Shown: positions 1 through 60,561 of the stretch, piece after piece
How the letters are laid out: each line of letters begins with the position of its first letter
Position numbering within the stretch: position 1 is the first letter of the stretch
IMG/VR virus record: IMGVR_UViG_3300020179_000033
Location: 1 to 60,561 of that record
Source: a virus
Lineage: Duplodnaviria; Caudoviricetes
Strand: one strand, 5' to 3'
Length of the DNA stretch: 60,561 nucleotides
Program-made: the position numbers and the translations under genes
Notes under the pieces: model-generated
Seen by the model: only the letters and a program-made list of their open reading frames with translations
Told to the model about the DNA's origin: nothing
Database searches by the model: none

Positions 1-2
1 AT

Positions 3-302
3 AATTGGGGGTGGGGAGGTTTGGGAGGTCATGGGGGTGGTGGAAACGCTGGTCAAATAAATCAACCAACAGGTCAATCAGGATTCAACGGTACTGCAAA
101 TACTGGTGGAGGGGGCGGTGGTGCTAATGGATGGGCTACCGGGCTCAATGGCGGTAATGGTGGGTCAGGAGTTATAATTTTAAGATATAATTCAAATGTA
201 AATCTACAAATTGGATTAGGGATAACTGCTGTTACTGTAGCTATAGGAGACAAAAAAGTAACAACATTTACAGGAGGTGCAGGTACAATTACCTTTAGTT
301 AA
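3..302 (+). CDS. Glycine-rich fibre/adhesin-like protein, C-terminal part (5' truncated by window edge)
   Basis: Frame is open from nt 3. Polyglycine runs end in GGSGVIILRY...VTTFTGGAGTITFS, like the two paralogues at 307 and 58925. Confidence 0.75.
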   Translation, partial: NWGWGGLGGHGGGGNAGQINQPTGQSGFNGTANTGGGGGGANGWATGLNGGNGGSGVIILRYNSNVNLQIGLGITAVTVAIGDKKVTTFTGGAGTITFS

Positions 303-306
303 TAAT

Positions 307-1374
307 ATGGCCGATGTAACAATATCTGATTTATCTAGAGTATTAACAACCAACACAAGCGCTATTATACCAATTACTATTGGCGGAGTTACATATGGTG
401 TACCTGTTAGTGCAATAATTACTGCTAACGGCAGTGTAGGTACAAATTATATGCAAATTCCTGCAGGTACTGCAGCTCAGCGTACTGGTACGCCTCTTGA
501 AGGAGCAATAAGATATAATTCTACATCTAAGACAATTGAATACTTCAATGGAACAGTTTGGTCAGGAGATAGTATTAATGCAACAGTTTTATTAGTCGGT
601 GGTGGTGGGGGCGGAGGCTGCAGTTATGGTGATGGTACCGGTGGAGGTGGCGGCGGGGGTGTTTTAGAAGTTTCAAAAAGTATATCACGTGCTTCTATTT
701 TTTCTGTAACTGTTGGTCAAGGTGGTGCAGAGGGATCTGGAAGTAACCAAACAGGACAAAATGGTGGAAATAGTGTTTTTTTAGATCAAACAGCTCTAGG
801 CGGCGGCGGTGGGGCAGCGGGCGATATTCCTAATGGCAGAGTAGGAGCGTCTGGAGGCGGAGGGTGGGTAGGAGCTTCAGGAGCTGTAGGTTCAAATGGG
901 ACACCAGGCCAGGGCTTTAAAGGCGGAGACGGATTACCCGGCGGCTATAATCCTGGTGGTGGGGGGGGAGGCGGGGGAGGGGCTGGTGGTCCTGGATCAA
1001 ACGGTGGGCAATATAATCCAGGTGGTAACGGTGGTATAGGTAAATCATCTTTAATTACCGGGACAATTACATTTTATGGAGGCGGTGGTGGTGGCGGTTC
1101 TTGGCAAGCTGCTGGTGGAACCGGTGGTAACGGAGGCGGTGGAAATGGGGGATCGAGAACTCTTGGTACAAATGCAACTGCTGGTATAAATGGACTTGGA
1201 GGGGGAGGCGGTGGTTTTTCTGCTAATGGCGGAGGACCTGCAGGTAAAGGTGGTAGTGGAGTGGTTATTATAAAGTATGAAGGGGTACCTCAAGCAACTG
1301 GTGGTTCAATAACCCAAGCAGGCGGGTTTACTATTCATACTTTTACAGCTTCAGGGACATTTACTGTTTCATAA
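307..1374 (+). CDS. Glycine-rich domain virion fibre/adhesin-like protein
   Basis: ATG at 307 (MADVTISDL) just after the upstream stop. Contains the fibre motif IPAGTAAQR...GAIRYNS and a VLLVGGGGGGG...GGSGVVIIKY...TIHTFTASGTF glycine-rich domain. Confidence 0.75.
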   Translation: MADVTISDLSRVLTTNTSAIIPITIGGVTYGVPVSAIITANGSVGTNYMQIPAGTAAQRTGTPLEGAIRYNSTSKTIEYFNGTVWSGDSINATVLLVGGGGGGGCSYGDGTGGGGGGGVLEVSKSISRASIFSVTVGQGGAEGSGSNQTGQNGGNSVFLDQTALGGGGGAAGDIPNGRVGASGGGGWVGASGAVGSNGTPGQGFKGGDGLPGGYNPGGGGGGGGGAGGPGSNGGQYNPGGNGGIGKSSLITGTITFYGGGGGGGSWQAAGGTGGNGGGGNGGSRTLGTNATAGINGLGGGGGGFSANGGGPAGKGGSGVVIIKYEGVPQATGGSITQAGGFTIHTFTASGTFTVS

Positions 1375-1375
1375 T

Positions 1376-2029
1376 ATGGCAAATTTAGTAACATATACTC
1401 AAAGCCCTTTTAACAAGGCACGTAAAGACAAATTTTTATTTGTTTTAAATTTACCTGCCTGCTTAAAAGATATTTCTAGAAAATTTGAACGTGATAATGA
1501 AACAGTAATTCCTGACGCTTTACAATTTTCTGTATTCGGTGCCACTATTCCTGAAGTTTCTGTACCGTCTGTTAATATAAGATATTCTGGTCAGACATTA
1601 GCCAATTCTAGTTATTCACGAGACCCCTATCCCCCAGTGACAATAAATTTTACAGTTGACAACAGATTTAACAATTATTGGATTATCTATAAATGGTTAG
1701 ATCTTTTAAATAATGCCCGGCTTAGCATATTTGATGCCGACAATCTTATTAACAATGATATTAAAGCTTCTTTAAATAAGCAGGCTACTATAGCTAATAA
1801 ACAAAATTCTGCAGGAGCCGATTTTCTTAAGTTTAGAGCTAACTTTTCGTTATTTGCTTTAGACGAATATGACAAGAGAATTATAGAATTTATTTATAAA
1901 GAGGCGTTTCCAACAGCTATTGGAGCTATCAATTTTAACAATAGAGATGCCGGTGAAATTGAAACTTCTTTTACTTTTGAATATTCACAGCTGGAAGTAT
2001 CTCTAGTTGAACAGATAGATAATTTGTAA
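1376..2029 (+). CDS. Tail tube terminator / tail completion protein (T4 gp3-like, tube fold)
   Basis: FSVFGATIPEVSVP...YPPVTINFTVDNRFNNYWIIYKWL...EAFPTAIGAINF pattern; lies immediately upstream of the sheath gene. Confidence 0.6.
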   Translation: MANLVTYTQSPFNKARKDKFLFVLNLPACLKDISRKFERDNETVIPDALQFSVFGATIPEVSVPSVNIRYSGQTLANSSYSRDPYPPVTINFTVDNRFNNYWIIYKWLDLLNNARLSIFDADNLINNDIKASLNKQATIANKQNSAGADFLKFRANFSLFALDEYDKRIIEFIYKEAFPTAIGAINFNNRDAGEIETSFTFEYSQLEVSLVEQIDNL

Positions 2030-2057
2030 AAATTGAAAAGTTTTATCTGAAAAAACA

Positions 2058-2063
2058 TAAATA
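2058..2063 (+). promoter_or_regulatory. T4-type late promoter core TAAATA
   Basis: 6 nt before the sheath ATG; no Shine-Dalgarno. Confidence 0.7.
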
Positions 2064-2069
2064 TTTTAT

Positions 2070-4370
2070 ATGGCACGCACAATTCAAAGTCCCGGTGTTC
2101 AAATTCAAGAAGTAGACCTTTCTCTTGCAAACGTTGGAACACCTTCTACTACAGTGTTTATTCCTGGTTTTGCAAATAAAGGACCAACATCAGAACCAGT
2201 AACAATTTCTTCATTATCAGAATTTGAGCAAATATTCGGTACACCGACAAACGGTGCAGAAAGATATTTTTATCATTCTGTTAAAGCAGTATTACAATCA
2301 CCTGCTAATATTATTGTATATAGACTTCCTTACGGAACCGGTGCCGGTGTAGATACAAGTGATGAATACAGCGCATTGGTTTACCCGGTACAAGTTTATT
2401 GCCCTTCTGTAGGTTATGTTGAAAGCGATTTAACTAAAACAGATGCTCGTTATTTCTTTGGAACACCTACACATCTAAAACTAACACAGACAGAATATTA
2501 TAGCATCTTACAGGGTGATGCTTTTGCTTGGGCCGATGATACAGAAAACAGAGCGATCTTTCCTAATGTAGCCTCATTGAGTGGTGCAGGGTTAATTGTT
2601 CTTAATAAGAATCAATCTACGATTAATACTAAATTTGAAGGTACATATATCGGTATAATCGATAATACCAATTTAAATCCTGCTACACCATTTAACGATG
2701 TAGGTAGGGTTTATACCATTAACGACGAAACTGTTGCAGTTCATGGCAATAGTAATTATGTAGAAATTCCTTCTACTAGATTAAACTTTTCTCTAAGCGC
2801 TGATACAACTGGAATGCAGGGTTCAGTCTCTGAAGTATTAGAAAATATACCTTCCTTTGATATATCCTCGAATCAATTTGATGATACAGTTGCAATCGGT
2901 GTATTTAAATTACGTCAGTCTGTATTTTCTCCTGATACAATAGCTTTAGATTATGTTGTTCAGGAAAGCTACACCGGTTCATTTGATTCGAATAGACAAA
3001 TTAACAATGAAAACGGTGGACCAGCTATTAGTTTTTCGATTGAACAGTCTAACGCCGGTTCTTTTAATACTACCATAATTGTTAATCCATATGTTGCTAA
3101 TAAAAACAGCACAACATGGTTAAATCTTTCCGGTGTACCTGAAAAGAAGGTTCGCTTCCTTTCCAATGCATTAGCTATACCATTAGAAGGTGAAACATCT
3201 TCTGAATATTTAACCCGTGTTGGTGCTCCTCAAGTAAACGTACAAGCAATGCTAACCACACTTGGAAGCACCGCTGCCCTTTACCCACTAGGCGATTTTG
3301 ATAATCAAGATTTAGCTACTAAGATAATTGGTAACCTACCACTTAAACTTACAAACGCCACAGAGAGAGTGAATAATGTTGATCTCTATCCAATTACACT
3401 TACTCTTGAAGCAGGTCTGGGTACAGTTTATGTAAATTCGTTTAATCCTTCTACATATACTTACTTTGATGAAACAGCTCCTTTTGAAGAACTGGTTGAT
3501 TCACTAAGAGTACAGAATCCTGCCACATTACCAGTAGGTGTAACACGCTATAATGCAGCAATTCAACCTCTATTAAATCTTGCTGAATCAAGAAAAGATC
3601 ATCTATTAATTCTCGATTCGATTTCGAACATATTTGTACAAGGAGCTAACGTTAAAACATTAGACGTACGTGGTACAAGTTTCTCCGATTACATTTACTG
3701 GCCGCTAAAGAATCAGTTTGCTGCTTACAATACCAGTTTTGCTTGTACATTTGCAAATATTGCTCAGGTAACAGATTCTGCAACTGATCAACAAGTCTGG
3801 GTACCGTTCTCTGGATTTGCAGCAGCTGCAATGGCTAAGACAGATAATAACTATCAGCCATGGTATGCTCCCGCTGGGTTCTCTCGCGGTGTTGTTGTGG
3901 GTGTTAATGATCTTGCCATCTATCCTAAGCAAAAACAACGCGATCAATTGTATAAGATCAATATTAACCCAGTTGCATTCTTCCCATCTGAAGGGTTTGT
4001 AATATTCGGTCAAAAGACCCTACAGAAGAAGCCAAGCGCATTTGATAGAATTAATGTTCGTAGATTGTTCCTTAATCTTGAAACTGCAACTCGTGATACT
4101 CTTAAGTATTTTGTATTCGAGCCAAATACACTCTTTACGCGTACACAAGTTATCAACACAATCAGCCCGTTATTTGAGAATGCTAAGAATACTCAAGGTA
4201 TATACGATTATCTAATTATATGCGATGAGCGTAATAATACGCCCGCTGTAATTGATGATAATACATTGGTTGTTGACATCTATGTTAAACCTGTTAGAAC
4301 AGCAGAGTATATACTTTGCAACTTCTACGCAACTAGAACCGGAACAAACTTCCAGGAGATAGTATCATAA
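2070..4370 (+). CDS. gp18: Contractile tail sheath protein
   Basis: N-terminal SPGVQIQEVDLS and GFANKGP; C-terminal PWYAPAGFSRG, LYKININPV, FGQKTL, FDRINVRRLF, FVFEPN, CDERNNTP. Confidence 0.96.
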   Translation: MARTIQSPGVQIQEVDLSLANVGTPSTTVFIPGFANKGPTSEPVTISSLSEFEQIFGTPTNGAERYFYHSVKAVLQSPANIIVYRLPYGTGAGVDTSDEYSALVYPVQVYCPSVGYVESDLTKTDARYFFGTPTHLKLTQTEYYSILQGDAFAWADDTENRAIFPNVASLSGAGLIVLNKNQSTINTKFEGTYIGIIDNTNLNPATPFNDVGRVYTINDETVAVHGNSNYVEIPSTRLNFSLSADTTGMQGSVSEVLENIPSFDISSNQFDDTVAIGVFKLRQSVFSPDTIALDYVVQESYTGSFDSNRQINNENGGPAISFSIEQSNAGSFNTTIIVNPYVANKNSTTWLNLSGVPEKKVRFLSNALAIPLEGETSSEYLTRVGAPQVNVQAMLTTLGSTAALYPLGDFDNQDLATKIIGNLPLKLTNATERVNNVDLYPITLTLEAGLGTVYVNSFNPSTYTYFDETAPFEELVDSLRVQNPATLPVGVTRYNAAIQPLLNLAESRKDHLLILDSISNIFVQGANVKTLDVRGTSFSDYIYWPLKNQFAAYNTSFACTFANIAQVTDSATDQQVWVPFSGFAAAAMAKTDNNYQPWYAPAGFSRGVVVGVNDLAIYPKQKQRDQLYKININPVAFFPSEGFVIFGQKTLQKKPSAFDRINVRRLFLNLETATRDTLKYFVFEPNTLFTRTQVINTISPLFENAKNTQGIYDYLIICDERNNTPAVIDDNTLVVDIYVKPVRTAEYILCNFYATRTGTNFQEIVS

Positions 4371-4384
4371 TCAATAGAGGTTAA

Positions 4385-4390
4385 TAAATA
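4385..4390 (+). promoter_or_regulatory. Late promoter core TAAATA
   Basis: 5 nt before ATG 4396. Confidence 0.7.
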
Positions 4391-4395
4391 ACTTT

Positions 4396-4944
4396 ATGGC
4401 AGATGTAAATCAATTAATCACAGACTTCTACAGAGTAGCAACAACACGTGAATTTGCACGTGATTTTAATTTTCGCGTACTTTCTATTAATACCGGTGGT
4501 GCAAGCACAGTAGCGTTTGATGAAAATGATCTAGTATACGTAAAAACAGCAACCTTACCAGCACGTTCTATTACAAATGTTCCGGTACCTTACATGGGAT
4601 TAAATTTTAACTTACCTGGTAATGCTACTTATCCTAACAGTGATAGCTATGAATTAACATTTTATGCGGATGCGCAGTCTCAGATACGTCAAAAGTTTGA
4701 GCAATGGTCCACAGACATTTTTAATGATGCTAATTCTACTGGAAATTATTTTTCTCCTAAGCAAACCGCCATTATCGATCTTGTACAACTTGATAACGAG
4801 TTAAATAGTGTTGGTCAATATCAATTAGTTGGTGTTTCTGTAAGAAATGTTGGTCCTCTACAGTATAATATTGCTACAGGTACTGGTGAAACCATAGAAT
4901 TTACTGCTACTGTCTCCTATCATTATTGGAGAAAGCTTAGCTAA
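4396..4944 (+). CDS. gp19: Tail tube protein
   Basis: 182 aa directly after the sheath gene; KTATLPARSITNVPVPYMG, IRQKFEQW, VQLD, EFTATVSYHYW match the T4 gp19 pattern. Confidence 0.88.
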   Translation: MADVNQLITDFYRVATTREFARDFNFRVLSINTGGASTVAFDENDLVYVKTATLPARSITNVPVPYMGLNFNLPGNATYPNSDSYELTFYADAQSQIRQKFEQWSTDIFNDANSTGNYFSPKQTAIIDLVQLDNELNSVGQYQLVGVSVRNVGPLQYNIATGTGETIEFTATVSYHYWRKLS

Positions 4945-4959
4945 TTTGTAGTTTAGATC

Positions 4960-4965
4960 TAAATA
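4960..4965 (+). promoter_or_regulatory. Late promoter core TAAATA
   Basis: 5 nt before GTG 4971. Confidence 0.65.
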
Positions 4966-4970
4966 ATTAG

Positions 4971-5879
4971 GTGAACAATCCGTTTACCAGTGCTTTAAAT
5001 TCACTAGGTCAAAATTTCGTAGATTTGGGTAGAGGAACAAATGCCTCTTTTGCTCCTCAAGCAATAAATCTTTTTGGATTTAATATACCCGGGGTACCAA
5101 TCATTTCACCAAGAGATTATTTCTTGGTTCAAATGGAATCGTGGTTTACCTCCATCCCAAACTCTACTCAATGGATTATAGTAATAGATAATTATCCACC
5201 CTCATTAAGAAGTAGTGTTATTCAAGGATTAGAAAGAACTGATGGCAGTAAAAAGGGGTTTGATATAGATACTGCTCGAGCTATTTTAAATAGTTTTCCT
5301 TTACAAAAAATTGTGGGGTGTTTATTTGCGCATGCAATTACAATACCCACAGAACAGTTTGCTGTAAGTACAGCTTCTATTAACAACAATAGAGGGTTTT
5401 TACCAGGAATATTAGGCGGACCTCGTCTTTCAGAAGCACCTGAGCTAGTAATTGAATTTAGAGAAACTAATACCTCTTTTATTGACTTTGTCTTAAGACC
5501 CTGGGTTATATTAGGATCGCATTTTGGTATGACAGCTCGCCCCGGAGATGTTCAAGGTAATAAAGACCCAAAAAATATGAAAGTAAATATGACTCTACTT
5601 GAATATACTAGAACATATCAAGGTATTTCTATGATCCCAAGAAAGGTGTTTAATTTCTTTAATTGTATGCCATACCAGGTTTCTGAACAATCTTTAGATT
5701 ATTCAGATGAAAAGCTAACTACTTATAGTACAAGATGGACATACTCTAATTATACGGTTGAAAACAATCTTTACTTGCCTATTGCAGATATTGTTAATAG
5801 AATATCTAATGGATCTATTCCTAGAATTACAAGCTTCCAAAATGGACTTGGGAATATTAATCCATTAGGATTTTTATAA
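4971..5879 (+). CDS. Tube-fold baseplate protein (gp54-like tube initiator)
   Basis: FAHAITIP...LVIEFRET...FVLRPW...FFNCMPYQVSEQSLDY...WTYSNY resembles tube paralogues; synteny. Confidence 0.55.
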   Translation: MNNPFTSALNSLGQNFVDLGRGTNASFAPQAINLFGFNIPGVPIISPRDYFLVQMESWFTSIPNSTQWIIVIDNYPPSLRSSVIQGLERTDGSKKGFDIDTARAILNSFPLQKIVGCLFAHAITIPTEQFAVSTASINNNRGFLPGILGGPRLSEAPELVIEFRETNTSFIDFVLRPWVILGSHFGMTARPGDVQGNKDPKNMKVNMTLLEYTRTYQGISMIPRKVFNFFNCMPYQVSEQSLDYSDEKLTTYSTRWTYSNYTVENNLYLPIADIVNRISNGSIPRITSFQNGLGNINPLGFL

Positions 5880-6736
5880 TGGCGTTTTATTTAAATTTTG
5901 AACCACCTACCTTAAAGAAGTCTTTAAAAATAAAGGAACTATCTTTTAAACAGTTTCGTGAACTAAACAAATATATTCTAACAGACAATAATGCTTTTGT
6001 TGAGCATTTTATTAATACTATTATTTTTGATAATCTTGAAGATAAAAATATATTTTTTAAACTAAGTAATTTTGATAAGTTTTGTTGTATGCTACTTTTA
6101 AGAAGTGTATGCATATCACCAGAGCTTGAAATATTTCAAAAAAAACAAAATATAAAAATTTCTATAAGTGATTTTTTAAATAATTGTTTAAATTTTAAAA
6201 AAACTTTTAGTAAAACTTTTACTCATCAGAAATTAGAAGTTACACTCGGATTACCTAATAATTTTATTATAGAAAATTTTTTAGAACTACCCCATCTTGT
6301 CATAAAAAGCGTAAAAATAGAAGATGCTATTTATAATTTTGATAATATAGAAAGTACTTTAAAAGATGAAATTATCGAATCATTACCCGGTAATATAATT
6401 TTTGAAATAAAGACATTTTTTAATGAAATAGTAGAATGTTTTAATTTGCTTGAATTTAAAATACCTAACTTAGAAGAAGCTATTATCTTAAACCCTTATG
6501 ACGGTACTCTAATAGAAATTTTAAAATTAGTTTTTAGAGCAAATCTTTCAAACATTTATGAAATGCAGTATATTCTTGTTAGTAAACTACACTATACCCC
6601 AGATTACTTAGACGAAAACACGTTTACCGAAAATTTGCTTATTGTAAGGCTTTTTGAAGACGAAATAAAAAGACAAGAAGAGCAAAATAAAAAGTCAAAA
6701 ACACCATCTGTACCTATTAACCCTGGAAAACTGTAA
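5879..6736 (+). CDS. Baseplate hub assembly protein (gp26-like N-terminus, gp51-like C-terminus)
   Basis: LSNFDKFCCMLLLRSVCISP resembles gp26; C-terminal QYILVSKLHYTPDYLDENTFTE...FEDEIKRQEE resembles gp51. Confidence 0.45.
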   Translation: MAFYLNFEPPTLKKSLKIKELSFKQFRELNKYILTDNNAFVEHFINTIIFDNLEDKNIFFKLSNFDKFCCMLLLRSVCISPELEIFQKKQNIKISISDFLNNCLNFKKTFSKTFTHQKLEVTLGLPNNFIIENFLELPHLVIKSVKIEDAIYNFDNIESTLKDEIIESLPGNIIFEIKTFFNEIVECFNLLEFKIPNLEEAIILNPYDGTLIEILKLVFRANLSNIYEMQYILVSKLHYTPDYLDENTFTENLLIVRLFEDEIKRQEEQNKKSKTPSVPINPGKL

Positions 6737-6755
6737 GACCTGAATAAATTATTAA

Positions 6756-7529
6756 GTGAGTAATAATACGGTATTAGACAAGATTAAGCAAATAGCTATT
6801 TCTAATAAAGTAACTACCTTTGCAAGGTCCTTAAATACAGACGTTGCTTTATTGCCTTTGACAATTAAACAGCAAAAAAATATTATTAAAACCGCATTAG
6901 ATGTAGTACTTTCACCTATTACTTTTTCTTTAACTACATCAGAAATTATTAAAGAAAACTTACAACCTAAAGCAAATTTATCAATTTTAGATAAACCTAT
7001 TGTCCTAATTGCACTAAGGGTTAATTCACTCGGTACCGATTATACTACTGACGGTGAAGATAAGCTTACCGTTAATTTATCTGAAGTTCTTAATAAGCGT
7101 GATTCAATTAACCCTCTAGATTTAGCAGAAACCTTAACGTTTGATAATTTAGAGATTACCACTAAAGTACCTTCTCTAGAAGAAGACTACAGAGTAAATC
7201 TAGAATGTAAAAAAGTACTAGAGAGCCGTAAAAGTGCAGATTCTGAAAAAGTTAAAGACTTAATTGGTGAAGTTTATATTTACGAAATTATAAAATTTAT
7301 AGATAACATTAAAATAGCGGCAGATGGAAAGACAGACGAGGTAAAATTTAATATCCTTTCAATTAATCAAAAAGTAGAAACCGTAGAAAGCCTACCAATG
7401 GCAGTAACAACAAAGCTTATTGAAAGTATAGCTAAGATTAGAAAAGTAGAAAGTGAACCCCTTAAGATATTAGTTGGCGATAAAGAAGTTACGATAAACT
7501 TAGACACTGCATTTTTCACTAAAGAATAG
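6756..7529 (+). CDS. Baseplate hub assembly protein (gp26-like)
   Basis: PLTIKQQKNII...LSILDKPIVLIALRVNSLG...VESLP; GTG start 5 nt after TAAATT. Confidence 0.55.
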   Translation: MSNNTVLDKIKQIAISNKVTTFARSLNTDVALLPLTIKQQKNIIKTALDVVLSPITFSLTTSEIIKENLQPKANLSILDKPIVLIALRVNSLGTDYTTDGEDKLTVNLSEVLNKRDSINPLDLAETLTFDNLEITTKVPSLEEDYRVNLECKKVLESRKSADSEKVKDLIGEVYIYEIIKFIDNIKIAADGKTDEVKFNILSINQKVETVESLPMAVTTKLIESIAKIRKVESEPLKILVGDKEVTINLDTAFFTKE

Positions 7530-7567
7530 TACAATTTTAAAGGTTTGTTCATAAGTATTAATAGCTT

Positions 7568-9613
7568 ATGGACCCTCAACAGTTTCAGCTATTTTTAGAT
7601 CAATTAACTAGAATTAGTTCTCGGTTAGACACTATATACAATGAAATGCCAGAGCCTGAAGATAAGAATAAAGACAAAAGTAAAATAGAAAGGTTACAGC
7701 CTAAAGAAAAGGAAAGACAAAAAGAAATAGCAAAAATTTATTCCAAGGAATTTGAAAAGAATTTTGAAAAATTAAATAAGAAACAAAAAGAATTATTTGA
7801 TGAAAATCAAAAAATATTTCAAAAAAACGGAATTAAGGTAAGATTAGAATTTGTATCTAGAGATGTTTTAAGAAACCTTAAAAAAGTTTTTTCAGAAAGT
7901 GTTGCAGGAGCATTAGCCCTTCAAACTATGGGCGGCGGCAAAAAAGGCGGAAGTATGGCAGGTGCTGCAGGTAACTTTTTAGGAGGATTAATAGGCGGAG
8001 CAGGACCCATGGGCGCATTAATAGCAGCTATAGCCGCAGTAGGCGGAGTTGCTATTATATTTTTACTTTTAAAAAATTTAGATAAATTAGCTACCTTTAT
8101 GAAAGAAGCATTGCCTGCTATAGGAAATTTTCTGGTAAAAGTATTACCACCCGCTATTGAAAGTGTAGGAAAAGCTATATCTACTATAGTAATTCCGCTT
8201 ATTAAAACATTAGTTGAAAATGTAGTAAAATTAGCCGATACAATCCTGTCTCACATACCGCCCGTCTTAAAATCTATAGGCGAAATTTTACTACCTATAA
8301 TAAACAACATAAAAGAGTTTTTTATGTATATTATTGCAAATATCCCTACTATAGTTGATTCGTTTTTTGGAGGTATATCTAAACTAACAGAAATAATTTT
8401 AAGTAACCTACCTCCTATAATGCCTTATATAACAGAACTTGCAAGCTATGTAAAAGAGATAGCACTTTCTTTAGTAGATAAAATTCCTTTAATTTTAAAT
8501 ACATTTAAAGATGTTTTTTTACCCACTCTATCTGCAATAAAAGATATTATCTTAACTTTAATACCTCCTTTAAAAGATATACTTAGTGAAGTTATTAAAG
8601 GTATTACTACAATTGCACCTTATGTTAAAGATATTTTAATAAGCGCGTTTAATAATTTAAAAGAAATCTTAACTAGTTTATTTACCGCTATTCAGCCATT
8701 GTTACAATATGTAGGACCGGTCTTTTTAGCAACTTTAAACCTTTTACAATCTACTGTTACTGGTATATTTGATGCTTTTTCAAAGTTAATAAATTTTTTT
8801 AAAGATATAGCTTTAAAAGTACTTGATTCTGTAGATAAAATATTCGAAACCTTCAGTAATAATTTTAAGTGGATTATGAGTCAATCCCCAAGCCATATTT
8901 TAAAGGTAGCAGGAGCAGTTACCGCTCTAGGAATAGCTATTGCTTCATTTGGATTATCTGCTGCAGGCGGTAGCGTTGCGTCAGCAGCTGGTACTCTTTT
9001 TAATAGAGTAGTAAACGGTAAAACACCACTGGAGTCTATTATTGAGTTTGCTGATAAAAGCGAAAAACTTAAAATAGCTGCAGATAACGTCGGTATATTA
9101 TCTACAGCACTTGCTTCGTTTACTCAAGCTAAATACGGCGATGAATTTATTGATCAAATGATTAAAGTTGGAAAAGGATTAGAGCAAATTACTAATGCAA
9201 AGGGATTAGAAAAACTAGGTAATTTAAAATATGTAAATGATTTAAAAAATATTGAATTACCTGCCAAGCAAGTTGAAGTCACCAGTAAACAATTACCACT
9301 AATAGAAATGGCAGCTGAAAAAGAAGCTGTTTTTGATAGCCTCTATACTTCTACAACCACTTTAAACGAAAGTATACTTGAACTCAATACTTCATTAAAT
9401 GAAATAAGAGATAGGCTTGATAACTCTATAAAAGTTCAACAACAACAAGCTAAGCTAACAGATAACAGCTTAGGAACTTTAAAAGAAATACGCGATAAAG
9501 AACAAGCCAGTAGTAATGTGGTTGTCAATAACAGTTCTAGCCAGATGGTTTTAACTCAAAAATCACAATCTAACTTAGACTTTAGAAGAGGACTCTTAGC
9601 TGTTAACTATTAA
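7568..9613 (+). CDS. Tape measure protein
   Basis: 681 aa, helical, with Gly/Ala hydrophobic segments and roughly 11-residue Pro/hydrophobic periodicity; sits between hub chaperones and baseplate genes. Confidence 0.7.
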   Translation: MDPQQFQLFLDQLTRISSRLDTIYNEMPEPEDKNKDKSKIERLQPKEKERQKEIAKIYSKEFEKNFEKLNKKQKELFDENQKIFQKNGIKVRLEFVSRDVLRNLKKVFSESVAGALALQTMGGGKKGGSMAGAAGNFLGGLIGGAGPMGALIAAIAAVGGVAIIFLLLKNLDKLATFMKEALPAIGNFLVKVLPPAIESVGKAISTIVIPLIKTLVENVVKLADTILSHIPPVLKSIGEILLPIINNIKEFFMYIIANIPTIVDSFFGGISKLTEIILSNLPPIMPYITELASYVKEIALSLVDKIPLILNTFKDVFLPTLSAIKDIILTLIPPLKDILSEVIKGITTIAPYVKDILISAFNNLKEILTSLFTAIQPLLQYVGPVFLATLNLLQSTVTGIFDAFSKLINFFKDIALKVLDSVDKIFETFSNNFKWIMSQSPSHILKVAGAVTALGIAIASFGLSAAGGSVASAAGTLFNRVVNGKTPLESIIEFADKSEKLKIAADNVGILSTALASFTQAKYGDEFIDQMIKVGKGLEQITNAKGLEKLGNLKYVNDLKNIELPAKQVEVTSKQLPLIEMAAEKEAVFDSLYTSTTTLNESILELNTSLNEIRDRLDNSIKVQQQQAKLTDNSLGTLKEIRDKEQASSNVVVNNSSSQMVLTQKSQSNLDFRRGLLAVNY

Positions 9614-9624
9614 TAAGTAATAAT

Positions 9625-10932
9625 ATGAATCACGTTTTTTCAATAGCTAGAAGCCGTACAGTAGATTCATCTAATTTGAGTGATGCAGAAGTAAACCCAC
9701 CTCTTTTAGTTACACCTAATGTAGCACAAACTGGTCCTGGTGTAGCAGACTCTAATTATACACAAGGTGGAACTACAGTAGATATTGTATCTGATTTTTA
9801 TTGGACTTATTCTAAACTTAAGGAAGCACGACAAGAAGTTCCTAGAATTATTTTAACAGAAAAGAGACTTAAAGCCAATGCTTTAATAAGCCAATTAAAA
9901 TACTCTTTTGGTGTAACAAAAGATACAGTTACCGCTGCGGTTAATAAATTACCAGAAAATATAAAAAATGATTTGAACGATTTTTTTAAAAATGCAGAAG
10001 AAAAAACGGGTATTGGTAAAAAAACTAGTGAGTTTTTTAATCAATTTGACGCGTTACAGGATAATAATGATATATATGATAATAATCCTTATTTAAGACC
10101 ATATAGAAATCTTTACATTACTGAACCTACAGGGTGGCAGTTTGTATTTCCTTACTTTGAAAATTATTCCGGTCTTCAAGCTAATGCATTTTCTGACGAT
10201 GCTCCTAACCCCTTCTTAGGAATTCTTAAAAAAGCAGCAGAGGGGTTAACTGATTTAGCTTCTACAGCAGCAATATTAAGAGGACCAGCTTCAATAAGTT
10301 TTGTAGAAAAATCTAAGTTTTACAGTTATAGTACTGATGGAGAAGATATAACCTTTACTTTCCCTCTTATCAATACCGGATCTGTTTCTTTTGAAGATGT
10401 AATCAGAAACTGGGAATTATTATTTCTACTTCTTTACAATAATAAACCTGCTCGCAGAAACACCGCTTTAATAGATCCACCAAACATTTATCAAGTCGAA
10501 ATACCCGGGGTAAAATTTCTTCCGTTTTGTTATGTGTCAAGTATAGCTGTTGAATTTCAAGGCACTAGAAGAGAATTAACTTTTGATTTATCGTACATTG
10601 ATAATCTTAATCTTGAATCTGCATTACCTACATTTCAAGGAGGTATAGGGAATGCAGTAGGCGGAGTTATTCGTAATTTTCTTAATAATAAAGTAACTGA
10701 GGTTAAAGGATTTTTTAATCAACCAATCAGAAAAAAAATGACAACTATTATACCTGATGCTTATTTAGTTAAAGTAACCTTAAAAAGCCTTATTGCTGAT
10801 TCGAAGAATTTTATGTATTCTATAATTAATAATCAACCATTAGTAACTACAAGCGTATCCGATCAATCAGCTTTAGAAGCCGTTGCCCAAGCAAGAGAAC
10901 AGCTTCTAGTCAACCAAGGCCTAGGAAGGTAA
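9625..10932 (+). CDS. Baseplate tail tube cap (gp48-like)
   Basis: ITFTFPLINT...DPPNIYQVEIPG...PFCYVSSIAVEF tube-fold motifs; follows the tape measure gene. Confidence 0.5.
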   Translation: MNHVFSIARSRTVDSSNLSDAEVNPPLLVTPNVAQTGPGVADSNYTQGGTTVDIVSDFYWTYSKLKEARQEVPRIILTEKRLKANALISQLKYSFGVTKDTVTAAVNKLPENIKNDLNDFFKNAEEKTGIGKKTSEFFNQFDALQDNNDIYDNNPYLRPYRNLYITEPTGWQFVFPYFENYSGLQANAFSDDAPNPFLGILKKAAEGLTDLASTAAILRGPASISFVEKSKFYSYSTDGEDITFTFPLINTGSVSFEDVIRNWELLFLLLYNNKPARRNTALIDPPNIYQVEIPGVKFLPFCYVSSIAVEFQGTRRELTFDLSYIDNLNLESALPTFQGGIGNAVGGVIRNFLNNKVTEVKGFFNQPIRKKMTTIIPDAYLVKVTLKSLIADSKNFMYSIINNQPLVTTSVSDQSALEAVAQAREQLLVNQGLGR

Positions 10933-10933
10933 A

Positions 10934-11302
10934 ATGAGTAATTTAGGTATATATCAAAATAAACTTGCAGATTTACCAGTTTTAAAAAATTTCAGATATG
11001 AAAATATTTTTAGGGTGTACAAAAATAAAGAAAATAATTATTATTATAATTTATTGCAGTCTATTTTTATGCCTGAAAGTCTTAATGAAGATTTAATCTA
11101 TTATCAATCAATTAATTCAAAAACTCCCTGGACACTAGTAAGTTTTAATGCTTACAAAACTATAGAACTGTGGTGGCTTATTTGTCTAACCAACCAAATT
11201 TTTAATCCAGTAAAATTTCCAGATAGAGGAACTATACTTAAGATTATTAAACCACAGTATGTACCGAATATATTGAATGAAATCAAACAAGCATTAAAGT
11301 AA
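10934..11302 (+). CDS. gp53: Baseplate wedge subunit, LysM-like
   Basis: PWTLVSFNAYKTIELWWLICLTNQIFNP...GTILKI is the gp53/LysM signature. Confidence 0.75.
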   Translation: MSNLGIYQNKLADLPVLKNFRYENIFRVYKNKENNYYYNLLQSIFMPESLNEDLIYYQSINSKTPWTLVSFNAYKTIELWWLICLTNQIFNPVKFPDRGTILKIIKPQYVPNILNEIKQALK

Positions 11303-11305
11303 TAT

Positions 11306-12865
11306 ATGGCTGATTCTGTTGCTTACGATAGAAATTTTGACAACATTATAAACGGTAATAATTATCGATTTAATGTAGGTTTAGTTACTGCAGATGGTAG
11401 ATATCAAGAGTTAAAAATAGCTTCTATTAATTCTCTAGTTATAGAAGATCAGTTTACAGATTTTTTTCATAAAGGGTATATAATAATTAATAATCGTTAT
11501 GATGGAGTTGAGAGGTTAGCAGATGTTAAAAACAAGGAACGGTTAACGGTGTCTCCAAATTTTGTACCAGATAAAGGATTTATTTTTAGAGGAGATTCAA
11601 GAGATTTTTTATTAATTGATATTATGCCTAAATTAGATGATGCACAGTACGGATTTAACGACAACGCTAAAGCAAACAAAGTTTTTAGAATATTATTTAC
11701 ATTTTCAATTTATAATACAGAGGAAATAGCGGGCGAACTACCTGGTGAAAAATTTAAAAAACTATATTTTTGGGATATCTATTATGATCTTTTAAGGAAT
11801 AAAAATTCTTATTTTTCAACATCAAACTGTTTAATTAATAAACAAGATACCATATATCTTTCTAATGCAGATAGAGGAATATCTACCGGTACAGCCATTA
11901 AAAAGTTCTTAGAAGATTTTTTTAATAAAGAAGATGGCCTTTCAGTAGCGATTAATGAAGAAGAATTTGATGCCGGCAGTACATCTATATTTTTTTCTGC
12001 TCCTGCTAGATTTAAGGGAATTGATTGTTTAAAATATCTATTAAGCAGACATATTTCTGATGCTAATAATAATTTTGATCAAGGATTTTTAAGAAAAAGT
12101 AGAAGCGATGCAACTTTTAGTCTTCAAAGTTTAGGTTCTATTTTTAAAAAAGCACTTACTGAAAACAGCCCTTCTATTGGTCAGTACTATTTAGAGACAT
12201 TTAAGCTAGGTGAATATTCAGACTCTAGTAATGAGTTTGTAATAGAAAGCGTAGCATTTACACCACCTAATTCTCTTTACCTAGGAAAATATGGCACCAT
12301 AAGCAACTTTGTTTACGACCCAATGCCCGGTGAATACTCACAACAAGACGTAGTAACAACATTAGTACACAGCTACAATTACGATGATAAATCCTTTAAT
12401 ATCGATCAAGATAGAAATACTATAATGTCAGCACTTTCTGTTTACGGTAAAAACTATGTTGAACCATTTAATAAGCTTTGCCCTGATGATAATGCTTATA
12501 TAAACTTTTATCCAGGTGAATATAGGCTTCAACAAAAAAATGTAAAGAACGTTTTAGCGGTAGTAGAGGTAAATGCAGATCAAAGACTAGCAGCAGGAAG
12601 AAATAAAACTCTTTTTAATAATATATTTTTAAATAACACAGTGTTATTTAAAGTACCCGGGTCTACTCATAGGCAAGCAGGTAGATTTATAGGAATTAAT
12701 AGAGAAGGGGCCACTGCATACAGTGATTTTGATAGTAAAATTTTAGGTGTATATTTTGTTATTGAAGTTAAACATATTTTTGAAGGTAATGATTACTATA
12801 ATGAATTAAGATGCGTAAAAACTTATAGTTATGATAACTTATTTTTAAATACTAAGAGCAGATAA
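11306..12865 (+). CDS. Baseplate hub protein (gp27-like)
   Basis: SLVIEDQFTDFFHKGYIII near the N-terminus; VPGSTHRQAGRFI...GVYFVIEVKHIF...LRCVK at the C-terminus. Confidence 0.65.
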   Translation: MADSVAYDRNFDNIINGNNYRFNVGLVTADGRYQELKIASINSLVIEDQFTDFFHKGYIIINNRYDGVERLADVKNKERLTVSPNFVPDKGFIFRGDSRDFLLIDIMPKLDDAQYGFNDNAKANKVFRILFTFSIYNTEEIAGELPGEKFKKLYFWDIYYDLLRNKNSYFSTSNCLINKQDTIYLSNADRGISTGTAIKKFLEDFFNKEDGLSVAINEEEFDAGSTSIFFSAPARFKGIDCLKYLLSRHISDANNNFDQGFLRKSRSDATFSLQSLGSIFKKALTENSPSIGQYYLETFKLGEYSDSSNEFVIESVAFTPPNSLYLGKYGTISNFVYDPMPGEYSQQDVVTTLVHSYNYDDKSFNIDQDRNTIMSALSVYGKNYVEPFNKLCPDDNAYINFYPGEYRLQQKNVKNVLAVVEVNADQRLAAGRNKTLFNNIFLNNTVLFKVPGSTHRQAGRFIGINREGATAYSDFDSKILGVYFVIEVKHIFEGNDYYNELRCVKTYSYDNLFLNTKSR

Positions 12866-12866
12866 A

Positions 12867-14918
12867 ATGATTAAAACCTCTACAAAGACATTATATCCAG
12901 AATTAGTAGATTCAAATATTGCTAATTCTGTTGAATTTGTAAAAAAATATTCAAATTTTTTACCTAGAATAGGTAGTATAAATTATACATCACCTGGGCA
13001 AACTACAGATTCTGTAGTATCACAAAATACACCAGGTATTAAGGAAGATGGTTCTTATGAGATGGATGTCCGTGTTACAGGGTATTCACCAGATGAGCCT
13101 ACAGCTGATGAATATACCAAGCAAGGACTTGCCTCTAAAACAAATACTTACGGAAAATTACGTGCTGGTTATAGTGTTGCGGTAGACCCTAATGTTATTC
13201 CTTATGGTAGCAGAATTTCAATACCAGGGTTAGGAGATAGTTTTGTAGCAATGGATACTGGTGGAGCGGTAGTAAGCCGTAAAGCTAGTAGAAGAACAGG
13301 CGGTCAACCAATAGTAGACGTATATTTTGACTCCTACAATCAGCAATTACAGTTTGAAAGAACAAGTAAGCCCGTTTTAACCGCTAAAATCTATCCCCCA
13401 GATGGTAGTGTTATACCTAGTAATACACAAACAGATAAATCTCAGCAACAAGAATTAACACCCGTAGGTGATCTTACCCCACAATTAGAAGCTTCTATCA
13501 ATTATTGGAACGCTAAAAAAAGCGGAGACCCTGTCACAGCGTTAGTAAAGTTTTTTGAATTATTAGATACAAGTATTTTAAAAGAATTTAATAATGATTT
13601 TGTATTTTATTGGTTTAAAAAGTTAAACTCTACTTTAGAAATTGTCAAATCACAGATAGGTTTACGAAGTGATTCGTTATTAGATGAGCCGAGTGATAGC
13701 ATTGGTCTTTTGGTTAATGTAAAAAACAAGTTTGATGATAGTGTATCTCCAATTACTGATGTTGTTTTATCGTATGGACCACCTAATACAGTGCCTGTTT
13801 CATTAAAAAACAAGCTAAGTAATGCTAGTAGCAGTGTAATAAATGAGCTTAATACTAAAAATACAATTTTAATGAAGGGCAATTTACTCAATATAGTTAA
13901 AACAAGCGACCCCACAAGTATTATAACAGATACAACCCAGTCACATGGGTTAAACTTAATGACAGACTATTACTTTTATCAGAATTTTTATAAAAATATA
14001 GATTCTTTCGTTAATGAACTGTTTTCTGAATTTGAAAACACTAAAGAATATATTTCCTTCTTTAGTAATGTAAATGATAAAACTGGATATAACTGTAGAA
14101 ACTATACAAACTGTAATTTACAGCAAATGACTAACATAAGTTTTGATATGTCAGTCGAAAAAATAACTGAATCTTTAGATATTCTTAAAAATAGATTAAA
14201 AGAGTCTATGAGTTCTAAAACAATAAAGAATACTCTTGCTGTAGGTCAACAACTAGTAAATAAACCAACGCTTACAACCAAGGAAATTAACGATAAATTT
14301 AACTACAAACAAAGAACCTTTAACGTAATACCTATTTCAAAAACAACTACTGCAATATCTAACGCTAGAGGAGCTATTCAAAATCTTCAATTACCTAATG
14401 CTAACATATCTAGATTAAATATTGCTGCACAAAAAACAGGTATAGCTGATATTCCTGTTGCTTCGCAGTATTTAGGCAGTGCAAGCGAGCTTTCAAACTC
14501 TATAACTAACTTTGATGTAGTAAAACAAACAGGTAATTTAAATATGCCTTTAGAATTACCGTCATTAAACGCAGGCAGTTTTCCTGAACTAGCAGCAATA
14601 GCAACAAATACGAGCTTTGATACCCCTAATCCTCAGGCTATTTTAGCTCAAGCTGAACAACTCAAGAATACTATATGTGATTTTAAGTTACCTGTTATTG
14701 GTAATTTTGATTTTAAGTCCCTAACAAACGCAGACATAGATTTTGATCCTGAATCTTTAGGTAAAAGACTTAAAGCATTATTACCTAAGATAACTCTACC
14801 TAAAACTGATGACTTTAAGAATATGTTCAAGAAGTTTAAACCTAACTTCAACAACCTTTGGAAGGATTTTTATGCTAAATATTTTGAATGTAAAGATAAA
14901 GGCAATAATTTAGCTTGA
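12867..14918 (+). CDS. Tail-associated protein with a 3D (MltA-like lytic transglycosylase) domain
   Basis: VRVTGYS...VAVDPNVIPYGSRISIPG...VAMDTGGAV...IVDVYF carries the three Asp residues of the 3D domain; the remainder is unrecognised. Confidence 0.75.
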   Translation: MIKTSTKTLYPELVDSNIANSVEFVKKYSNFLPRIGSINYTSPGQTTDSVVSQNTPGIKEDGSYEMDVRVTGYSPDEPTADEYTKQGLASKTNTYGKLRAGYSVAVDPNVIPYGSRISIPGLGDSFVAMDTGGAVVSRKASRRTGGQPIVDVYFDSYNQQLQFERTSKPVLTAKIYPPDGSVIPSNTQTDKSQQQELTPVGDLTPQLEASINYWNAKKSGDPVTALVKFFELLDTSILKEFNNDFVFYWFKKLNSTLEIVKSQIGLRSDSLLDEPSDSIGLLVNVKNKFDDSVSPITDVVLSYGPPNTVPVSLKNKLSNASSSVINELNTKNTILMKGNLLNIVKTSDPTSIITDTTQSHGLNLMTDYYFYQNFYKNIDSFVNELFSEFENTKEYISFFSNVNDKTGYNCRNYTNCNLQQMTNISFDMSVEKITESLDILKNRLKESMSSKTIKNTLAVGQQLVNKPTLTTKEINDKFNYKQRTFNVIPISKTTTAISNARGAIQNLQLPNANISRLNIAAQKTGIADIPVASQYLGSASELSNSITNFDVVKQTGNLNMPLELPSLNAGSFPELAAIATNTSFDTPNPQAILAQAEQLKNTICDFKLPVIGNFDFKSLTNADIDFDPESLGKRLKALLPKITLPKTDDFKNMFKKFKPNFNNLWKDFYAKYFECKDKGNNLA

Positions 14919-15374
14919 TGGTTCAATATCTATTATTTTTGCACTAGTATTAGCACTATCTATTAACATTTTAAACACTTGCTCTCTTGTTGCTAATAGC
15001 TTTTGAGTTGTATCAGCTTCTTTTAATTCTTTTCTAGAAGAAATATCCATATGTTTTGCTTTAATTAACGTCTCGTTCTTTTTATCAGTTACAATTATTT
15101 TGTTTAAAGTCTCAATAGCCGTAGATGTTGCAGCTATTAATTCAGCTAGTGACCCCACATCCTTACTTTCTGGTGCAGAAGATATATATTCTTTTACATT
15201 TGAAACAACCTCTAAACTTTCTTCTACTAATTTACCGGCTTTTTCGACTACAAACCTTTCCATGTCTTCTTTTTTAAGAGGATTAGACTCTTTTTTAGCC
15301 TCTTCCGCTTTTTTGTTAGCATCATTAAGTTGTTCTAACAAATCACCTACCATTTCATTAAGCTCTTCGCTCAT
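14910..15374 (-). CDS. Putative terminase small subunit (T4 gp16-like)
   Basis: Helical protein with GKLVEESLEVV...SAPESKDVGSLAELIAATSTAIETL and C-terminal LATREQVFKML. Start moved to ATG 15374, 5 nt after TAAATA. Confidence 0.5.
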   Translation of the reverse strand: MSEELNEMVGDLLEQLNDANKKAEEAKKESNPLKKEDMERFVVEKAGKLVEESLEVVSNVKEYISSAPESKDVGSLAELIAATSTAIETLNKIIVTDKKNETLIKAKHMDISSRKELKEADTTQKLLATREQVFKMLIDSANTSAKIIDIEPSS

Positions 15375-15379
15375 AATAT

Positions 15380-15385
15380 TATTTA
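15380..15385 (-). promoter_or_regulatory. Late promoter core TAAATA
   Basis: 5 nt before ATG 15374. Confidence 0.65.
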
Positions 15386-15392
15386 TCATACG

Positions 15393-15419
15393 TTGATTAT
15401 TATAAACATATATTATAAT
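15393..15419 (+). promoter_or_regulatory. Sigma70-type promoter of dut
   Basis: TTGATT-15 nt-TATAAT, then 6 nt to ATG 15426; the spacer is short. Confidence 0.45.
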
Positions 15420-15425
15420 AGGTAT

Positions 15426-15893
15426 ATGTATAATGTTTCTAAAGATAGTGATCCGAATATTCAGTTTTTACCGGCTCTTAAGTTTGAAAAAACACATGAT
15501 TTAGCTAAACTACCAACTAAAAACCATGAATCCGATACCGGATACGATGTTTATTCGGTTGAAGATAAGATTTTACCTGCCAAAGGAAGTAATGTGGTGG
15601 GAGTAGGTCTTAAGTTCGCCTCAATTCCTGAGGGTTACTGGGTAAAAGTAGAATCTAGAAGCGGCTTAGGATTTAAGCATAGTATTTTAGCCCACCCGGG
15701 TATTATTGACTGTGGATATAGAGGTGATGCAGGTGTTAAGCTTTATAATCTTTCAGATATAGATTATGAGATTAAGCAAGGTGATAGAATTGCTCAATTT
15801 GTTGTTTATTTAAACGTTTCAATGCCTGTAGAGTGGGGGAAAGTAGAGAATAGCGATAGAGGTGAAAAGGGCTTTGGTTCTTCTGGTAAATAA
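15426..15893 (+). CDS. dut: Trimeric dUTPase
   Basis: All five motifs present: DTGYDV, SRSGLG, GIIDCGYRG, GDRIAQ, RGEKGFGSSG. Confidence 0.96.
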   Translation: MYNVSKDSDPNIQFLPALKFEKTHDLAKLPTKNHESDTGYDVYSVEDKILPAKGSNVVGVGLKFASIPEGYWVKVESRSGLGFKHSILAHPGIIDCGYRGDAGVKLYNLSDIDYEIKQGDRIAQFVVYLNVSMPVEWGKVENSDRGEKGFGSSGK

Positions 15894-16825
15894 TGAGTTT
15901 AAATTTTAATAATCTTTGGGTTGAGAAGTATAGACCTGCCTTATTATCTGATTTTATTATATCAGATAATAATAAATCTATTATAGAATCATATAAAACA
16001 CAAAAAGAGATACCCAACTTACTTTTTATAGGTACACCTGGTATAGGAAAAACTACATTAGCTAAAATTTTAGTAAATGAGCTATTAGAATGTCAATATC
16101 TCTATATAAATGCTAGTGATGAAAACGGTATTGATACCATTAGGACTAAGGTTACTAGCTTTGCACAGACTAAAAGCATTGACGGTAAGATAAAAGTAAT
16201 TATTTTAGACGAGACTGACGGTCTTTCAATCGATGCTCAACGCGCATTAAGAAATACTATGGAGGAATTTGCTAAAATAACAAGATTTATTCTTACTGCA
16301 AATTATAAACATAGAGTTATAACAGCATTACAAAGTAGATGTCAGAGCCTTGATCTTACGCCCTCAATTGATGGTGTTGTTAAGAGATGTGTACACATTC
16401 TAAAGACTGAAAAAGTTTTAATTGCAGTTGAGGAAAAACAAAAGTTAATGGATTTTATAAAAGCCTTTTATCCAGACCTAAGAAAATGTATTAATGAGCT
16501 TCAAAAGTCGTCAGCCAGCGGCTCACTTAAGCTTTTAGATGGTTTTAACGATGATGTACTAAAATTAATTTATGATCAGATAAAAAGTAAAAACGTTTTA
16601 GCATTAAGAAAAGCATTAATAGAAAATGAACAACAGTTTAACAGCGACTACGTAACTTTAATGAGAAATTTGTTTAATTTTATAGATAGTTTAGATATTA
16701 CTACTAATATTAAAAAGAAATATTTGCTAACGTTAGCTGAACATTTATATAGGAGTAGTTTTGTAGTAGACCAGGAAATTAATTGCTACTCTTGCTTTAT
16801 TACGATGTCGGAAATTACTTCTTAG
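15893..16825 (+). CDS. gp44: Sliding clamp loader AAA+ subunit (T4 gp44 / RFC small subunit family)
   Basis: WVEKYRP, Walker A GTPGIGKT, NASDENGID, Walker B ILDETD, QSRC. Confidence 0.93.
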   Translation: MSLNFNNLWVEKYRPALLSDFIISDNNKSIIESYKTQKEIPNLLFIGTPGIGKTTLAKILVNELLECQYLYINASDENGIDTIRTKVTSFAQTKSIDGKIKVIILDETDGLSIDAQRALRNTMEEFAKITRFILTANYKHRVITALQSRCQSLDLTPSIDGVVKRCVHILKTEKVLIAVEEKQKLMDFIKAFYPDLRKCINELQKSSASGSLKLLDGFNDDVLKLIYDQIKSKNVLALRKALIENEQQFNSDYVTLMRNLFNFIDSLDITTNIKKKYLLTLAEHLYRSSFVVDQEINCYSCFITMSEITS

Positions 16826-17417
16826 GTAGATATTTGTAGGTATAAGAAGCGGGGTCGGGGCTTACCGGGGTAGAGGGTATCTTAACGTTAGTATTTAAAA
16901 GCTCTCTATCACCTTTTGAAAGCTTTTTATTACCTAAATCGGATAAACGTGTATCTCCAGGGGAGATAAAGGGAACTTCTTCACTTTCATCTTTTACTTT
17001 CTTAGGCTTGATATTCACACGCGTAGAAGGGTCATCTTTCTTAAAAACCTCAGGTACGTCAGGTAAATTAGGGTAAGAACTCTTTGGTTGCAGCATTCTA
17101 CCAGGAACAGTAACAAAGTCCATATATCTACCAGGTGCAATCTCAGATGTAATATCAACATTATATTCTGTACCGGTGTAGTCAGTGTTACCAGCACCTT
17201 GAACAGCGGGTAATACGCTTTTAATATTAGTTACTCTTAAATTTAAACCACTATTTACCATGGATTGAATCTTTTCTTTAGTGTTTTCGCCTAATGCTTT
17301 ATACCACGAGTCATTAAATGCACCTTCTTTAAAAATAACAACATCACCTGCTAGTAATCCACCTAAAGTATATCTTTGCATGGCGGATTCATATAATTCG
17401 ACAAAATTACGCTTCAT
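16815..17417 (-). CDS. Hypothetical late protein, possibly capsid-internal
   Basis: 200-aa ORF with TAAATA 6 nt upstream; N-terminal FVELYES resembles L-x-E prohead-protease sites (inference). Confidence 0.6.
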   Translation of the reverse strand: MKRNFVELYESAMQRYTLGGLLAGDVVIFKEGAFNDSWYKALGENTKEKIQSMVNSGLNLRVTNIKSVLPAVQGAGNTDYTGTEYNVDITSEIAPGRYMDFVTVPGRMLQPKSSYPNLPDVPEVFKKDDPSTRVNIKPKKVKDESEEVPFISPGDTRLSDLGNKKLSKGDRELLNTNVKIPSTPVSPDPASYTYKYLPKK

Positions 17418-17423
17418 TTAAAT

Positions 17424-17429
17424 TATTTA
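17424..17429 (-). promoter_or_regulatory. Late promoter core TAAATA
   Basis: 6 nt before ATG 17417; divergent from the gp25 promoter. Confidence 0.65.
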
Positions 17430-17474
17430 TTCTCTTTACATTTAATAAAACTAATTTTAAAAGAATAAAAATGG

Positions 17475-17482
17475 TATAAATA
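17475..17482 (+). promoter_or_regulatory. Perfect T4 late promoter TATAAATA
   Basis: 5 nt before GTG 17488. Confidence 0.8.
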
Positions 17483-17487
17483 ATATC

Positions 17488-17970
17488 GTGGCCACAATAA
17501 AAATAGAATCTGTTGCTCAACAAGATAAATCACAAAGTAACTTTACGTTTACCGATTTAAAACTAGATTTAGAGTTTGATTATACGCAAAATAACGAATT
17601 ACTTAAGAGAAAAGAGATTAAAGATATAAAAATAGACTACGATTATGCAGCTATTCGTAATTCTATCTTTAATTTACTTAATACAACACCCGGTCAGCGT
17701 ATTTTAAATCCATTTTTTGGTGTTAACCTTCAAAAGTATCTTTTCAATAGAGTTAATGAAATACAAGCGTTTAACATAGGTACAGATATAGTACAAGCCA
17801 TTTCTAAATTTGAACCAAGAGTTATAGTACAAAACGTAAATGTAGAAGCAGATGAAGTTAACCAGCAATATAACATTACACTTACTCTCGGTCTTGTAAC
17901 TATTGATACTACTACTAGTTTTAGACTGGTAGGTACATTAAGTAATTCAGGACTATTTTTAAATAACTAA
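17488..17970 (+). CDS. gp25: Baseplate wedge / sheath initiator
   Basis: AIRNSIFNLLNTTPGQRILNPFFGVNLQKYLF...ISKFEPRV. Confidence 0.93.
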   Translation: MATIKIESVAQQDKSQSNFTFTDLKLDLEFDYTQNNELLKRKEIKDIKIDYDYAAIRNSIFNLLNTTPGQRILNPFFGVNLQKYLFNRVNEIQAFNIGTDIVQAISKFEPRVIVQNVNVEADEVNQQYNITLTLGLVTIDTTTSFRLVGTLSNSGLFLNN

Positions 17971-17972
17971 TT

Positions 17973-19829
17973 ATGGCAACAACCTTTAACAATTTTGATC
18001 TTACTAATACAGGCTATGTTGCGTTCGATGCACTCAGTCTAAAAAGTTTAATTAATGCTAGGCTTAATAGTAAGAACTTCTTTACTGATCAAAATTTTGA
18101 AGGCAGTAACATCTCCTCAGTGATAGATATTATAGCCTATGCATACCATGTTTTAATTTTTTATCTTAACAGAACTAGTTCTGAGAGTACTTTTACTACT
18201 GCCGAGCTTTATGAAAATATAAACAAGATAGTAAAGCTAATTAACTATAATCCTATCGGGTATCAAACATCTATTTTATCATTTCTTGCTACAGCATCAG
18301 ATAGTTTACCGGTAAACATCTATACTATACCTCGATATTCATATTTTACTTTAAATGGTGTTAATTATTCGTTTAATAAGGATGTAACTTTTTCGAAAAA
18401 TATTTCAAGCTCAGAAGTTTTAGCCGATTTACAAGAAAATAACTTACTATACCAAGGTAGATTTACGGAATACCCTTTATATACTGCAACAGGTGAACCG
18501 TTTGAAGTCTTAACGCTAACAGTTACCGATCCAAATGGGGCAAATGATATTATTGATCATTTTAACGTTGATGTTTATGTTTTAGACAATACTCTACCTA
18601 CACCCGTATGGTCAAAATGGGAATCAACACAGTCATTATTTTTAGAAAAATCAAACGCACAAAAATATGAAATTAGATTAAATGAAAATCAAAGATATGA
18701 AATTAAATTCGGTAATAATGTCACGGGTAAGCAACTTAATAATGGCGATTCAGTAGCTATTTATTATTTAAAGTCCAACGGAACATCTGGTGAAGTAGGC
18801 CCTGGTATATTAGATAATAATAGATTGTTCTTTTTTAATACAGCTCAATTTAATCAAATAAAAGCAAGTGTTATACCCGGTAATTTAAACTTAATTACAA
18901 ACACAGAAGCTAGCTACATTACATTTTCAAATATAGATGCTTCTACTAATTTTGTAGATATTGAACCTGTAAGTAATATTAAGACAAATGCTATAAATTC
19001 ATTTAGAAGTCAGTACAGGTTAATAACATCCGATGACTTTACAAACTATGTTTTTAAAAATTACAGCAATATAATTTCATCTACAAGAGCTATTAATAAT
19101 TGGGATTATATTTCAGGTCATTTAAAATATTATTTTGACTTAGGGGTAGATAAACCTAACTTGCAAAGCAGAGTGCTATTCAATCAAGTTAAATTCTCTG
19201 ATTCGTGTAACTTTAATAATGTCTATATATATGCTGTACCTAGGTTAGAAAAATTAACATCCCTTACAACAAGAGCTAACTATTTAAACTCAGCTCAAAA
19301 ACAACTATTGCTTAATGATCTACAACAGGTAAAACTAACTACAGCAGAAATTATAGTAAACGACCCTGTTTATGTTGCTGTAGATTTAGGGGTACTGCGT
19401 CCTGGCGAAACACTAACCCCTGAAATAAGTGAAACCACTTTTCTTGAAATTACAAGAGAAATTACTGCTAAAAGAAACCCTGAATCTCTTAAAGACTCTA
19501 TTAAAACTATAATCTCAGATTATTTTTCAACTTCAAAAGATAATTTAGGAAAATTAATTAATTTAGGCGATCTTACCAATCAAATATTTGCACTAGAGGG
19601 TATAAAAGAAATTAATACTATACGTAGAATTAACGATACAATTATTAGGGTGCCAGGAATCAGCTTAATCATCTATAATCCCGTATACCCTTACAATGAT
19701 ATTACAATAACAACACAGGACACACAGCTACCTTATTTTAAGTTTCCGTTTTTAAACAATCCTTTAGACTTTGCAAATAAAATAGTCGTTGAAACACCAT
19801 CTATTCAAGTACTTCAGACGGAGTTTTAA
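17973..19829 (+). CDS. gp6: Baseplate wedge subunit
   Basis: FTDQNFEGSNISSVIDIIAY, YEIKFGNNVTGK, SQYRLITSDDF. Confidence 0.9.
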   Translation: MATTFNNFDLTNTGYVAFDALSLKSLINARLNSKNFFTDQNFEGSNISSVIDIIAYAYHVLIFYLNRTSSESTFTTAELYENINKIVKLINYNPIGYQTSILSFLATASDSLPVNIYTIPRYSYFTLNGVNYSFNKDVTFSKNISSSEVLADLQENNLLYQGRFTEYPLYTATGEPFEVLTLTVTDPNGANDIIDHFNVDVYVLDNTLPTPVWSKWESTQSLFLEKSNAQKYEIRLNENQRYEIKFGNNVTGKQLNNGDSVAIYYLKSNGTSGEVGPGILDNNRLFFFNTAQFNQIKASVIPGNLNLITNTEASYITFSNIDASTNFVDIEPVSNIKTNAINSFRSQYRLITSDDFTNYVFKNYSNIISSTRAINNWDYISGHLKYYFDLGVDKPNLQSRVLFNQVKFSDSCNFNNVYIYAVPRLEKLTSLTTRANYLNSAQKQLLLNDLQQVKLTTAEIIVNDPVYVAVDLGVLRPGETLTPEISETTFLEITREITAKRNPESLKDSIKTIISDYFSTSKDNLGKLINLGDLTNQIFALEGIKEINTIRRINDTIIRVPGISLIIYNPVYPYNDITITTQDTQLPYFKFPFLNNPLDFANKIVVETPSIQVLQTEF

Positions 19830-19832
19830 TAA

Positions 19833-22800
19833 ATGGCTAATCAGGTCAATTATAGATACGTTTACTTTAGCGTAAAAGACTATACTGGTAATGAAACACT
19901 ATCCTCCTACACACTTCCAAATACCCCATTAACTTTTATTCCTGATTTTGTTATATCATTTTCTCCAGAAGAACGTACAAATATTTCTAATAAAAAAGTA
20001 GCGTGGGATTTCGGTGACGGAACGTACTCAACAGACTTAACTGCAACCCATCAATATAAATGTCCAGGTAATTACACGCCGGTCTTAACAATTTATGATA
20101 GGTTCGGAAATGCATTTGATAGTTCATATCAACCAACTATAAGCATTTATAATTTTATATATGATCAATTACAGTTTGAGGATTATAGAAAGTTTATTTA
20201 CGATGTTCCGGCAAGCAAGATAGATGACCCGTTAGTAATTAATCGCCACTCTAGTTGGCAATCATACAATGCATTAAGCGCAACAGGATATACGGTAAAT
20301 CTTTATGCTTCTGGTGCTGCAGGCGATTATTTAAATATAGAAAACTTTTTTGAAGACAAATGGTCGCATTTAAGAGCTTTAAGTAGGTTTGTTGAAAGAA
20401 GAAATATTGGTACTGAATCTGAATATTTTCCAGTAAACAAACTAGTTACTACTAATCAAGAAATTTATTGCAGGGTCAATAAATTTAAAGAGCTAGAACT
20501 ATGCGAAAAAAATAGCGAAGGCAGTGTATTCGCTGGTACTACCGGTTCTTGTACTTTCTATTATGTGGATGATAGAGCTAAAAACTTTACATCTAGAGAA
20601 TTCCCAATATTTTTATTTGCTACTTTAGATAGCTCAAAATTTAATGACAAATACTCATTATATAATAACTCTTTTGAATATATTAATTACCCGCCGTTTG
20701 GCTTTCAAATGTTAAAGCCAGCAGTCCTTCCGATTATCAAAGTAAGGCATAACCCAGCACAAAATCTTTCTATATCTACAACCGGAATTGACGGTGAGGG
20801 TACCCTTTCATCTACTAAATTTAACATACCTACTATATCTTGGGAGAATACTGAAATACCTTTTGTTGTAAAAATGAAAGATAATGCTAATTTTACAACA
20901 AAAACTTATCCTCCTCTTTCTTCCTCTACGGTAAACACCTCTCTTACCAGCCTTACAAGCTATGATTTAACTTTCGGGCTTATTGAACATACAGATACCG
21001 GGACAAGACCGTTTACAGCAGTTAAATTTTACCAAGATTTTACAGCAGATGCCCCTCAATCTATAGGAGCATTTTATAAAGGCTATTTTATACCTCAAGA
21101 AACAGCTTTTAACGTATCGCTCACGGCGTCTATAATAGTTCAAGATCCAATCAACTTTCCTAAAGATAGCTTAATAGGCTGGATAGCCGTTCCACAGTTT
21201 AATGTTCTTTTAAGATTTTTTAACTTACAAATTTATGATTATTGTAAAGGATTTTTAGATTTTACTACATCCGCAAGCGGTAAATTTTTCTATAATTATG
21301 AAAATAGAAATGTATACTCTATTCAAGTAGCACCCTCCGGCTCGCTTTTTGGCAGTGACTACCAAACTTGGTTTGCTGATGGTACTACTGATAATATTTT
21401 TAAATTTGATAGTAACGGTAATATATTGTCTTCATTTTCGTTATCTAGCTACCCCGCGTATGATGAGCTTAACATGGTTTCTTATACAATAGACTTGAGA
21501 TCAGACGTGCTTAGCAGTGCAGCTCCAGGCAGTATAGTAATGGATGGTAACAGTGATTTATGGGTTGCTTTGTTTGATGCTGTCTCTGCATTTAAAATAG
21601 ATAAAGATACCGGTTATATTAAAGCTATTGCTTATCCTAACACTTCTAATTTTGTTTATTACTTAAGTTCTGATTATAATATACCCGAATTAAGCGGATT
21701 TGCTGGTGAAAATTTATTACTCCCTGCTAGTATTGATGCAGATTTAAATAATAATATTTGGGTAACTTATACACACCCTGCATCAAACTTTTTAGTAAAA
21801 TATGATACAAACGGTAATGTTCTTAAAACTGTTGTATTTCCATTTTTACATTCACCTGTAGAGGTATGTATAGATAGAAACAAAAACGTTTGGCTTACCA
21901 CATACAATTTAACTACATCATCTACTAGTATTACTGGTAAAAATGATTACCTCTATAAGTTTGATACTGATGGTAACTTACTACCCGGGTATCCTTTATC
22001 TGGGTTTAAAATGATAGGAAATATTGCTATTGACGGGCAGCAAAACGCATGGGTTGCCCAAGACAGACAAACATTAACTAAAATAGACGCTTTAACAAAA
22101 CTTACAACAAATTATATTGCTGGTTCAGGTAACACTACAAATTATATTCAAAGCTTTGGTGGTATAGCGTGTGATACAGCTTCTTTTATTTGGGCTATTA
22201 ATAATTTTGATCAAAAATTATATTTTATAGATGCAACCGAGCAACCTAAGCCTATACAGGAGATACCCTATATAGACTTAATTTTACCAGGTAATAGTTT
22301 ACAAAACCCTATTTCTACTTTTGAAGAAAAGCAATTTCAGGCTTATGGGGATTGGTTAGGTAGCAGATGGCTTAACAAATATATTGATAGTAGCGCTACA
22401 ATCAGAACATTAACAGGAGAATCTAATCTTTTTAATCTTTATCCGTTGTCAGGTAGATATAATATCTCCAAGATTAATGAAGACTTTGATGCAGAATCAT
22501 ATTATAAATCTTTAATACTAACAGAAACATTAGAAGACAAGTTTATATTTTTTAATAGCTTCTTAGGTACAATTGTAGGTAATTTGACTTCACAGCCATA
22601 CGAGCTAGGTAAAACAGTTTATGAAAAAATAGCAAATTATGTATCTAATACTGCCGATATTGATATAGTTAATCTCGATCAACTATTATCTTTCTGTAAA
22701 GAACTTTCTATTCAATTTGAACAATACAATTATCCATTCCCTCCCCAGCTTGCTCGTTTAATTAATATTTTATCAATTAAACATAAGAAACTATGGGGAG

Positions 22801-23297
22801 AAAAAAATAAATTCGAACTACAGTTTAAAAATTACGGTGCTAGTACTAGTAAAAATTTAGGTACTCAACTCTCAACACTTACGAGTATAATTTCTTCTGG
22901 TCAACCTTTAGTAGCATATGAAAAATTTTCTGATACCTATCTTCTAGTTAATAATGTTGAGGTACTATCTTCTAATCAAACACTAAGTTATGGTACTCTA
23001 ATACCCCTATCTTCGTATAATTATGATTGGGGTTGGGGTCTAGTTGCACCTAAATCATTATCAGGTAATAGAATATCTGATTATTATTTATTCTACACTT
23101 TTATACCCACATTTGAAGGCTCTTACAAAGAAAATGTTATAGATTGGAATAACCCTATGACAACACTAAGCTTTTACAATAGCTCCTTTGCAGACTGGAG
23201 TAAAAACGACGGAATTATTCAAAATATACTTAGCTATGAACTAACTAAGGGTCTTCGACTGTTTTTAAGTGCTAGCGAGTTAGTATATAATAATTAA
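19833..23297 (+). CDS. Large baseplate-associated protein: PKD domain, beta-propeller repeats, gp7-like C-terminus
   Basis: WDFGDG...HQY PKD motif; repeated D-x-x-x-N-x-W-V blades; ADIDIVNLDQLLSFC; follows gp6. Confidence 0.65.
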   Translation: MANQVNYRYVYFSVKDYTGNETLSSYTLPNTPLTFIPDFVISFSPEERTNISNKKVAWDFGDGTYSTDLTATHQYKCPGNYTPVLTIYDRFGNAFDSSYQPTISIYNFIYDQLQFEDYRKFIYDVPASKIDDPLVINRHSSWQSYNALSATGYTVNLYASGAAGDYLNIENFFEDKWSHLRALSRFVERRNIGTESEYFPVNKLVTTNQEIYCRVNKFKELELCEKNSEGSVFAGTTGSCTFYYVDDRAKNFTSREFPIFLFATLDSSKFNDKYSLYNNSFEYINYPPFGFQMLKPAVLPIIKVRHNPAQNLSISTTGIDGEGTLSSTKFNIPTISWENTEIPFVVKMKDNANFTTKTYPPLSSSTVNTSLTSLTSYDLTFGLIEHTDTGTRPFTAVKFYQDFTADAPQSIGAFYKGYFIPQETAFNVSLTASIIVQDPINFPKDSLIGWIAVPQFNVLLRFFNLQIYDYCKGFLDFTTSASGKFFYNYENRNVYSIQVAPSGSLFGSDYQTWFADGTTDNIFKFDSNGNILSSFSLSSYPAYDELNMVSYTIDLRSDVLSSAAPGSIVMDGNSDLWVALFDAVSAFKIDKDTGYIKAIAYPNTSNFVYYLSSDYNIPELSGFAGENLLLPASIDADLNNNIWVTYTHPASNFLVKYDTNGNVLKTVVFPFLHSPVEVCIDRNKNVWLTTYNLTTSSTSITGKNDYLYKFDTDGNLLPGYPLSGFKMIGNIAIDGQQNAWVAQDRQTLTKIDALTKLTTNYIAGSGNTTNYIQSFGGIACDTASFIWAINNFDQKLYFIDATEQPKPIQEIPYIDLILPGNSLQNPISTFEEKQFQAYGDWLGSRWLNKYIDSSATIRTLTGESNLFNLYPLSGRYNISKINEDFDAESYYKSLILTETLEDKFIFFNSFLGTIVGNLTSQPYELGKTVYEKIANYVSNTADIDIVNLDQLLSFCKELSIQFEQYNYPFPPQLARLINILSIKHKKLWGEKNKFELQFKNYGASTSKNLGTQLSTLTSIISSGQPLVAYEKFSDTYLLVNNVEVLSSNQTLSYGTLIPLSSYNYDWGWGLVAPKSLSGNRISDYYLFYTFIPTFEGSYKENVIDWNNPMTTLSFYNSSFADWSKNDGIIQNILSYELTKGLRLFLSASELVYNN

Positions 23298-23300
23298 ATA
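23295..23300 (+). promoter_or_regulatory. Late promoter core TAAATA
   Basis: Overlaps the upstream stop; 5 nt before ATG 23306. Confidence 0.65.
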
Positions 23301-23305
23301 ATTAG

Positions 23306-26300
23306 ATGCTTGACTCTAGTAGATATATTGACGAAAGAATAGCTAATTCAATAACATCGTCAGATAGGTCAGACTTTCCTGTTGATCAGACTAGTCCTTT
23401 AACGTTTCAAGAATGGTTAAAGTATAATAATACTCTATTTACTAATACAGATGATTTTCTTGTAAGATATCAATCTTATTTAAACAATTGGTATATATCT
23501 AAAAATTTTAATACTACACAACATGAAGATTCCATAAAGCAAATGTATGTTTTGCTTATCAATGAAATAGTCATCTCGTACACTTCATCTGATGAAAAGA
23601 GATGGTTGAAAAATATAGACTTTAATAATCCTAAAGATTTGGCTGTAGCTATTCCTTTTTTTGCGCAAAAAATAAAAGACATATGTCTTTATTATAGCAC
23701 TTTAAGAGATGATGTTAGAACTGCAGAGCTTAGATATAGTCTTAAAGGTTCGAACTATGGTATTGAGAAATTAGTTTATAATGAAATTTCTAAATCATTA
23801 GAAACTGAAGATTTAACTGATCTTATTAGAACGCTTTCTCTTTCTTTATCTAATGTTAGAAATAATTTAGTAATTGAAATAGAAGATTTATATGATACTT
23901 ACCCCTCATACCTTGATGTAAGCTATAATAAACCAGCATCAACATACCAAGCTACCGGTACTAGAAAGGACTATTTTAATTATAATCAATATAACATTGA
24001 CCCACAGATTTCGATTGATTTCAACTCAGCAATTGTTTCTGCTATAACATCATATCCTTTCTTTTTAATAGAATTGGGCTCGAATAATTTTAGCATAACA
24101 CCTCAAGTAGGTGCATCTGATTTAAATCTATTAAAAGATAGTGACTACATTAATACAGTTAATAATGAACAAGAATCAAATTTAAATATAAATCTCGAGC
24201 AATTACAATTAGAAAAATTTATAGGTACTGATTTTTATTACCTTTCTACCGGATCTACTAAAAGCGCTTATGTGTCTGGTCTACTCGCTATTTCAAACAA
24301 CCCTTTTGCAAATTATCTTAATAAAAGATACCCTGCTGTTGCTGCTATACCCGAAACTAGCTTTATTAAAACAGCAAAACAGATAGGGCTATTTTTTAAA
24401 CCCGATAAGCTTGGTATCTCTAATTTTAACTGTTTTGGTGTACAGAGTTTTATAGATACTAGCGCATTAAGTGCAAATACATTGTACGTATTTCCTGATC
24501 CTTCAAAATATGGTAATATATCAGGGCTTTCACAAGAAGAATTTAATTACCCACTGGTAATTTTAGAAGATAACTATTTAAATAAAGTAGATTTTTCCAA
24601 TCAATATATGTTTGGTGAAAGCGATACAAGCCCCTACCTTCAAACATTTAGAGCGTACGAAAGCAGAGAACAGTCACTGCAATTACCTACGCAAGGTTTA
24701 TCTAGATATATAGATGCTCAGGACTTTTTTAAAGGAGATATACGTTCAATATGGTCTAATGAAGATATATTTCCTATTATACCTAAAAATTATTTTCCAA
24801 TTGAAAGCAGATTGGAAAAACTATATTCTATTGATCAAACACTCGTAACTTATAAAACTGATATATATGGAAATAGCTATAGTTTATACAAAAATATACA
24901 CCCTGCAAAAAAACTAACTAATACATTTAATTCTAACGAAGGAGAATTATTTAAGTACTGTAAAATATTAAATGGTTATTCTTTTTATGACAATGTGTCG
25001 GGGTATAATTTTGACTGGACGGAAGAAGACCCTTCTAGAGACTATTCTGGAGTAATATTAAAAACAACAACAAACATTCCTCCAGGTACAGGGTATTTTA
25101 CTAGAGCATCTTCACTTACAGGCGTTTCTCCGCTGTCGGCACAATACTACAACAATGGTATACCGTTATTTGCACTTTCAGGAACAATTACTCCTATTAT
25201 ATCTTATAGATTTCAACCAGAAACTTTTTGCTCAGAAACATTAGTAACTAGGTTTTTGTGCAATACTTTTGATTGTGTTGAGTTTAAGGGCAAAGGGGGA
25301 GTAGCTCTTCCTGATGTTTGCTCCGATCTACCCTCTTATAATGCAGAAACAGACGATTTATATTATACCGACTTAATTGATAGTGGAGCATCGCCTACAG
25401 GCCCAGATTTTAGACCGAATTTTGAGCACCCACCAATCTTTACATATACACCCTATTTTACAGCAGTAAAAAATATTGAAGGTGGAGCTTACTTGTTTAA
25501 CGGTGAACAGCCCTGCGGAAGTATAGTTGCTACTAGAAAAGTTGTATATGCAGAAAAAAATAACTTTTTAGATTATAAATTACCTAACAGAAATACTTTA
25601 GTAATTGAAGGAATTAGTGGTGCACCTTATAAGAAATCTTTATATGAAGTAAAATTTAAGGAGTACGGTACCGGTTACTTTAGAGATTCAAACTCCCTAC
25701 AGATCGTCCCGCTTTCTACTGCACTTAGTGGAATTTATACTAAATTTAATCAAGAAATACTTGCCGAACTAAATACAAAACTTATTAATTTCGATGTCTA
25801 TTACGATACCGTACAATTTGAAACAGAAAATTATTTAATTCTTGATAAAATTAAATTTGATTATAATACCAATTTAATAGAAAATGTTACTAAATCAGAT
25901 GCATATTTCTTTAGAGGAAATAATATTAATTTTGAACATATTTCTACTGTTTGGTTTAATGAATTAAAAGATACATTATTCTTTTGCAAGATGGTGCTAT
26001 ATCCTTCTTTAAGCGCAACTAATAAAAAGATAATTTATCCTGAAATTTATACGGTAGACTCTAAAAATTTAAATGTAACTAAACTATACCCACCAATTCC
26101 AGATAGCACTCTTGATGCGGAATACCTTTCTCAGTTTTCTCTATCTGGAAAAAACATAGAGCTTAATATTGTTGAAATTGAAAAGCCTATACTTACGTTT
26201 GATTATCAAACAGAAAGCTTTGTAATTACATATCTAGGTAAAGACCCAGCAAACGTATTTTATGTCTTTAAAATTTACTTTAAATATGTAAACGGTGTTA

Positions 26301-26446
26301 TAACTAATATTAATAATTTTATGTATAAGCTAACACCAGATGTATTTTCTAATAATTTCAATTCTGTGTACCCATACCAATATTCTACATATAATGTAAT
26401 AGGCAGCTCTGGTGTAATAAATGGTATATTCAATTTTGGCCTATGA
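23306..26446 (+). CDS. Large hypothetical virion/baseplate protein
   Basis: 1046-aa ORF with a late promoter, in structural gene context. Confidence 0.6.
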
Positions 26447-28167
26447 TACAAGATTATTTTTTTACCCCTAATAACAAAACATCTATAGTTTTCTTAGATA
26501 AAACTATTGATACTGCAAGAGACTATATTATAACTTTCGACTACTGCTGCTACGGTCCGGGTGTCTCAGGTTCAGAGGGATTTAGTTTGTTTTTCGTTGA
26601 CAATCAAGTAGCTAATATACAAGGAGGGGGTATAGGACCCGGTTTAGGCGTAACTGCATTAACTGGTTTATCCACACTACCACCATTTGGATTTCCTCAA
26701 ATTAAAAAATTTCCTGGTGTAGCAAAGACAAATTTTGTAATAGGTTTTGATGTAAGTGGGTTTTTTGGTTCCGATATTTTATTTTTAGATGGTAATTTTT
26801 ATCCTCAACCCAATACTATTTCTATAAGAAGCGGTTCGCAAGATAATTTTAAACTACTTTACACTACTGCCAATCTTTCATCTTCAGCATTCTCAGAACC
26901 TTTTAATCTATATCAACAATCAACTACGGGCGATGTCTATAAAACTTTTAGAATTAGAATTACTAATTTAGGTAAAACTGTAGTTGTAGATCACAAAAAC
27001 ACTTCTTCTAACAAATTTATAAACTTATTCTCTTATAATTTACCTAATAGTGCGCCTGTTTCAGTATTTCCTGCTCTGGGGTTTGGTAGAGGTCCTTCAG
27101 AGATGTTTTTAAGAGTAAAAAATATAAATGTTAACGGATTTTTCTTAACACCAACACCTACCTGCACCGTTACACCAACAAACACTGTCACACCTACTGT
27201 TACACCTACAAATTCTGTAACACCGACAAACACTGTTACACCTACAAGAACACCTACTATAACACCGACAAACACTGTTACACCTTCTATTACACCTACT
27301 ATAACACCGACAAACACTGTTACACCTTCTATTACACCTACAGAAACCGTCACGCCTACAGTTACACCAACTGAAACCGTCACACCTACAGTTACACCAA
27401 CTGAAACCGTTACACCGACAATTACACCTACTGAAACAGTAACACCCACTATAACACCCACCACTACAATCACACCTACCAACACAGTTACACCTACAAG
27501 AACACCTACTATAACACCTACAATGACTAAAACACCTACTAATACGCCTACCAACTCTGTTACCCCTACAATAACACCTACTAACTCAGTTACACCTTCA
27601 ATTACGCCCACGATGACTAAAACACCAACAAATACGCCTACAGTTACAGTCAGTCCCTATGTAGCAAGCTTTGCTTCTAATCAAACTAGTATTACTATAC
27701 CTGCTGCTGGTCAAGCAAGTGTTTATCCTATAACATTTACTGCTAATACTACTGTTGCACCTTCAAGAGTCATATTATCTCTTAATAATTTTAACCATTC
27801 TTCACCTTATGATCTAGGAATGTTACTAGTATCACCTAACAACATAAATTGTTTGGTAGCAGGTAAAATACCGTTTGATCCAGATGATCCTCAGCCTGCA
27901 GTTAGCGTCTATGTAACACTAGATGGTACAGCGTCAACACCGTGGAATGCATATTCATCCGGTACTTTCGATACAAATTACGACCCAACAAAGACTTTCC
28001 CATTCACTTCCCCTGCACCTGCAGGGCCATATAATAATACTTTAGACGTGTTTAATGGTATTACTGCTGGAAACGCTACAGGAACATGGAGACTTTATAT
28101 ATTTGACTTTACTTCTGGCGATACAGGCTCTCTTGCAAGTGCTACTCTAAGTTTCATATACAGTTGA
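26443..28167 (+). CDS. Legume-lectin-like domain + Thr/Pro stalk + proprotein convertase P-domain protein
   Basis: ITFDY...EGFSLFF...GPGLG...IGFD (L-lectin-like); about 170 aa of TPT repeats; [14 protein letters not shown]...FNG...GTWRLYIFD...DTGSL (P-domain). Confidence 0.7.
27148..27657 (+). repeat. Coding Thr/Pro low-complexity tract
   Basis: Degenerate TPT(E/N)TV and TPTI units. Confidence 0.95.
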
Positions 28168-28192
28168 TAATGGATTTACAATAGTATATAAT
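28164..28192 (+). promoter_or_regulatory. Sigma70-type promoter of the glycosyltransferase cluster
   Basis: TTGATA-17 nt-TATAAT; an alternative TGGATT-16-TAAAAT ends 6 nt before GTG 28205. Confidence 0.55.
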
Positions 28193-28204
28193 TAAAATAT
28201 ACTT

Positions 28205-29446
28205 GTGAAAATATTCATTTCTATTGCATCGTATCGAGATCCAGAACTACTACCAACAATTAGAGATTGCATTTCAAATGCAAAACACCCCGAAAATTTA
28301 AGATTTGGCATTGCATGGCAAAAAGATGAAAAAGAGACATTAGGTGAGTTTGCAACTGACTCAAGATTTAGAGTTATTGAAATACCTTATCAAGAAAGTA
28401 AAGGAACATGTTGGGCTCGTAACGCAATTCAAGAAAAATATGATGGAGAAAAGTATCATTTACAGCTAGATAGTCATCATCGCTTTATAAAGCATTGGGA
28501 TGTTGAATGCATTCAAATGATAAAAGACTTACAGGATAGAGGACATAAAAAGCCATTGCTTACTGGTTATATTTCTAGCTTTAATCCCACTAATGATCCC
28601 GCTGAGCGGATTAATGTACCGTGGAAGATGAATTTTGATAGGTTTATACCGGAAGGTGCAGTATTCTTTTTACCTGCTTCTATTGATGATTTTAAGACAC
28701 GTTCCTTACCGGTACCAGCAAGATTTGTATCTGCACATTTTATTTTTACACTAGGCAAATGGATTAAAGAAGTACCGTACGATCCGTTTTACTACTTTCA
28801 TGGTGAAGAAATTAACCTTGCAGTAAGATCTTATACATGGGGATATGATTTATTTCACCCTCATAAAGTTGTAGCGTGGCATGAATATACACGCCGCGGT
28901 AGAACTAAACACTGGGATGATATTAAAGACTGGGTTGATATGAATAACAAGTCTCATCTTCGTAACCGTAAGTTATTTGAGATGGATGGTGAAAAGAAGG
29001 ACATAAAGTTTGGTAAATATGATTTTGGTAAAAAGAGAACAGTAGCAGAATACGAGAGATATGCAGGTATTTGCTTTAAAAAGAGAGCAGTACAAAGATA
29101 TACTCTAGATTATAATTACCCACCTAATCCAGAAGACTCAAAAATGTCTAATGAGGAATTTGATAAATCTTTATTGAGGATTTTTAAGCATTGTATCGAT
29201 ATTCGTTATGAACAAGTGCCTGAAAAGGATTATGATTTTTGGTGCGTTGCATTTAAAGATAAAGAAGGTAAAGACGTTTATCGTAAAGATGCTGATAAAG
29301 CAGAAATCGAAAGAATGTTTAACGATCCTGACAAATATTGTAAAGTTTGGCGTGAGTTTAATGCAGAAGGCTTACCTCATAGCTGGATAGTATGGCCTCA
29401 TAGTGTTTCTAAAGGTTGGGCAGACCCTATAACCGGTAATTTATAA
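28205..29446 (+). CDS. GT60-family polypeptide N-acetylglucosaminyltransferase (Skp1 Gnt1/Gnt2-like)
   Basis: IFISIASYRDPEL, SKGTCWAR, LQLDSHHRF..HWD, FVSAHFIF, EVPYDP..YFHGEE...AVRSYTWGYDLFHP, AWHEYTR. Confidence 0.88.
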   Translation: MKIFISIASYRDPELLPTIRDCISNAKHPENLRFGIAWQKDEKETLGEFATDSRFRVIEIPYQESKGTCWARNAIQEKYDGEKYHLQLDSHHRFIKHWDVECIQMIKDLQDRGHKKPLLTGYISSFNPTNDPAERINVPWKMNFDRFIPEGAVFFLPASIDDFKTRSLPVPARFVSAHFIFTLGKWIKEVPYDPFYYFHGEEINLAVRSYTWGYDLFHPHKVVAWHEYTRRGRTKHWDDIKDWVDMNNKSHLRNRKLFEMDGEKKDIKFGKYDFGKKRTVAEYERYAGICFKKRAVQRYTLDYNYPPNPEDSKMSNEEFDKSLLRIFKHCIDIRYEQVPEKDYDFWCVAFKDKEGKDVYRKDADKAEIERMFNDPDKYCKVWREFNAEGLPHSWIVWPHSVSKGWADPITGNL

Positions 29447-30417
29447 TGTTAAAAATTGCTTTTCATGACAATAATTTATGTCTAAGAGGGTCGTCTGTAG
29501 CTTTATATCAATACGCGCATTATAATGAAAAAATATTGGGTAATAAAAGTTATGTCCTGAGTTGCCCAACAGCTAATCTAGATGCTTTACCTAAATTTAA
29601 GGAACGTTTCGATGTACATTTAGCTCATTTTCATGATCATACACCTTTTTTAGTACAAAATAAGATTGATTATTTGTATGTTATAAAGGCAGGTGGTGTT
29701 GACGGTGTAGCAATGAGTAATCCACCGACACTAGTACACGCAGTTTTTTGTTCTAAAACACCTCATGGTCATAGATATGCTTATGTTTCAGATTGGCTTT
29801 GTAAAGCTATGGGATTTGATGTTGAAAAGCATTCTGTACCCCATATTGCTGAGCCTTTACCTTCCCCAGCATATTCTTTAAGAGAAAAATTAGGTATATC
29901 TCCTAATAAAAGAGTATTCGGCTGTTATGCAGGGTTTACTGAATTTAATATTACTTGGGTACAAGAGTTAATATGCTATTTAGCAGCTGAAAACCCAGAT
30001 CTTGTTTTTATGTTTATGAATATAGAGGATTTTAGATTTAGATGGCCAAATGCACCTACTACTACGCATAATAATATTATTTTCTTACCCGGTACTTATG
30101 ATATGCATGAAAAAGCTGCATTTGTGAATGCGTGTGATGCGATGATTCATGCTCGTGGAGGAGGTGAAACGTTTGGATGTGCTGTTGCAGAGTTTAGTAT
30201 GGCTAATAAACCTGTGATCACTTACGGTGAATCAGGTGAACGCAGTCATATAGAGTTGCTTGGTGAAAGAGGTATTTTTTATAAAACACCGGATGAACTT
30301 AAGGATATATTCTTAAATTTTCCTAAATATGTTAAATATGATGATTATTATAAATCATATGATTGCTGTAGCCCTGAAATTATAATGGAAAAGTTTGATA
30401 AAGTATTTTTAAAATGA
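29446..30417 (+). CDS. GT-B glycosyltransferase (GT4-like)
   Basis: RGSSVALYQYA; LREKLGI; FVNACDAMIHARGGGETFGCAVAEF (E-x7-E motif). Confidence 0.85.
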   Translation: MLKIAFHDNNLCLRGSSVALYQYAHYNEKILGNKSYVLSCPTANLDALPKFKERFDVHLAHFHDHTPFLVQNKIDYLYVIKAGGVDGVAMSNPPTLVHAVFCSKTPHGHRYAYVSDWLCKAMGFDVEKHSVPHIAEPLPSPAYSLREKLGISPNKRVFGCYAGFTEFNITWVQELICYLAAENPDLVFMFMNIEDFRFRWPNAPTTTHNNIIFLPGTYDMHEKAAFVNACDAMIHARGGGETFGCAVAEFSMANKPVITYGESGERSHIELLGERGIFYKTPDELKDIFLNFPKYVKYDDYYKSYDCCSPEIIMEKFDKVFLK

Positions 30418-31253
30418 AAAATAAAATTTTAGTCAGTGCAATTTGCTTTGTTAATAGAAAAAAACCTGGAGCTGAAATTTATGCTACATTTACACGTCGT
30501 TTAATTAATGATGTAATGGTTAAATCACCCTATGATGTAAGAATTGTAACTAATGAGCCAGATCATTTTAAAGAAGATTTAGATAAATGGGGTGAACGAG
30601 TAACAATAAAGCACGATGATTTATCAAAAAATCAATTAACTGTAGGTCCCTTCAATCAGAATTTAAAATACAAGACATTAGAAAATATACCTGAAAAGTA
30701 TCATTGGGTATTATACTTAGATTGCGATGCGGGTTTTACAGATGTGCTGGATGTCACAGAAATTGATTCACATATTGAGCATTGGGAAAAACAGGGTTAT
30801 GATATGCTAGCAACTAGAACTAATTGTACAGTTCTTGGCGAGCTTCAACAATATAAAAATTGGGAACAAGACCATCAGAATGAAATAGCTAAAGGTAATA
30901 CCAGTCATTGGTACCAAGGGGGGCTATTTACTAGAAAATTTAATTTTTATAATGTTACACTTGAAAACGGTCCTGTAGAATGGTTTGATGCTATTTTACC
31001 CAGTGAGCATGTTTTTTTAGTTAAAAATAACAACAAACTCGCAAAAATGGCTGAAGAATTTGAAAAGCTTAATCAAAAGTTTGAAACTCAAGTTACACTG
31101 CCCTACATTGTTACTTGGGATATGGAAGCATTTGAAATAGGCGTTTCTGCTAAAATAGCCGGCTACAATATTGGTGATTTCGATAACTACGGTCTTTATC
31201 ATGTTATAAAAGTGGTATGTAATCATAATAATTGGGAAAAAGTTAAATTTTAA
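30414..31253 (+). CDS. GT-A fold glycosyltransferase (family unresolved)
   Basis: RIVTNEP...FNQNLK...WVLYLDCD (DxD motif); cluster context. Confidence 0.65.
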   Translation: MKNKILVSAICFVNRKKPGAEIYATFTRRLINDVMVKSPYDVRIVTNEPDHFKEDLDKWGERVTIKHDDLSKNQLTVGPFNQNLKYKTLENIPEKYHWVLYLDCDAGFTDVLDVTEIDSHIEHWEKQGYDMLATRTNCTVLGELQQYKNWEQDHQNEIAKGNTSHWYQGGLFTRKFNFYNVTLENGPVEWFDAILPSEHVFLVKNNNKLAKMAEEFEKLNQKFETQVTLPYIVTWDMEAFEIGVSAKIAGYNIGDFDNYGLYHVIKVVCNHNNWEKVKF

Positions 31254-31255
31254 TT

Positions 31256-32164
31256 ATGAAGTCAGTTCGTCTTAGAGCTTCTTGGACGAGTGATGAAGAA
31301 ATACTTAAGAGAATTCTCTTACAATTTAAGACATCTGATGAAGACGTTTCAGGCATTAATTTTGTTTTTGATGATAGCTATGATATAATAGTATTTTTTG
31401 GATACATTACAGGTGATATTAAACCAGGAACAAAAGCTTATGTGTTTCCACAAGAACCGTCCTGGTCAGGCGGGCATCCTAGATATTTTAGCGAACATAA
31501 TGGTTTAACTGTATTTGGATACGATAAAAACCTCTATTCAAATCCTAATGTAGTAACTGAAAGCATGAGTTATATGTTTTATGGCGGCAGAGGCCCTACA
31601 TCTGAAGGTTATGATCACTGGACATACGACTTTATTTCAAACTATAATTTTATTAAAACAAAAAATATAGGTTGCTTGATATCTACCTTGGGTACTGATG
31701 ACAGTGAAAAACCACCCGGGTGTATCTATAAAAAACGTATTAAACTAGTAGATCACCTCATAGAAAATGCTAGTTTTATAGATATTTTTGGGCGAAATGG
31801 AGATAAACCTAATTTAAAAGGAGATGCATTGTACAAGTTTGACGGATTAAAAGACTATAAATTTTCTATATGCTGTGAAAACTCTAGTGAAAAGAATTAT
31901 ATTAGTGAAAAGTTTTTTGACTGTATTATTACAAATACGGTACCTATATATTACGGTTGTAAGAATGTTGAAGACATTGTTCCAAAAAACTCTTTTATTT
32001 CTATAGATGTTGATGATTTAGATAGTACATTAAAAAAGTTACAATATGTTAGTGATAACTGTGACAGCTTGTATAATGAAATGCTACCTAATGTTATTAA
32101 GACAAAAAATATGTATTTTAATGACTTTAATATACTAAAAACAATAAAAAAGCTTTGTAACTAA
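31256..32164 (+). CDS. GT10 alpha-1,3/4-fucosyltransferase-like protein
   Basis: YKFSICCENS...NYISEKFFD...TVPIYYG is the GT10 motif; also QEP. Confidence 0.88.
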   Translation: MKSVRLRASWTSDEEILKRILLQFKTSDEDVSGINFVFDDSYDIIVFFGYITGDIKPGTKAYVFPQEPSWSGGHPRYFSEHNGLTVFGYDKNLYSNPNVVTESMSYMFYGGRGPTSEGYDHWTYDFISNYNFIKTKNIGCLISTLGTDDSEKPPGCIYKKRIKLVDHLIENASFIDIFGRNGDKPNLKGDALYKFDGLKDYKFSICCENSSEKNYISEKFFDCIITNTVPIYYGCKNVEDIVPKNSFISIDVDDLDSTLKKLQYVSDNCDSLYNEMLPNVIKTKNMYFNDFNILKTIKKLCN

Positions 32165-32211
32165 TACTTTACATATTGAAGCTTAAGAATTTTAAAATAT
32201 ATATTATATAA

Positions 32212-33159
32212 ATGACAAAAGTGGTTATTCATCAACCTAAAAATTTTGAAAGTAGATATTATCGCTATTATAATTTTTTATTTGATGGATTAGCAAATAA
32301 AATAAAAGAAAATTTTGATTGCCTTGAAGCCAGGTATTTTAAGCATGCAAATGAGACAAGATACCCAGTCAAACTAATGTATGATAAAGAATCAAGAAAT
32401 TCAGATAGTACTTTATTGCTAGAGTGTGAAATGTTAATTGAAAATCACGAAACACAAGAAGTTATAGTGCTTTCAGTTTCAGATGATCTTACACATGCTA
32501 TCCTTACAAATTACCCACATGTAAAAAAAATCTTAATATCACAATTTGAAAAAAATAAAATAAAATCGCACCTGTATAATGGTCAGGATTTCAGAAATTT
32601 TCATCCTTGGGTTTATTTTCCACAAAATATCTATGATTACGACCTATACTATACAAAGCGTCAAGAATTACCCGGATTGATAGATAAATTTTATTTTAGA
32701 GGCACTTCATTAGAAATTAGGGCTATCTTGCAAGGGTTCAATCCAAAATACTTTGAAGGCGGCTTACCTATAGGAGGGTTTGAAACATACGCATCAGATA
32801 TTATTAATTATAAAATCGCTTATTCGACTGCGGGTAGAGGTGAATTCTGTTATAGAGATATAGAGAATATGGCAATGGGTATACCTATATTACGTTTTGA
32901 ATATTCTCATGAAATGAACCCACCCCTTATACCTAATTTTCATTATATTTCTGTTCCTAGACCTTCAATAACTACTGAACATCAGCTTACACCTGATCAT
33001 GCACCTTTAATTGAAAATAGATTTTTGGAAGTAAAAGACGACAAAAACTTTTTAGATTTTATTTCAAAAAATGCCCGGGAATATTATGAAAAGTATATTA
33101 AATTAGATAGTTGTATACAACACACCTACAATCTAATGGAAATTGAACAATGGAAATAG
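32212..33159 (+). CDS. Glycosyltransferase, GT90/CgeB-like (GT-B C-terminal domain)
   Basis: KFYFRG...GRGEFCYRDIENMAMG...LIPNFHYISV...ISKNAREYY. Confidence 0.65.
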   Translation: MTKVVIHQPKNFESRYYRYYNFLFDGLANKIKENFDCLEARYFKHANETRYPVKLMYDKESRNSDSTLLLECEMLIENHETQEVIVLSVSDDLTHAILTNYPHVKKILISQFEKNKIKSHLYNGQDFRNFHPWVYFPQNIYDYDLYYTKRQELPGLIDKFYFRGTSLEIRAILQGFNPKYFEGGLPIGGFETYASDIINYKIAYSTAGRGEFCYRDIENMAMGIPILRFEYSHEMNPPLIPNFHYISVPRPSITTEHQLTPDHAPLIENRFLEVKDDKNFLDFISKNAREYYEKYIKLDSCIQHTYNLMEIEQWK

Positions 33160-33782
33160 AAAAGAACATAAGTAAAAAAGTAGATCTCGAAAAAAATGAC
33201 GGCTTATCCGGGTATCTAGGATTTGCCTGTCAGCAGCATCATGGTATTTATAGAGTTTTTTATGATTTTTTAAACGATGTAAAACCTAGTAATATTTTAG
33301 AAATTGGAACAGCTCTTGGCGGGTTTACTCAATATTTAAAATATGTTAATGATCTGATAGGTAATACTGATTGTAGAATTTTAAGCTATGAAATTCACTA
33401 TCAAAACTGGTATGAAGATATGAAAGCGCAAGGTATAGATGTTAGGGTTGAAAATATATTTTCTACTGATTATTCTGAAGTTAAGCCAGAAGTCATTGAT
33501 TTTATTAGGTCACCGGGGACTACTATAGTATTTTGCGATGGTGGTAGTAAAAAAGATGAATTTAATATTCTTTCATATTATTTAAAAAATAAAGATTTTA
33601 TTCTTGCTCATGATTATGGTTATAGTAGAGATATATTTCTTCAAACAGCACATGGTAAAATTTGGAATTGGTGTGAAATAATAGAGGCAGATATAGAAGC
33701 AGCTGTTTCAAGAAATAACTTAAAAGACTATAAAAATGAAATTTTTAATGAGGTTGCATGGACATGCAAAGCTAAAGTATGA
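33150..33782 (+). CDS. Class I SAM-dependent methyltransferase (CmcI / Methyltransf_24-like)
   Basis: KPSNILEIGTALGG, VFCDGG, ILAHD. Confidence 0.8.
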   Translation: MEIEKNISKKVDLEKNDGLSGYLGFACQQHHGIYRVFYDFLNDVKPSNILEIGTALGGFTQYLKYVNDLIGNTDCRILSYEIHYQNWYEDMKAQGIDVRVENIFSTDYSEVKPEVIDFIRSPGTTIVFCDGGSKKDEFNILSYYLKNKDFILAHDYGYSRDIFLQTAHGKIWNWCEIIEADIEAAVSRNNLKDYKNEIFNEVAWTCKAKV

Positions 33783-36097
33783 ATTTATTTGAAAAAATAA
33801 GACATTTTATTAACAGTAAAGTTGATGCTAGTATTATTAATGATGAACAAATTAGTTATCTGGTGTTATATTTAATAGAAGCTCTAAATGAAAAGCTCGA
33901 AGGCGATGTAGTTGAATTAGGTTGCTATGTAGGCGAATCTAGCAAATATTTACAAAAAACACTTTTAGAAGCTAAGGCTAATAAAAAACTATATGTTTAT
34001 GATTCGTTTGAGGGGCTCCCACCATTATCTAAATATGAAGAGCATACAGGCTGGACAGAGGGTGGGTTAGCAACTACAGAAAATGCATTAAGAGCTAATT
34101 TTGAAAAAAACAACTTACCTCTACCGACAATTACTAAAGGATGGTTTAAAGATATTAAACCCGAGCAACTACCTGAAAAAATATGCTTTGCATTTTTAGA
34201 CGGTGATTTTTATGATTCTATTTATGATAGTCTAAATAAAGTTTACGATAGAGTTGTAGAAAAAGGCTATATTTTTATTCATGATTATGATAGAAAAGAT
34301 TTACCAGGAGTAGCTGCAGCGGTTAACGACTTTTTTAATGAAAGACACTACACTTTTAATGTTGTAAAGTTATGTGATCAATTAGCAGTTATTCAAAAAA
34401 ATACACAGTTAGAAGTTGTCGAAATACCGAAATCGCCATATACAATAGTTACAGGTCTTTGGGATATTGGTAGAGATAAATTAACTGAAGGTTGGTCTCG
34501 TTCATTTGAACATTATTTAAAGAAATTAGAAGAACTTTTAAAAACTGATTTTAATTTAATAATTTTCGGTGATCCAGAATTAGAGCAGTTTATTTTTCAA
34601 CACCGTCAGCACTACAATACACAATTTGTTGCAAGGAGTCTGGATTGGATAAAGAAGATGCCATTTTATGATAAAATTCAAGAAATAAGAACAAATCCAG
34701 ATTGGTATAATCAAGCTGGTTGGTTAAAAGATTCTACACAAGCTAAGTTAGAGCTCTATAATCCGTTAGTTATGTCTAAGGTATTTTTACTTAATGATGC
34801 AAGTATTTTAGATAAGTTTAATTCTGAATATTTGTTTTGGCTCGATGCAGGTATTACAAATACGGTACACCCAGGATACTTTACACATGATAAAGTTTTA
34901 GATAAGCTGCCCGCACTATTAGATGATAAATTTTTATTTGTAAGTTTTCCTTATCCTGATGGTGGTGAAATACATGGGTTTACCCGTACAAAAATGAATG
35001 AGATAGCTAATACTTCAAACGTAGAGTATGTTAACCGTGCAGGCTTTTTTGGCGGGCCGAAATCTAGTATTGGTGAAATAAATGGAATATATTATTCATT
35101 ACTTAAGGACACCCTTTCTCAGGGGCTTATGGGCACAGAAGAAAGCATATTTACTCTTATGACATATTTACACCCTCAGCTGTTTAAACGGTTTATGATT
35201 GAGGCTAACGGTTTATTAGTAACATTTTTTGAAAACTTAAAAAATATTAAAGTTGAAAAAGAAGAAACAAAAATAGTAATTGGGGAAAACAATACCGGAA
35301 CGGGTCTTTATGTAATTGGGTTTAATTCCCCCAAACAATTTGAATTGCTATGCGAAAGTTATCTTACGCATTCGGGGTTTATACGCGATACCACGAATTA
35401 TCTTTTAAATAATAGTACAGATTTATCGCTTAACAAAGAATACATTGCTTTATGTAAAAAATATAATTTTGAGCATATTAAAAAGAATAATGTTGGAATA
35501 TGCGGTGGTAGGCAGTTTATAGCAGAGCATTTTGAAACAACAAATTTAAAGAATTATATTTTCTTAGAAGATGATATGACGCTAGTTGAATCACCAGGTA
35601 CAGTTTGTCGTAACGGCTTGGCTAGATATACAAAAAATTTATTTTTTAAAATTCATAAAATAATGGATAAAGAAAAATACGATTTTATTAAATTTTCTTA
35701 TTCTGAATTTTTTGGCGATAATGGTACGCAATGGGCATGGTATAACGTGCCACAGCCAATAAGGGAGAAATACTGGCCGCACTATAATAAATTACCAGAA
35801 ATTGGTACAGATCCTAATGCACCTAGAACTAATTACACTTGTATTAAAACGATTGATGGGTTAAGTTATCTAGAAGGTGATGTATATTATTGTAACTGGC
35901 CACAACTGGTTAATAGAGAAGGTAATAGAAAGATGTTTATTACAACTAAATGGGCTCACCCTTTCGAACAAACTTGGATGTCGCATATGTTTCAACTTAC
36001 AAAAGATAAAAAACTCAAGGGCTCGGTTCTCTTACTATCTCCGGTAGAACATAATCGCTTCGATCACTATAAAAACAATTTACGTAAAGAAAGCTGA
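33779..36097 (+). CDS. Three-domain fusion: TylF/MycF sugar O-methyltransferase + HtrL/YibB-like glycosyltransferase + GT-A (GT2-like) domain
   Basis: EGDVVELGCYVG, YDSFEGLP, KGWFKD, FLDGDFYDS, IHDY (TylF); TIVTGLWDIGR, YNPLVMSK, FWLDAG, MGTEE (HtrL-like); NVGICGGR, FLEDD (GT-A). Confidence 0.82.
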   Translation: MNLFEKIRHFINSKVDASIINDEQISYLVLYLIEALNEKLEGDVVELGCYVGESSKYLQKTLLEAKANKKLYVYDSFEGLPPLSKYEEHTGWTEGGLATTENALRANFEKNNLPLPTITKGWFKDIKPEQLPEKICFAFLDGDFYDSIYDSLNKVYDRVVEKGYIFIHDYDRKDLPGVAAAVNDFFNERHYTFNVVKLCDQLAVIQKNTQLEVVEIPKSPYTIVTGLWDIGRDKLTEGWSRSFEHYLKKLEELLKTDFNLIIFGDPELEQFIFQHRQHYNTQFVARSLDWIKKMPFYDKIQEIRTNPDWYNQAGWLKDSTQAKLELYNPLVMSKVFLLNDASILDKFNSEYLFWLDAGITNTVHPGYFTHDKVLDKLPALLDDKFLFVSFPYPDGGEIHGFTRTKMNEIANTSNVEYVNRAGFFGGPKSSIGEINGIYYSLLKDTLSQGLMGTEESIFTLMTYLHPQLFKRFMIEANGLLVTFFENLKNIKVEKEETKIVIGENNTGTGLYVIGFNSPKQFELLCESYLTHSGFIRDTTNYLLNNSTDLSLNKEYIALCKKYNFEHIKKNNVGICGGRQFIAEHFETTNLKNYIFLEDDMTLVESPGTVCRNGLARYTKNLFFKIHKIMDKEKYDFIKFSYSEFFGDNGTQWAWYNVPQPIREKYWPHYNKLPEIGTDPNAPRTNYTCIKTIDGLSYLEGDVYYCNWPQLVNREGNRKMFITTKWAHPFEQTWMSHMFQLTKDKKLKGSVLLLSPVEHNRFDHYKNNLRKES

Positions 36098-36105
36098 TAT
36101 TTAAG

Positions 36106-36111
36106 TAAATA
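36106..36111 (+). promoter_or_regulatory. Late promoter core TAAATA
   Basis: 5 nt before GTG 36117. Confidence 0.65.
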
Positions 36112-36116
36112 ATAAT

Positions 36117-38030
36117 GTGAACCTTGTTTTTTATAAGCTTTCAAGCGTCCAAATTCTTGAAAGACCTTATGTACTAAATGGCTATTTATTTGAAGACCCT
36201 GTTTACCCTGTTATAGTCTTTACTAATACTGCAACTGGTAGTTCGTTTTCTGCAACATCAGGTACGTTTGTTTACCCGTACTCTGCATATGGTGGTCAAT
36301 TTTTTCCCTGGGGATACGCTATTCAAAATACCTATTTAAGTGCCGATTTAGGGTTTTTTAAAGGTAATACCACACTTACGTTTATACCCTCAGCATTAAG
36401 CGAAGAGTATTATCCTGTCATAAAAATTATTTACGATTTTGATGATAATAAAATAATTACTGTTGATAAAAAGATAGTTCAAAACGATTTTGTTAATATT
36501 GTAAGTCTCGATCCTAGTTCGCCTATTGATAGTAATATATCACACATATATAAATTACCCGCTTCTGGCATTAATACATACTTCCCTTCTGTAACTGTTT
36601 TTAATGGCAATCTCGCTTTAAATAAGTTTGAATTTAAACTAACGCTTTATCCTGATACTATTTTTGATTTAGATGATTTTCATTTAATAAACTCCACACA
36701 ACTTGATGTTACAGATAATAAATTTAAAAGCTTAGAAATTTTACAAGTCGAAACTTTATCAACAACATATCTAACTCATTTCTGCCTCTTAAGTACAACA
36801 CCAAATTTTGAGCTTAATAGAATTTTAATTACCCCTTCTATCACACCTACACCAACGCTAACACCGACCATGACAGTCACACCGACAAGAACCCCTACAG
36901 TAACACCTACCAACACTCTAACACCTTCTATTACACCTTCCAATACTTTAACACCAACAGCGACACCTACAGAGACGGTTACACCTTCAATCACGCCCTC
37001 TATTACACCTACAGAGTCTGTCACACCAACGATTACTCCTTCTATTACATTAACACCGACGGTGACACCTACTATGGTTACCCCCACACCAACACCGACT
37101 ATTACACCTACAGAAAGTGTAACGCCTACAAATACACCAACAGAAACTCCAACAGAAACAGTTACGCCTACAGAAACACCTACAGAAACACCAACCCTTA
37201 CTCCGACAGAGACAGTTACGCTTACACCAACAATAACACCTACTCCCACAGCATCCCAAGCCGGCTTACCACCTACACCTACTATGACAGTAACCAAAAC
37301 GCCTAGGCCTACTGTAACACCTACTAATACAGTAACACCTACTAATACAGTAACACCTACTAATACAGTAACTCCTACAAATTCTAGAACACCTACCATT
37401 ACCCCTACTGTATCTCAAACAATGACACCAACACCTACAATAACACCTACCATTACTCCTAGTACTGCAGCTACAACTAACAATATATATGTTGAAAATA
37501 ACGGGTTTGAAGTTCCTAATTTAGGTGGTGGCCCCGGAGTACTGTACACACAAAACCCAGTAGACCCGGATTGGACGTTTGTTGGAAAATCGGGTATTGT
37601 TGCTAATACTAGTGTTCTTGGACTAGTAAATGCGCTAAATAAGAACGTAGAATCTGGCAGTCCCGTGTTCAGTACATTAGGTCAAGCAGCTTTCTTATCA
37701 GGCGGAAACGGATTAATTACCGGGGCTAGTAGTACATATTTAGAATATGGGCCTGCTACACTAAGTACATCGCTAAACGCTAAGATAGTATTTTCTTCTC
37801 AGACATCTAATCCAAGCAATGTTACTGTAACCGTCTCCGCTTATGATGGTTCTACATACTATAATCTTGGCTCATTTATACCTACGACAACTACAAGCTT
37901 TACTACACATATGTCGCCGTCTTACGTAACTCTGCCCGCAGGTTCTATTACCCTTTACTTTGTACATGATCCAGCTGCAAGCGCTGATATTACATTTATT
38001 GACACAGTGTTCTTACAGACTCCTATATAA
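36117..38030 (+). CDS. Virion protein: PKD-like N-domain + Thr/Pro stalk + carbohydrate-binding-like jelly-roll tip
   Basis: KIIYDFDD...SHIY; about 210 aa of TP repeats; NNGFEVP...WTF C-terminal domain. Confidence 0.6.
36831..37466 (+). repeat. Coding Thr/Pro tract, including an exact 18-bp tandem (VTPTNT) at about 37314-37372
   Basis: GTAACACCTACTAATACA repeated three times. Confidence 0.95.
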
Positions 38031-38033
38031 ATA
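38026..38033 (+). promoter_or_regulatory. Perfect T4 late promoter TATAAATA
   Basis: Overlaps the upstream stop; 5 nt before ATG 38039. Confidence 0.75.
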
Positions 38034-38038
38034 AAAAT

Positions 38039-41000
38039 ATGGAAATAGCTGAATTAACATCGTCAAATTTTGTAGGATTAACAGCTAGGTATCCTCTTGA
38101 TGAACAATTTACATTTAATGAATCAGTACTCTTTACCGAACAAGATGTAAATATACCGTTTAATGAAGCTCTTCAAGATGTTAATGACCAAAAAATAAAT
38201 AATTTTTCAAATTTAATTTTAACTAAAAATTCATTATTAACTAGCGGGTTTTCAATTAACCCACTTTCATTTTTATACGATTATGGGTTTACAACCTATT
38301 TTGCTGCTAATGCTCCAGGTTCTATTACCCCATCAACTAAGTTTTGGGTTGTGCAGGAGCCGGCGGTTTCAGTTAATCAAGCTGATCTTACCGTCGACGG
38401 TGAATATTCTAATATTAATAATCAATACTTTTTTGATGTTGAATTTATTTCTGAAAAATACTGTAAGATAACTCATGAAAATAATAATATAATTAGGTAT
38501 CTAACAGTTGACTATACAGGTAATCTATCCTTTTGTAAGGATGCTAAGCTAGATGCTTTAGGAGAATATAGCCCTCAAATTTTTATGTACATTTATGATA
38601 GAAATTTTAAATTTTTAGTTTTAATGAAAAACATAAATGATATTAGTAAGTACGTATCATTTAATGCTAATAATAACAGACTAACTTTAGTTGAACCGCT
38701 TACTGCTACTTCAATACCATATTCTACTGCTTCTATTTTTAGAATAAACCCTAGAAGCAAATCTCCAAATAAAACCGATATTAAAGATTCCTGGGTTAGC
38801 TACAAAAAAGACTTATTTACTAATTCTCAAAATATTAATAGTACTAGGAGTTACGAACAAATTAATTCAAATCTGCTTTTAAATAGTGAATATTACAATA
38901 TTTCAGGCTCTTCTATTGATTTTAACATACTATCACTTAAAAACACTAACAGTCCAGAAAATTTTCAAGGCAGAGGTAATCCTTTTTTTGATGAAGCCAA
39001 TGTTGAATTTAGAGATTACCAGGCTTTATTTTCCGGCTCAAATCAACAATTTGGAAACGATAACATCTCAATAGGATATGAAACATATACATCGAATTTA
39101 ATTTTTAAAAAAGATAAAGTTACTTATTTTCATATACCTCAAAATTTTTATCCTTTTCAAAGATTAAATGTAAATGATTCTTATTTAGTAGAATCAGGAT
39201 CGATAGCAGGAGATCACCCTTTAAAATCTGATAAAATTTTTAAAAAGAAAGGCGACTACAGTGCTACAACTCATTTTGGTGATACAATAGAAGAAACAAC
39301 CGGAGAATTTCTATGTGCCTGGTTATCTGGTAGTCCAGATCCAAATGTAAGGCCGATTTGGGTTGATAGGTATTATAATCCAAAAAATATTTCGTTTTTT
39401 AAAGCACTTACATCATCTGATTATAAAGCAGTTCGTTATATTTCTGTTTTTGATTGCTTAGTAGCAGAGGCAAATAAAATTTTAGGTGATGTAGATGTTT
39501 TTGATAAACCTTCAGATTTAATTTTTGAAAAAGGTGCATACTATGCATACCATCACTACGGACCAAAAGATGTAGATAATTTTATTAATATGCTTTCGAA
39601 AACCTTAGTTCAAAAAGATCTTATTAATTATAAATTTTTTAACGGATCAGCTGTTAACAACATAACTCCAGGCACCTATAATTTTGACGGTACTAAATAT
39701 GCCTCGACTGATTCACTTCTTTCTATAAGTGCATCTAATCAATTTACTTTAATTTTTGATGGTTACAGTACTGATTGGAATAGCCCTATAGGCAATCAAA
39801 TTATAGGTAATTATAATTCTGATGGATTCGGTGTCTTTAATCAATTTTCTGTAACACCTTTAGTATTCTTTAATACATTAAGCTCGTTGGATATAGCTAA
39901 TACAGATCTTAATTTGCTCACAAAATTAGAAATTGATTCACCTATAAAAGGTGTTATTAGAACACAAAGCTTAGATGACTTTTTTATTTTTTATGGCGAC
40001 AATTCGATTCGTAGATATAACCTTTCATTTTCAGAGATAAGAAAAACAACATCTAATCTACCAATTAGCCTAACAACAGATTTTACAGCAGATGATAACT
40101 ATGCATATTTATTTTTTAATAGTAATCCTGCAGGTACACCTAATATGAAAGTTGCTAGGGCTGATTTAAATTCAAATGTTGTAGTTGATTATACTAGTAG
40201 CGTATCATTTGCTAGAGTGCCACCAGATACTAATATTTCCTTTTGTAAAACGGTTGATCTGTTTAACGGTAATTTATATTTTACTGACGGTACAAAATCT
40301 GAAATTATAGGTAATGATATTTTTTATTTAACTAACAATCAAATTAAACAGTGGAACAATATTGATACCATCGTTACGCTTACCACAGCATTTTCTACCA
40401 CCAAAACAATAGAAGACTTTACTGTTGACTTTGATAACAATATATGGGTTCTATTTGATAAAAATAAATACGCAAAATATAATAAATTTAGAGAATTTTT
40501 ATTATCAGGATATTTTGCAGAGCCTAACTATTTAAATTATAAGATAGAACCATTAGCTGAATTTAAGAATGGAGAATATGTAGAAGAGATGCTAGTAATG
40601 AGACAATCAATTAACGAGTCTAATAAAATTAATTTTACAAAAATTAGTATGGAAGGTATAACTGTTCTTAGTACACAGTTAAAATATCTTACCGCAGGTT
40701 ATAATAACCTTACTAATGGAAAATTTTTAAGAATTAATAACCAAGCAAACTATGCTCCCGGTAATTTTAGTATAAAAGCAAAGCTTTATAATATATACAA
40801 TTTAAATAGCAGCACAACAGTAGAAACAAAATTTAATTTATCTGCTATTGACCCCGGGTACCATAATTTTGCAATTCGTTTTGATGGGTACGAAGGATAT
40901 ATGCATTTGTTTGTTGATGGGCAGCTACAGGATATAGCAGAATTTGAACCTAGAAAGTATAAATTTAGTAGTATCACTAAAAGACCATTCTTGATTGGTA

Positions 41001-41386
41001 CAAGCACATATTTAAATTCTATCCCTCTATTTGAATTTTTAAAAAATAATAACTATTTAGTTACAAACCTGCAAATAAAGAACTTTTATCTTTATGATAA
41101 ACCTCTTTATGATTTTGATATTATTATGCATGTAAGAAAAAATATGTTTATACGGGATATAAATTTTAATGTTGCAAGCGGTAGAAGAAATTACGTAGAA
41201 GAAGTAGAAAGGTATTTTAAGTTAAGAACACCTGGTTCGAAGTCAACACTATTTAATTTAATAATTAGAAATAGTGGTATAAATGATTACGATTTACAAT
41301 ATGCTTTAGAGCAACGTATCTTAAGTATATTAAAGAATGCTGCCCCAGCATATACAAAAATAAACCAAATTAAATGGTCTAACTAA
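38039..41386 (+). CDS. Large virion protein with a split LamG/ConA-like domain
   Basis: YNFDG...NQFTLIF and GYHNFAIRFD...MHLFVDG...PFLIG...IKNFYLYDKPL. Confidence 0.6.
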   Translation: MEIAELTSSNFVGLTARYPLDEQFTFNESVLFTEQDVNIPFNEALQDVNDQKINNFSNLILTKNSLLTSGFSINPLSFLYDYGFTTYFAANAPGSITPSTKFWVVQEPAVSVNQADLTVDGEYSNINNQYFFDVEFISEKYCKITHENNNIIRYLTVDYTGNLSFCKDAKLDALGEYSPQIFMYIYDRNFKFLVLMKNINDISKYVSFNANNNRLTLVEPLTATSIPYSTASIFRINPRSKSPNKTDIKDSWVSYKKDLFTNSQNINSTRSYEQINSNLLLNSEYYNISGSSIDFNILSLKNTNSPENFQGRGNPFFDEANVEFRDYQALFSGSNQQFGNDNISIGYETYTSNLIFKKDKVTYFHIPQNFYPFQRLNVNDSYLVESGSIAGDHPLKSDKIFKKKGDYSATTHFGDTIEETTGEFLCAWLSGSPDPNVRPIWVDRYYNPKNISFFKALTSSDYKAVRYISVFDCLVAEANKILGDVDVFDKPSDLIFEKGAYYAYHHYGPKDVDNFINMLSKTLVQKDLINYKFFNGSAVNNITPGTYNFDGTKYASTDSLLSISASNQFTLIFDGYSTDWNSPIGNQIIGNYNSDGFGVFNQFSVTPLVFFNTLSSLDIANTDLNLLTKLEIDSPIKGVIRTQSLDDFFIFYGDNSIRRYNLSFSEIRKTTSNLPISLTTDFTADDNYAYLFFNSNPAGTPNMKVARADLNSNVVVDYTSSVSFARVPPDTNISFCKTVDLFNGNLYFTDGTKSEIIGNDIFYLTNNQIKQWNNIDTIVTLTTAFSTTKTIEDFTVDFDNNIWVLFDKNKYAKYNKFREFLLSGYFAEPNYLNYKIEPLAEFKNGEYVEEMLVMRQSINESNKINFTKISMEGITVLSTQLKYLTAGYNNLTNGKFLRINNQANYAPGNFSIKAKLYNIYNLNSSTTVETKFNLSAIDPGYHNFAIRFDGYEGYMHLFVDGQLQDIAEFEPRKYKFSSITKRPFLIGTSTYLNSIPLFEFLKNNNYLVTNLQIKNFYLYDKPLYDFDIIMHVRKNMFIRDINFNVASGRRNYVEEVERYFKLRTPGSKSTLFNLIIRNSGINDYDLQYALEQRILSILKNAAPAYTKINQIKWSN

Positions 41387-42975
41387 TGAACCTTATAGAC
41401 AATATACAACTAGTAAGATACCTTTCTTTTAAATTAGAATTACCTAATAATTTTGAAAAAATTAAATTTCAGTCAAATGATACTGTTTCAAGCGACCTGT
41501 TAAACTTAAAATTGAGTCATTTGTACGATAATTTCATATATCTTTACAATGCATCTTTGATTTCATCTAATGTAATACCTGTATCAAGCACTGCGGTTGC
41601 GAGTGTTACTGCAGGGGTTAATAAATTTAAGTGGTATAAAAACGTCAACACTAGTGAATTTGTTTCTATTTCTTCAGATCCAGGCTTAACAGGGCTAGAT
41701 AATACAAATCTTTTATATTTAGTAAGAAATATAGATACGGGAAAGTATTCTACTTTTATGGGAACTTCGACTGCTATAGCTGTTTTTAGTTTTGATGAAG
41801 AGGCATCATACCTAACCTTAAATCAGGCAATTAATGAAGTAGAACCAGGGTTCGGTGTATATTATCAAAGTATTACTGCATTTGAAACTATAAATTTTAA
41901 TCTGTTTGTGCTAGATAATAGACTTAATAAATTAGTAAAATATGATGCTAGTGGCTATTTTACTAATGATATTATTACTCAAAATTCTCTTAGATATATT
42001 AATTCTATAGGTAATTTTGGTAGTTCTAATTCAAAACTAGAATTTAATTCTCCAACCGGTCTAACATCCTTTAATAAAACCCTATATGTGCTCGACTCAG
42101 GTAACAAATGTATTAAAACATACGACACAGATTTAAATTGGCTAGCCACATATAGGCTTTCAATTGATTTAAAAGATATTAACCCCATAGATATTGCAGC
42201 TGATAGTTATGGAAATATCTTTATACTTACTAACAAAAACTTTATAAAATATGATAGCACTTTTCAAAATAAAGAAATATTTGATACGTCTTTAACTTAC
42301 CCTGGAGAATATTTTAATAAAATAGTCTTTTCTAAATTTAATAAAGATATCTTTTATCTAGTTTCTAATAAAAATGTTTATAAAAAAATTGCATCAACAC
42401 CGTCTGATACTATAGGCAAATATCTTCTTTATTTATACAACTACAATTTACCTAACGATAAAATAACAGGATTTGCATCTACTGCTAATAATGTGGGTGA
42501 TAGAAATCTTTTATTTTCGTTTTTTAACAATACCGGCAAATTAGGTAACTTTTTTGATAACTTAAATCTTTACGATGTTTTAAGAATAAGAAATTTTGAT
42601 GTTTATAGTTTTGATCAAATTAAATTTAATAAAGAAGAGTATCTTCAAAACTGGGTCTTTAATAAAGCAATTTCTAAACTTCTTATTAATCATATGAGAT
42701 TTAGGGACCAGATTGCTGGTAAATTTATTGGCTCACAAGACAATAAAGGCAATATTGTATTTGAAGGTACAAGATACCTTTTGCCAGATGAATTAGATTC
42801 AATATTTTTTAGTCAAGATTTGTCTTTTTATTTGGGAGTCAATGAGATAACCACTAGTAGTGTTTTTAATAGAATTACTAAAAAAATATATAATATTCAG
42901 GTAGCTTTAAAAAATGTTTTAGACGCTGAAATAACAAATAACCCTGGGCTTACAATACCTGTATATATAAGTTAA
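41386..42975 (+). CDS. NHL-repeat beta-propeller virion protein
   Basis: GNFGS...EFNSPTGL...LYVLDSGNKCIKTYD; PIDIAADSYGNIFIL. Confidence 0.65.
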   Translation: MNLIDNIQLVRYLSFKLELPNNFEKIKFQSNDTVSSDLLNLKLSHLYDNFIYLYNASLISSNVIPVSSTAVASVTAGVNKFKWYKNVNTSEFVSISSDPGLTGLDNTNLLYLVRNIDTGKYSTFMGTSTAIAVFSFDEEASYLTLNQAINEVEPGFGVYYQSITAFETINFNLFVLDNRLNKLVKYDASGYFTNDIITQNSLRYINSIGNFGSSNSKLEFNSPTGLTSFNKTLYVLDSGNKCIKTYDTDLNWLATYRLSIDLKDINPIDIAADSYGNIFILTNKNFIKYDSTFQNKEIFDTSLTYPGEYFNKIVFSKFNKDIFYLVSNKNVYKKIASTPSDTIGKYLLYLYNYNLPNDKITGFASTANNVGDRNLLFSFFNNTGKLGNFFDNLNLYDVLRIRNFDVYSFDQIKFNKEEYLQNWVFNKAISKLLINHMRFRDQIAGKFIGSQDNKGNIVFEGTRYLLPDELDSIFFSQDLSFYLGVNEITTSSVFNRITKKIYNIQVALKNVLDAEITNNPGLTIPVYIS

Positions 42976-42978
42976 TAA

Positions 42979-43806
42979 ATGAAATACGTGTTTAGTGTTA
43001 AGCAAGGTCAAGGTGTACAAAAAATTGTACCGGTTTTACCTACTGCCACAACGACTATGACACCTACACCCACTATTACACCTTCTATAACACCTTCTGG
43101 GTTTCCCACGCCTACTCCTTCTATTACACCTACTATTACTAAGACACCGACCATCACACCTACTATTACTAAGACACCCACTATTACACCTACTATCACG
43201 AGAACACCTACACGTACACCAACAACTACAAGAACGCCTACACCCACACCTACTGTAACACCACTAATACTTTTCAGGCAGCCGTTTAGATATCTCTTAG
43301 TTGGTTTTAACTTTAATGGTAATGATTTTGATGCTGAGGCCGCTGTAAACGATATTCCTGGCTATATAAATAACTATGTACCTGTAGGCGGTTGTCCCAA
43401 TCCTGGCGAAACAACATCTGTAGATTCGCTATCATATGGGGGTGATGTAAAGAGTTCTGTTGGCCAAGAGCAAATACTAATCGATCTTAGAACCTTAAGT
43501 GCTATAGCCATACCTACCACATCAGTGGTAAATATAGGATTGTCGGGTAACTGGTATACCTTATTTTCTATTAACCCTGCATGGTCATTTACATTATCAT
43601 TTAGCGCTATTAATGGTGGGGAAATGACTTGGGATCAAACAAATTATAAGTTTGATATAAGTGGTGGAACTGTTGTTGATACTAAGGACTTTGTATTCCC
43701 TGCAACCTCTCTGGCGAGTGGTCAAGTATGTACACCACCGTCTTATAAGTCTATATCTGAGTTAATTTATTACGTCAATATAGGTGAAATACAGGTAAAT
43801 TACTAA
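42979..43806 (+). CDS. Short N-peptide + Thr/Pro stalk + beta-rich tip domain
   Basis: About 75 aa of TPTITKTPT repeats followed by a globular domain. Confidence 0.65.
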
Positions 43807-43890
43807 TGTTTAATATTAATCTATTAGTCGTGCACATAAAGAAAAGAAAGATAAAAGGTTGAATTCATAAACGAAAAGAATAATTACTAC

Positions 43891-44517
43891 ATGAATATAT
43901 TTAATAACGACAACCCTCACACAAATGGAGAAGTTGAACTAATTTCTTCTTTGCCTAAAAATCTTACTATATTTGATGTTGGTAGTAGGTCGGATAGTGA
44001 ATTTTTAAATTATGAAGGCGTTGTTCATTATTTTGAACCTGTGCCCGAATTTTTAGAGCGCTTAAAAACTTTTTCTAATAAAAACACAGAAAGTTATTTT
44101 AATAATTTTGGTTTATCTAATTTAAGTGAATCACTTTTTTATTATCCTAGGCATCAATCTTTTGTTAACAGATCAAGAGATTCAAAAAACGATAAAGTAT
44201 TGTTACAGCTCATGAAGGGAGATGAATACATTTTAAAAAATAATATATCTAAAATTGATTTTCTTAAAATAGATACCGAAGGGTTTGAATTTAATGTACT
44301 TAAGGGATTTGAAACCTCTATAGATTTAATAGACACTATTCAGTTTGAATATGGCGGTTGTTTTTCTGATAATAATATAACTTTAAATGAGGTTTGTAGC
44401 TTTTTAAAAACTAAAGGGTTTAATTTGTTTTATTATGTAGCACCAACTAACCCCGTTTTATTAAGCAATTTTTCAGACCATTATCAATATAGTAATATTC
44501 TTTGTAAAAGAAAATAA
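43891..44517 (+). CDS. FkbM-family methyltransferase
   Basis: IFDVG, HYFEP, NNFGLS, IDFLKIDTEGFEFNVLKG, IQFEYG. Confidence 0.9.
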   Translation: MNIFNNDNPHTNGEVELISSLPKNLTIFDVGSRSDSEFLNYEGVVHYFEPVPEFLERLKTFSNKNTESYFNNFGLSNLSESLFYYPRHQSFVNRSRDSKNDKVLLQLMKGDEYILKNNISKIDFLKIDTEGFEFNVLKGFETSIDLIDTIQFEYGGCFSDNNITLNEVCSFLKTKGFNLFYYVAPTNPVLLSNFSDHYQYSNILCKRK

Positions 44518-44519
44518 CT

Positions 44520-44593
44520 CGCACCTGGCAGGACTCGAACCTGCTACCAACGGATTAGAAATCCGTTGCTCTATCCAGATGAGCTACAGGTGC
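44520..44593 (-). tRNA. tRNA-Arg(UCU)
   Basis: Cloverleaf folded by hand: acceptor GCACCTG/CAGGTGC, anticodon arm ACGGA-TTTCTAA-TCCGT, T-loop TTCGAGT. CCA not encoded. Confidence 0.95.
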
Positions 44594-44595
44594 AA

Positions 44596-44690
44596 TGGTA
44601 CCTCCGGTAGGATTCGAACCTACGTTTTGCGCTAATCTGGCGCCAAGCACGGGTATAAGCCATGTGTCTTAACCACTAGACGACGGAGGC
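44596..44690 (-). tRNA. tRNA with UAU anticodon (Ile) and long variable arm
   Basis: Acceptor GCCTCCG/CGGAGGT + ACCA; CATGG-CTTATAC-CCGTG; 24-nt variable region with a GCGC/GCGC stem; GTAGG-TTCGAAT-CCTAC. Confidence 0.9.
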
Positions 44691-44693
44691 AAA

Positions 44694-44990
44694 TTATTTT
44701 GCTTTATCTATATCATCTTGTTCTAAAAGCCCTACAATATCCATTCCATACTTTTCTTTAAAGTATAGCTTTACTTGTTTAAAAGTTTTAGAAAACTCTT
44801 TTTTATCATTAGCATATCTTAATTCTAGTTCCAAAAATCGCCTACAATATTTTTCATATTGCTTTGAATCAAAAACTTCTTGTTTGTCTAGATTTTCAAC
44901 TGCCTCTGCAATTTTATTTGATTCTCGAATTACCCATTTGTAGTTTTCGTTAAGAATATCTAGTTTAATAAGCAAATTATCAATATTCAT
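44694..44990 (-). CDS. Hypothetical coiled-coil protein
   Basis: Start moved to MNIDN (44990) because the ORF-track start lies inside tRNA-Leu. Confidence 0.6.
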   Translation of the reverse strand: MNIDNLLIKLDILNENYKWVIRESNKIAEAVENLDKQEVFDSKQYEKYCRRFLELELRYANDKKEFSKTFKQVKLYFKEKYGMDIVGLLEQDDIDKAK

Positions 44991-44997
44991 TTTTTTA

Positions 44998-45070
44998 TGG
45001 CCCAAATCGGACTCGAACCGATACTTGAACGATTTTAAGTCGTTTGTCTCTGCCGTTGGACTACTGGGCC
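44998..45070 (-). tRNA. tRNA-Leu(UAA) with short variable loop
   Basis: GGCCCAG/TTGGGCC + A; AACGA-CTTAAAA-TCGTT; 5-nt variable loop CAAGT; 73 nt. Confidence 0.9.
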
Positions 45071-45071
45071 A

Positions 45072-45437
45072 TCAATCCTCCTCTGTATTATCTTTAGGAA
45101 TAACAGCCATAGGCTTATCACCTAGTTTACCGTAATATTTCCACAATCCATTAAAATCGTCAGTAATAGTATATTCTATGCCATAGATAATTAAACCAGG
45201 CGTCACATCTACTAACTTTAATATTTCGTTAACTTCTTTATTTGTAATTTCATATTCACCAACCGATTCGTTAAAAAAAGGTCCTGTAAAACAACGATTA
45301 GAATTAGTACAAACCTTAATCTTTGTAATAAATTCTTTATCTTCTAGCTCTACTGGTTTATCAAATTGACGAGGTGAATAAAAAGCCAATTCCTGAAAAG
45401 TATAAGGCAGTCCGTTTTTTACCTTGCGCCGGTACAT
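45072..45437 (-). CDS. Hypothetical protein
   Basis: 121-aa ORF directly downstream of a sigma70 promoter and upstream of the tRNA cluster. Confidence 0.65.
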   Translation of the reverse strand: MYRRKVKNGLPYTFQELAFYSPRQFDKPVELEDKEFITKIKVCTNSNRCFTGPFFNESVGEYEITNKEVNEILKLVDVTPGLIIYGIEYTITDDFNGLWKYYGKLGDKPMAVIPKDNTEED

Positions 45438-45443
45438 TTAAAC

Positions 45444-45471
45444 ATTATGGAGGAAAAGGTTATAACGTCAA
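45444..45471 (-). promoter_or_regulatory. Sigma70-type promoter for the ORF + tRNA Leu/Ile/Arg operon
   Basis: TTGACG-16 nt-CATAAT, then 6 nt to ATG 45437. Confidence 0.65.
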
Positions 45472-45617
45472 GGATATTTGTAAATTTTCTTACCTTTTTT
45501 GACAATATAATTACGGATTTCTCTGCCTTCCTTTGTAGTCCAATTAACTACATCGAAATTATTGTCAAATACTTTCTTTTTAACGGGCCTGTATTTATCA
45601 CCTTTTCCTGCGCTCAT
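45468..45617 (-). CDS. Small basic protein (49 aa), absent from the ORF track
   Basis: MSAGKGDKYRPVKKKVFDNNFDVVNW...KYP; preceded by TGGATT-17-TAAACT-6-ATG. Confidence 0.6.
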   Translation of the reverse strand: MSAGKGDKYRPVKKKVFDNNFDVVNWTTKEGREIRNYIVKKGKKIYKYP

Positions 45618-45674
45618 AGTATAAGTTTAGCCTTATTTATTTAAAAAATCCATAAATAATTCATAGGCTTTAAA

Positions 45675-48464
45675 ATGAATAGTATAACTTATTTATCTGG
45701 CGGAACTACTGTTATTCTTTTTAAAGGCTATAATTTTGATTATACAAGGTTTGTATATCTAAGTACTACCAACGACAATAGTGAAGCATATAGTACAGAG
45801 ACAGTAGATTATTTTCCAGGTTCGTCGTTATACCCCGCATTTACAGGATTTAAATACACAGACTTTTCTATAGCAGAAAATATACTAACATTAAACGTAT
45901 CTAATTTATCAGGCGGTGGGTATTATGATGTTATTATATTTACTAATGCGGGATACACAAAGCTTTCAGATAACAATCTTTTAATAAACGCAAGTAATAT
46001 GGGTGCCTATGTTATTCCTACTCCAACACCTACAGCTTCTATAACACCCTCACCTACACTTACTCCAACAATTACCCCGACGATATCTATCACCCCCACT
46101 ATTACACCAACAGTAACACCCACTACTTCAATTACGCCTACTATAACACCTACTAAAACACTTACACCTACTTTAACTCCAACAAAGACCGCTACACCTA
46201 CTATTACACCTACTGAAACAGTTACACCAACCATAACACCCACTGTAACAGTTACATCTACTACAACCCCAACAAATACAGTTACTATTACACCTACAAG
46301 ATCTTTAACACCTACACCTACAAAAACAGTAACTATAACACCAACTGAAACTGTCACTCCAACTATAACACGCACTATAACACCTACTATTACTCCGACT
46401 AAAACTAACACACCAACTGTAACTCCAACCCCATCAATTACACCTACAGAAACTATTACACCGACTACTACAAAAACACCAACACCTACACCAACTATTA
46501 CTAAAACAATAACACCTACAGCTACAAACACCCCGACAGAGACACCCACTTTAACCCCTACAAAAACAACTACACCTACAATAACTCCAACAAAAACTAT
46601 AACCCCAACCATTACTAATACACCGGGTGCTTCACCCACACCAACAAAAACACCTACACCTACAAGAACATCAACACCTACAATAACACCTACCATTACA
46701 AAAACACCAACTGTAACACCATCACGAACCCCAAAAAGAACACCAACACCTACAAGAACTTCAACACTTACACCTACAAGAACTCCGACAACCACTATTA
46801 CACCTACAATTACACCTACAATTACGCCAACTGAAACCGTAACCCCTACAATTACGCCAACTGAAACTGTTACACCGACAACCACTATTACACCTACAAG
46901 AACTCCGACAAATACAGTTACACCTACAAGAACTCCTACAAATACAGTTACACCAACAGTTACAATTACGCCTACCGTTACACCTACTAATAGTGTTACA
47001 CCTACAATAACACCTACAACCACACCTACTATGTTTGTCTTTAATGTATTTGATGAAGCTAAGAATTATATAACACCTACACCTACAGTTACTGTTACTA
47101 TAACACCTACTGTTACTGTTACACCAACAGTTACTACAACTACAACACCTACTACCACGCCTACTGAAACTGTTACTCCAACAACCACTCCAACTATAAC
47201 TCCTACTAAAACTGTTACACCGACAATAACTCCTACCGAAACTGTTACTTCAACACCAACTATAACTCCTACTGAAACTGTTACTCCTACAGTAACGACA
47301 ACTACAACGATAACACCAACTATAACTCCCACTGAAACTGTTACTCCTACAGTAACGACAACTACAACGATAACACCAACTATAACTCCCACTGAAACTG
47401 TTACTCCTACAGTAACGACAACTGCAAATCTGTCACCCACGCCTACTGCAACCATGACACTTACACCGACGGAAACACCTACTACCACACCTACTGAAAC
47501 TGTTACTCCCACAGTTACTCCTACTGAAACAGTAACCTCTACAGTCACCCCTACTATTACCCCCACAGAAACTGTTACTCCCACAGTTACTCCTACTGAA
47601 ACAGTGACTTCAACGGTGACGCCTACCGAAACTGTTACCCCCACAGTTACCCCAACACTTACGCCTACTGTAACACCTACTGAGACTGTCACCCCTACAG
47701 TAACACCTACCGAAACTGTTACAACTACACCTACTACAACAGTTACACCTTCATTAACTCCTACAGAAACCGTCACTCCAACTGTTACTCCTTCAGTAAC
47801 AGTTACACCTACAATAACACCTACTGTGACGCCTTCTAAATTTGTCTTTAATGTATTTGATGAAGCTAAAAATTATATAACACCTACAGTCACGCCTACA
47901 GCTACAGTAACACCTACTACCACTACAACTGTTACGCCTACAGTAACTCCTACAGAAACCGTCACTCCAACTGTTACGCCTACTAGTAGTATTACGCCTA
48001 CAGTAACTCCTACAGAAACCGTCACTCCAACTGCAACGTTAACGCAAACACCGACTACAACACCTACTATTACTCCGACTATTACCCCTACAAATACAAG
48101 TGTACCGACATTTGCTTTTGAAAAGACATATGCATGCCCAGTGCCTCCTGAATTACAGTTCCAGCCCTCTGCAAGTGACCCTACATATATTGGAATACAG
48201 TATCAAGGTACTTGCTCATCTCCAAACACCTATCCATCTAAAGTCGGTACAACAGTATTTCAATCTAATTCTGTATTTGGACCTATATATTGCTTCTTAG
48301 ACGGTAATTTAAAAACGCTGATTAAGAAAGACGGTATTATCAGTAATTTAAATATTTTCTATGTAACGTTTAATGGTGATGCTACCCAAACTAAATACTA
48401 TGCAAGGCTTGTTGCTAATAGCTATTACTACTTCGTTACGGGGGGTGATTATTGGCCGGTTTAA
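45675..48464 (+). CDS. Mucin-like virion protein: Ig-like N-domain + about 700-aa Thr/Pro stalk + Cys-containing tip
   Basis: N-terminal [13 protein letters not shown]; very long TP tract; TAAATA at 45653. Confidence 0.75.
46017..48107 (+). repeat. 2.1-kb coding Thr/Pro tract, including a near-exact 60-bp tandem (about 47252-47423)
   Basis: [20 protein letters not shown] repeated about three times with near-identical DNA. Confidence 0.95.
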
Positions 48465-48489
48465 GTGTAATTTAAGTATGGTTTATACA

Positions 48490-48495
48490 TAAATA
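48490..48495 (+). promoter_or_regulatory. Late promoter core TAAATA
   Basis: 6 nt before ATG 48502. Confidence 0.7.
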
Positions 48496-48501
48496 TATTA
48501 T

Positions 48502-51500
48502 ATGGCCGGTAATGCACGATTTCATAATAAATGGCATAGAAGAAATCACCATTCTTCGCCTTCAACAGGTTATCCGGACTCTGGAACAGATCCAATAGCC
48601 TCATCTGAAGAACCATTTATTGGTGATTTTGTAACTTATAATTCAATCTCTGCACATGAAAATCTTTATATTGATGGCGACGCTACTATTCAAGGAAATT
48701 TGTCGGTTTACGGAGAATTTACTTATTTAGATACTGTTGTTTCTGTTACAAGCGCATTAAGCGTCATTAATCACGGCACAGGACCAGCACTAACAGTTGA
48801 ACAATGGGGCCCTCAACCAATTGCAAGATTTATTGATGGTGATGCACAGGGTGGACCAAAAACTGCTTTGTTTATTGCAGATCAAGGACATGTTATTGTA
48901 AATGGAGTTTCTGCTGCACAAAAATATGATCCTTATCAAGGCTTGTCGGCATCAGTACCTATGGATTTTTCTGTATATGGTAATGCTTATGCGAAAAAAG
49001 CTTTTATTTATGATAGACCAGATGGTAATACTGTTTATGTAAGTACTACCGGCTCTGATTTAAATAGCGGATTAAACCCATCTCAAAAAGTTCGAACAAT
49101 TAAAAAAGCCTGTCAAATAGTTTTTAATGTTTACGGTACTAATAAAGCTACTATTCAAGTTGAAGCAGGCGATTATACAGAAGTAAATCCAATTTATGTA
49201 CCGGCAGGTACTTCGATAATTGGTGAAGCGTTTTTACGAAGAACAAATGTAAGACCTTACCACAAACAAATGGATATTTTTTGGCTTAACACTGCATGCT
49301 ACATGTGGGGCTTTACTTTTCGTGATACCTGGGACCCTTGTGCTGCAACAGCATTTCCTAATTTAGATAAAAGAAGCGCAGCTTACAAGGTTGCGTTTAA
49401 TACACCTGGATATGAAATAGACACTACAAAACCTGGTGGTCCTTTTGGTTTACCAATCGTATCTAAACCATTTGTTACTACCAGCCCTTATACTCAGGGT
49501 ATGAGCTCTATTACTAATTATTTAAAAGTACCTATACAACCAGATTTATTTCCAAGTTACTTTTTACCCAATACACAGCACTTTGAATTATTTGATGACG
49601 GGGAAAATGTAAAAAGATTATTTAGCATAATTACTGAAACACTCTCTACCGGTATTGTACCTACACCACCGGCCATATTTGCTCCTAACAATTATACACC
49701 TACTGCTACAAACATACTTACATATAGTTTAAGCTCTATAAAAGAAGAAGTAATTAACTATATTGATAGTAATTCTCCTCCTGATGATTATGATAAAACA
49801 AAATGCAGGAGAGATCTTGAGTATATAATTAATGCAGTAATTGATGGAGTTACTACTGGTACATCTACCTCTGCAGTCAATGCTGCTAACGCCTATCTTA
49901 TAGGAGGATACGTACCAATAGGTGGATTACCAGAAGATCAAATTGAATCAACTATAGGAGCGTATAATTATGCGAAGGATCTTTGCCTTGCAGCTATACA
50001 ACCCGGTAAGCAAGAGCAATCTAATGTAGAGCTTTCTTTTGATGTTGTGGCTAATATTATTGAAACAGGAGTATCTCCTTTACCAGTAACCACAACGCCT
50101 TCTATTGGAAGCGCTATGGCGATAACGTTACTACAAACAAATAGTGCATTTATTCAAGAAGCTACAGTAAGATGGGTTTCATATAATTATCCCTTACTTG
50201 CATATAGTAGAGACAAATGCTTTAGAGATGTGGGTTATATTATTGAAGCTACTGTTTACGATTTAGTTAATAATACAACATTAAGTGCTATAAGTGCAGG
50301 TCAATTTTATTTTAGCGGCACATCTAGTGTCCTCCCAAGTGATCAAGTTACACAAACTGCAGATGCTATAAGATTTGCAAAATCTGTTGCAGTAGATGTT
50401 ATTAATAACAAATATCTTAAAACATATGAACAAAGATTTGATAACACCTATACTAACGGCTATTTAGCTACCAGTTATATTACTAGCGAATTTAATACAA
50501 TTATTAATATTATTAGAAACGGTGTTGCAGTATTGCCACCAGTGGTTTCAATACCTGTTAATAATGATGCTGCAACACTATTAAATCTCAATAAACCATT
50601 TGTACAAAAAACAGTAATTAATTATGTTGATAAAACATTTCCGGGGTTTGCTTATAGTAGAGAAATTTGTGAACGCGATGCAGGATTAATTATCGATTGT
50701 ATTGTCGATGATCTTAATAATGGAACTAACGTAAAAGCTATAAGCGCAGGTAGTAGATATTATAGAGGTAATTCTAGTGTAATTATTGGTCAAGAAGTAC
50801 AAACTATTGCAGCATTAAGATATATTAATTTCTTAGCTAATAAAATAGTTACAAATACACCAGCCATTACATCTCAAACGTTTAATCCGTTTCTTTCTTC
50901 TGGCTATTTATTAAAAGAAGATGTAGCTAGATCTTTCGATCAAATAACTGATATTATTTTAACTGGAGAGAAGCCAGAAAATCAATTTTTTGATCCATTA
51001 ATGCCAAGTGGTGGCTTAGCTGCCGGGTTTGTTGCTGATTCTTGGAATTTAATAGCAAATATAATAGCTAGTAATGGTACATTTTCACCGCCCGTAACAA
51101 GCTCGGGATCTTCTGTGCCTGGAGCAGCAGATGCTATATCTTTATTAACAGATAATAAAAAGTATATTCAAAGATTAGTGGTTGAATATGTAGATAGAAT
51201 TTATCCTAAATTAATTTACAGCAGAGATTTATGTTTTAGAGATGCAGGGTTAATTATTGATAGTATTGTTCAAGATTTAGTACTAAATACTAATTTCTTT
51301 AGTATCTCCGCTGGGCAAGCTTACTTTAAGTTTAATGAAAGCTTAATACCCGGTCAAGAATCGCCTACAGTAGCTGCTATATTGTTTGCCAATTTAGTAT
51401 CTCAAGCTGTAATAACGAATACTCCGTTTAGTTACTACACACAACAATATGATCCTGCATATGCTCAGGGAATTACTGCAGGACCATATGTACAAACAGC

Positions 51501-53118
51501 TTATACAGTAGTTTCTGGAATTATTTTAAATGGTATTGGCTCAATTTCTCCTGGTACGTTTACACCGCCTTCTCCTGGTGCGGTAGATGCAAATTATCTA
51601 CTTAATCTTAATAGATCGTTTATTCAAAATGAGGTTATAAACTATGTTAATACCACTTACCCGTCCTTAAGATATAATATTGCATCTTGTTTTAGAGATA
51701 CTGGCTACATAGTAGATGCTGTTTCTTATGATATAACACAAGGTAATTATCTAAGCAGTATTAATGCAGGTAGTTACTATTATAACGGGACAGGTCAGTC
51801 ATTAGTTAAGGGCCAGCAAAAACAGACTGCTGATGCTTTAAAGTATGCAAACATAATTTCACAAAATATTATTAATAACACGCCTATTACAAGCAGAGCA
51901 GATGCAGTCGCACTACTACAATCAAATAGGCTGTTTATCCAGAAAGAAGTTATTGAATATGTTGATAAAGCTTATCCAACATTAGTTTATAACAAAGATA
52001 AATGTGAAAGAGATGTCGGTATCATAATAGATGCAATATGTTACGACATTACAACAGGTACTACTATTAGTGCTATAGAAGCCGGTAATGCATATTTTGA
52101 TAATGTAACTAACGTTTCGTTAATTTCAGGTCAAGAAATACAAACCGTGATGGCAATTAATTATGCTAAATATCTTGCCTTACAGATAATAGCTAATGAA
52201 CCGGTTCAATTTATTGGCGCAGGCTGTGGTATTAGAGTTGACGGTGAACTAGCTTCAGGGTTCTTAAGAAGTTTTGTTACTGACTCGTTTACTCAATTTA
52301 ATGCAGGTGGTAAAGGTATACATATTATAAATTGCGGTTACGCACAGCTGGTTAGTACCTTTACCATTTGTACAACAGAAGGAATAATTACAGAAGCTGG
52401 TGGTCAGTGCAGTATTAGTACTTCTAACTGTTCGTTCGGGCTTTCGGGATTAGTTGCTACAGGTAAATCTAAATTCCCAGTACTGACAGGTTATCAGACC
52501 ATTACGACACCCCTTGCTGAAAATTTTGTTTATATACAAGACGTAACACCCAGGCCTCTATCTGCATTTGTTGCTGCCTTGCAAGCCGGTTTTGAATTAG
52601 AAGGTATACCAGTATTAGAACCGTATAATGGATTGCTTATTAATATTGAAGATGACCCTGCAAGTGATTACGATGAATTCTTTAACCCAGGTGCATTGCC
52701 TAAGTATCATAGTATTAAGTCGGTTAGCGCCTTAGATGTAGGGTACCCTCCTTATACATATAGAATAGAACTTGAATCCAACATTCAAGCACCATTAACA
52801 GCTTCTTCTGCACAACCTAAGTACGTAGAGTTTTATCTAAGAAGTCTAATTGCCACATCTTCACATGCATTTGAATATATAGGTACTGGTGTTGATCTAG
52901 AATTAGCTGTTCCATCATTAGGTGGTAAACCTATTAATGAAAACGAAGCAGTATTTTCGGACAACGGTATAGTATACTATTCAAGTACTAATGAACGCGG
53001 AGACTTTAAGGTAGGAGGAGGCTTTAAAGTAGTACAGGGTAAAGGAACCATTGAAGGATTAGACTTTAATAAGTCAATTCTTGCATTAGTTACACCTTTA
53101 ATACTTAGTCTAGATTAA
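48502..53118 (+). CDS. Large virion protein: pectin-lyase-like beta-helix with six inserted helical C-x-R-D (phycobiliprotein-like) repeats
   Basis: VYVSTTGSDLNSG...RTIKKA...IQVEAGDYTE and DSFTQFNAGGKGIHIINCGYAQLVSTFTIC flank six KC-x-RD-x-G-x-II-D-type repeats. Confidence 0.75.
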   Translation: MAGNARFHNKWHRRNHHSSPSTGYPDSGTDPIASSEEPFIGDFVTYNSISAHENLYIDGDATIQGNLSVYGEFTYLDTVVSVTSALSVINHGTGPALTVEQWGPQPIARFIDGDAQGGPKTALFIADQGHVIVNGVSAAQKYDPYQGLSASVPMDFSVYGNAYAKKAFIYDRPDGNTVYVSTTGSDLNSGLNPSQKVRTIKKACQIVFNVYGTNKATIQVEAGDYTEVNPIYVPAGTSIIGEAFLRRTNVRPYHKQMDIFWLNTACYMWGFTFRDTWDPCAATAFPNLDKRSAAYKVAFNTPGYEIDTTKPGGPFGLPIVSKPFVTTSPYTQGMSSITNYLKVPIQPDLFPSYFLPNTQHFELFDDGENVKRLFSIITETLSTGIVPTPPAIFAPNNYTPTATNILTYSLSSIKEEVINYIDSNSPPDDYDKTKCRRDLEYIINAVIDGVTTGTSTSAVNAANAYLIGGYVPIGGLPEDQIESTIGAYNYAKDLCLAAIQPGKQEQSNVELSFDVVANIIETGVSPLPVTTTPSIGSAMAITLLQTNSAFIQEATVRWVSYNYPLLAYSRDKCFRDVGYIIEATVYDLVNNTTLSAISAGQFYFSGTSSVLPSDQVTQTADAIRFAKSVAVDVINNKYLKTYEQRFDNTYTNGYLATSYITSEFNTIINIIRNGVAVLPPVVSIPVNNDAATLLNLNKPFVQKTVINYVDKTFPGFAYSREICERDAGLIIDCIVDDLNNGTNVKAISAGSRYYRGNSSVIIGQEVQTIAALRYINFLANKIVTNTPAITSQTFNPFLSSGYLLKEDVARSFDQITDIILTGEKPENQFFDPLMPSGGLAAGFVADSWNLIANIIASNGTFSPPVTSSGSSVPGAADAISLLTDNKKYIQRLVVEYVDRIYPKLIYSRDLCFRDAGLIIDSIVQDLVLNTNFFSISAGQAYFKFNESLIPGQESPTVAAILFANLVSQAVITNTPFSYYTQQYDPAYAQGITAGPYVQTAYTVVSGIILNGIGSISPGTFTPPSPGAVDANYLLNLNRSFIQNEVINYVNTTYPSLRYNIASCFRDTGYIVDAVSYDITQGNYLSSINAGSYYYNGTGQSLVKGQQKQTADALKYANIISQNIINNTPITSRADAVALLQSNRLFIQKEVIEYVDKAYPTLVYNKDKCERDVGIIIDAICYDITTGTTISAIEAGNAYFDNVTNVSLISGQEIQTVMAINYAKYLALQIIANEPVQFIGAGCGIRVDGELASGFLRSFVTDSFTQFNAGGKGIHIINCGYAQLVSTFTICTTEGIITEAGGQCSISTSNCSFGLSGLVATGKSKFPVLTGYQTITTPLAENFVYIQDVTPRPLSAFVAALQAGFELEGIPVLEPYNGLLINIEDDPASDYDEFFNPGALPKYHSIKSVSALDVGYPPYTYRIELESNIQAPLTASSAQPKYVEFYLRSLIATSSHAFEYIGTGVDLELAVPSLGGKPINENEAVFSDNGIVYYSSTNERGDFKVGGGFKVVQGKGTIEGLDFNKSILALVTPLILSLD

Positions 53119-53121
53119 ATA
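53116..53121 (+). promoter_or_regulatory. Late promoter core TAAATA
   Basis: 5 nt before ATG 53127. Confidence 0.65.
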
Positions 53122-53126
53122 ATATT

Positions 53127-53489
53127 ATGGCTAATATACCTTTAAATTATTTTACGAGAAAAGCGTTTTCGCTTACCCCGACTCTATCTTCTTTATATAC
53201 AGCACCTTTTGATAGGGCTTCGATTGTATTAGCAGCATATGCTACCAATTTAACGTTAAACGACGTTACAGTTACTTTAGGATTATCTGGTGTAGGGGCT
53301 CAATTTGTACCTAAGCAACCTTACGTTGATTACGCAAAAGATATTCTTATTTCTGGTAATGACACTACAAGCCTAGTACCAGCCAAATTGGTATTACAGC
53401 AATATGATACAATAATAGCGTCTTGTAACACTCCAAATGCGGTAATATTAAACATATCTATCCTAGAAACGCTTAATACTATAACTTAA
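53127..53489 (+). CDS. Small beta-sandwich virion protein
   Basis: LYTAP...SIVLAAYATN...KLVLQQYDTI...ISILETLN; directly follows the large beta-helix gene. Confidence 0.6.
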   Translation: MANIPLNYFTRKAFSLTPTLSSLYTAPFDRASIVLAAYATNLTLNDVTVTLGLSGVGAQFVPKQPYVDYAKDILISGNDTTSLVPAKLVLQQYDTIIASCNTPNAVILNISILETLNTIT

Positions 53490-53491
53490 TT

Positions 53492-54448
53492 ATGGGAAAG
53501 TACATTACCACCCCTGAAACAATAAGTGGGAAAGTAAAAGTACGATTACCGACCCAGGCGCAGGCTCTTTCTGCACGTTATACGTTTTTAAACCTTCAAA
53601 ATGCTGAACCTAATTTAGGTACTCCCGTAAATCCCGGGTCTGCATGCCCTGATCCTAACAGTATCAGATACATGCTAATGTCTAACAATAGTTATGGAAC
53701 TAGTGTAACGCCGCCAACCGCGTGGAGGGTATGGTCTGTCGACTATCCTAGAATTGCAGCTTACGCAGATAAGAGCAGTTTAGCTATCGGTAACGGTCAA
53801 CCAGTAAATAAAAATAGCTTAGTATTTAGTAACTACAATTATTCAACAAATAATATTTATAATAGTCAAACGTTTGATGAAAATACCTTTAATGTATTTT
53901 CTATGAGCGGTATTTATTTGTTTAACGCTACAACAGTTGGAGACCCCGCTAGTGCAACCGCATTTATTGTTACTGAAAACGGTAATGTGGGCATTAACAC
54001 GGATAACCCAAATACAAACTTAACAGTAAATGGAAGTATATCTGCACGCTCTAATGTGTTTGTAAGAAGCGCATTAACAGTTTTTGGAAATACTACATTA
54101 GGCGATCAAAAATTTGATACAAATACTTTAAGAGGTGAAGTGTATATAGCAGATAGTTCGCCTACATCATTAATTTTTGGTGATGGCAATGCAAATTATG
54201 ACACCAATTTATACCGAAGTGATGCAAATTTACTCAAAACAGATGATTCATTTCATTGTAATTCATTAAGTTCGATGAATGCTCTTACCGGGGCAGATAT
54301 AGTTCTTACAAACGCATTTGTAACCACCCTACCGTCAGCTACCGCATCAGGAGAATTTTTAATTTTAAATATAAACGGAGAATATAAAGCTATTAGATTG
54401 TGGGATGCTCCTACTATAGGATCGTTCCCTGTAGCTACATTACCATAA
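53492..54448 (+). CDS. Tail fibre-like protein
   Basis: AEPNLG; GNVGINTDNPNTNLTVNGSI; DTNLYRSDANLLKTDD. Confidence 0.6.
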   Translation: MGKYITTPETISGKVKVRLPTQAQALSARYTFLNLQNAEPNLGTPVNPGSACPDPNSIRYMLMSNNSYGTSVTPPTAWRVWSVDYPRIAAYADKSSLAIGNGQPVNKNSLVFSNYNYSTNNIYNSQTFDENTFNVFSMSGIYLFNATTVGDPASATAFIVTENGNVGINTDNPNTNLTVNGSISARSNVFVRSALTVFGNTTLGDQKFDTNTLRGEVYIADSSPTSLIFGDGNANYDTNLYRSDANLLKTDDSFHCNSLSSMNALTGADIVLTNAFVTTLPSATASGEFLILNINGEYKAIRLWDAPTIGSFPVATLP

Positions 54449-54449
54449 T

Positions 54450-56693
54450 ATGAGTAATCCTTTTAATTATACCTTATCAGATTTTTTTGATACTAATATT
54501 CCTGCTGTTTACGATCAAGATTATTATGTTGATTATAAAAGCTTAAGATTTCAATTATCTTCTACGTATTATCAACAATTAACAGCTCTAACTTGTAATA
54601 ACAAAGGGCTTTGTGCACTTGATTTGGGTAACTTGCCCAATTTGTCATCAGTTTCAATAAGAGAGCCCAGCTTAGTGCAGTTTCAATCATCTACTAATTT
54701 GACATATATAAGCGCAGAAAACGTAAGTGTACCTAATTTAGTTCTCTCTGGTGGTACATTTACTTATTTTGGTATATTTTATTCTCCTGCGCTTCAATCT
54801 ATAGATCTAACCAATGTTAAATCAATAGGTAATTTTGTTATGGTAATTAATAATTACCAATTGTCAGAAATTAACTGGGGAAATAGTTTAAATACTGTTC
54901 CAACTTTTTTAATTTTAGGTAGTAATAATTTAAGTAATGAAACAGTCGATACGCTCTTTTCATCGATTTGCGCGGTAAGCGGTAATACAGATTTAACAGG
55001 CAAAACAATAACTGTATCCAACCCTAACTCCGGTACTAATACCGGGTATGAAGCATTAACTGCATTACAAGACGAAGGCGCATCGATATCTGTATCCGTT
55101 ATTTCTCCTACACCTACTCCAACGCCCACTATTACACCTACGGTTTCTCTAACACCCACTATTACACCTACTGTATCGCGAGGTGCAGCAATCGGATTTA
55201 TTATATGGGTGGCTAATGAAACAGTATCTACTTACGGTACAAATAATGATTGCGCAGTACAAATTATGCTTATATCGCCAGAAGGAAGAACATTTACTGT
55301 TGCAAGTGATTTAGGTTCTACCACAGTATCTTCGGGTTCAGTGACTACTATTAACGGAGTTCGAGCATCTGTTTGGGGATCGGGGGAGACTAAGACTATT
55401 ACTATTACCGATACTACAAACGGTAGTAGCTCAACTACAATATTTGTTACACCTGGATATAATACTGGAGATGTTTCTATAACAGCTACCCCCGCCGGTG
55501 GCTCACCTACCACATATAATAATATTGCAGGATCTACTAGTTTTAGTAATCCTATTTCTTTTTATAACGGCCAAAATGTAACCACCACGCCCACGCCTTC
55601 GATTACCCGTACTCCAACGCCCACTATTACACCTACAAAAATACCTACTGAAACTGTTACGCCGACAATAACACCTACGGAAACAGTTACGCCTACTGTT
55701 ACTCAAACAATTACACCCACGCCAGGTGCCTCGCCTTCCGTAACACCTACAAGGACGCCGACAATAACACCTACTCAAACACCAACCGTTACACCTACAT
55801 CTACATCTACTTCTACAGCATATACTATTTGGGATGAAAGCATAAACGGTTCTCTTTCTAACAATGAAAATATACCAACACAAATAACTTTAAACAACGG
55901 CAACGGTCAAGTTATAGCTTCAGTAACTAGCGGCGTTCAAAATGCTGATTATTTTACCTTCTCTGTAGGAAGCAATCAGATATTAAATAAAATTTTCCTT
56001 AGAAACTACAGTTCTTCTGACAATGTTGCTTGGTTAGGCATCAAATCGGGATCGGATTGGACCATTGGTTATGACCAATCCCAGATGTTAGCACAACAAC
56101 ATTTTGGACCTGGAAATGTAAATCAAGAAATTTTAGGAGGAGCAGCACCTTATAATCCTGGCAATTATACAGTGAGAGTACAGCAGCTAGGTTCCAACAC
56201 TAATTATACTTTAGAATTTCAAGTTATAGCTGCCCCTACACCAACACCAACACCAACTAATACACCTACTATTACACCTACTATTACCCCTGAAGGCACA
56301 CCTTTCTTAGATATGACTATATGGGTGGCTAATGAAACAATATCTACTTACGGTACAAATGATGATTGCGCAGTACAAATAAGACCTAATTCACCTCCAT
56401 TAAAAACATTTACAATTAGTAGTGACTTAGGATCGTCTTCTGTTGCTACTAATTCTACTGCTACATTTAATAACAGTAGATCTAGCGTATGGGGCTCTGG
56501 TACTGCCAAAACATTTACTATAACTGCAACCGATAATAGTGTAGGTGCAACTCTACTAATTACACCGGGATATAATACAGCAAATACATCTGTAACTGTA
56601 ACACTTACAGGAGGTACACCTACATTAAGCAGCTATGCAGGTGTAACAACATTTACTAAACCTGTAGAGTTTGTCAACGGAGCATTTGCATAA
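54450..56693 (+). CDS. Modular protein: LRR-like N-domain, three Thr/Pro linkers, a duplicated beta domain and a PPC-like domain
   Basis: CNNKGLCALDLGNLPNL; IWVANET.STYGTN.DCAVQI occurs twice; WDESINGSLSN...ADYFTFSV. Confidence 0.65.
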   Translation: MSNPFNYTLSDFFDTNIPAVYDQDYYVDYKSLRFQLSSTYYQQLTALTCNNKGLCALDLGNLPNLSSVSIREPSLVQFQSSTNLTYISAENVSVPNLVLSGGTFTYFGIFYSPALQSIDLTNVKSIGNFVMVINNYQLSEINWGNSLNTVPTFLILGSNNLSNETVDTLFSSICAVSGNTDLTGKTITVSNPNSGTNTGYEALTALQDEGASISVSVISPTPTPTPTITPTVSLTPTITPTVSRGAAIGFIIWVANETVSTYGTNNDCAVQIMLISPEGRTFTVASDLGSTTVSSGSVTTINGVRASVWGSGETKTITITDTTNGSSSTTIFVTPGYNTGDVSITATPAGGSPTTYNNIAGSTSFSNPISFYNGQNVTTTPTPSITRTPTPTITPTKIPTETVTPTITPTETVTPTVTQTITPTPGASPSVTPTRTPTITPTQTPTVTPTSTSTSTAYTIWDESINGSLSNNENIPTQITLNNGNGQVIASVTSGVQNADYFTFSVGSNQILNKIFLRNYSSSDNVAWLGIKSGSDWTIGYDQSQMLAQQHFGPGNVNQEILGGAAPYNPGNYTVRVQQLGSNTNYTLEFQVIAAPTPTPTPTNTPTITPTITPEGTPFLDMTIWVANETISTYGTNDDCAVQIRPNSPPLKTFTISSDLGSSSVATNSTATFNNSRSSVWGSGTAKTFTITATDNSVGATLLITPGYNTANTSVTVTLTGGTPTLSSYAGVTTFTKPVEFVNGAFA

Positions 56694-56694
56694 A

Positions 56695-56700
56695 TAAATA
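56695..56700 (+). promoter_or_regulatory. Late promoter core TAAATA
   Basis: 5 nt before ATG 56706. Confidence 0.65.
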
Positions 56701-56705
56701 ATATT

Positions 56706-56978
56706 ATGGGCAAAGAAATAATTACACAACCTCAAGAATTTAAAGATCTAGGTATTAGCGCTGAAAAATTTTATTCTTCAGGAGGCAACAATTATGTAAA
56801 TATTAATATAGGTGATATTTCTTATTCTTTACAAGTTATAGTACCTACACCGACAGTCACACCGACTGTCACTTTAACACCAACTCCTTCTATTACTCCA
56901 ACTCCTTCTATTACTCCAACAGAAACAGAAACCCCTACCCCGACACCAACACCAACAATTACCCCAACACCTCAGTAA
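56706..56978 (+). CDS. Small protein with a terminal Thr/Pro tail
   Basis: About 46-aa N-domain followed by about 44 aa of PT repeats and no tip domain. Confidence 0.65.
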   Translation: MGKEIITQPQEFKDLGISAEKFYSSGGNNYVNINIGDISYSLQVIVPTPTVTPTVTLTPTPSITPTPSITPTETETPTPTPTPTITPTPQ

Positions 56979-56982
56979 ATCA

Positions 56983-57384
56983 TGGAGCTGGAGGGATTTG
57001 AACCCTCGTCTTAAACAATTTCATTTATAAGCCCTACAAGCTTATCTTAGTTTAACTTCAGAATAGATAGAACTAAGAAAAACCTATTCGATATGGTAAT
57101 TCTATACGCCTGATAACCAATTACCAAAACACGTCAGGTCGAGAATTTGTAACACACCTTACTTTACCAATTCTAATCTACAGTAAGACGATCGAGTTAA
57201 ACTAACTCGAGTTCAGCTTCTGAATCAACGAAGCCAGTCGATGCAAGAATTGCATCTGCCTCTTCTAGACTCATAGCCATGTCGAAGGTTTCTTCGGCAT
57301 TTAATAGTTTTGCTATTTTTTAATCGGAATGCCCCGATACTTGCTCTCATAAACCACACTGTTTAATCGATTCCAGTCAGCCCC
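56983..57384 (-). ncRNA. ssrA: tmRNA (402 nt)
   Basis: 5' GGGGCTG pairs with 3' CAGCTCC-A (G3.U Ala identity); T-arm GAGGG-TTCAAAT-CCCTC; helix 2 TTAAACAGT/ATTGTTTAA; tag ORF 57298-57197 with the stop in hairpin TCGAGTTA/TAACTCGA. Confidence 0.93.
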
Positions 57385-57397
57385 ATGTCAAAGAACG

Positions 57398-57471
57398 TAG
57401 CGGGGGTTGGATTTGAACCAACAATCTTCTGGTTATGAGCCAGATGAGTTACCGGGTTTCTCTACCCCGCG
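57398..57471 (-). tRNA. tRNA-Met(CAU), initiator-like
   Basis: CGCGGGG/CCCCGCT with a C1:U72 mismatch; A11-U24; TCTGG-CTCATAA-CCAGA. Confidence 0.9.
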
Positions 57472-57481
57472 ATAATTACTT

Positions 57482-57509
57482 ATTATACCGGTAGATTTTA
57501 TAATGTCAA
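57482..57509 (-). promoter_or_regulatory. Consensus sigma70 promoter for tRNA-fMet + tmRNA
   Basis: TTGACA-16 nt-TATAAT, 10 nt upstream of the tRNA. Confidence 0.85.
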
Positions 57510-57525
57510 GAACTAAATTAACTAT

Positions 57526-57723
57526 ATGTCAGCCCCAGCTAAAGTAGGTTCCGGTGCACCAGGTCATAGAAATTCCCGACATAGGTTTCGTTATGTGGGC
57601 GAAAAAAGAGTACAGCCAGTTATGACAAAAGGCGGCAAAATGATTGGTTATATTGACGGTGAAGCAGTAGTAGATAAAGATGGAAGAGAAATTCCTTTTA
57701 AAAAGATTGGTGAATTGCGTTAA
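57526..57723 (+). CDS. Small basic hypothetical protein
   Basis: 65 aa; TAAATT 6 nt upstream. Confidence 0.6.
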   Translation: MSAPAKVGSGAPGHRNSRHRFRYVGEKRVQPVMTKGGKMIGYIDGEAVVDKDGREIPFKKIGELR

Positions 57724-57918
57724 TTAGGCTGCAAAATCAATAGTTCTAAAAGCCCATTGATCGAATATATAATAGCTAGTTAATGCAGGGCTTATCGTAT
57801 TATCAATTCTTACTGATGTAGTAGCTGGATAAAGAGAACTATCTTTTTGAGTAAGATTTACAAATGATTGATTAAATCTTGTAGCAGGTGTGTCGACTTT
57901 AATTATTTCAGAGGCCAT
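57724..57918 (-). CDS. Small hypothetical late protein
   Basis: 64 aa; TAAATA (57924-57929) 5 nt upstream. Confidence 0.6.
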   Translation of the reverse strand: MASEIIKVDTPATRFNQSFVNLTQKDSSLYPATTSVRIDNTISPALTSYYIFDQWAFRTIDFAA

Positions 57919-57952
57919 AATATTATTTATGCTTTTGATGTGTAAAAAAATG

Positions 57953-58024
57953 AGCCGAAGATCGGGATTGAACCGATGACCTGCTGATTACAAATCAGCT
58001 GCACTACCGCTGTGCTACTTCGGC
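57953..58024 (-). tRNA. tRNA-Thr(UGU)
   Basis: GCCGAAG/CTTCGGC; GCTGA-TTTGTAA-TCAGC. Confidence 0.95.
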
Positions 58025-58028
58025 AAAA

Positions 58029-58622
58029 TTATTTCAGCCAAACGTAGTTTGGATCCAATGCTTGAGTATCAAGATAATCCCAAACAACCCAATTATTAGT
58101 TCCCAAACGAGCTTCATACAAGTTGTGGATAAAAGCTTCCAGATCTTTGATATGCCACACATCGTCTAATAATTTATTACCGGTAGTACGCTTTTTATGG
58201 GCAACATGATCGGCATATGAATATGCAAACCCAGTAAATGGAGGTACCATACAACCCAGACCTACTAAATTACCTAAAATTCTAGAGCATACCTCTTTTC
58301 CACCTACAGAATGCATAGTAACAATAGCACCTGCAGGCTTTCCGAGTAGATGCTTCTTACCTTCAATTTGAGTCATCTTTTCAAATAGTTGCTGCATTGG
58401 AGAACCCCAAGAATCCCAATAAGTTCCGGTAGTAAAAATTAAAGCATCTGAGGCTTTAATAGCCCTTCGTACCTTTACCCAATCAAATGAGGGAGAAAGG
58501 TGTATAACCCGTACTTTCGTGCTAGGATCGCGTTTCAAAATAAGTTTTCTAACCTTTTGTATAAGGTTATTAGTATTTCCGGTACGTCCTCCGAGAGAAC
58601 CGTTTAAAATAGTAAAAGTCAT
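58029..58622 (-). CDS. Flavodoxin-fold NAD(P)H-dependent FMN reductase family protein
   Basis: ILNGSLGGRTGNT, ASDALIFTTGTYWDSWGSPMQQLFEK, LLGKPAGAIVT. Confidence 0.82.
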   Translation of the reverse strand: MTFTILNGSLGGRTGNTNNLIQKVRKLILKRDPSTKVRVIHLSPSFDWVKVRRAIKASDALIFTTGTYWDSWGSPMQQLFEKMTQIEGKKHLLGKPAGAIVTMHSVGGKEVCSRILGNLVGLGCMVPPFTGFAYSYADHVAHKKRTTGNKLLDDVWHIKDLEAFIHNLYEARLGTNNWVVWDYLDTQALDPNYVWLK

Positions 58623-58630
58623 ATGTTATT

Positions 58631-58702
58631 TACCCCGTAGCGGAGTCGAACCGCTCTTGCAAGAGTGAAAATCTCGAGTCCTGACCGATAGACGAACGGG
58701 GC
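58631..58702 (-). tRNA. tRNA-Glu(UUC)
   Basis: GCCCCGT/ACGGGGT; CGAGA-TTTTCAC-TCTTG; AGCGG-TTCGACT-CCGCT. Confidence 0.93.
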
Positions 58703-58711
58703 ATATAAATT

Positions 58712-58739
58712 AATATACAGGAATTACAAAATAACTCAA
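58712..58739 (-). promoter_or_regulatory. Sigma70-type promoter for tRNA-Glu / FMN reductase / tRNA-Thr
   Basis: TTGAGT-16 nt-TATATT. Confidence 0.6.
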
Positions 58740-58744
58740 GTTTA

Positions 58745-58891
58745 TTAGTTCCATTCGACTAACCCTAACTTCTTACGTATCAAAAACAACTCTTTAATAG
58801 TCTTACAATTTTTTATTTTTTGGACTACCGTTTTTTTGCCTTTTTTATACTGTTTTAATGTGTGTTCAATACAACCACCCAAGTCTTTCAC
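58745..58891 (-). CDS. Small Lys-rich protein (48 aa), absent from the ORF track
   Basis: GTG start 5 nt after TAAATA (58897-58902); MKDLGGCIEHTLKQYKKGKK...LGLVEWN. Confidence 0.5.
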   Translation of the reverse strand: MKDLGGCIEHTLKQYKKGKKTVVQKIKNCKTIKELFLIRKKLGLVEWN

Positions 58892-58912
58892 CAAAATATT
58901 TAGTCATATAGA

Positions 58913-58918
58913 TAAATA
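58913..58918 (+). promoter_or_regulatory. Late promoter core TAAATA
   Basis: 6 nt before ATG 58925. Confidence 0.65.
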
Positions 58919-58924
58919 TATTAT

Positions 58925-59944
58925 ATGGCTGACACGACTATCTCTGGTTTAAATAGTATTGCAGATAATCAAGTTATCGGTTCTCTTGTTGTACCTTCTT
59001 CTGTAGGAAACTCTACTTATAAATTAACTTTAAATCAAGTAAACAACTACATCCTACAAAACCTAGGCCTTATATGTGATGTATTAATTGTAGCAGGTGG
59101 TGGTGGAGCTAACTTTTCAATATGCGGTGGTGGTGGGGGGGGCGGCGTATTATATGTAGAGAATTATACTATAGCTTTAGGGCTTACTATTCCTGTTACA
59201 GTTGGCGCGGGTGGAAGAGCGGGATCTCAAGGGCTTGGCAGTGATTCAGCTTTGAATGGCGATAATTCAAAGTTTAATGATGTAATAGCTGTCGGCGGGG
59301 GTAGAGGCAGTATTACGTACGGAGCCTCTAATGGTGATGGTAGAGGTAGAGCAGGAGGTAGCGGAGGCGGAGGTGGTAGATCTAATGGTCCAGGTAATCA
59401 CACACAACCGGGGGGTGGGTGTGTTCCCGGGCAAGGTTATCCGGGTGGAAGAGGCAGTAATACCGGAAATGCAGACAATTTTGGTTCAGGTGGAGGTGGC
59501 GGTGGTGCTGGCGGCCCTGGTTATAATGCCGGTCAAGTTTCTGAAACGAATGCAGGGGCATATGCCGGTCACGGAGGTCCTGGGGCAGTATGCTTAATAG
59601 ATGGTAACGTATCTTGCTATGGTGGAGGTGGTGGTGGAGGTGCGAATACTGGTGCGGGCGGTGTAGGCGGGGAAGGCGGTGGTGGTAATGGTGCCGGCAA
59701 TGGTTCAGTTAACGGTAGTCAAGGCACCGATGGCCTTGGTGGTGGTGGTGGAGCGGGAGGGTACCAAGCAAGTGGGGCTTCTGACTCAGGAGGTAGAGGA
59801 GGTAATGGTATTGTAATTGTTAGATATAAAGGTAATCAGGTTGCTACAGGAGGTCAATCTATATCAACCTATTCAATAAACGGTATAACCTACACAGTAC
59901 ATAAGTTTACTACGACAGGTAATTCAAATTTTGTAGTGGCTTAA
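58925..59944 (+). CDS. Glycine-rich domain virion fibre/adhesin-like protein
   Basis: MADTTISGL N-terminus; VLIVAGGGG...GGNGIVIVRY...YTVHKFTTTG; paralogue of 307-1374. Confidence 0.75.
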   Translation: MADTTISGLNSIADNQVIGSLVVPSSVGNSTYKLTLNQVNNYILQNLGLICDVLIVAGGGGANFSICGGGGGGGVLYVENYTIALGLTIPVTVGAGGRAGSQGLGSDSALNGDNSKFNDVIAVGGGRGSITYGASNGDGRGRAGGSGGGGGRSNGPGNHTQPGGGCVPGQGYPGGRGSNTGNADNFGSGGGGGGAGGPGYNAGQVSETNAGAYAGHGGPGAVCLIDGNVSCYGGGGGGGANTGAGGVGGEGGGGNGAGNGSVNGSQGTDGLGGGGGAGGYQASGASDSGGRGGNGIVIVRYKGNQVATGGQSISTYSINGITYTVHKFTTTGNSNFVVA

Positions 59945-59951
59945 GTCAAAA

Positions 59952-60365
59952 TTAATCCCAACTCTCTTTTTTTGTACCGTAATATTCTCGGGCATAGCCA
60001 TTATCTAATAAAAGCTGTCTAAGGCTTTTCCCATCTATAAGAACATCACCTAAAACTCTCCCCCCAAACTTATCCCACATTATAATTTGTATTTTTATTT
60101 CTTTTGCCTCAGAAATTTGTTGTTTAGTAAACTCCGATGCTTTTAATCCTAGTTCGTTTTCGCGTTGGCTTTTTGCCCTCCACCCCTTTTCAGGAGTATC
60201 AACACCCCACACTCTTACATATAATTTATTTCCAAGTTCTTTCGGTAAAAAATCTACATTTACTTCAACTGTATCACCGTCTAATACTCTTGTAACTTTC
60301 CAATCGTATAAATCTTGACTATAGACTAGAGAAGTAAGGCACAAAAATAATAATATTTTTTTCAC
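59952..60365 (-). CDS. Thermonuclease (SNase-like) with N-terminal signal-like peptide
   Basis: VTRVLDGDTV, VRVWGVDTPEK, DKFGGRVLGDV, LLDNGYAREY. Confidence 0.9.
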   Translation of the reverse strand: MKKILLFLCLTSLVYSQDLYDWKVTRVLDGDTVEVNVDFLPKELGNKLYVRVWGVDTPEKGWRAKSQRENELGLKASEFTKQQISEAKEIKIQIIMWDKFGGRVLGDVLIDGKSLRQLLLDNGYAREYYGTKKESWD

Positions 60366-60367
60366 AA

Positions 60368-60559
60368 TTAACTGTTCTTTACACAGTTATTAACTCTTTT
60401 ACCGCCCTTTAACTTAGTACCTTGCTTATGATAGCCCTTCCAACATTTTGGATCTAATCTACGCTCTTCGTTTTCGCTTCTTTTCTCTCTTGTCGTATGA
60501 GGACCTGATGTAGGCTTTGCTCCTTTTGGTATCATACCCGTCTGTTTCATATGGGTCAT
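60368..60559 (-). CDS. Hypothetical protein, probably 5' truncated by the window edge
   Basis: CWKGY...GTKLKGGKRVNNCV motif; no upstream stop within the window. Confidence 0.55.
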   Translation of the reverse strand: MTHMKQTGMIPKGAKPTSGPHTTREKRSENEERRLDPKCWKGYHKQGTKLKGGKRVNNCVKNS

Positions 60560-60561
60560 TA

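Follow-up and report, generated by a model that had tools for sequence, protein, structure and literature searches.

The window, the whole 60,561-nucleotide stretch of DNA analysed here, derives from an uncultured T4-like phage, and a block of enzyme genes is located within its baseplate/fibre module. A sequence-only reading had placed seven contiguous enzyme genes (28205-36097) directly between two Thr/Pro genes, and all nine ORFs, TP1 (26443-28167), the seven enzymes and TP2 (36117-38030), were recovered at exactly the coordinates it gave, all on the + strand and overlapping or tightly packed (spacing of -10 to +47 bases).

23306..26446, + strand: conserved structural-module gene (p23306, 1046 aa), first in the operon containing TP1, downstream of gp25-like and gp6-like baseplate genes
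26443..28167, + strand: TP1, with a lectin-like N-terminal domain, a Thr/Pro stalk (27118-27669, aa 226-409) and a P-domain-like C-terminal domain
28164..28192, + strand: sigma-70-like promoter match, TTGATA-17-TATAAT, in the 37-base gap 5' of the GT60 gene (by consensus only, not by mapping)
28205..29446, + strand: GT60-family glycosyltransferase, proposed initiator (PF11397 'GlcNAc', E=1.3e-71, 242 bits, cut-off 21)
29446..30417, + strand: GT-B/GT4-like glycosyltransferase, weak (PF00534 Glycos_transf_1, 25 bits, cut-off 26.4; phrog_2170, E=1.7e-4)
30414..31253, + strand: GT-A fold glycosyltransferase, GT8-like (Atlas structure rows name PF01501, TM 0.61-0.63; DCD motif)
31256..32164, + strand: GT10-family (fucosyltransferase-type) enzyme (PF00852, E=2.7e-16, 60.2 bits, cut-off 23.9)
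32212..33159, + strand: Glyco_trans_1_2/GT90-like protein, a lead only (Atlas features score 0.97 to clusters with PF13524, 83%, and PF05686, 37%)
33150..33782, + strand: CmcI/FtsJ-like methyltransferase (PF04989, 21.1 bits; PF01728, 22.8 bits; both below cut-off)
33779..36097, + strand: three-domain fusion, TylF + HtrL + GT-A-like (TylF E=3.9e-26, HtrL_YibB E=3.1e-18; model pLDDT 88)
36117..38030, + strand: TP2, with a conserved N-terminal domain, a Thr/Pro stalk (36792-37496, aa 226-460) and a beta-sandwich C-terminal domain
42979..43806, + strand: TP3, an N-terminal Thr/Pro tract (43006-43305) and a C-terminal domain
43891..44517, + strand: FkbM-family methyltransferase amid the Thr/Pro genes (PF05050, E=1.2e-13)
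45675..48464, + strand: TP4, 929 aa, with a Thr/Pro tract of 721 aa (45990-48152)
54450..56693, + strand: TP5, three Thr/Pro linkers connecting four globular segments
56706..56978, + strand: TP6, an ORF of 90 aa with a Thr/Pro tract as its C-terminal half

Enzymes, tract proteins and promoters

The lead gene is indeed a GT60, being a strong PF11397 member whose product also matched phrog_24687 (E=5.5e-166). Its metal-binding motifs are intact; D89-S90-H91 (DSH), together with HGEE and WHE, is invariant in 33 sequences, and an extra conserved region of ~120 aa (aa 292-413) lies at the C-terminus. No membrane helix was found in any of the seven enzymes, the GT60 product included (KD19 maximum <=1.22).

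The GT10 assignment was upheld by a PF00852 match above cut-off, and the GT-A assignment of 30414-31253, for which the Pfam search gave no match, by the predicted GT8-like fold of the Atlas model. Three other calls held in part: the GT4-like protein retains its Glycos_transf_1 similarity at a score just below cut-off, the GT90-like call stands as a lead from Atlas features with no match in the Pfam search, and the methyltransferase at 33150-33782 keeps its CmcI/FtsJ similarity at sub-cut-off scores. Three CmcI-family cassette ORFs of relatives score above the cut-off (24.5-32.5 bits), only one of which, the L002 ORF, is a tblastn homolog of this gene.

In the fusion, the TylF O-methyltransferase (aa 1-206) and HtrL (aa 221-490) domains expected from the earlier reading both have Pfam matches, and they are followed by a third, GT-A-like domain (aa 508-772) in which E597-D598-D599 is invariant. 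The TylF domain resembles the sugar O-methyltransferases NovP and MycF by sequence and MycF, NovP and SpnH by fold (Foldseek, TMt 0.8). In Foldseek comparisons of the predicted structure, the HtrL and C-terminal domains align with the tandem GT-A enzymes K4CP, LARGE1, LH3 and ColGalT1, and the structural neighbours of the HtrL-GT part include Mimivirus R699. The FkbM gene at 43891-44517 is possibly an eighth tailoring enzyme; FkbM genes recur within the cassettes of relatives (9 ORFs). Taken by family, these enzymes would allow the extension, fucosylation and O-methylation that had been proposed.

With a Thr/Pro tract defined as a 30-aa window of at least 50% T+P, tracts were found in 5 of the 43 ORFs of at least 100 aa and, as a sixth, in the 90-aa ORF, and the earlier count of two flanking plus four downstream Thr/Pro genes is therefore right. 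The DNA pattern for TPTxTPT has 96 matches in the window, every one on the + strand and 48 of them in TP4, whereas the pattern written backwards has none. TP1 and TP2 are modular: the N-terminal domain is conserved, the distal domain exchangeable, and a Thr/Pro stalk joins the two. The TP1 stalk is 164-461 aa long in relatives. TP1 gave a weak, sub-cut-off PF01483 match (E=0.0018) and TP2, from a poor model (pLDDT 45.9), weak fold matches to carbohydrate-binding modules (E ~4e-4 and weaker). From gene order and position we infer that TP1-TP6 are virion parts.

It had been suggested that the enzymes have sigma-70-type and the substrates late promoters. The element in the gap 5' of GT60 and the TAAATA pattern agree with this: of 69 distinct relatives, 25 have a similar element ahead of GT60, versus 1.0% of random windows, and TAAATA occurs within 30 bases upstream of 14 of 37 + strand genes versus 2.8% of random windows. 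Among these genes are TP2, 45675, 38039 and, with TAAATA 5 bases 5' of its start, 23306 at the head of TP1's operon, and none of the seven enzyme genes. The agreement is partial, since sigma-70-like sites as a class show no enrichment here (101 observed vs 98.8 expected).

Early expression would follow from an own sigma-70-like promoter, and would suit an island that remodels host surface glycans (LPS O-chain, capsule or S-layer glycan), for example as a superinfection block, in which case the Thr/Pro adjacency would reflect insertion in a plastic tail-fibre region. HtrL_YibB, named for an E. coli LPS core-region gene, fits such a role, as does the hypervariable content of the island. Against it, the seven enzymes include no membrane protein, flippase or lipid-carrier enzyme, and characterised GT60 members glycosylate polypeptides. 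Similar clusters have been interpreted in print as host O-chain or DNA modification, and the host-surface reading has been given both to pelagimyophage glycosyltransferase clusters in the tail-fibre hypervariable region (PMC7029224) and to those of cyanomyoviruses (PMC12801897).

Co-occurrence of GT60 and Thr/Pro tracts

Co-occurrence across related phages had been named as a check on the proposed system, and it was found. Using p23306 (165 IMG/VR relatives) as a trait-neutral marker, we sampled 50 relatives selected without regard to GT60 or Thr/Pro tracts. TPTxTPT matches number 8 or more in all 21 GT60-bearing relatives; of the 29 lacking GT60, 6 have 3 or more, all six being 25-53% complete fragments (Fisher p=5e-9, n=50, phylogeny uncorrected). 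In a quick tree, clade A (GT60+/TP+, 17 rows) is sister to clade B (GT60-/TP-, 10 rows, including contigs of 90-119 kb), and a like contrast holds between clade D (GT+TP+) and clade E (GT-TP-). In two relatives GT60 is ~40 kb distant from the tract genes. Most of the contigs are fragmentary, the independent contrasts in phages number only about three, and host lineage is a possible confounder. Large IMG/VR contigs with GT60 have 10-135 matches in eight of nine cases; no match was found in one GT60+ contig of 181 kb that is 54% complete.

The order p23306-TP1-GT60-cassette-HtrL-TP2 is kept in 20 of 80 GT60 loci, and an HtrL partner was found in 65. GT60 and its HtrL tandem-GT partner form the conserved core, and the intervening genes a swappable tailoring cassette that differs between phages. 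Carbamoyl-, sulfo-, methyl- and fucosyl-transferases are encoded in the cassettes of relatives, and glycans exposed at a surface typically receive such tailoring. The island looks moron-like, with its own sigma-70-like promoter, hypervariable content and placement in a known plastic region, which counts against the proposed system.

In bacteria, 34 of 62 GT60 loci have the HtrL partner, and in 17 there is a Thr/Pro ORF whose tract spans at least 70 aa. Fourteen of these 17 strong Thr/Pro ORFs are no more than 1.5 kb from the GT60/HtrL block, the close pairs coming from several phyla, with members of Cytophagales, Gemmatimonadaceae, Halieaceae, Verrucomicrobia, Rhodocyclales and Magnetococcales. 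GT60 accompanies Thr/Pro-tract genes in phages and bacteria.

Tracts do not require GT60, because complete phages without GT60 also have them. Among 47 tract-bearing IMG/VR contigs sampled arbitrarily, only 11 have PF11397, as does just one of the six whose completeness reaches 90%, and in two tract-bearing phages without GT60 no glycosyltransferase could be recognised in the 10 kb around the tract gene. Tracts without GT60, and the 43 of 80 GT60 loci that lack a tract ORF within 10 kb, are what one would expect if the tracts were plain unglycosylated linkers and the acceptors were other proteins, either host proteins or capsid and tail-tube subunits, at whose C-termini mycobacteriophage glycans are placed (PMC12619734). 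We consider that reading decidedly unlikely given that GT60 tracks the tracts in the trait-neutral sample, that the bacterial tract ORF immediately adjoins the block, and that the window's sheath and tube proteins have neither tract nor obvious acceptor extension.

A second lineage shows the same association: TPTxTPT matches are present in the cultured GT60+ jumbo phages XacN1 (51), Xoo-sp13 (51) and RAS14 (22), versus 0 in the nearest GT60-less kin, RsoM2USA and PA5oct. Like the phage described here, XacN1 has an orthologous GT60 (ORF334, 47% identity), an HtrL-GT partner (ORF330, 41.5% identity) and a cassette between them, which includes a carbamoyltransferase, and some of its TPTxTPT matches are in large genes adjoining the tail sheath stabiliser; it differs in its distant lineage, its Xanthomonas host and the position of its island outside the fibre module. 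XacN1 virions are reported to have at least two glycoprotein bands by Schiff stain, which can also detect co-purified polysaccharide (Yoshikawa et al. 2018, PMC5852040, Suppl. Fig. S4), and its authors suggest ORF328 and ORF334 as glycoprotein makers; the portion of that paper drawn on here connects neither GT60 nor the glycoproteins with Thr/Pro tracts. Schiff-positive virion proteins argue against remodelling of host surface glycans, which likewise leaves unexplained the Thr/Pro co-occurrence in two phage lineages and the bacterial adjacency, and we regard it as unlikely.

The XacN1 GT60 operon is close to DNA polymerase and RNase H genes, and phage GT-A/GT-B enzymes put diverse glycans on 5hmC DNA (bioRxiv 10.1101/2023.12.21.572611), both of which would fit enzymes that hypermodify phage DNA with sugars against host nucleases. 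Such a function is very improbable here: seven GT domains and three sugar O-methyltransferase-type genes, like the sulfo- and carbamoyl-transferases of relatives, exceed the DNA glycans described in that preprint, from the main text of which PF11397/GT60 terms are absent, neither a hydroxymethylase nor a dioxygenase turned up among the ORFs of the window (part of a genome), and the Thr/Pro link would be left unexplained.

Proposed glycosylation pathway

Given that soluble sugar-adding and methylating enzymes are flanked by Thr/Pro-stalk fibre-like proteins, the phage probably glycosylates its own appendages. That GT60 and its companions act on the phage's own Thr/Pro proteins, as first proposed, is supported by the co-occurrence in two lineages, the bacterial adjacency, the synteny and the XacN1 Schiff bands, that is, by comparison and not by chemistry. 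We therefore favour, with fair but far from full confidence, the interpretation of the island as a phage-encoded cytoplasmic protein O-glycosylation system.

In this system the enzymes would be expressed from their own sigma-70-like promoter, and GT60 would move HexNAc, by family analogy alpha-GlcNAc, from a host UDP-sugar onto Thr hydroxyls of the TPT repeats in late fibre-like proteins. The proline hydroxylase PF13640 was above cut-off in none of five near-complete GT60+ genomes (one sub-threshold match), which favours Thr rather than hydroxyproline as the likely acceptor. The HtrL/GT-A fusion and the variable enzymes would then lengthen the chain, GT10 would add fucose, and the TylF, CmcI-like and FkbM enzymes would supply O-methyl caps. 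The glycosylated stalks might keep lectin- or CBM-like distal domains clear of the baseplate, and the variable cassette would make the glycan phage-specific. Such a coat might, as first suggested, bring stiffness, protease resistance or mimicry.

Comparison with known systems

Our literature search found no published account of a GT60 and Thr/Pro-stalk glycosylation system, and to our knowledge the characterised GT60 enzymes are protist enzymes. The Gnt1 of Dictyostelium and Toxoplasma is a GT60 alpha-GlcNAc-transferase acting on Skp1 hydroxyproline, and other GT60 enzymes of Dictyostelium and Trypanosoma cruzi are mucin-type initiators of Thr O-GlcNAc. They share with the phage enzyme PF11397, the invariant D-x-H motif and Thr/Pro-rich candidate acceptors, and the phage GT60 is soluble, as is cytoplasmic Gnt1. 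The phage enzyme differs in its phage/bacterial context, its extra C-terminal ~120 aa, its fixed HtrL tandem-GT partner and the absence of prolyl hydroxylase in 4 of 5 near-complete relatives.

PBCV-1 and Mimivirus use soluble glycosyltransferases, sugar methyltransferases and GT-methyltransferase fusions to build methylated glycans on their own structural proteins. Virus-encoded soluble GTs, sugar methyltransferases and multi-domain fusions are thus common to them and this phage, but both are giant viruses of eukaryotes, their glycans are N-linked or on fibrils, and they have other enzyme families and no TPT-repeat acceptors. Chlorovirus PBCV-1 is cited in the XacN1 paper (PMC5852040).

Among siphophages, mycobacteriophage virions carry glycans on capsid and tail-tube C-termini (Freeman et al. 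2023, as cited in PMC12619734), and there, as here, the phage's own glycosyltransferases are proposed to decorate its own structural proteins in the host cytoplasm. In contrast, the present putative system has long TPT-repeat stalks of fibre-like proteins as candidate acceptors, a T4-like myophage setting and a GT60 in the lead.

The serine-rich-repeat adhesins of Gram-positive bacteria are glycosylated by GtfA/GtfB and accessory GTs. Although they differ in their GT4 GT-B initiator pair, Ser-rich repeats, accessory Sec export and non-phage origin, their logic appears analogous to that proposed here, with a cytoplasmic HexNAc initiator, strain-variable extending GTs, a long hydroxy-amino-acid stalk and a distal binding domain.

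The enzyme island and its setting

The sequence-only reading had placed seven contiguous enzyme genes, led by a GT60 glycosyltransferase, between two genes for Thr/Pro-repeat stalk proteins, and the gene positions it gave are exact against the ORFs of the window. The features concerned are as follows.

23306-26446: p23306, a 1046-aa structural-module gene, used as a trait-neutral marker for relatives
26443-28167: TP1, Thr/Pro-stalk gene flanking the island
28205-36097, + strand: island of seven enzyme genes, from GT60 (28205-29446) to a TylF-HtrL-GT fusion (33779-36097)
36117-38030: TP2, Thr/Pro-stalk gene flanking the island
42979-43806: TP3, downstream Thr/Pro gene
45675-48464: TP4, downstream Thr/Pro gene
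54450-56693: TP5, downstream Thr/Pro gene
56706-56978: TP6, downstream Thr/Pro gene

The window is a fragment of a distant T4-like myophage genome. Among its genes are those for a tail sheath, for tail tubes, for a tape measure and for gp25-like and gp6-like baseplate wedge proteins, as well as for a 1538-aa tail fibre, a dUTPase and a clamp loader, and its sheath and baseplate proteins share only 24-38% identity with those of the nearest named phages. The island found no match by megablast among 50,697 phage records, and a protein search located GT60 in only 4 of the 50,697. GC content runs from ~0.28 to 0.42, with a strongly negative GC skew across the repeat genes. Two Gly_rich_2 paralogues (PF21722, phrog_2295; 277-1374 and 58925-59944) lie near opposite contig ends, the right end also carrying genes for an NADPH-dependent FMN reductase (58029-58622, - strand) and a staphylococcal-nuclease-like protein (59952-60365, - strand). 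There are six tRNA genes (44519-45071 and 57397-58703, - strand; Arg-tct, Ile-tat, Leu-taa, Met-cat, Thr-tgt and Glu-ttc), that for tRNA-Ile(tat) being unusually long at 95 bases; of the 611 Thr codons that the tracts contain, 51% are ACA, which tRNA-Thr(UGU) reads.

The GT60 assignment is secure, with matches to PF11397, which we take to be CAZy family GT60 (E = 1.3e-71; 242.3 bits against a cut-off of 21), and to phrog_24687 (E = 5.5e-166). The characterised enzymes of this family, from protists, transfer alpha-GlcNAc from UDP-GlcNAc onto Thr/Ser or hydroxyproline of a polypeptide; for the phage enzyme, co-occurrence with Thr/Pro tracts is an indirect pointer to such an activity. D89-S90-H91, presumably the D-x-H/D-x-D metal-binding/catalytic motif of the GT-A type in this family, is invariant along with many further positions across 33 aligned phage GT60 proteins (mean column identity 72%), and GT60 is conserved far above the neighbouring structural proteins, one relative having 72% identity in GT60 and 33% in p23306. 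No solved structure with a sequence relationship to GT60 was found.

The remaining assignments fared unevenly. Those of GT10 (PF00852, 60.2 bits against 23.9, covering profile positions 19-128 of 182), TylF (PF05711, E = 3.9e-26, cut-off 23 bits; phmmer to NovP, 1.3e-11) and HtrL_YibB (PF09612, 66.8 bits against 24.1) pass the curated Pfam cut-offs. The GT4-like and methyltransferase calls score slightly below theirs; CmcI-family methyltransferase ORFs in the cassettes of relatives do pass. The genes called "GT-A" and "GT90-like" have no Pfam match and only look-alikes in the Atlas, the first with a GT8-like fold (TM 0.61-0.63) and the second resembling Glyco_trans_1_2/GT90 clusters (score 0.97).

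The 772-aa fusion, modelled from 43 sequences (mean pLDDT 88), is predicted to comprise three domains. In Foldseek searches the first has the fold of the sugar O-methyltransferases MycF, NovP and SpnH (TMt 0.7-0.8; MycF 0.80; sequence E = 1e-11), and the HtrL domain is modelled as an alpha/beta domain resembling nucleotide-sugar transferases, with an alignment inside tandem GT-A enzymes. Together with the C-terminal domain, in which E597-D598-D599 is invariant, it aligns to the two-domain GT-A enzymes K4CP (chondroitin polymerase), LARGE1, LH3, ColGalT1 and mimivirus R699 (E = 1e-11 to 1e-8), whole-chain TM scores being low because domain orientations differ. Among relatives the HtrL protein has two forms, one of ~770-785 aa that includes the TylF domain and one of ~550-580 aa that lacks it. 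A scan of eight enzymes, the seven of the island and an FkbM methyltransferase (43891-44517), with a 19-aa window and a Kyte-Doolittle mean of 1.6 as criterion, revealed no membrane-type hydrophobic segment (maximum 1.22).

Core, cassette and Thr/Pro tracts among relatives

A scan of IMG/VR yielded 188 stretches with GT60 relatives, from which 80 loci (identity 61-87%) were kept. An HtrL partner lies within 10 kb of GT60 in 65 of them, and the order p23306-TP1-GT60-cassette-HtrL-TP2 is kept at 20, among which a single locus, L001, has all seven enzymes in common with the window. The GT60-to-HtrL interval spans 1.5-5.8 kb and 2-8 ORFs (36 loci). We scanned 124 of the 152 distinct cassette ORFs against Pfam, leaving out those of L001, L008, L013, L018, L036, L066 and L068, and obtained a match for 51 of the 124. 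Among these were modifying enzymes (4 carbamoyltransferases, 9 FkbM and 3 CmcI methyltransferases and 2 sulfotransferases), glycosyltransferases (7 GT10, 3 GT25 and 5 PLOD-type, with GT2, GT7C, GT31, GT34 and RXYLT1-like enzymes), a HAD-nucleotidyltransferase fusion and a separate HAD hydrolase. GT60 and HtrL-GT thus form a fixed core, and the genes between them, which differ among phages, a tailoring cassette that can be swapped.

If the tracts are substrates of GT60, the two should travel together across related phages, a check that the sequence-only reading had proposed and that the relatives sampled here bear out. Relatives were gathered with an alignment query of p23306, which found 165 (a single-protein query gave only 6), and 80 loci were kept. 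For 50 of these the whole contigs were searched for PF11397 and for TPTxTPT, the DNA pattern by which we scored Thr/Pro tracts; the other 30, mostly short or truncated contigs but with several Thr/Pro-positive truncated loci among them, were left out after an earlier result had been seen. All 21 contigs with GT60 carry tracts (8-106 matches), whereas the 29 without it have 0 matches in 21 cases, 2 matches in 2 and 3-94 matches in 6; the six tract-bearing contigs are 25-53% complete, and one stops just past p23306. The association over the 50 contigs has a Fisher p of 5e-9, uncorrected for relatedness. On a quick maximum-likelihood tree, which has no row with GT60 and without tracts, the clade of the window (17 rows with both traits and 1 truncated) is sister to 10 rows with neither, contigs of 90-119 kb among them, and a second clade with both is likewise set against one with neither. 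In two relatives, 74-77% complete, the fibre region lacks GT60 and the gene lies elsewhere on the contig.

The pattern extends to larger and to cultured phages. Eight of nine large IMG/VR contigs with GT60 have 10-135 matches at several loci, and one, 54% complete, has none. Three of the four GT60-bearing phage records were examined, all cultured jumbo phages, and these have 51 (XacN1), 51 (Xoo-sp13) and 22 (RAS14) matches, against 0 in RsoM2USA and PA5oct, which, judged by a tail protein, are closest to them among phages lacking GT60. The XacN1 matches lie within hypothetical genes, among them ORF369-372 next to the tail sheath stabiliser and, close to the GT60 operon, ORF325 of 3300 aa.

For the converse, 47 IMG/VR contigs were chosen solely by a TPTxTPTxTPT match; PF11397 was present in 11 of the 47, and in 1 of the 6 with a completeness of 90% or more. 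Tract-bearing phages are thus strongly enriched in GT60, yet tracts also exist without it and do not require it. That the enzymes glycosylate proteins other than the stalks we hold to be quite improbable.

In three phages without GT60 the surroundings of the tract genes were searched for alternative glycosyltransferases; none was found in two, and the third has an unannotated 11-ORF block with one GT1. In this contig (L404, 9103-19983) the tract, of 683 aa, belongs to a LamG-lectin protein, and behind its gene come eleven convergent ORFs that lack a Pfam match and the GT1 gene, a block that may be another, unrecognised modification cassette.

Stalk proteins and expression

The two flanking and four downstream Thr/Pro genes are borne out: tracts occur in 5 of the 43 ORFs of at least 100 aa in the window and in the 90-aa ORF 56706-56978. 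The tracts of the five large ORFs total 1433 codons, 42.6% Thr and 19% Pro, and TPTxTPT has 96 matches, on the + strand, against 0 for the backwards control. The 721-aa tract of TP4 is broken twice by an identical short non-repeat island (aa ~453-468 and 722-737). Long Gly/Val-rich ORFs opposite the tracts (27033-27611, 36776-37399, 46007-47023 and 47066-47776, - strand) arise from repeat composition, also seen as a GC skew down to -0.63.

In TP1 relatives the N-terminal ~225 aa form a common domain with a GFSLFF...GGxPGPGLG signature, in which we see a resemblance to lectins. Next comes the stalk, 164-461 aa long, and after it one C-terminal module or two, with NGTWKLYIxDF at the end. These modules resemble the proprotein-convertase P domain (PF01483, E = 0.0018, sub-threshold), and in some relatives other distal domains replace them. 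TP2 relatives have the N-terminal 225 aa in common; some end there, and others go on into a tract that is either short or else long and joined to differing distal domains, which to us look P-domain-like or like RCC1 repeats. The terminal domains of TP2-TP5 have no Pfam match. The predicted structure of TP2 is poor (pLDDT 45.9), with the tract modelled without structure and weak fold matches of the tip to carbohydrate-binding modules. Such a layout, in which the anchor is conserved, the stalk variable and the tip exchangeable, would be expected of baseplate-attached fibres, and gene order suggests that these proteins belong to the virion.

The proposal that the enzymes have sigma-70-type promoters and their substrates late ones stood in part. 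A conserved sigma-70-like element precedes GT60, but such sites are not enriched across the region taken whole; the exact T4 late promoter TATAAATA is not enriched either (8 found, 17.8 expected), whereas the shorter TAAATA is enriched near start codons in the window and precedes stalk and structural genes. The distance between TAAATA and the start codon is constant, 5-6 bases, in 10 cases (for example 2070, 4396, 17488, 23306, 36117, 38039 and 48502), many of them of structural genes; as a T4-type late promoter it might give almost leaderless mRNAs, or it might be a translation-start signal.

A promoter of its own would also suit an island that remodels the host surface, as comparable clusters have been interpreted in published work. 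Glycosyltransferases in the tail-fibre hypervariable region of pelagimyophages are read, in the part of that report drawn on here, as modifying the host O-chain (PMC7029224), and the 13 of a cyanomyovirus, in the corresponding part of its report, as acting on the cell surface or on DNA (PMC12801897). Host-surface remodelling leaves the link to Thr/Pro tracts and the absence of membrane components unexplained, and we regard it as unlikely.

Proposed pathway and known systems

We favour, as reasonably probable on the sequence comparisons, a cytoplasmic O-glycosylation line acting on the phage's own stalk proteins. The enzyme families and motifs, the solubility, the core-plus-cassette architecture, the synteny and the co-occurrence are shown; the steps that follow are inferred. 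The island would be expressed early from the sigma-70-like element, and the stalk and other structural genes late via the TAAATA-type motif; GT60 would transfer HexNAc to Thr of the stalks, the tandem-GT fusion and cassette enzymes would extend the chain, and fucosylation and O-methyl capping would complete the glycan. Possible purposes are stiff extended stalks, protease resistance or a phage-specific surface chemistry. A hydroxyproline acceptor is unlikely: no prolyl hydroxylase was found among the ORFs of the window, and in five near-complete GT60-bearing relatives, searched with PF13640, no match exceeded the cut-off and one, of 24.3 bits, fell below it. Because proline hydroxylase is missing in four of the five, Thr is favoured. 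DNA as the glycosylated molecule strikes us as extremely improbable. No hydroxymethylase or dioxygenase of the kind that would supply a 5hmC or 5hmU acceptor base was seen among the ORFs of this 60.5-kb genome fragment, and PF11397/GT60 goes unmentioned in the consulted portion of a preprint on DNA hypermodification (10.1101/2023.12.21.572611).

The core also occurs in bacteria. At 62 loci from a species-genome collection, HtrL adjoins GT60 in 34; only tracts of at least 70 aa were counted, because high-GC loci yield spurious short ones, and these occur in an ORF at 17 loci, in 14 of the 17 within 1.5 kb of the GT60/HtrL block, whose ends were approximated. The taxa include the cultured Jiulongibacter sediminis, Arcticibacterium, Gemmatimonadaceae, Halieaceae, Verrucomicrobia, Rhodocyclales and Magnetococcales. 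Some of the short "MAG" contigs of low GC probably represent phage DNA that was binned with bacteria: in L361, and in others among L340-L350, GT60 lies next to homologues of the phage structural genes 38039 and 41386. In J. sediminis (L356, 8944-9810, - strand) and an Arcticibacterium MAG (L367, 8648-9628, - strand) a gene adjoining GT60-HtrL codes for a candidate bacterial substrate, a small protein whose N-terminus has an RRLA-plus-hydrophobic segment and whose C-terminal ~70 aa form a conserved domain, with a Thr/Pro/Ser tract in addition.

More tentatively, and with somewhat less than even confidence, we propose that GT60, the HtrL tandem-GT and a swappable cassette constitute a widespread prokaryotic "mucin-type" protein O-glycosylation module of bacteria and large phages. 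Its product in the phages would be a coat particular to each phage, methylated, fucosylated, carbamoylated or sulfated, on baseplate-appendage Thr/Pro stalks, a virion glycocalyx under diversifying selection and O-antigen-like, and eukaryotic GT60/GT27 mucin initiation would then be rooted among prokaryotes and viruses. If the GT60 system acts as suggested here, heavily glycosylated mucin-like appendages would be common in large aquatic and soil phages, with a bearing on phage binding to hosts and particles, on resistance to proteases and grazing, on the abundance of "LPS-type" genes in T4-like tail-fibre regions, now annotated as host-modifying auxiliary genes, and on the origin of mucin-type O-glycosylation. 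The idea is directly testable, since the same core genes occur in cultured phages, among them the Stenotrophomonas phages RAS14 and CM1.

To our knowledge, phage-encoded glycosylation of phage particles has been shown for mycobacteriophages only, reportedly by Freeman in 2023, and is hinted at for XacN1. Our literature search found no paper tying GT60 or Thr/Pro tracts to phage glycosylation; virion glycosylation by phage enzymes is thus known in kind, and what appears to be new in print is a GT60-led mucin-like system on T4-like and jumbo fibre stalks, shared with bacteria. The XacN1 authors saw at least two Schiff-stained virion glycoproteins and suggested ORF328 and ORF334 as their makers, and they name a public virion proteome, PXD008065; in the portion of their paper used here no protein is assigned to the Schiff bands and Thr/Pro tracts are unmentioned (PMC5852040). 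Gtr-type O-antigen seroconversion employs membrane-embedded GtrA, GtrB and Gtr, whereas the phage enzymes have no membrane segment. Skp1-type hydroxyproline glycosylation pairs Gnt1 with the prolyl 4-hydroxylase PhyA, in contrast to the five relatives and their lack of a PF13640 match above cut-off. Metazoan mucin-type initiation, finally, relies on GT27 ppGalNAc-transferases with a ricin-type lectin and a GT27 domain, neither found in the phage enzymes, and here the analogy is one of function only.
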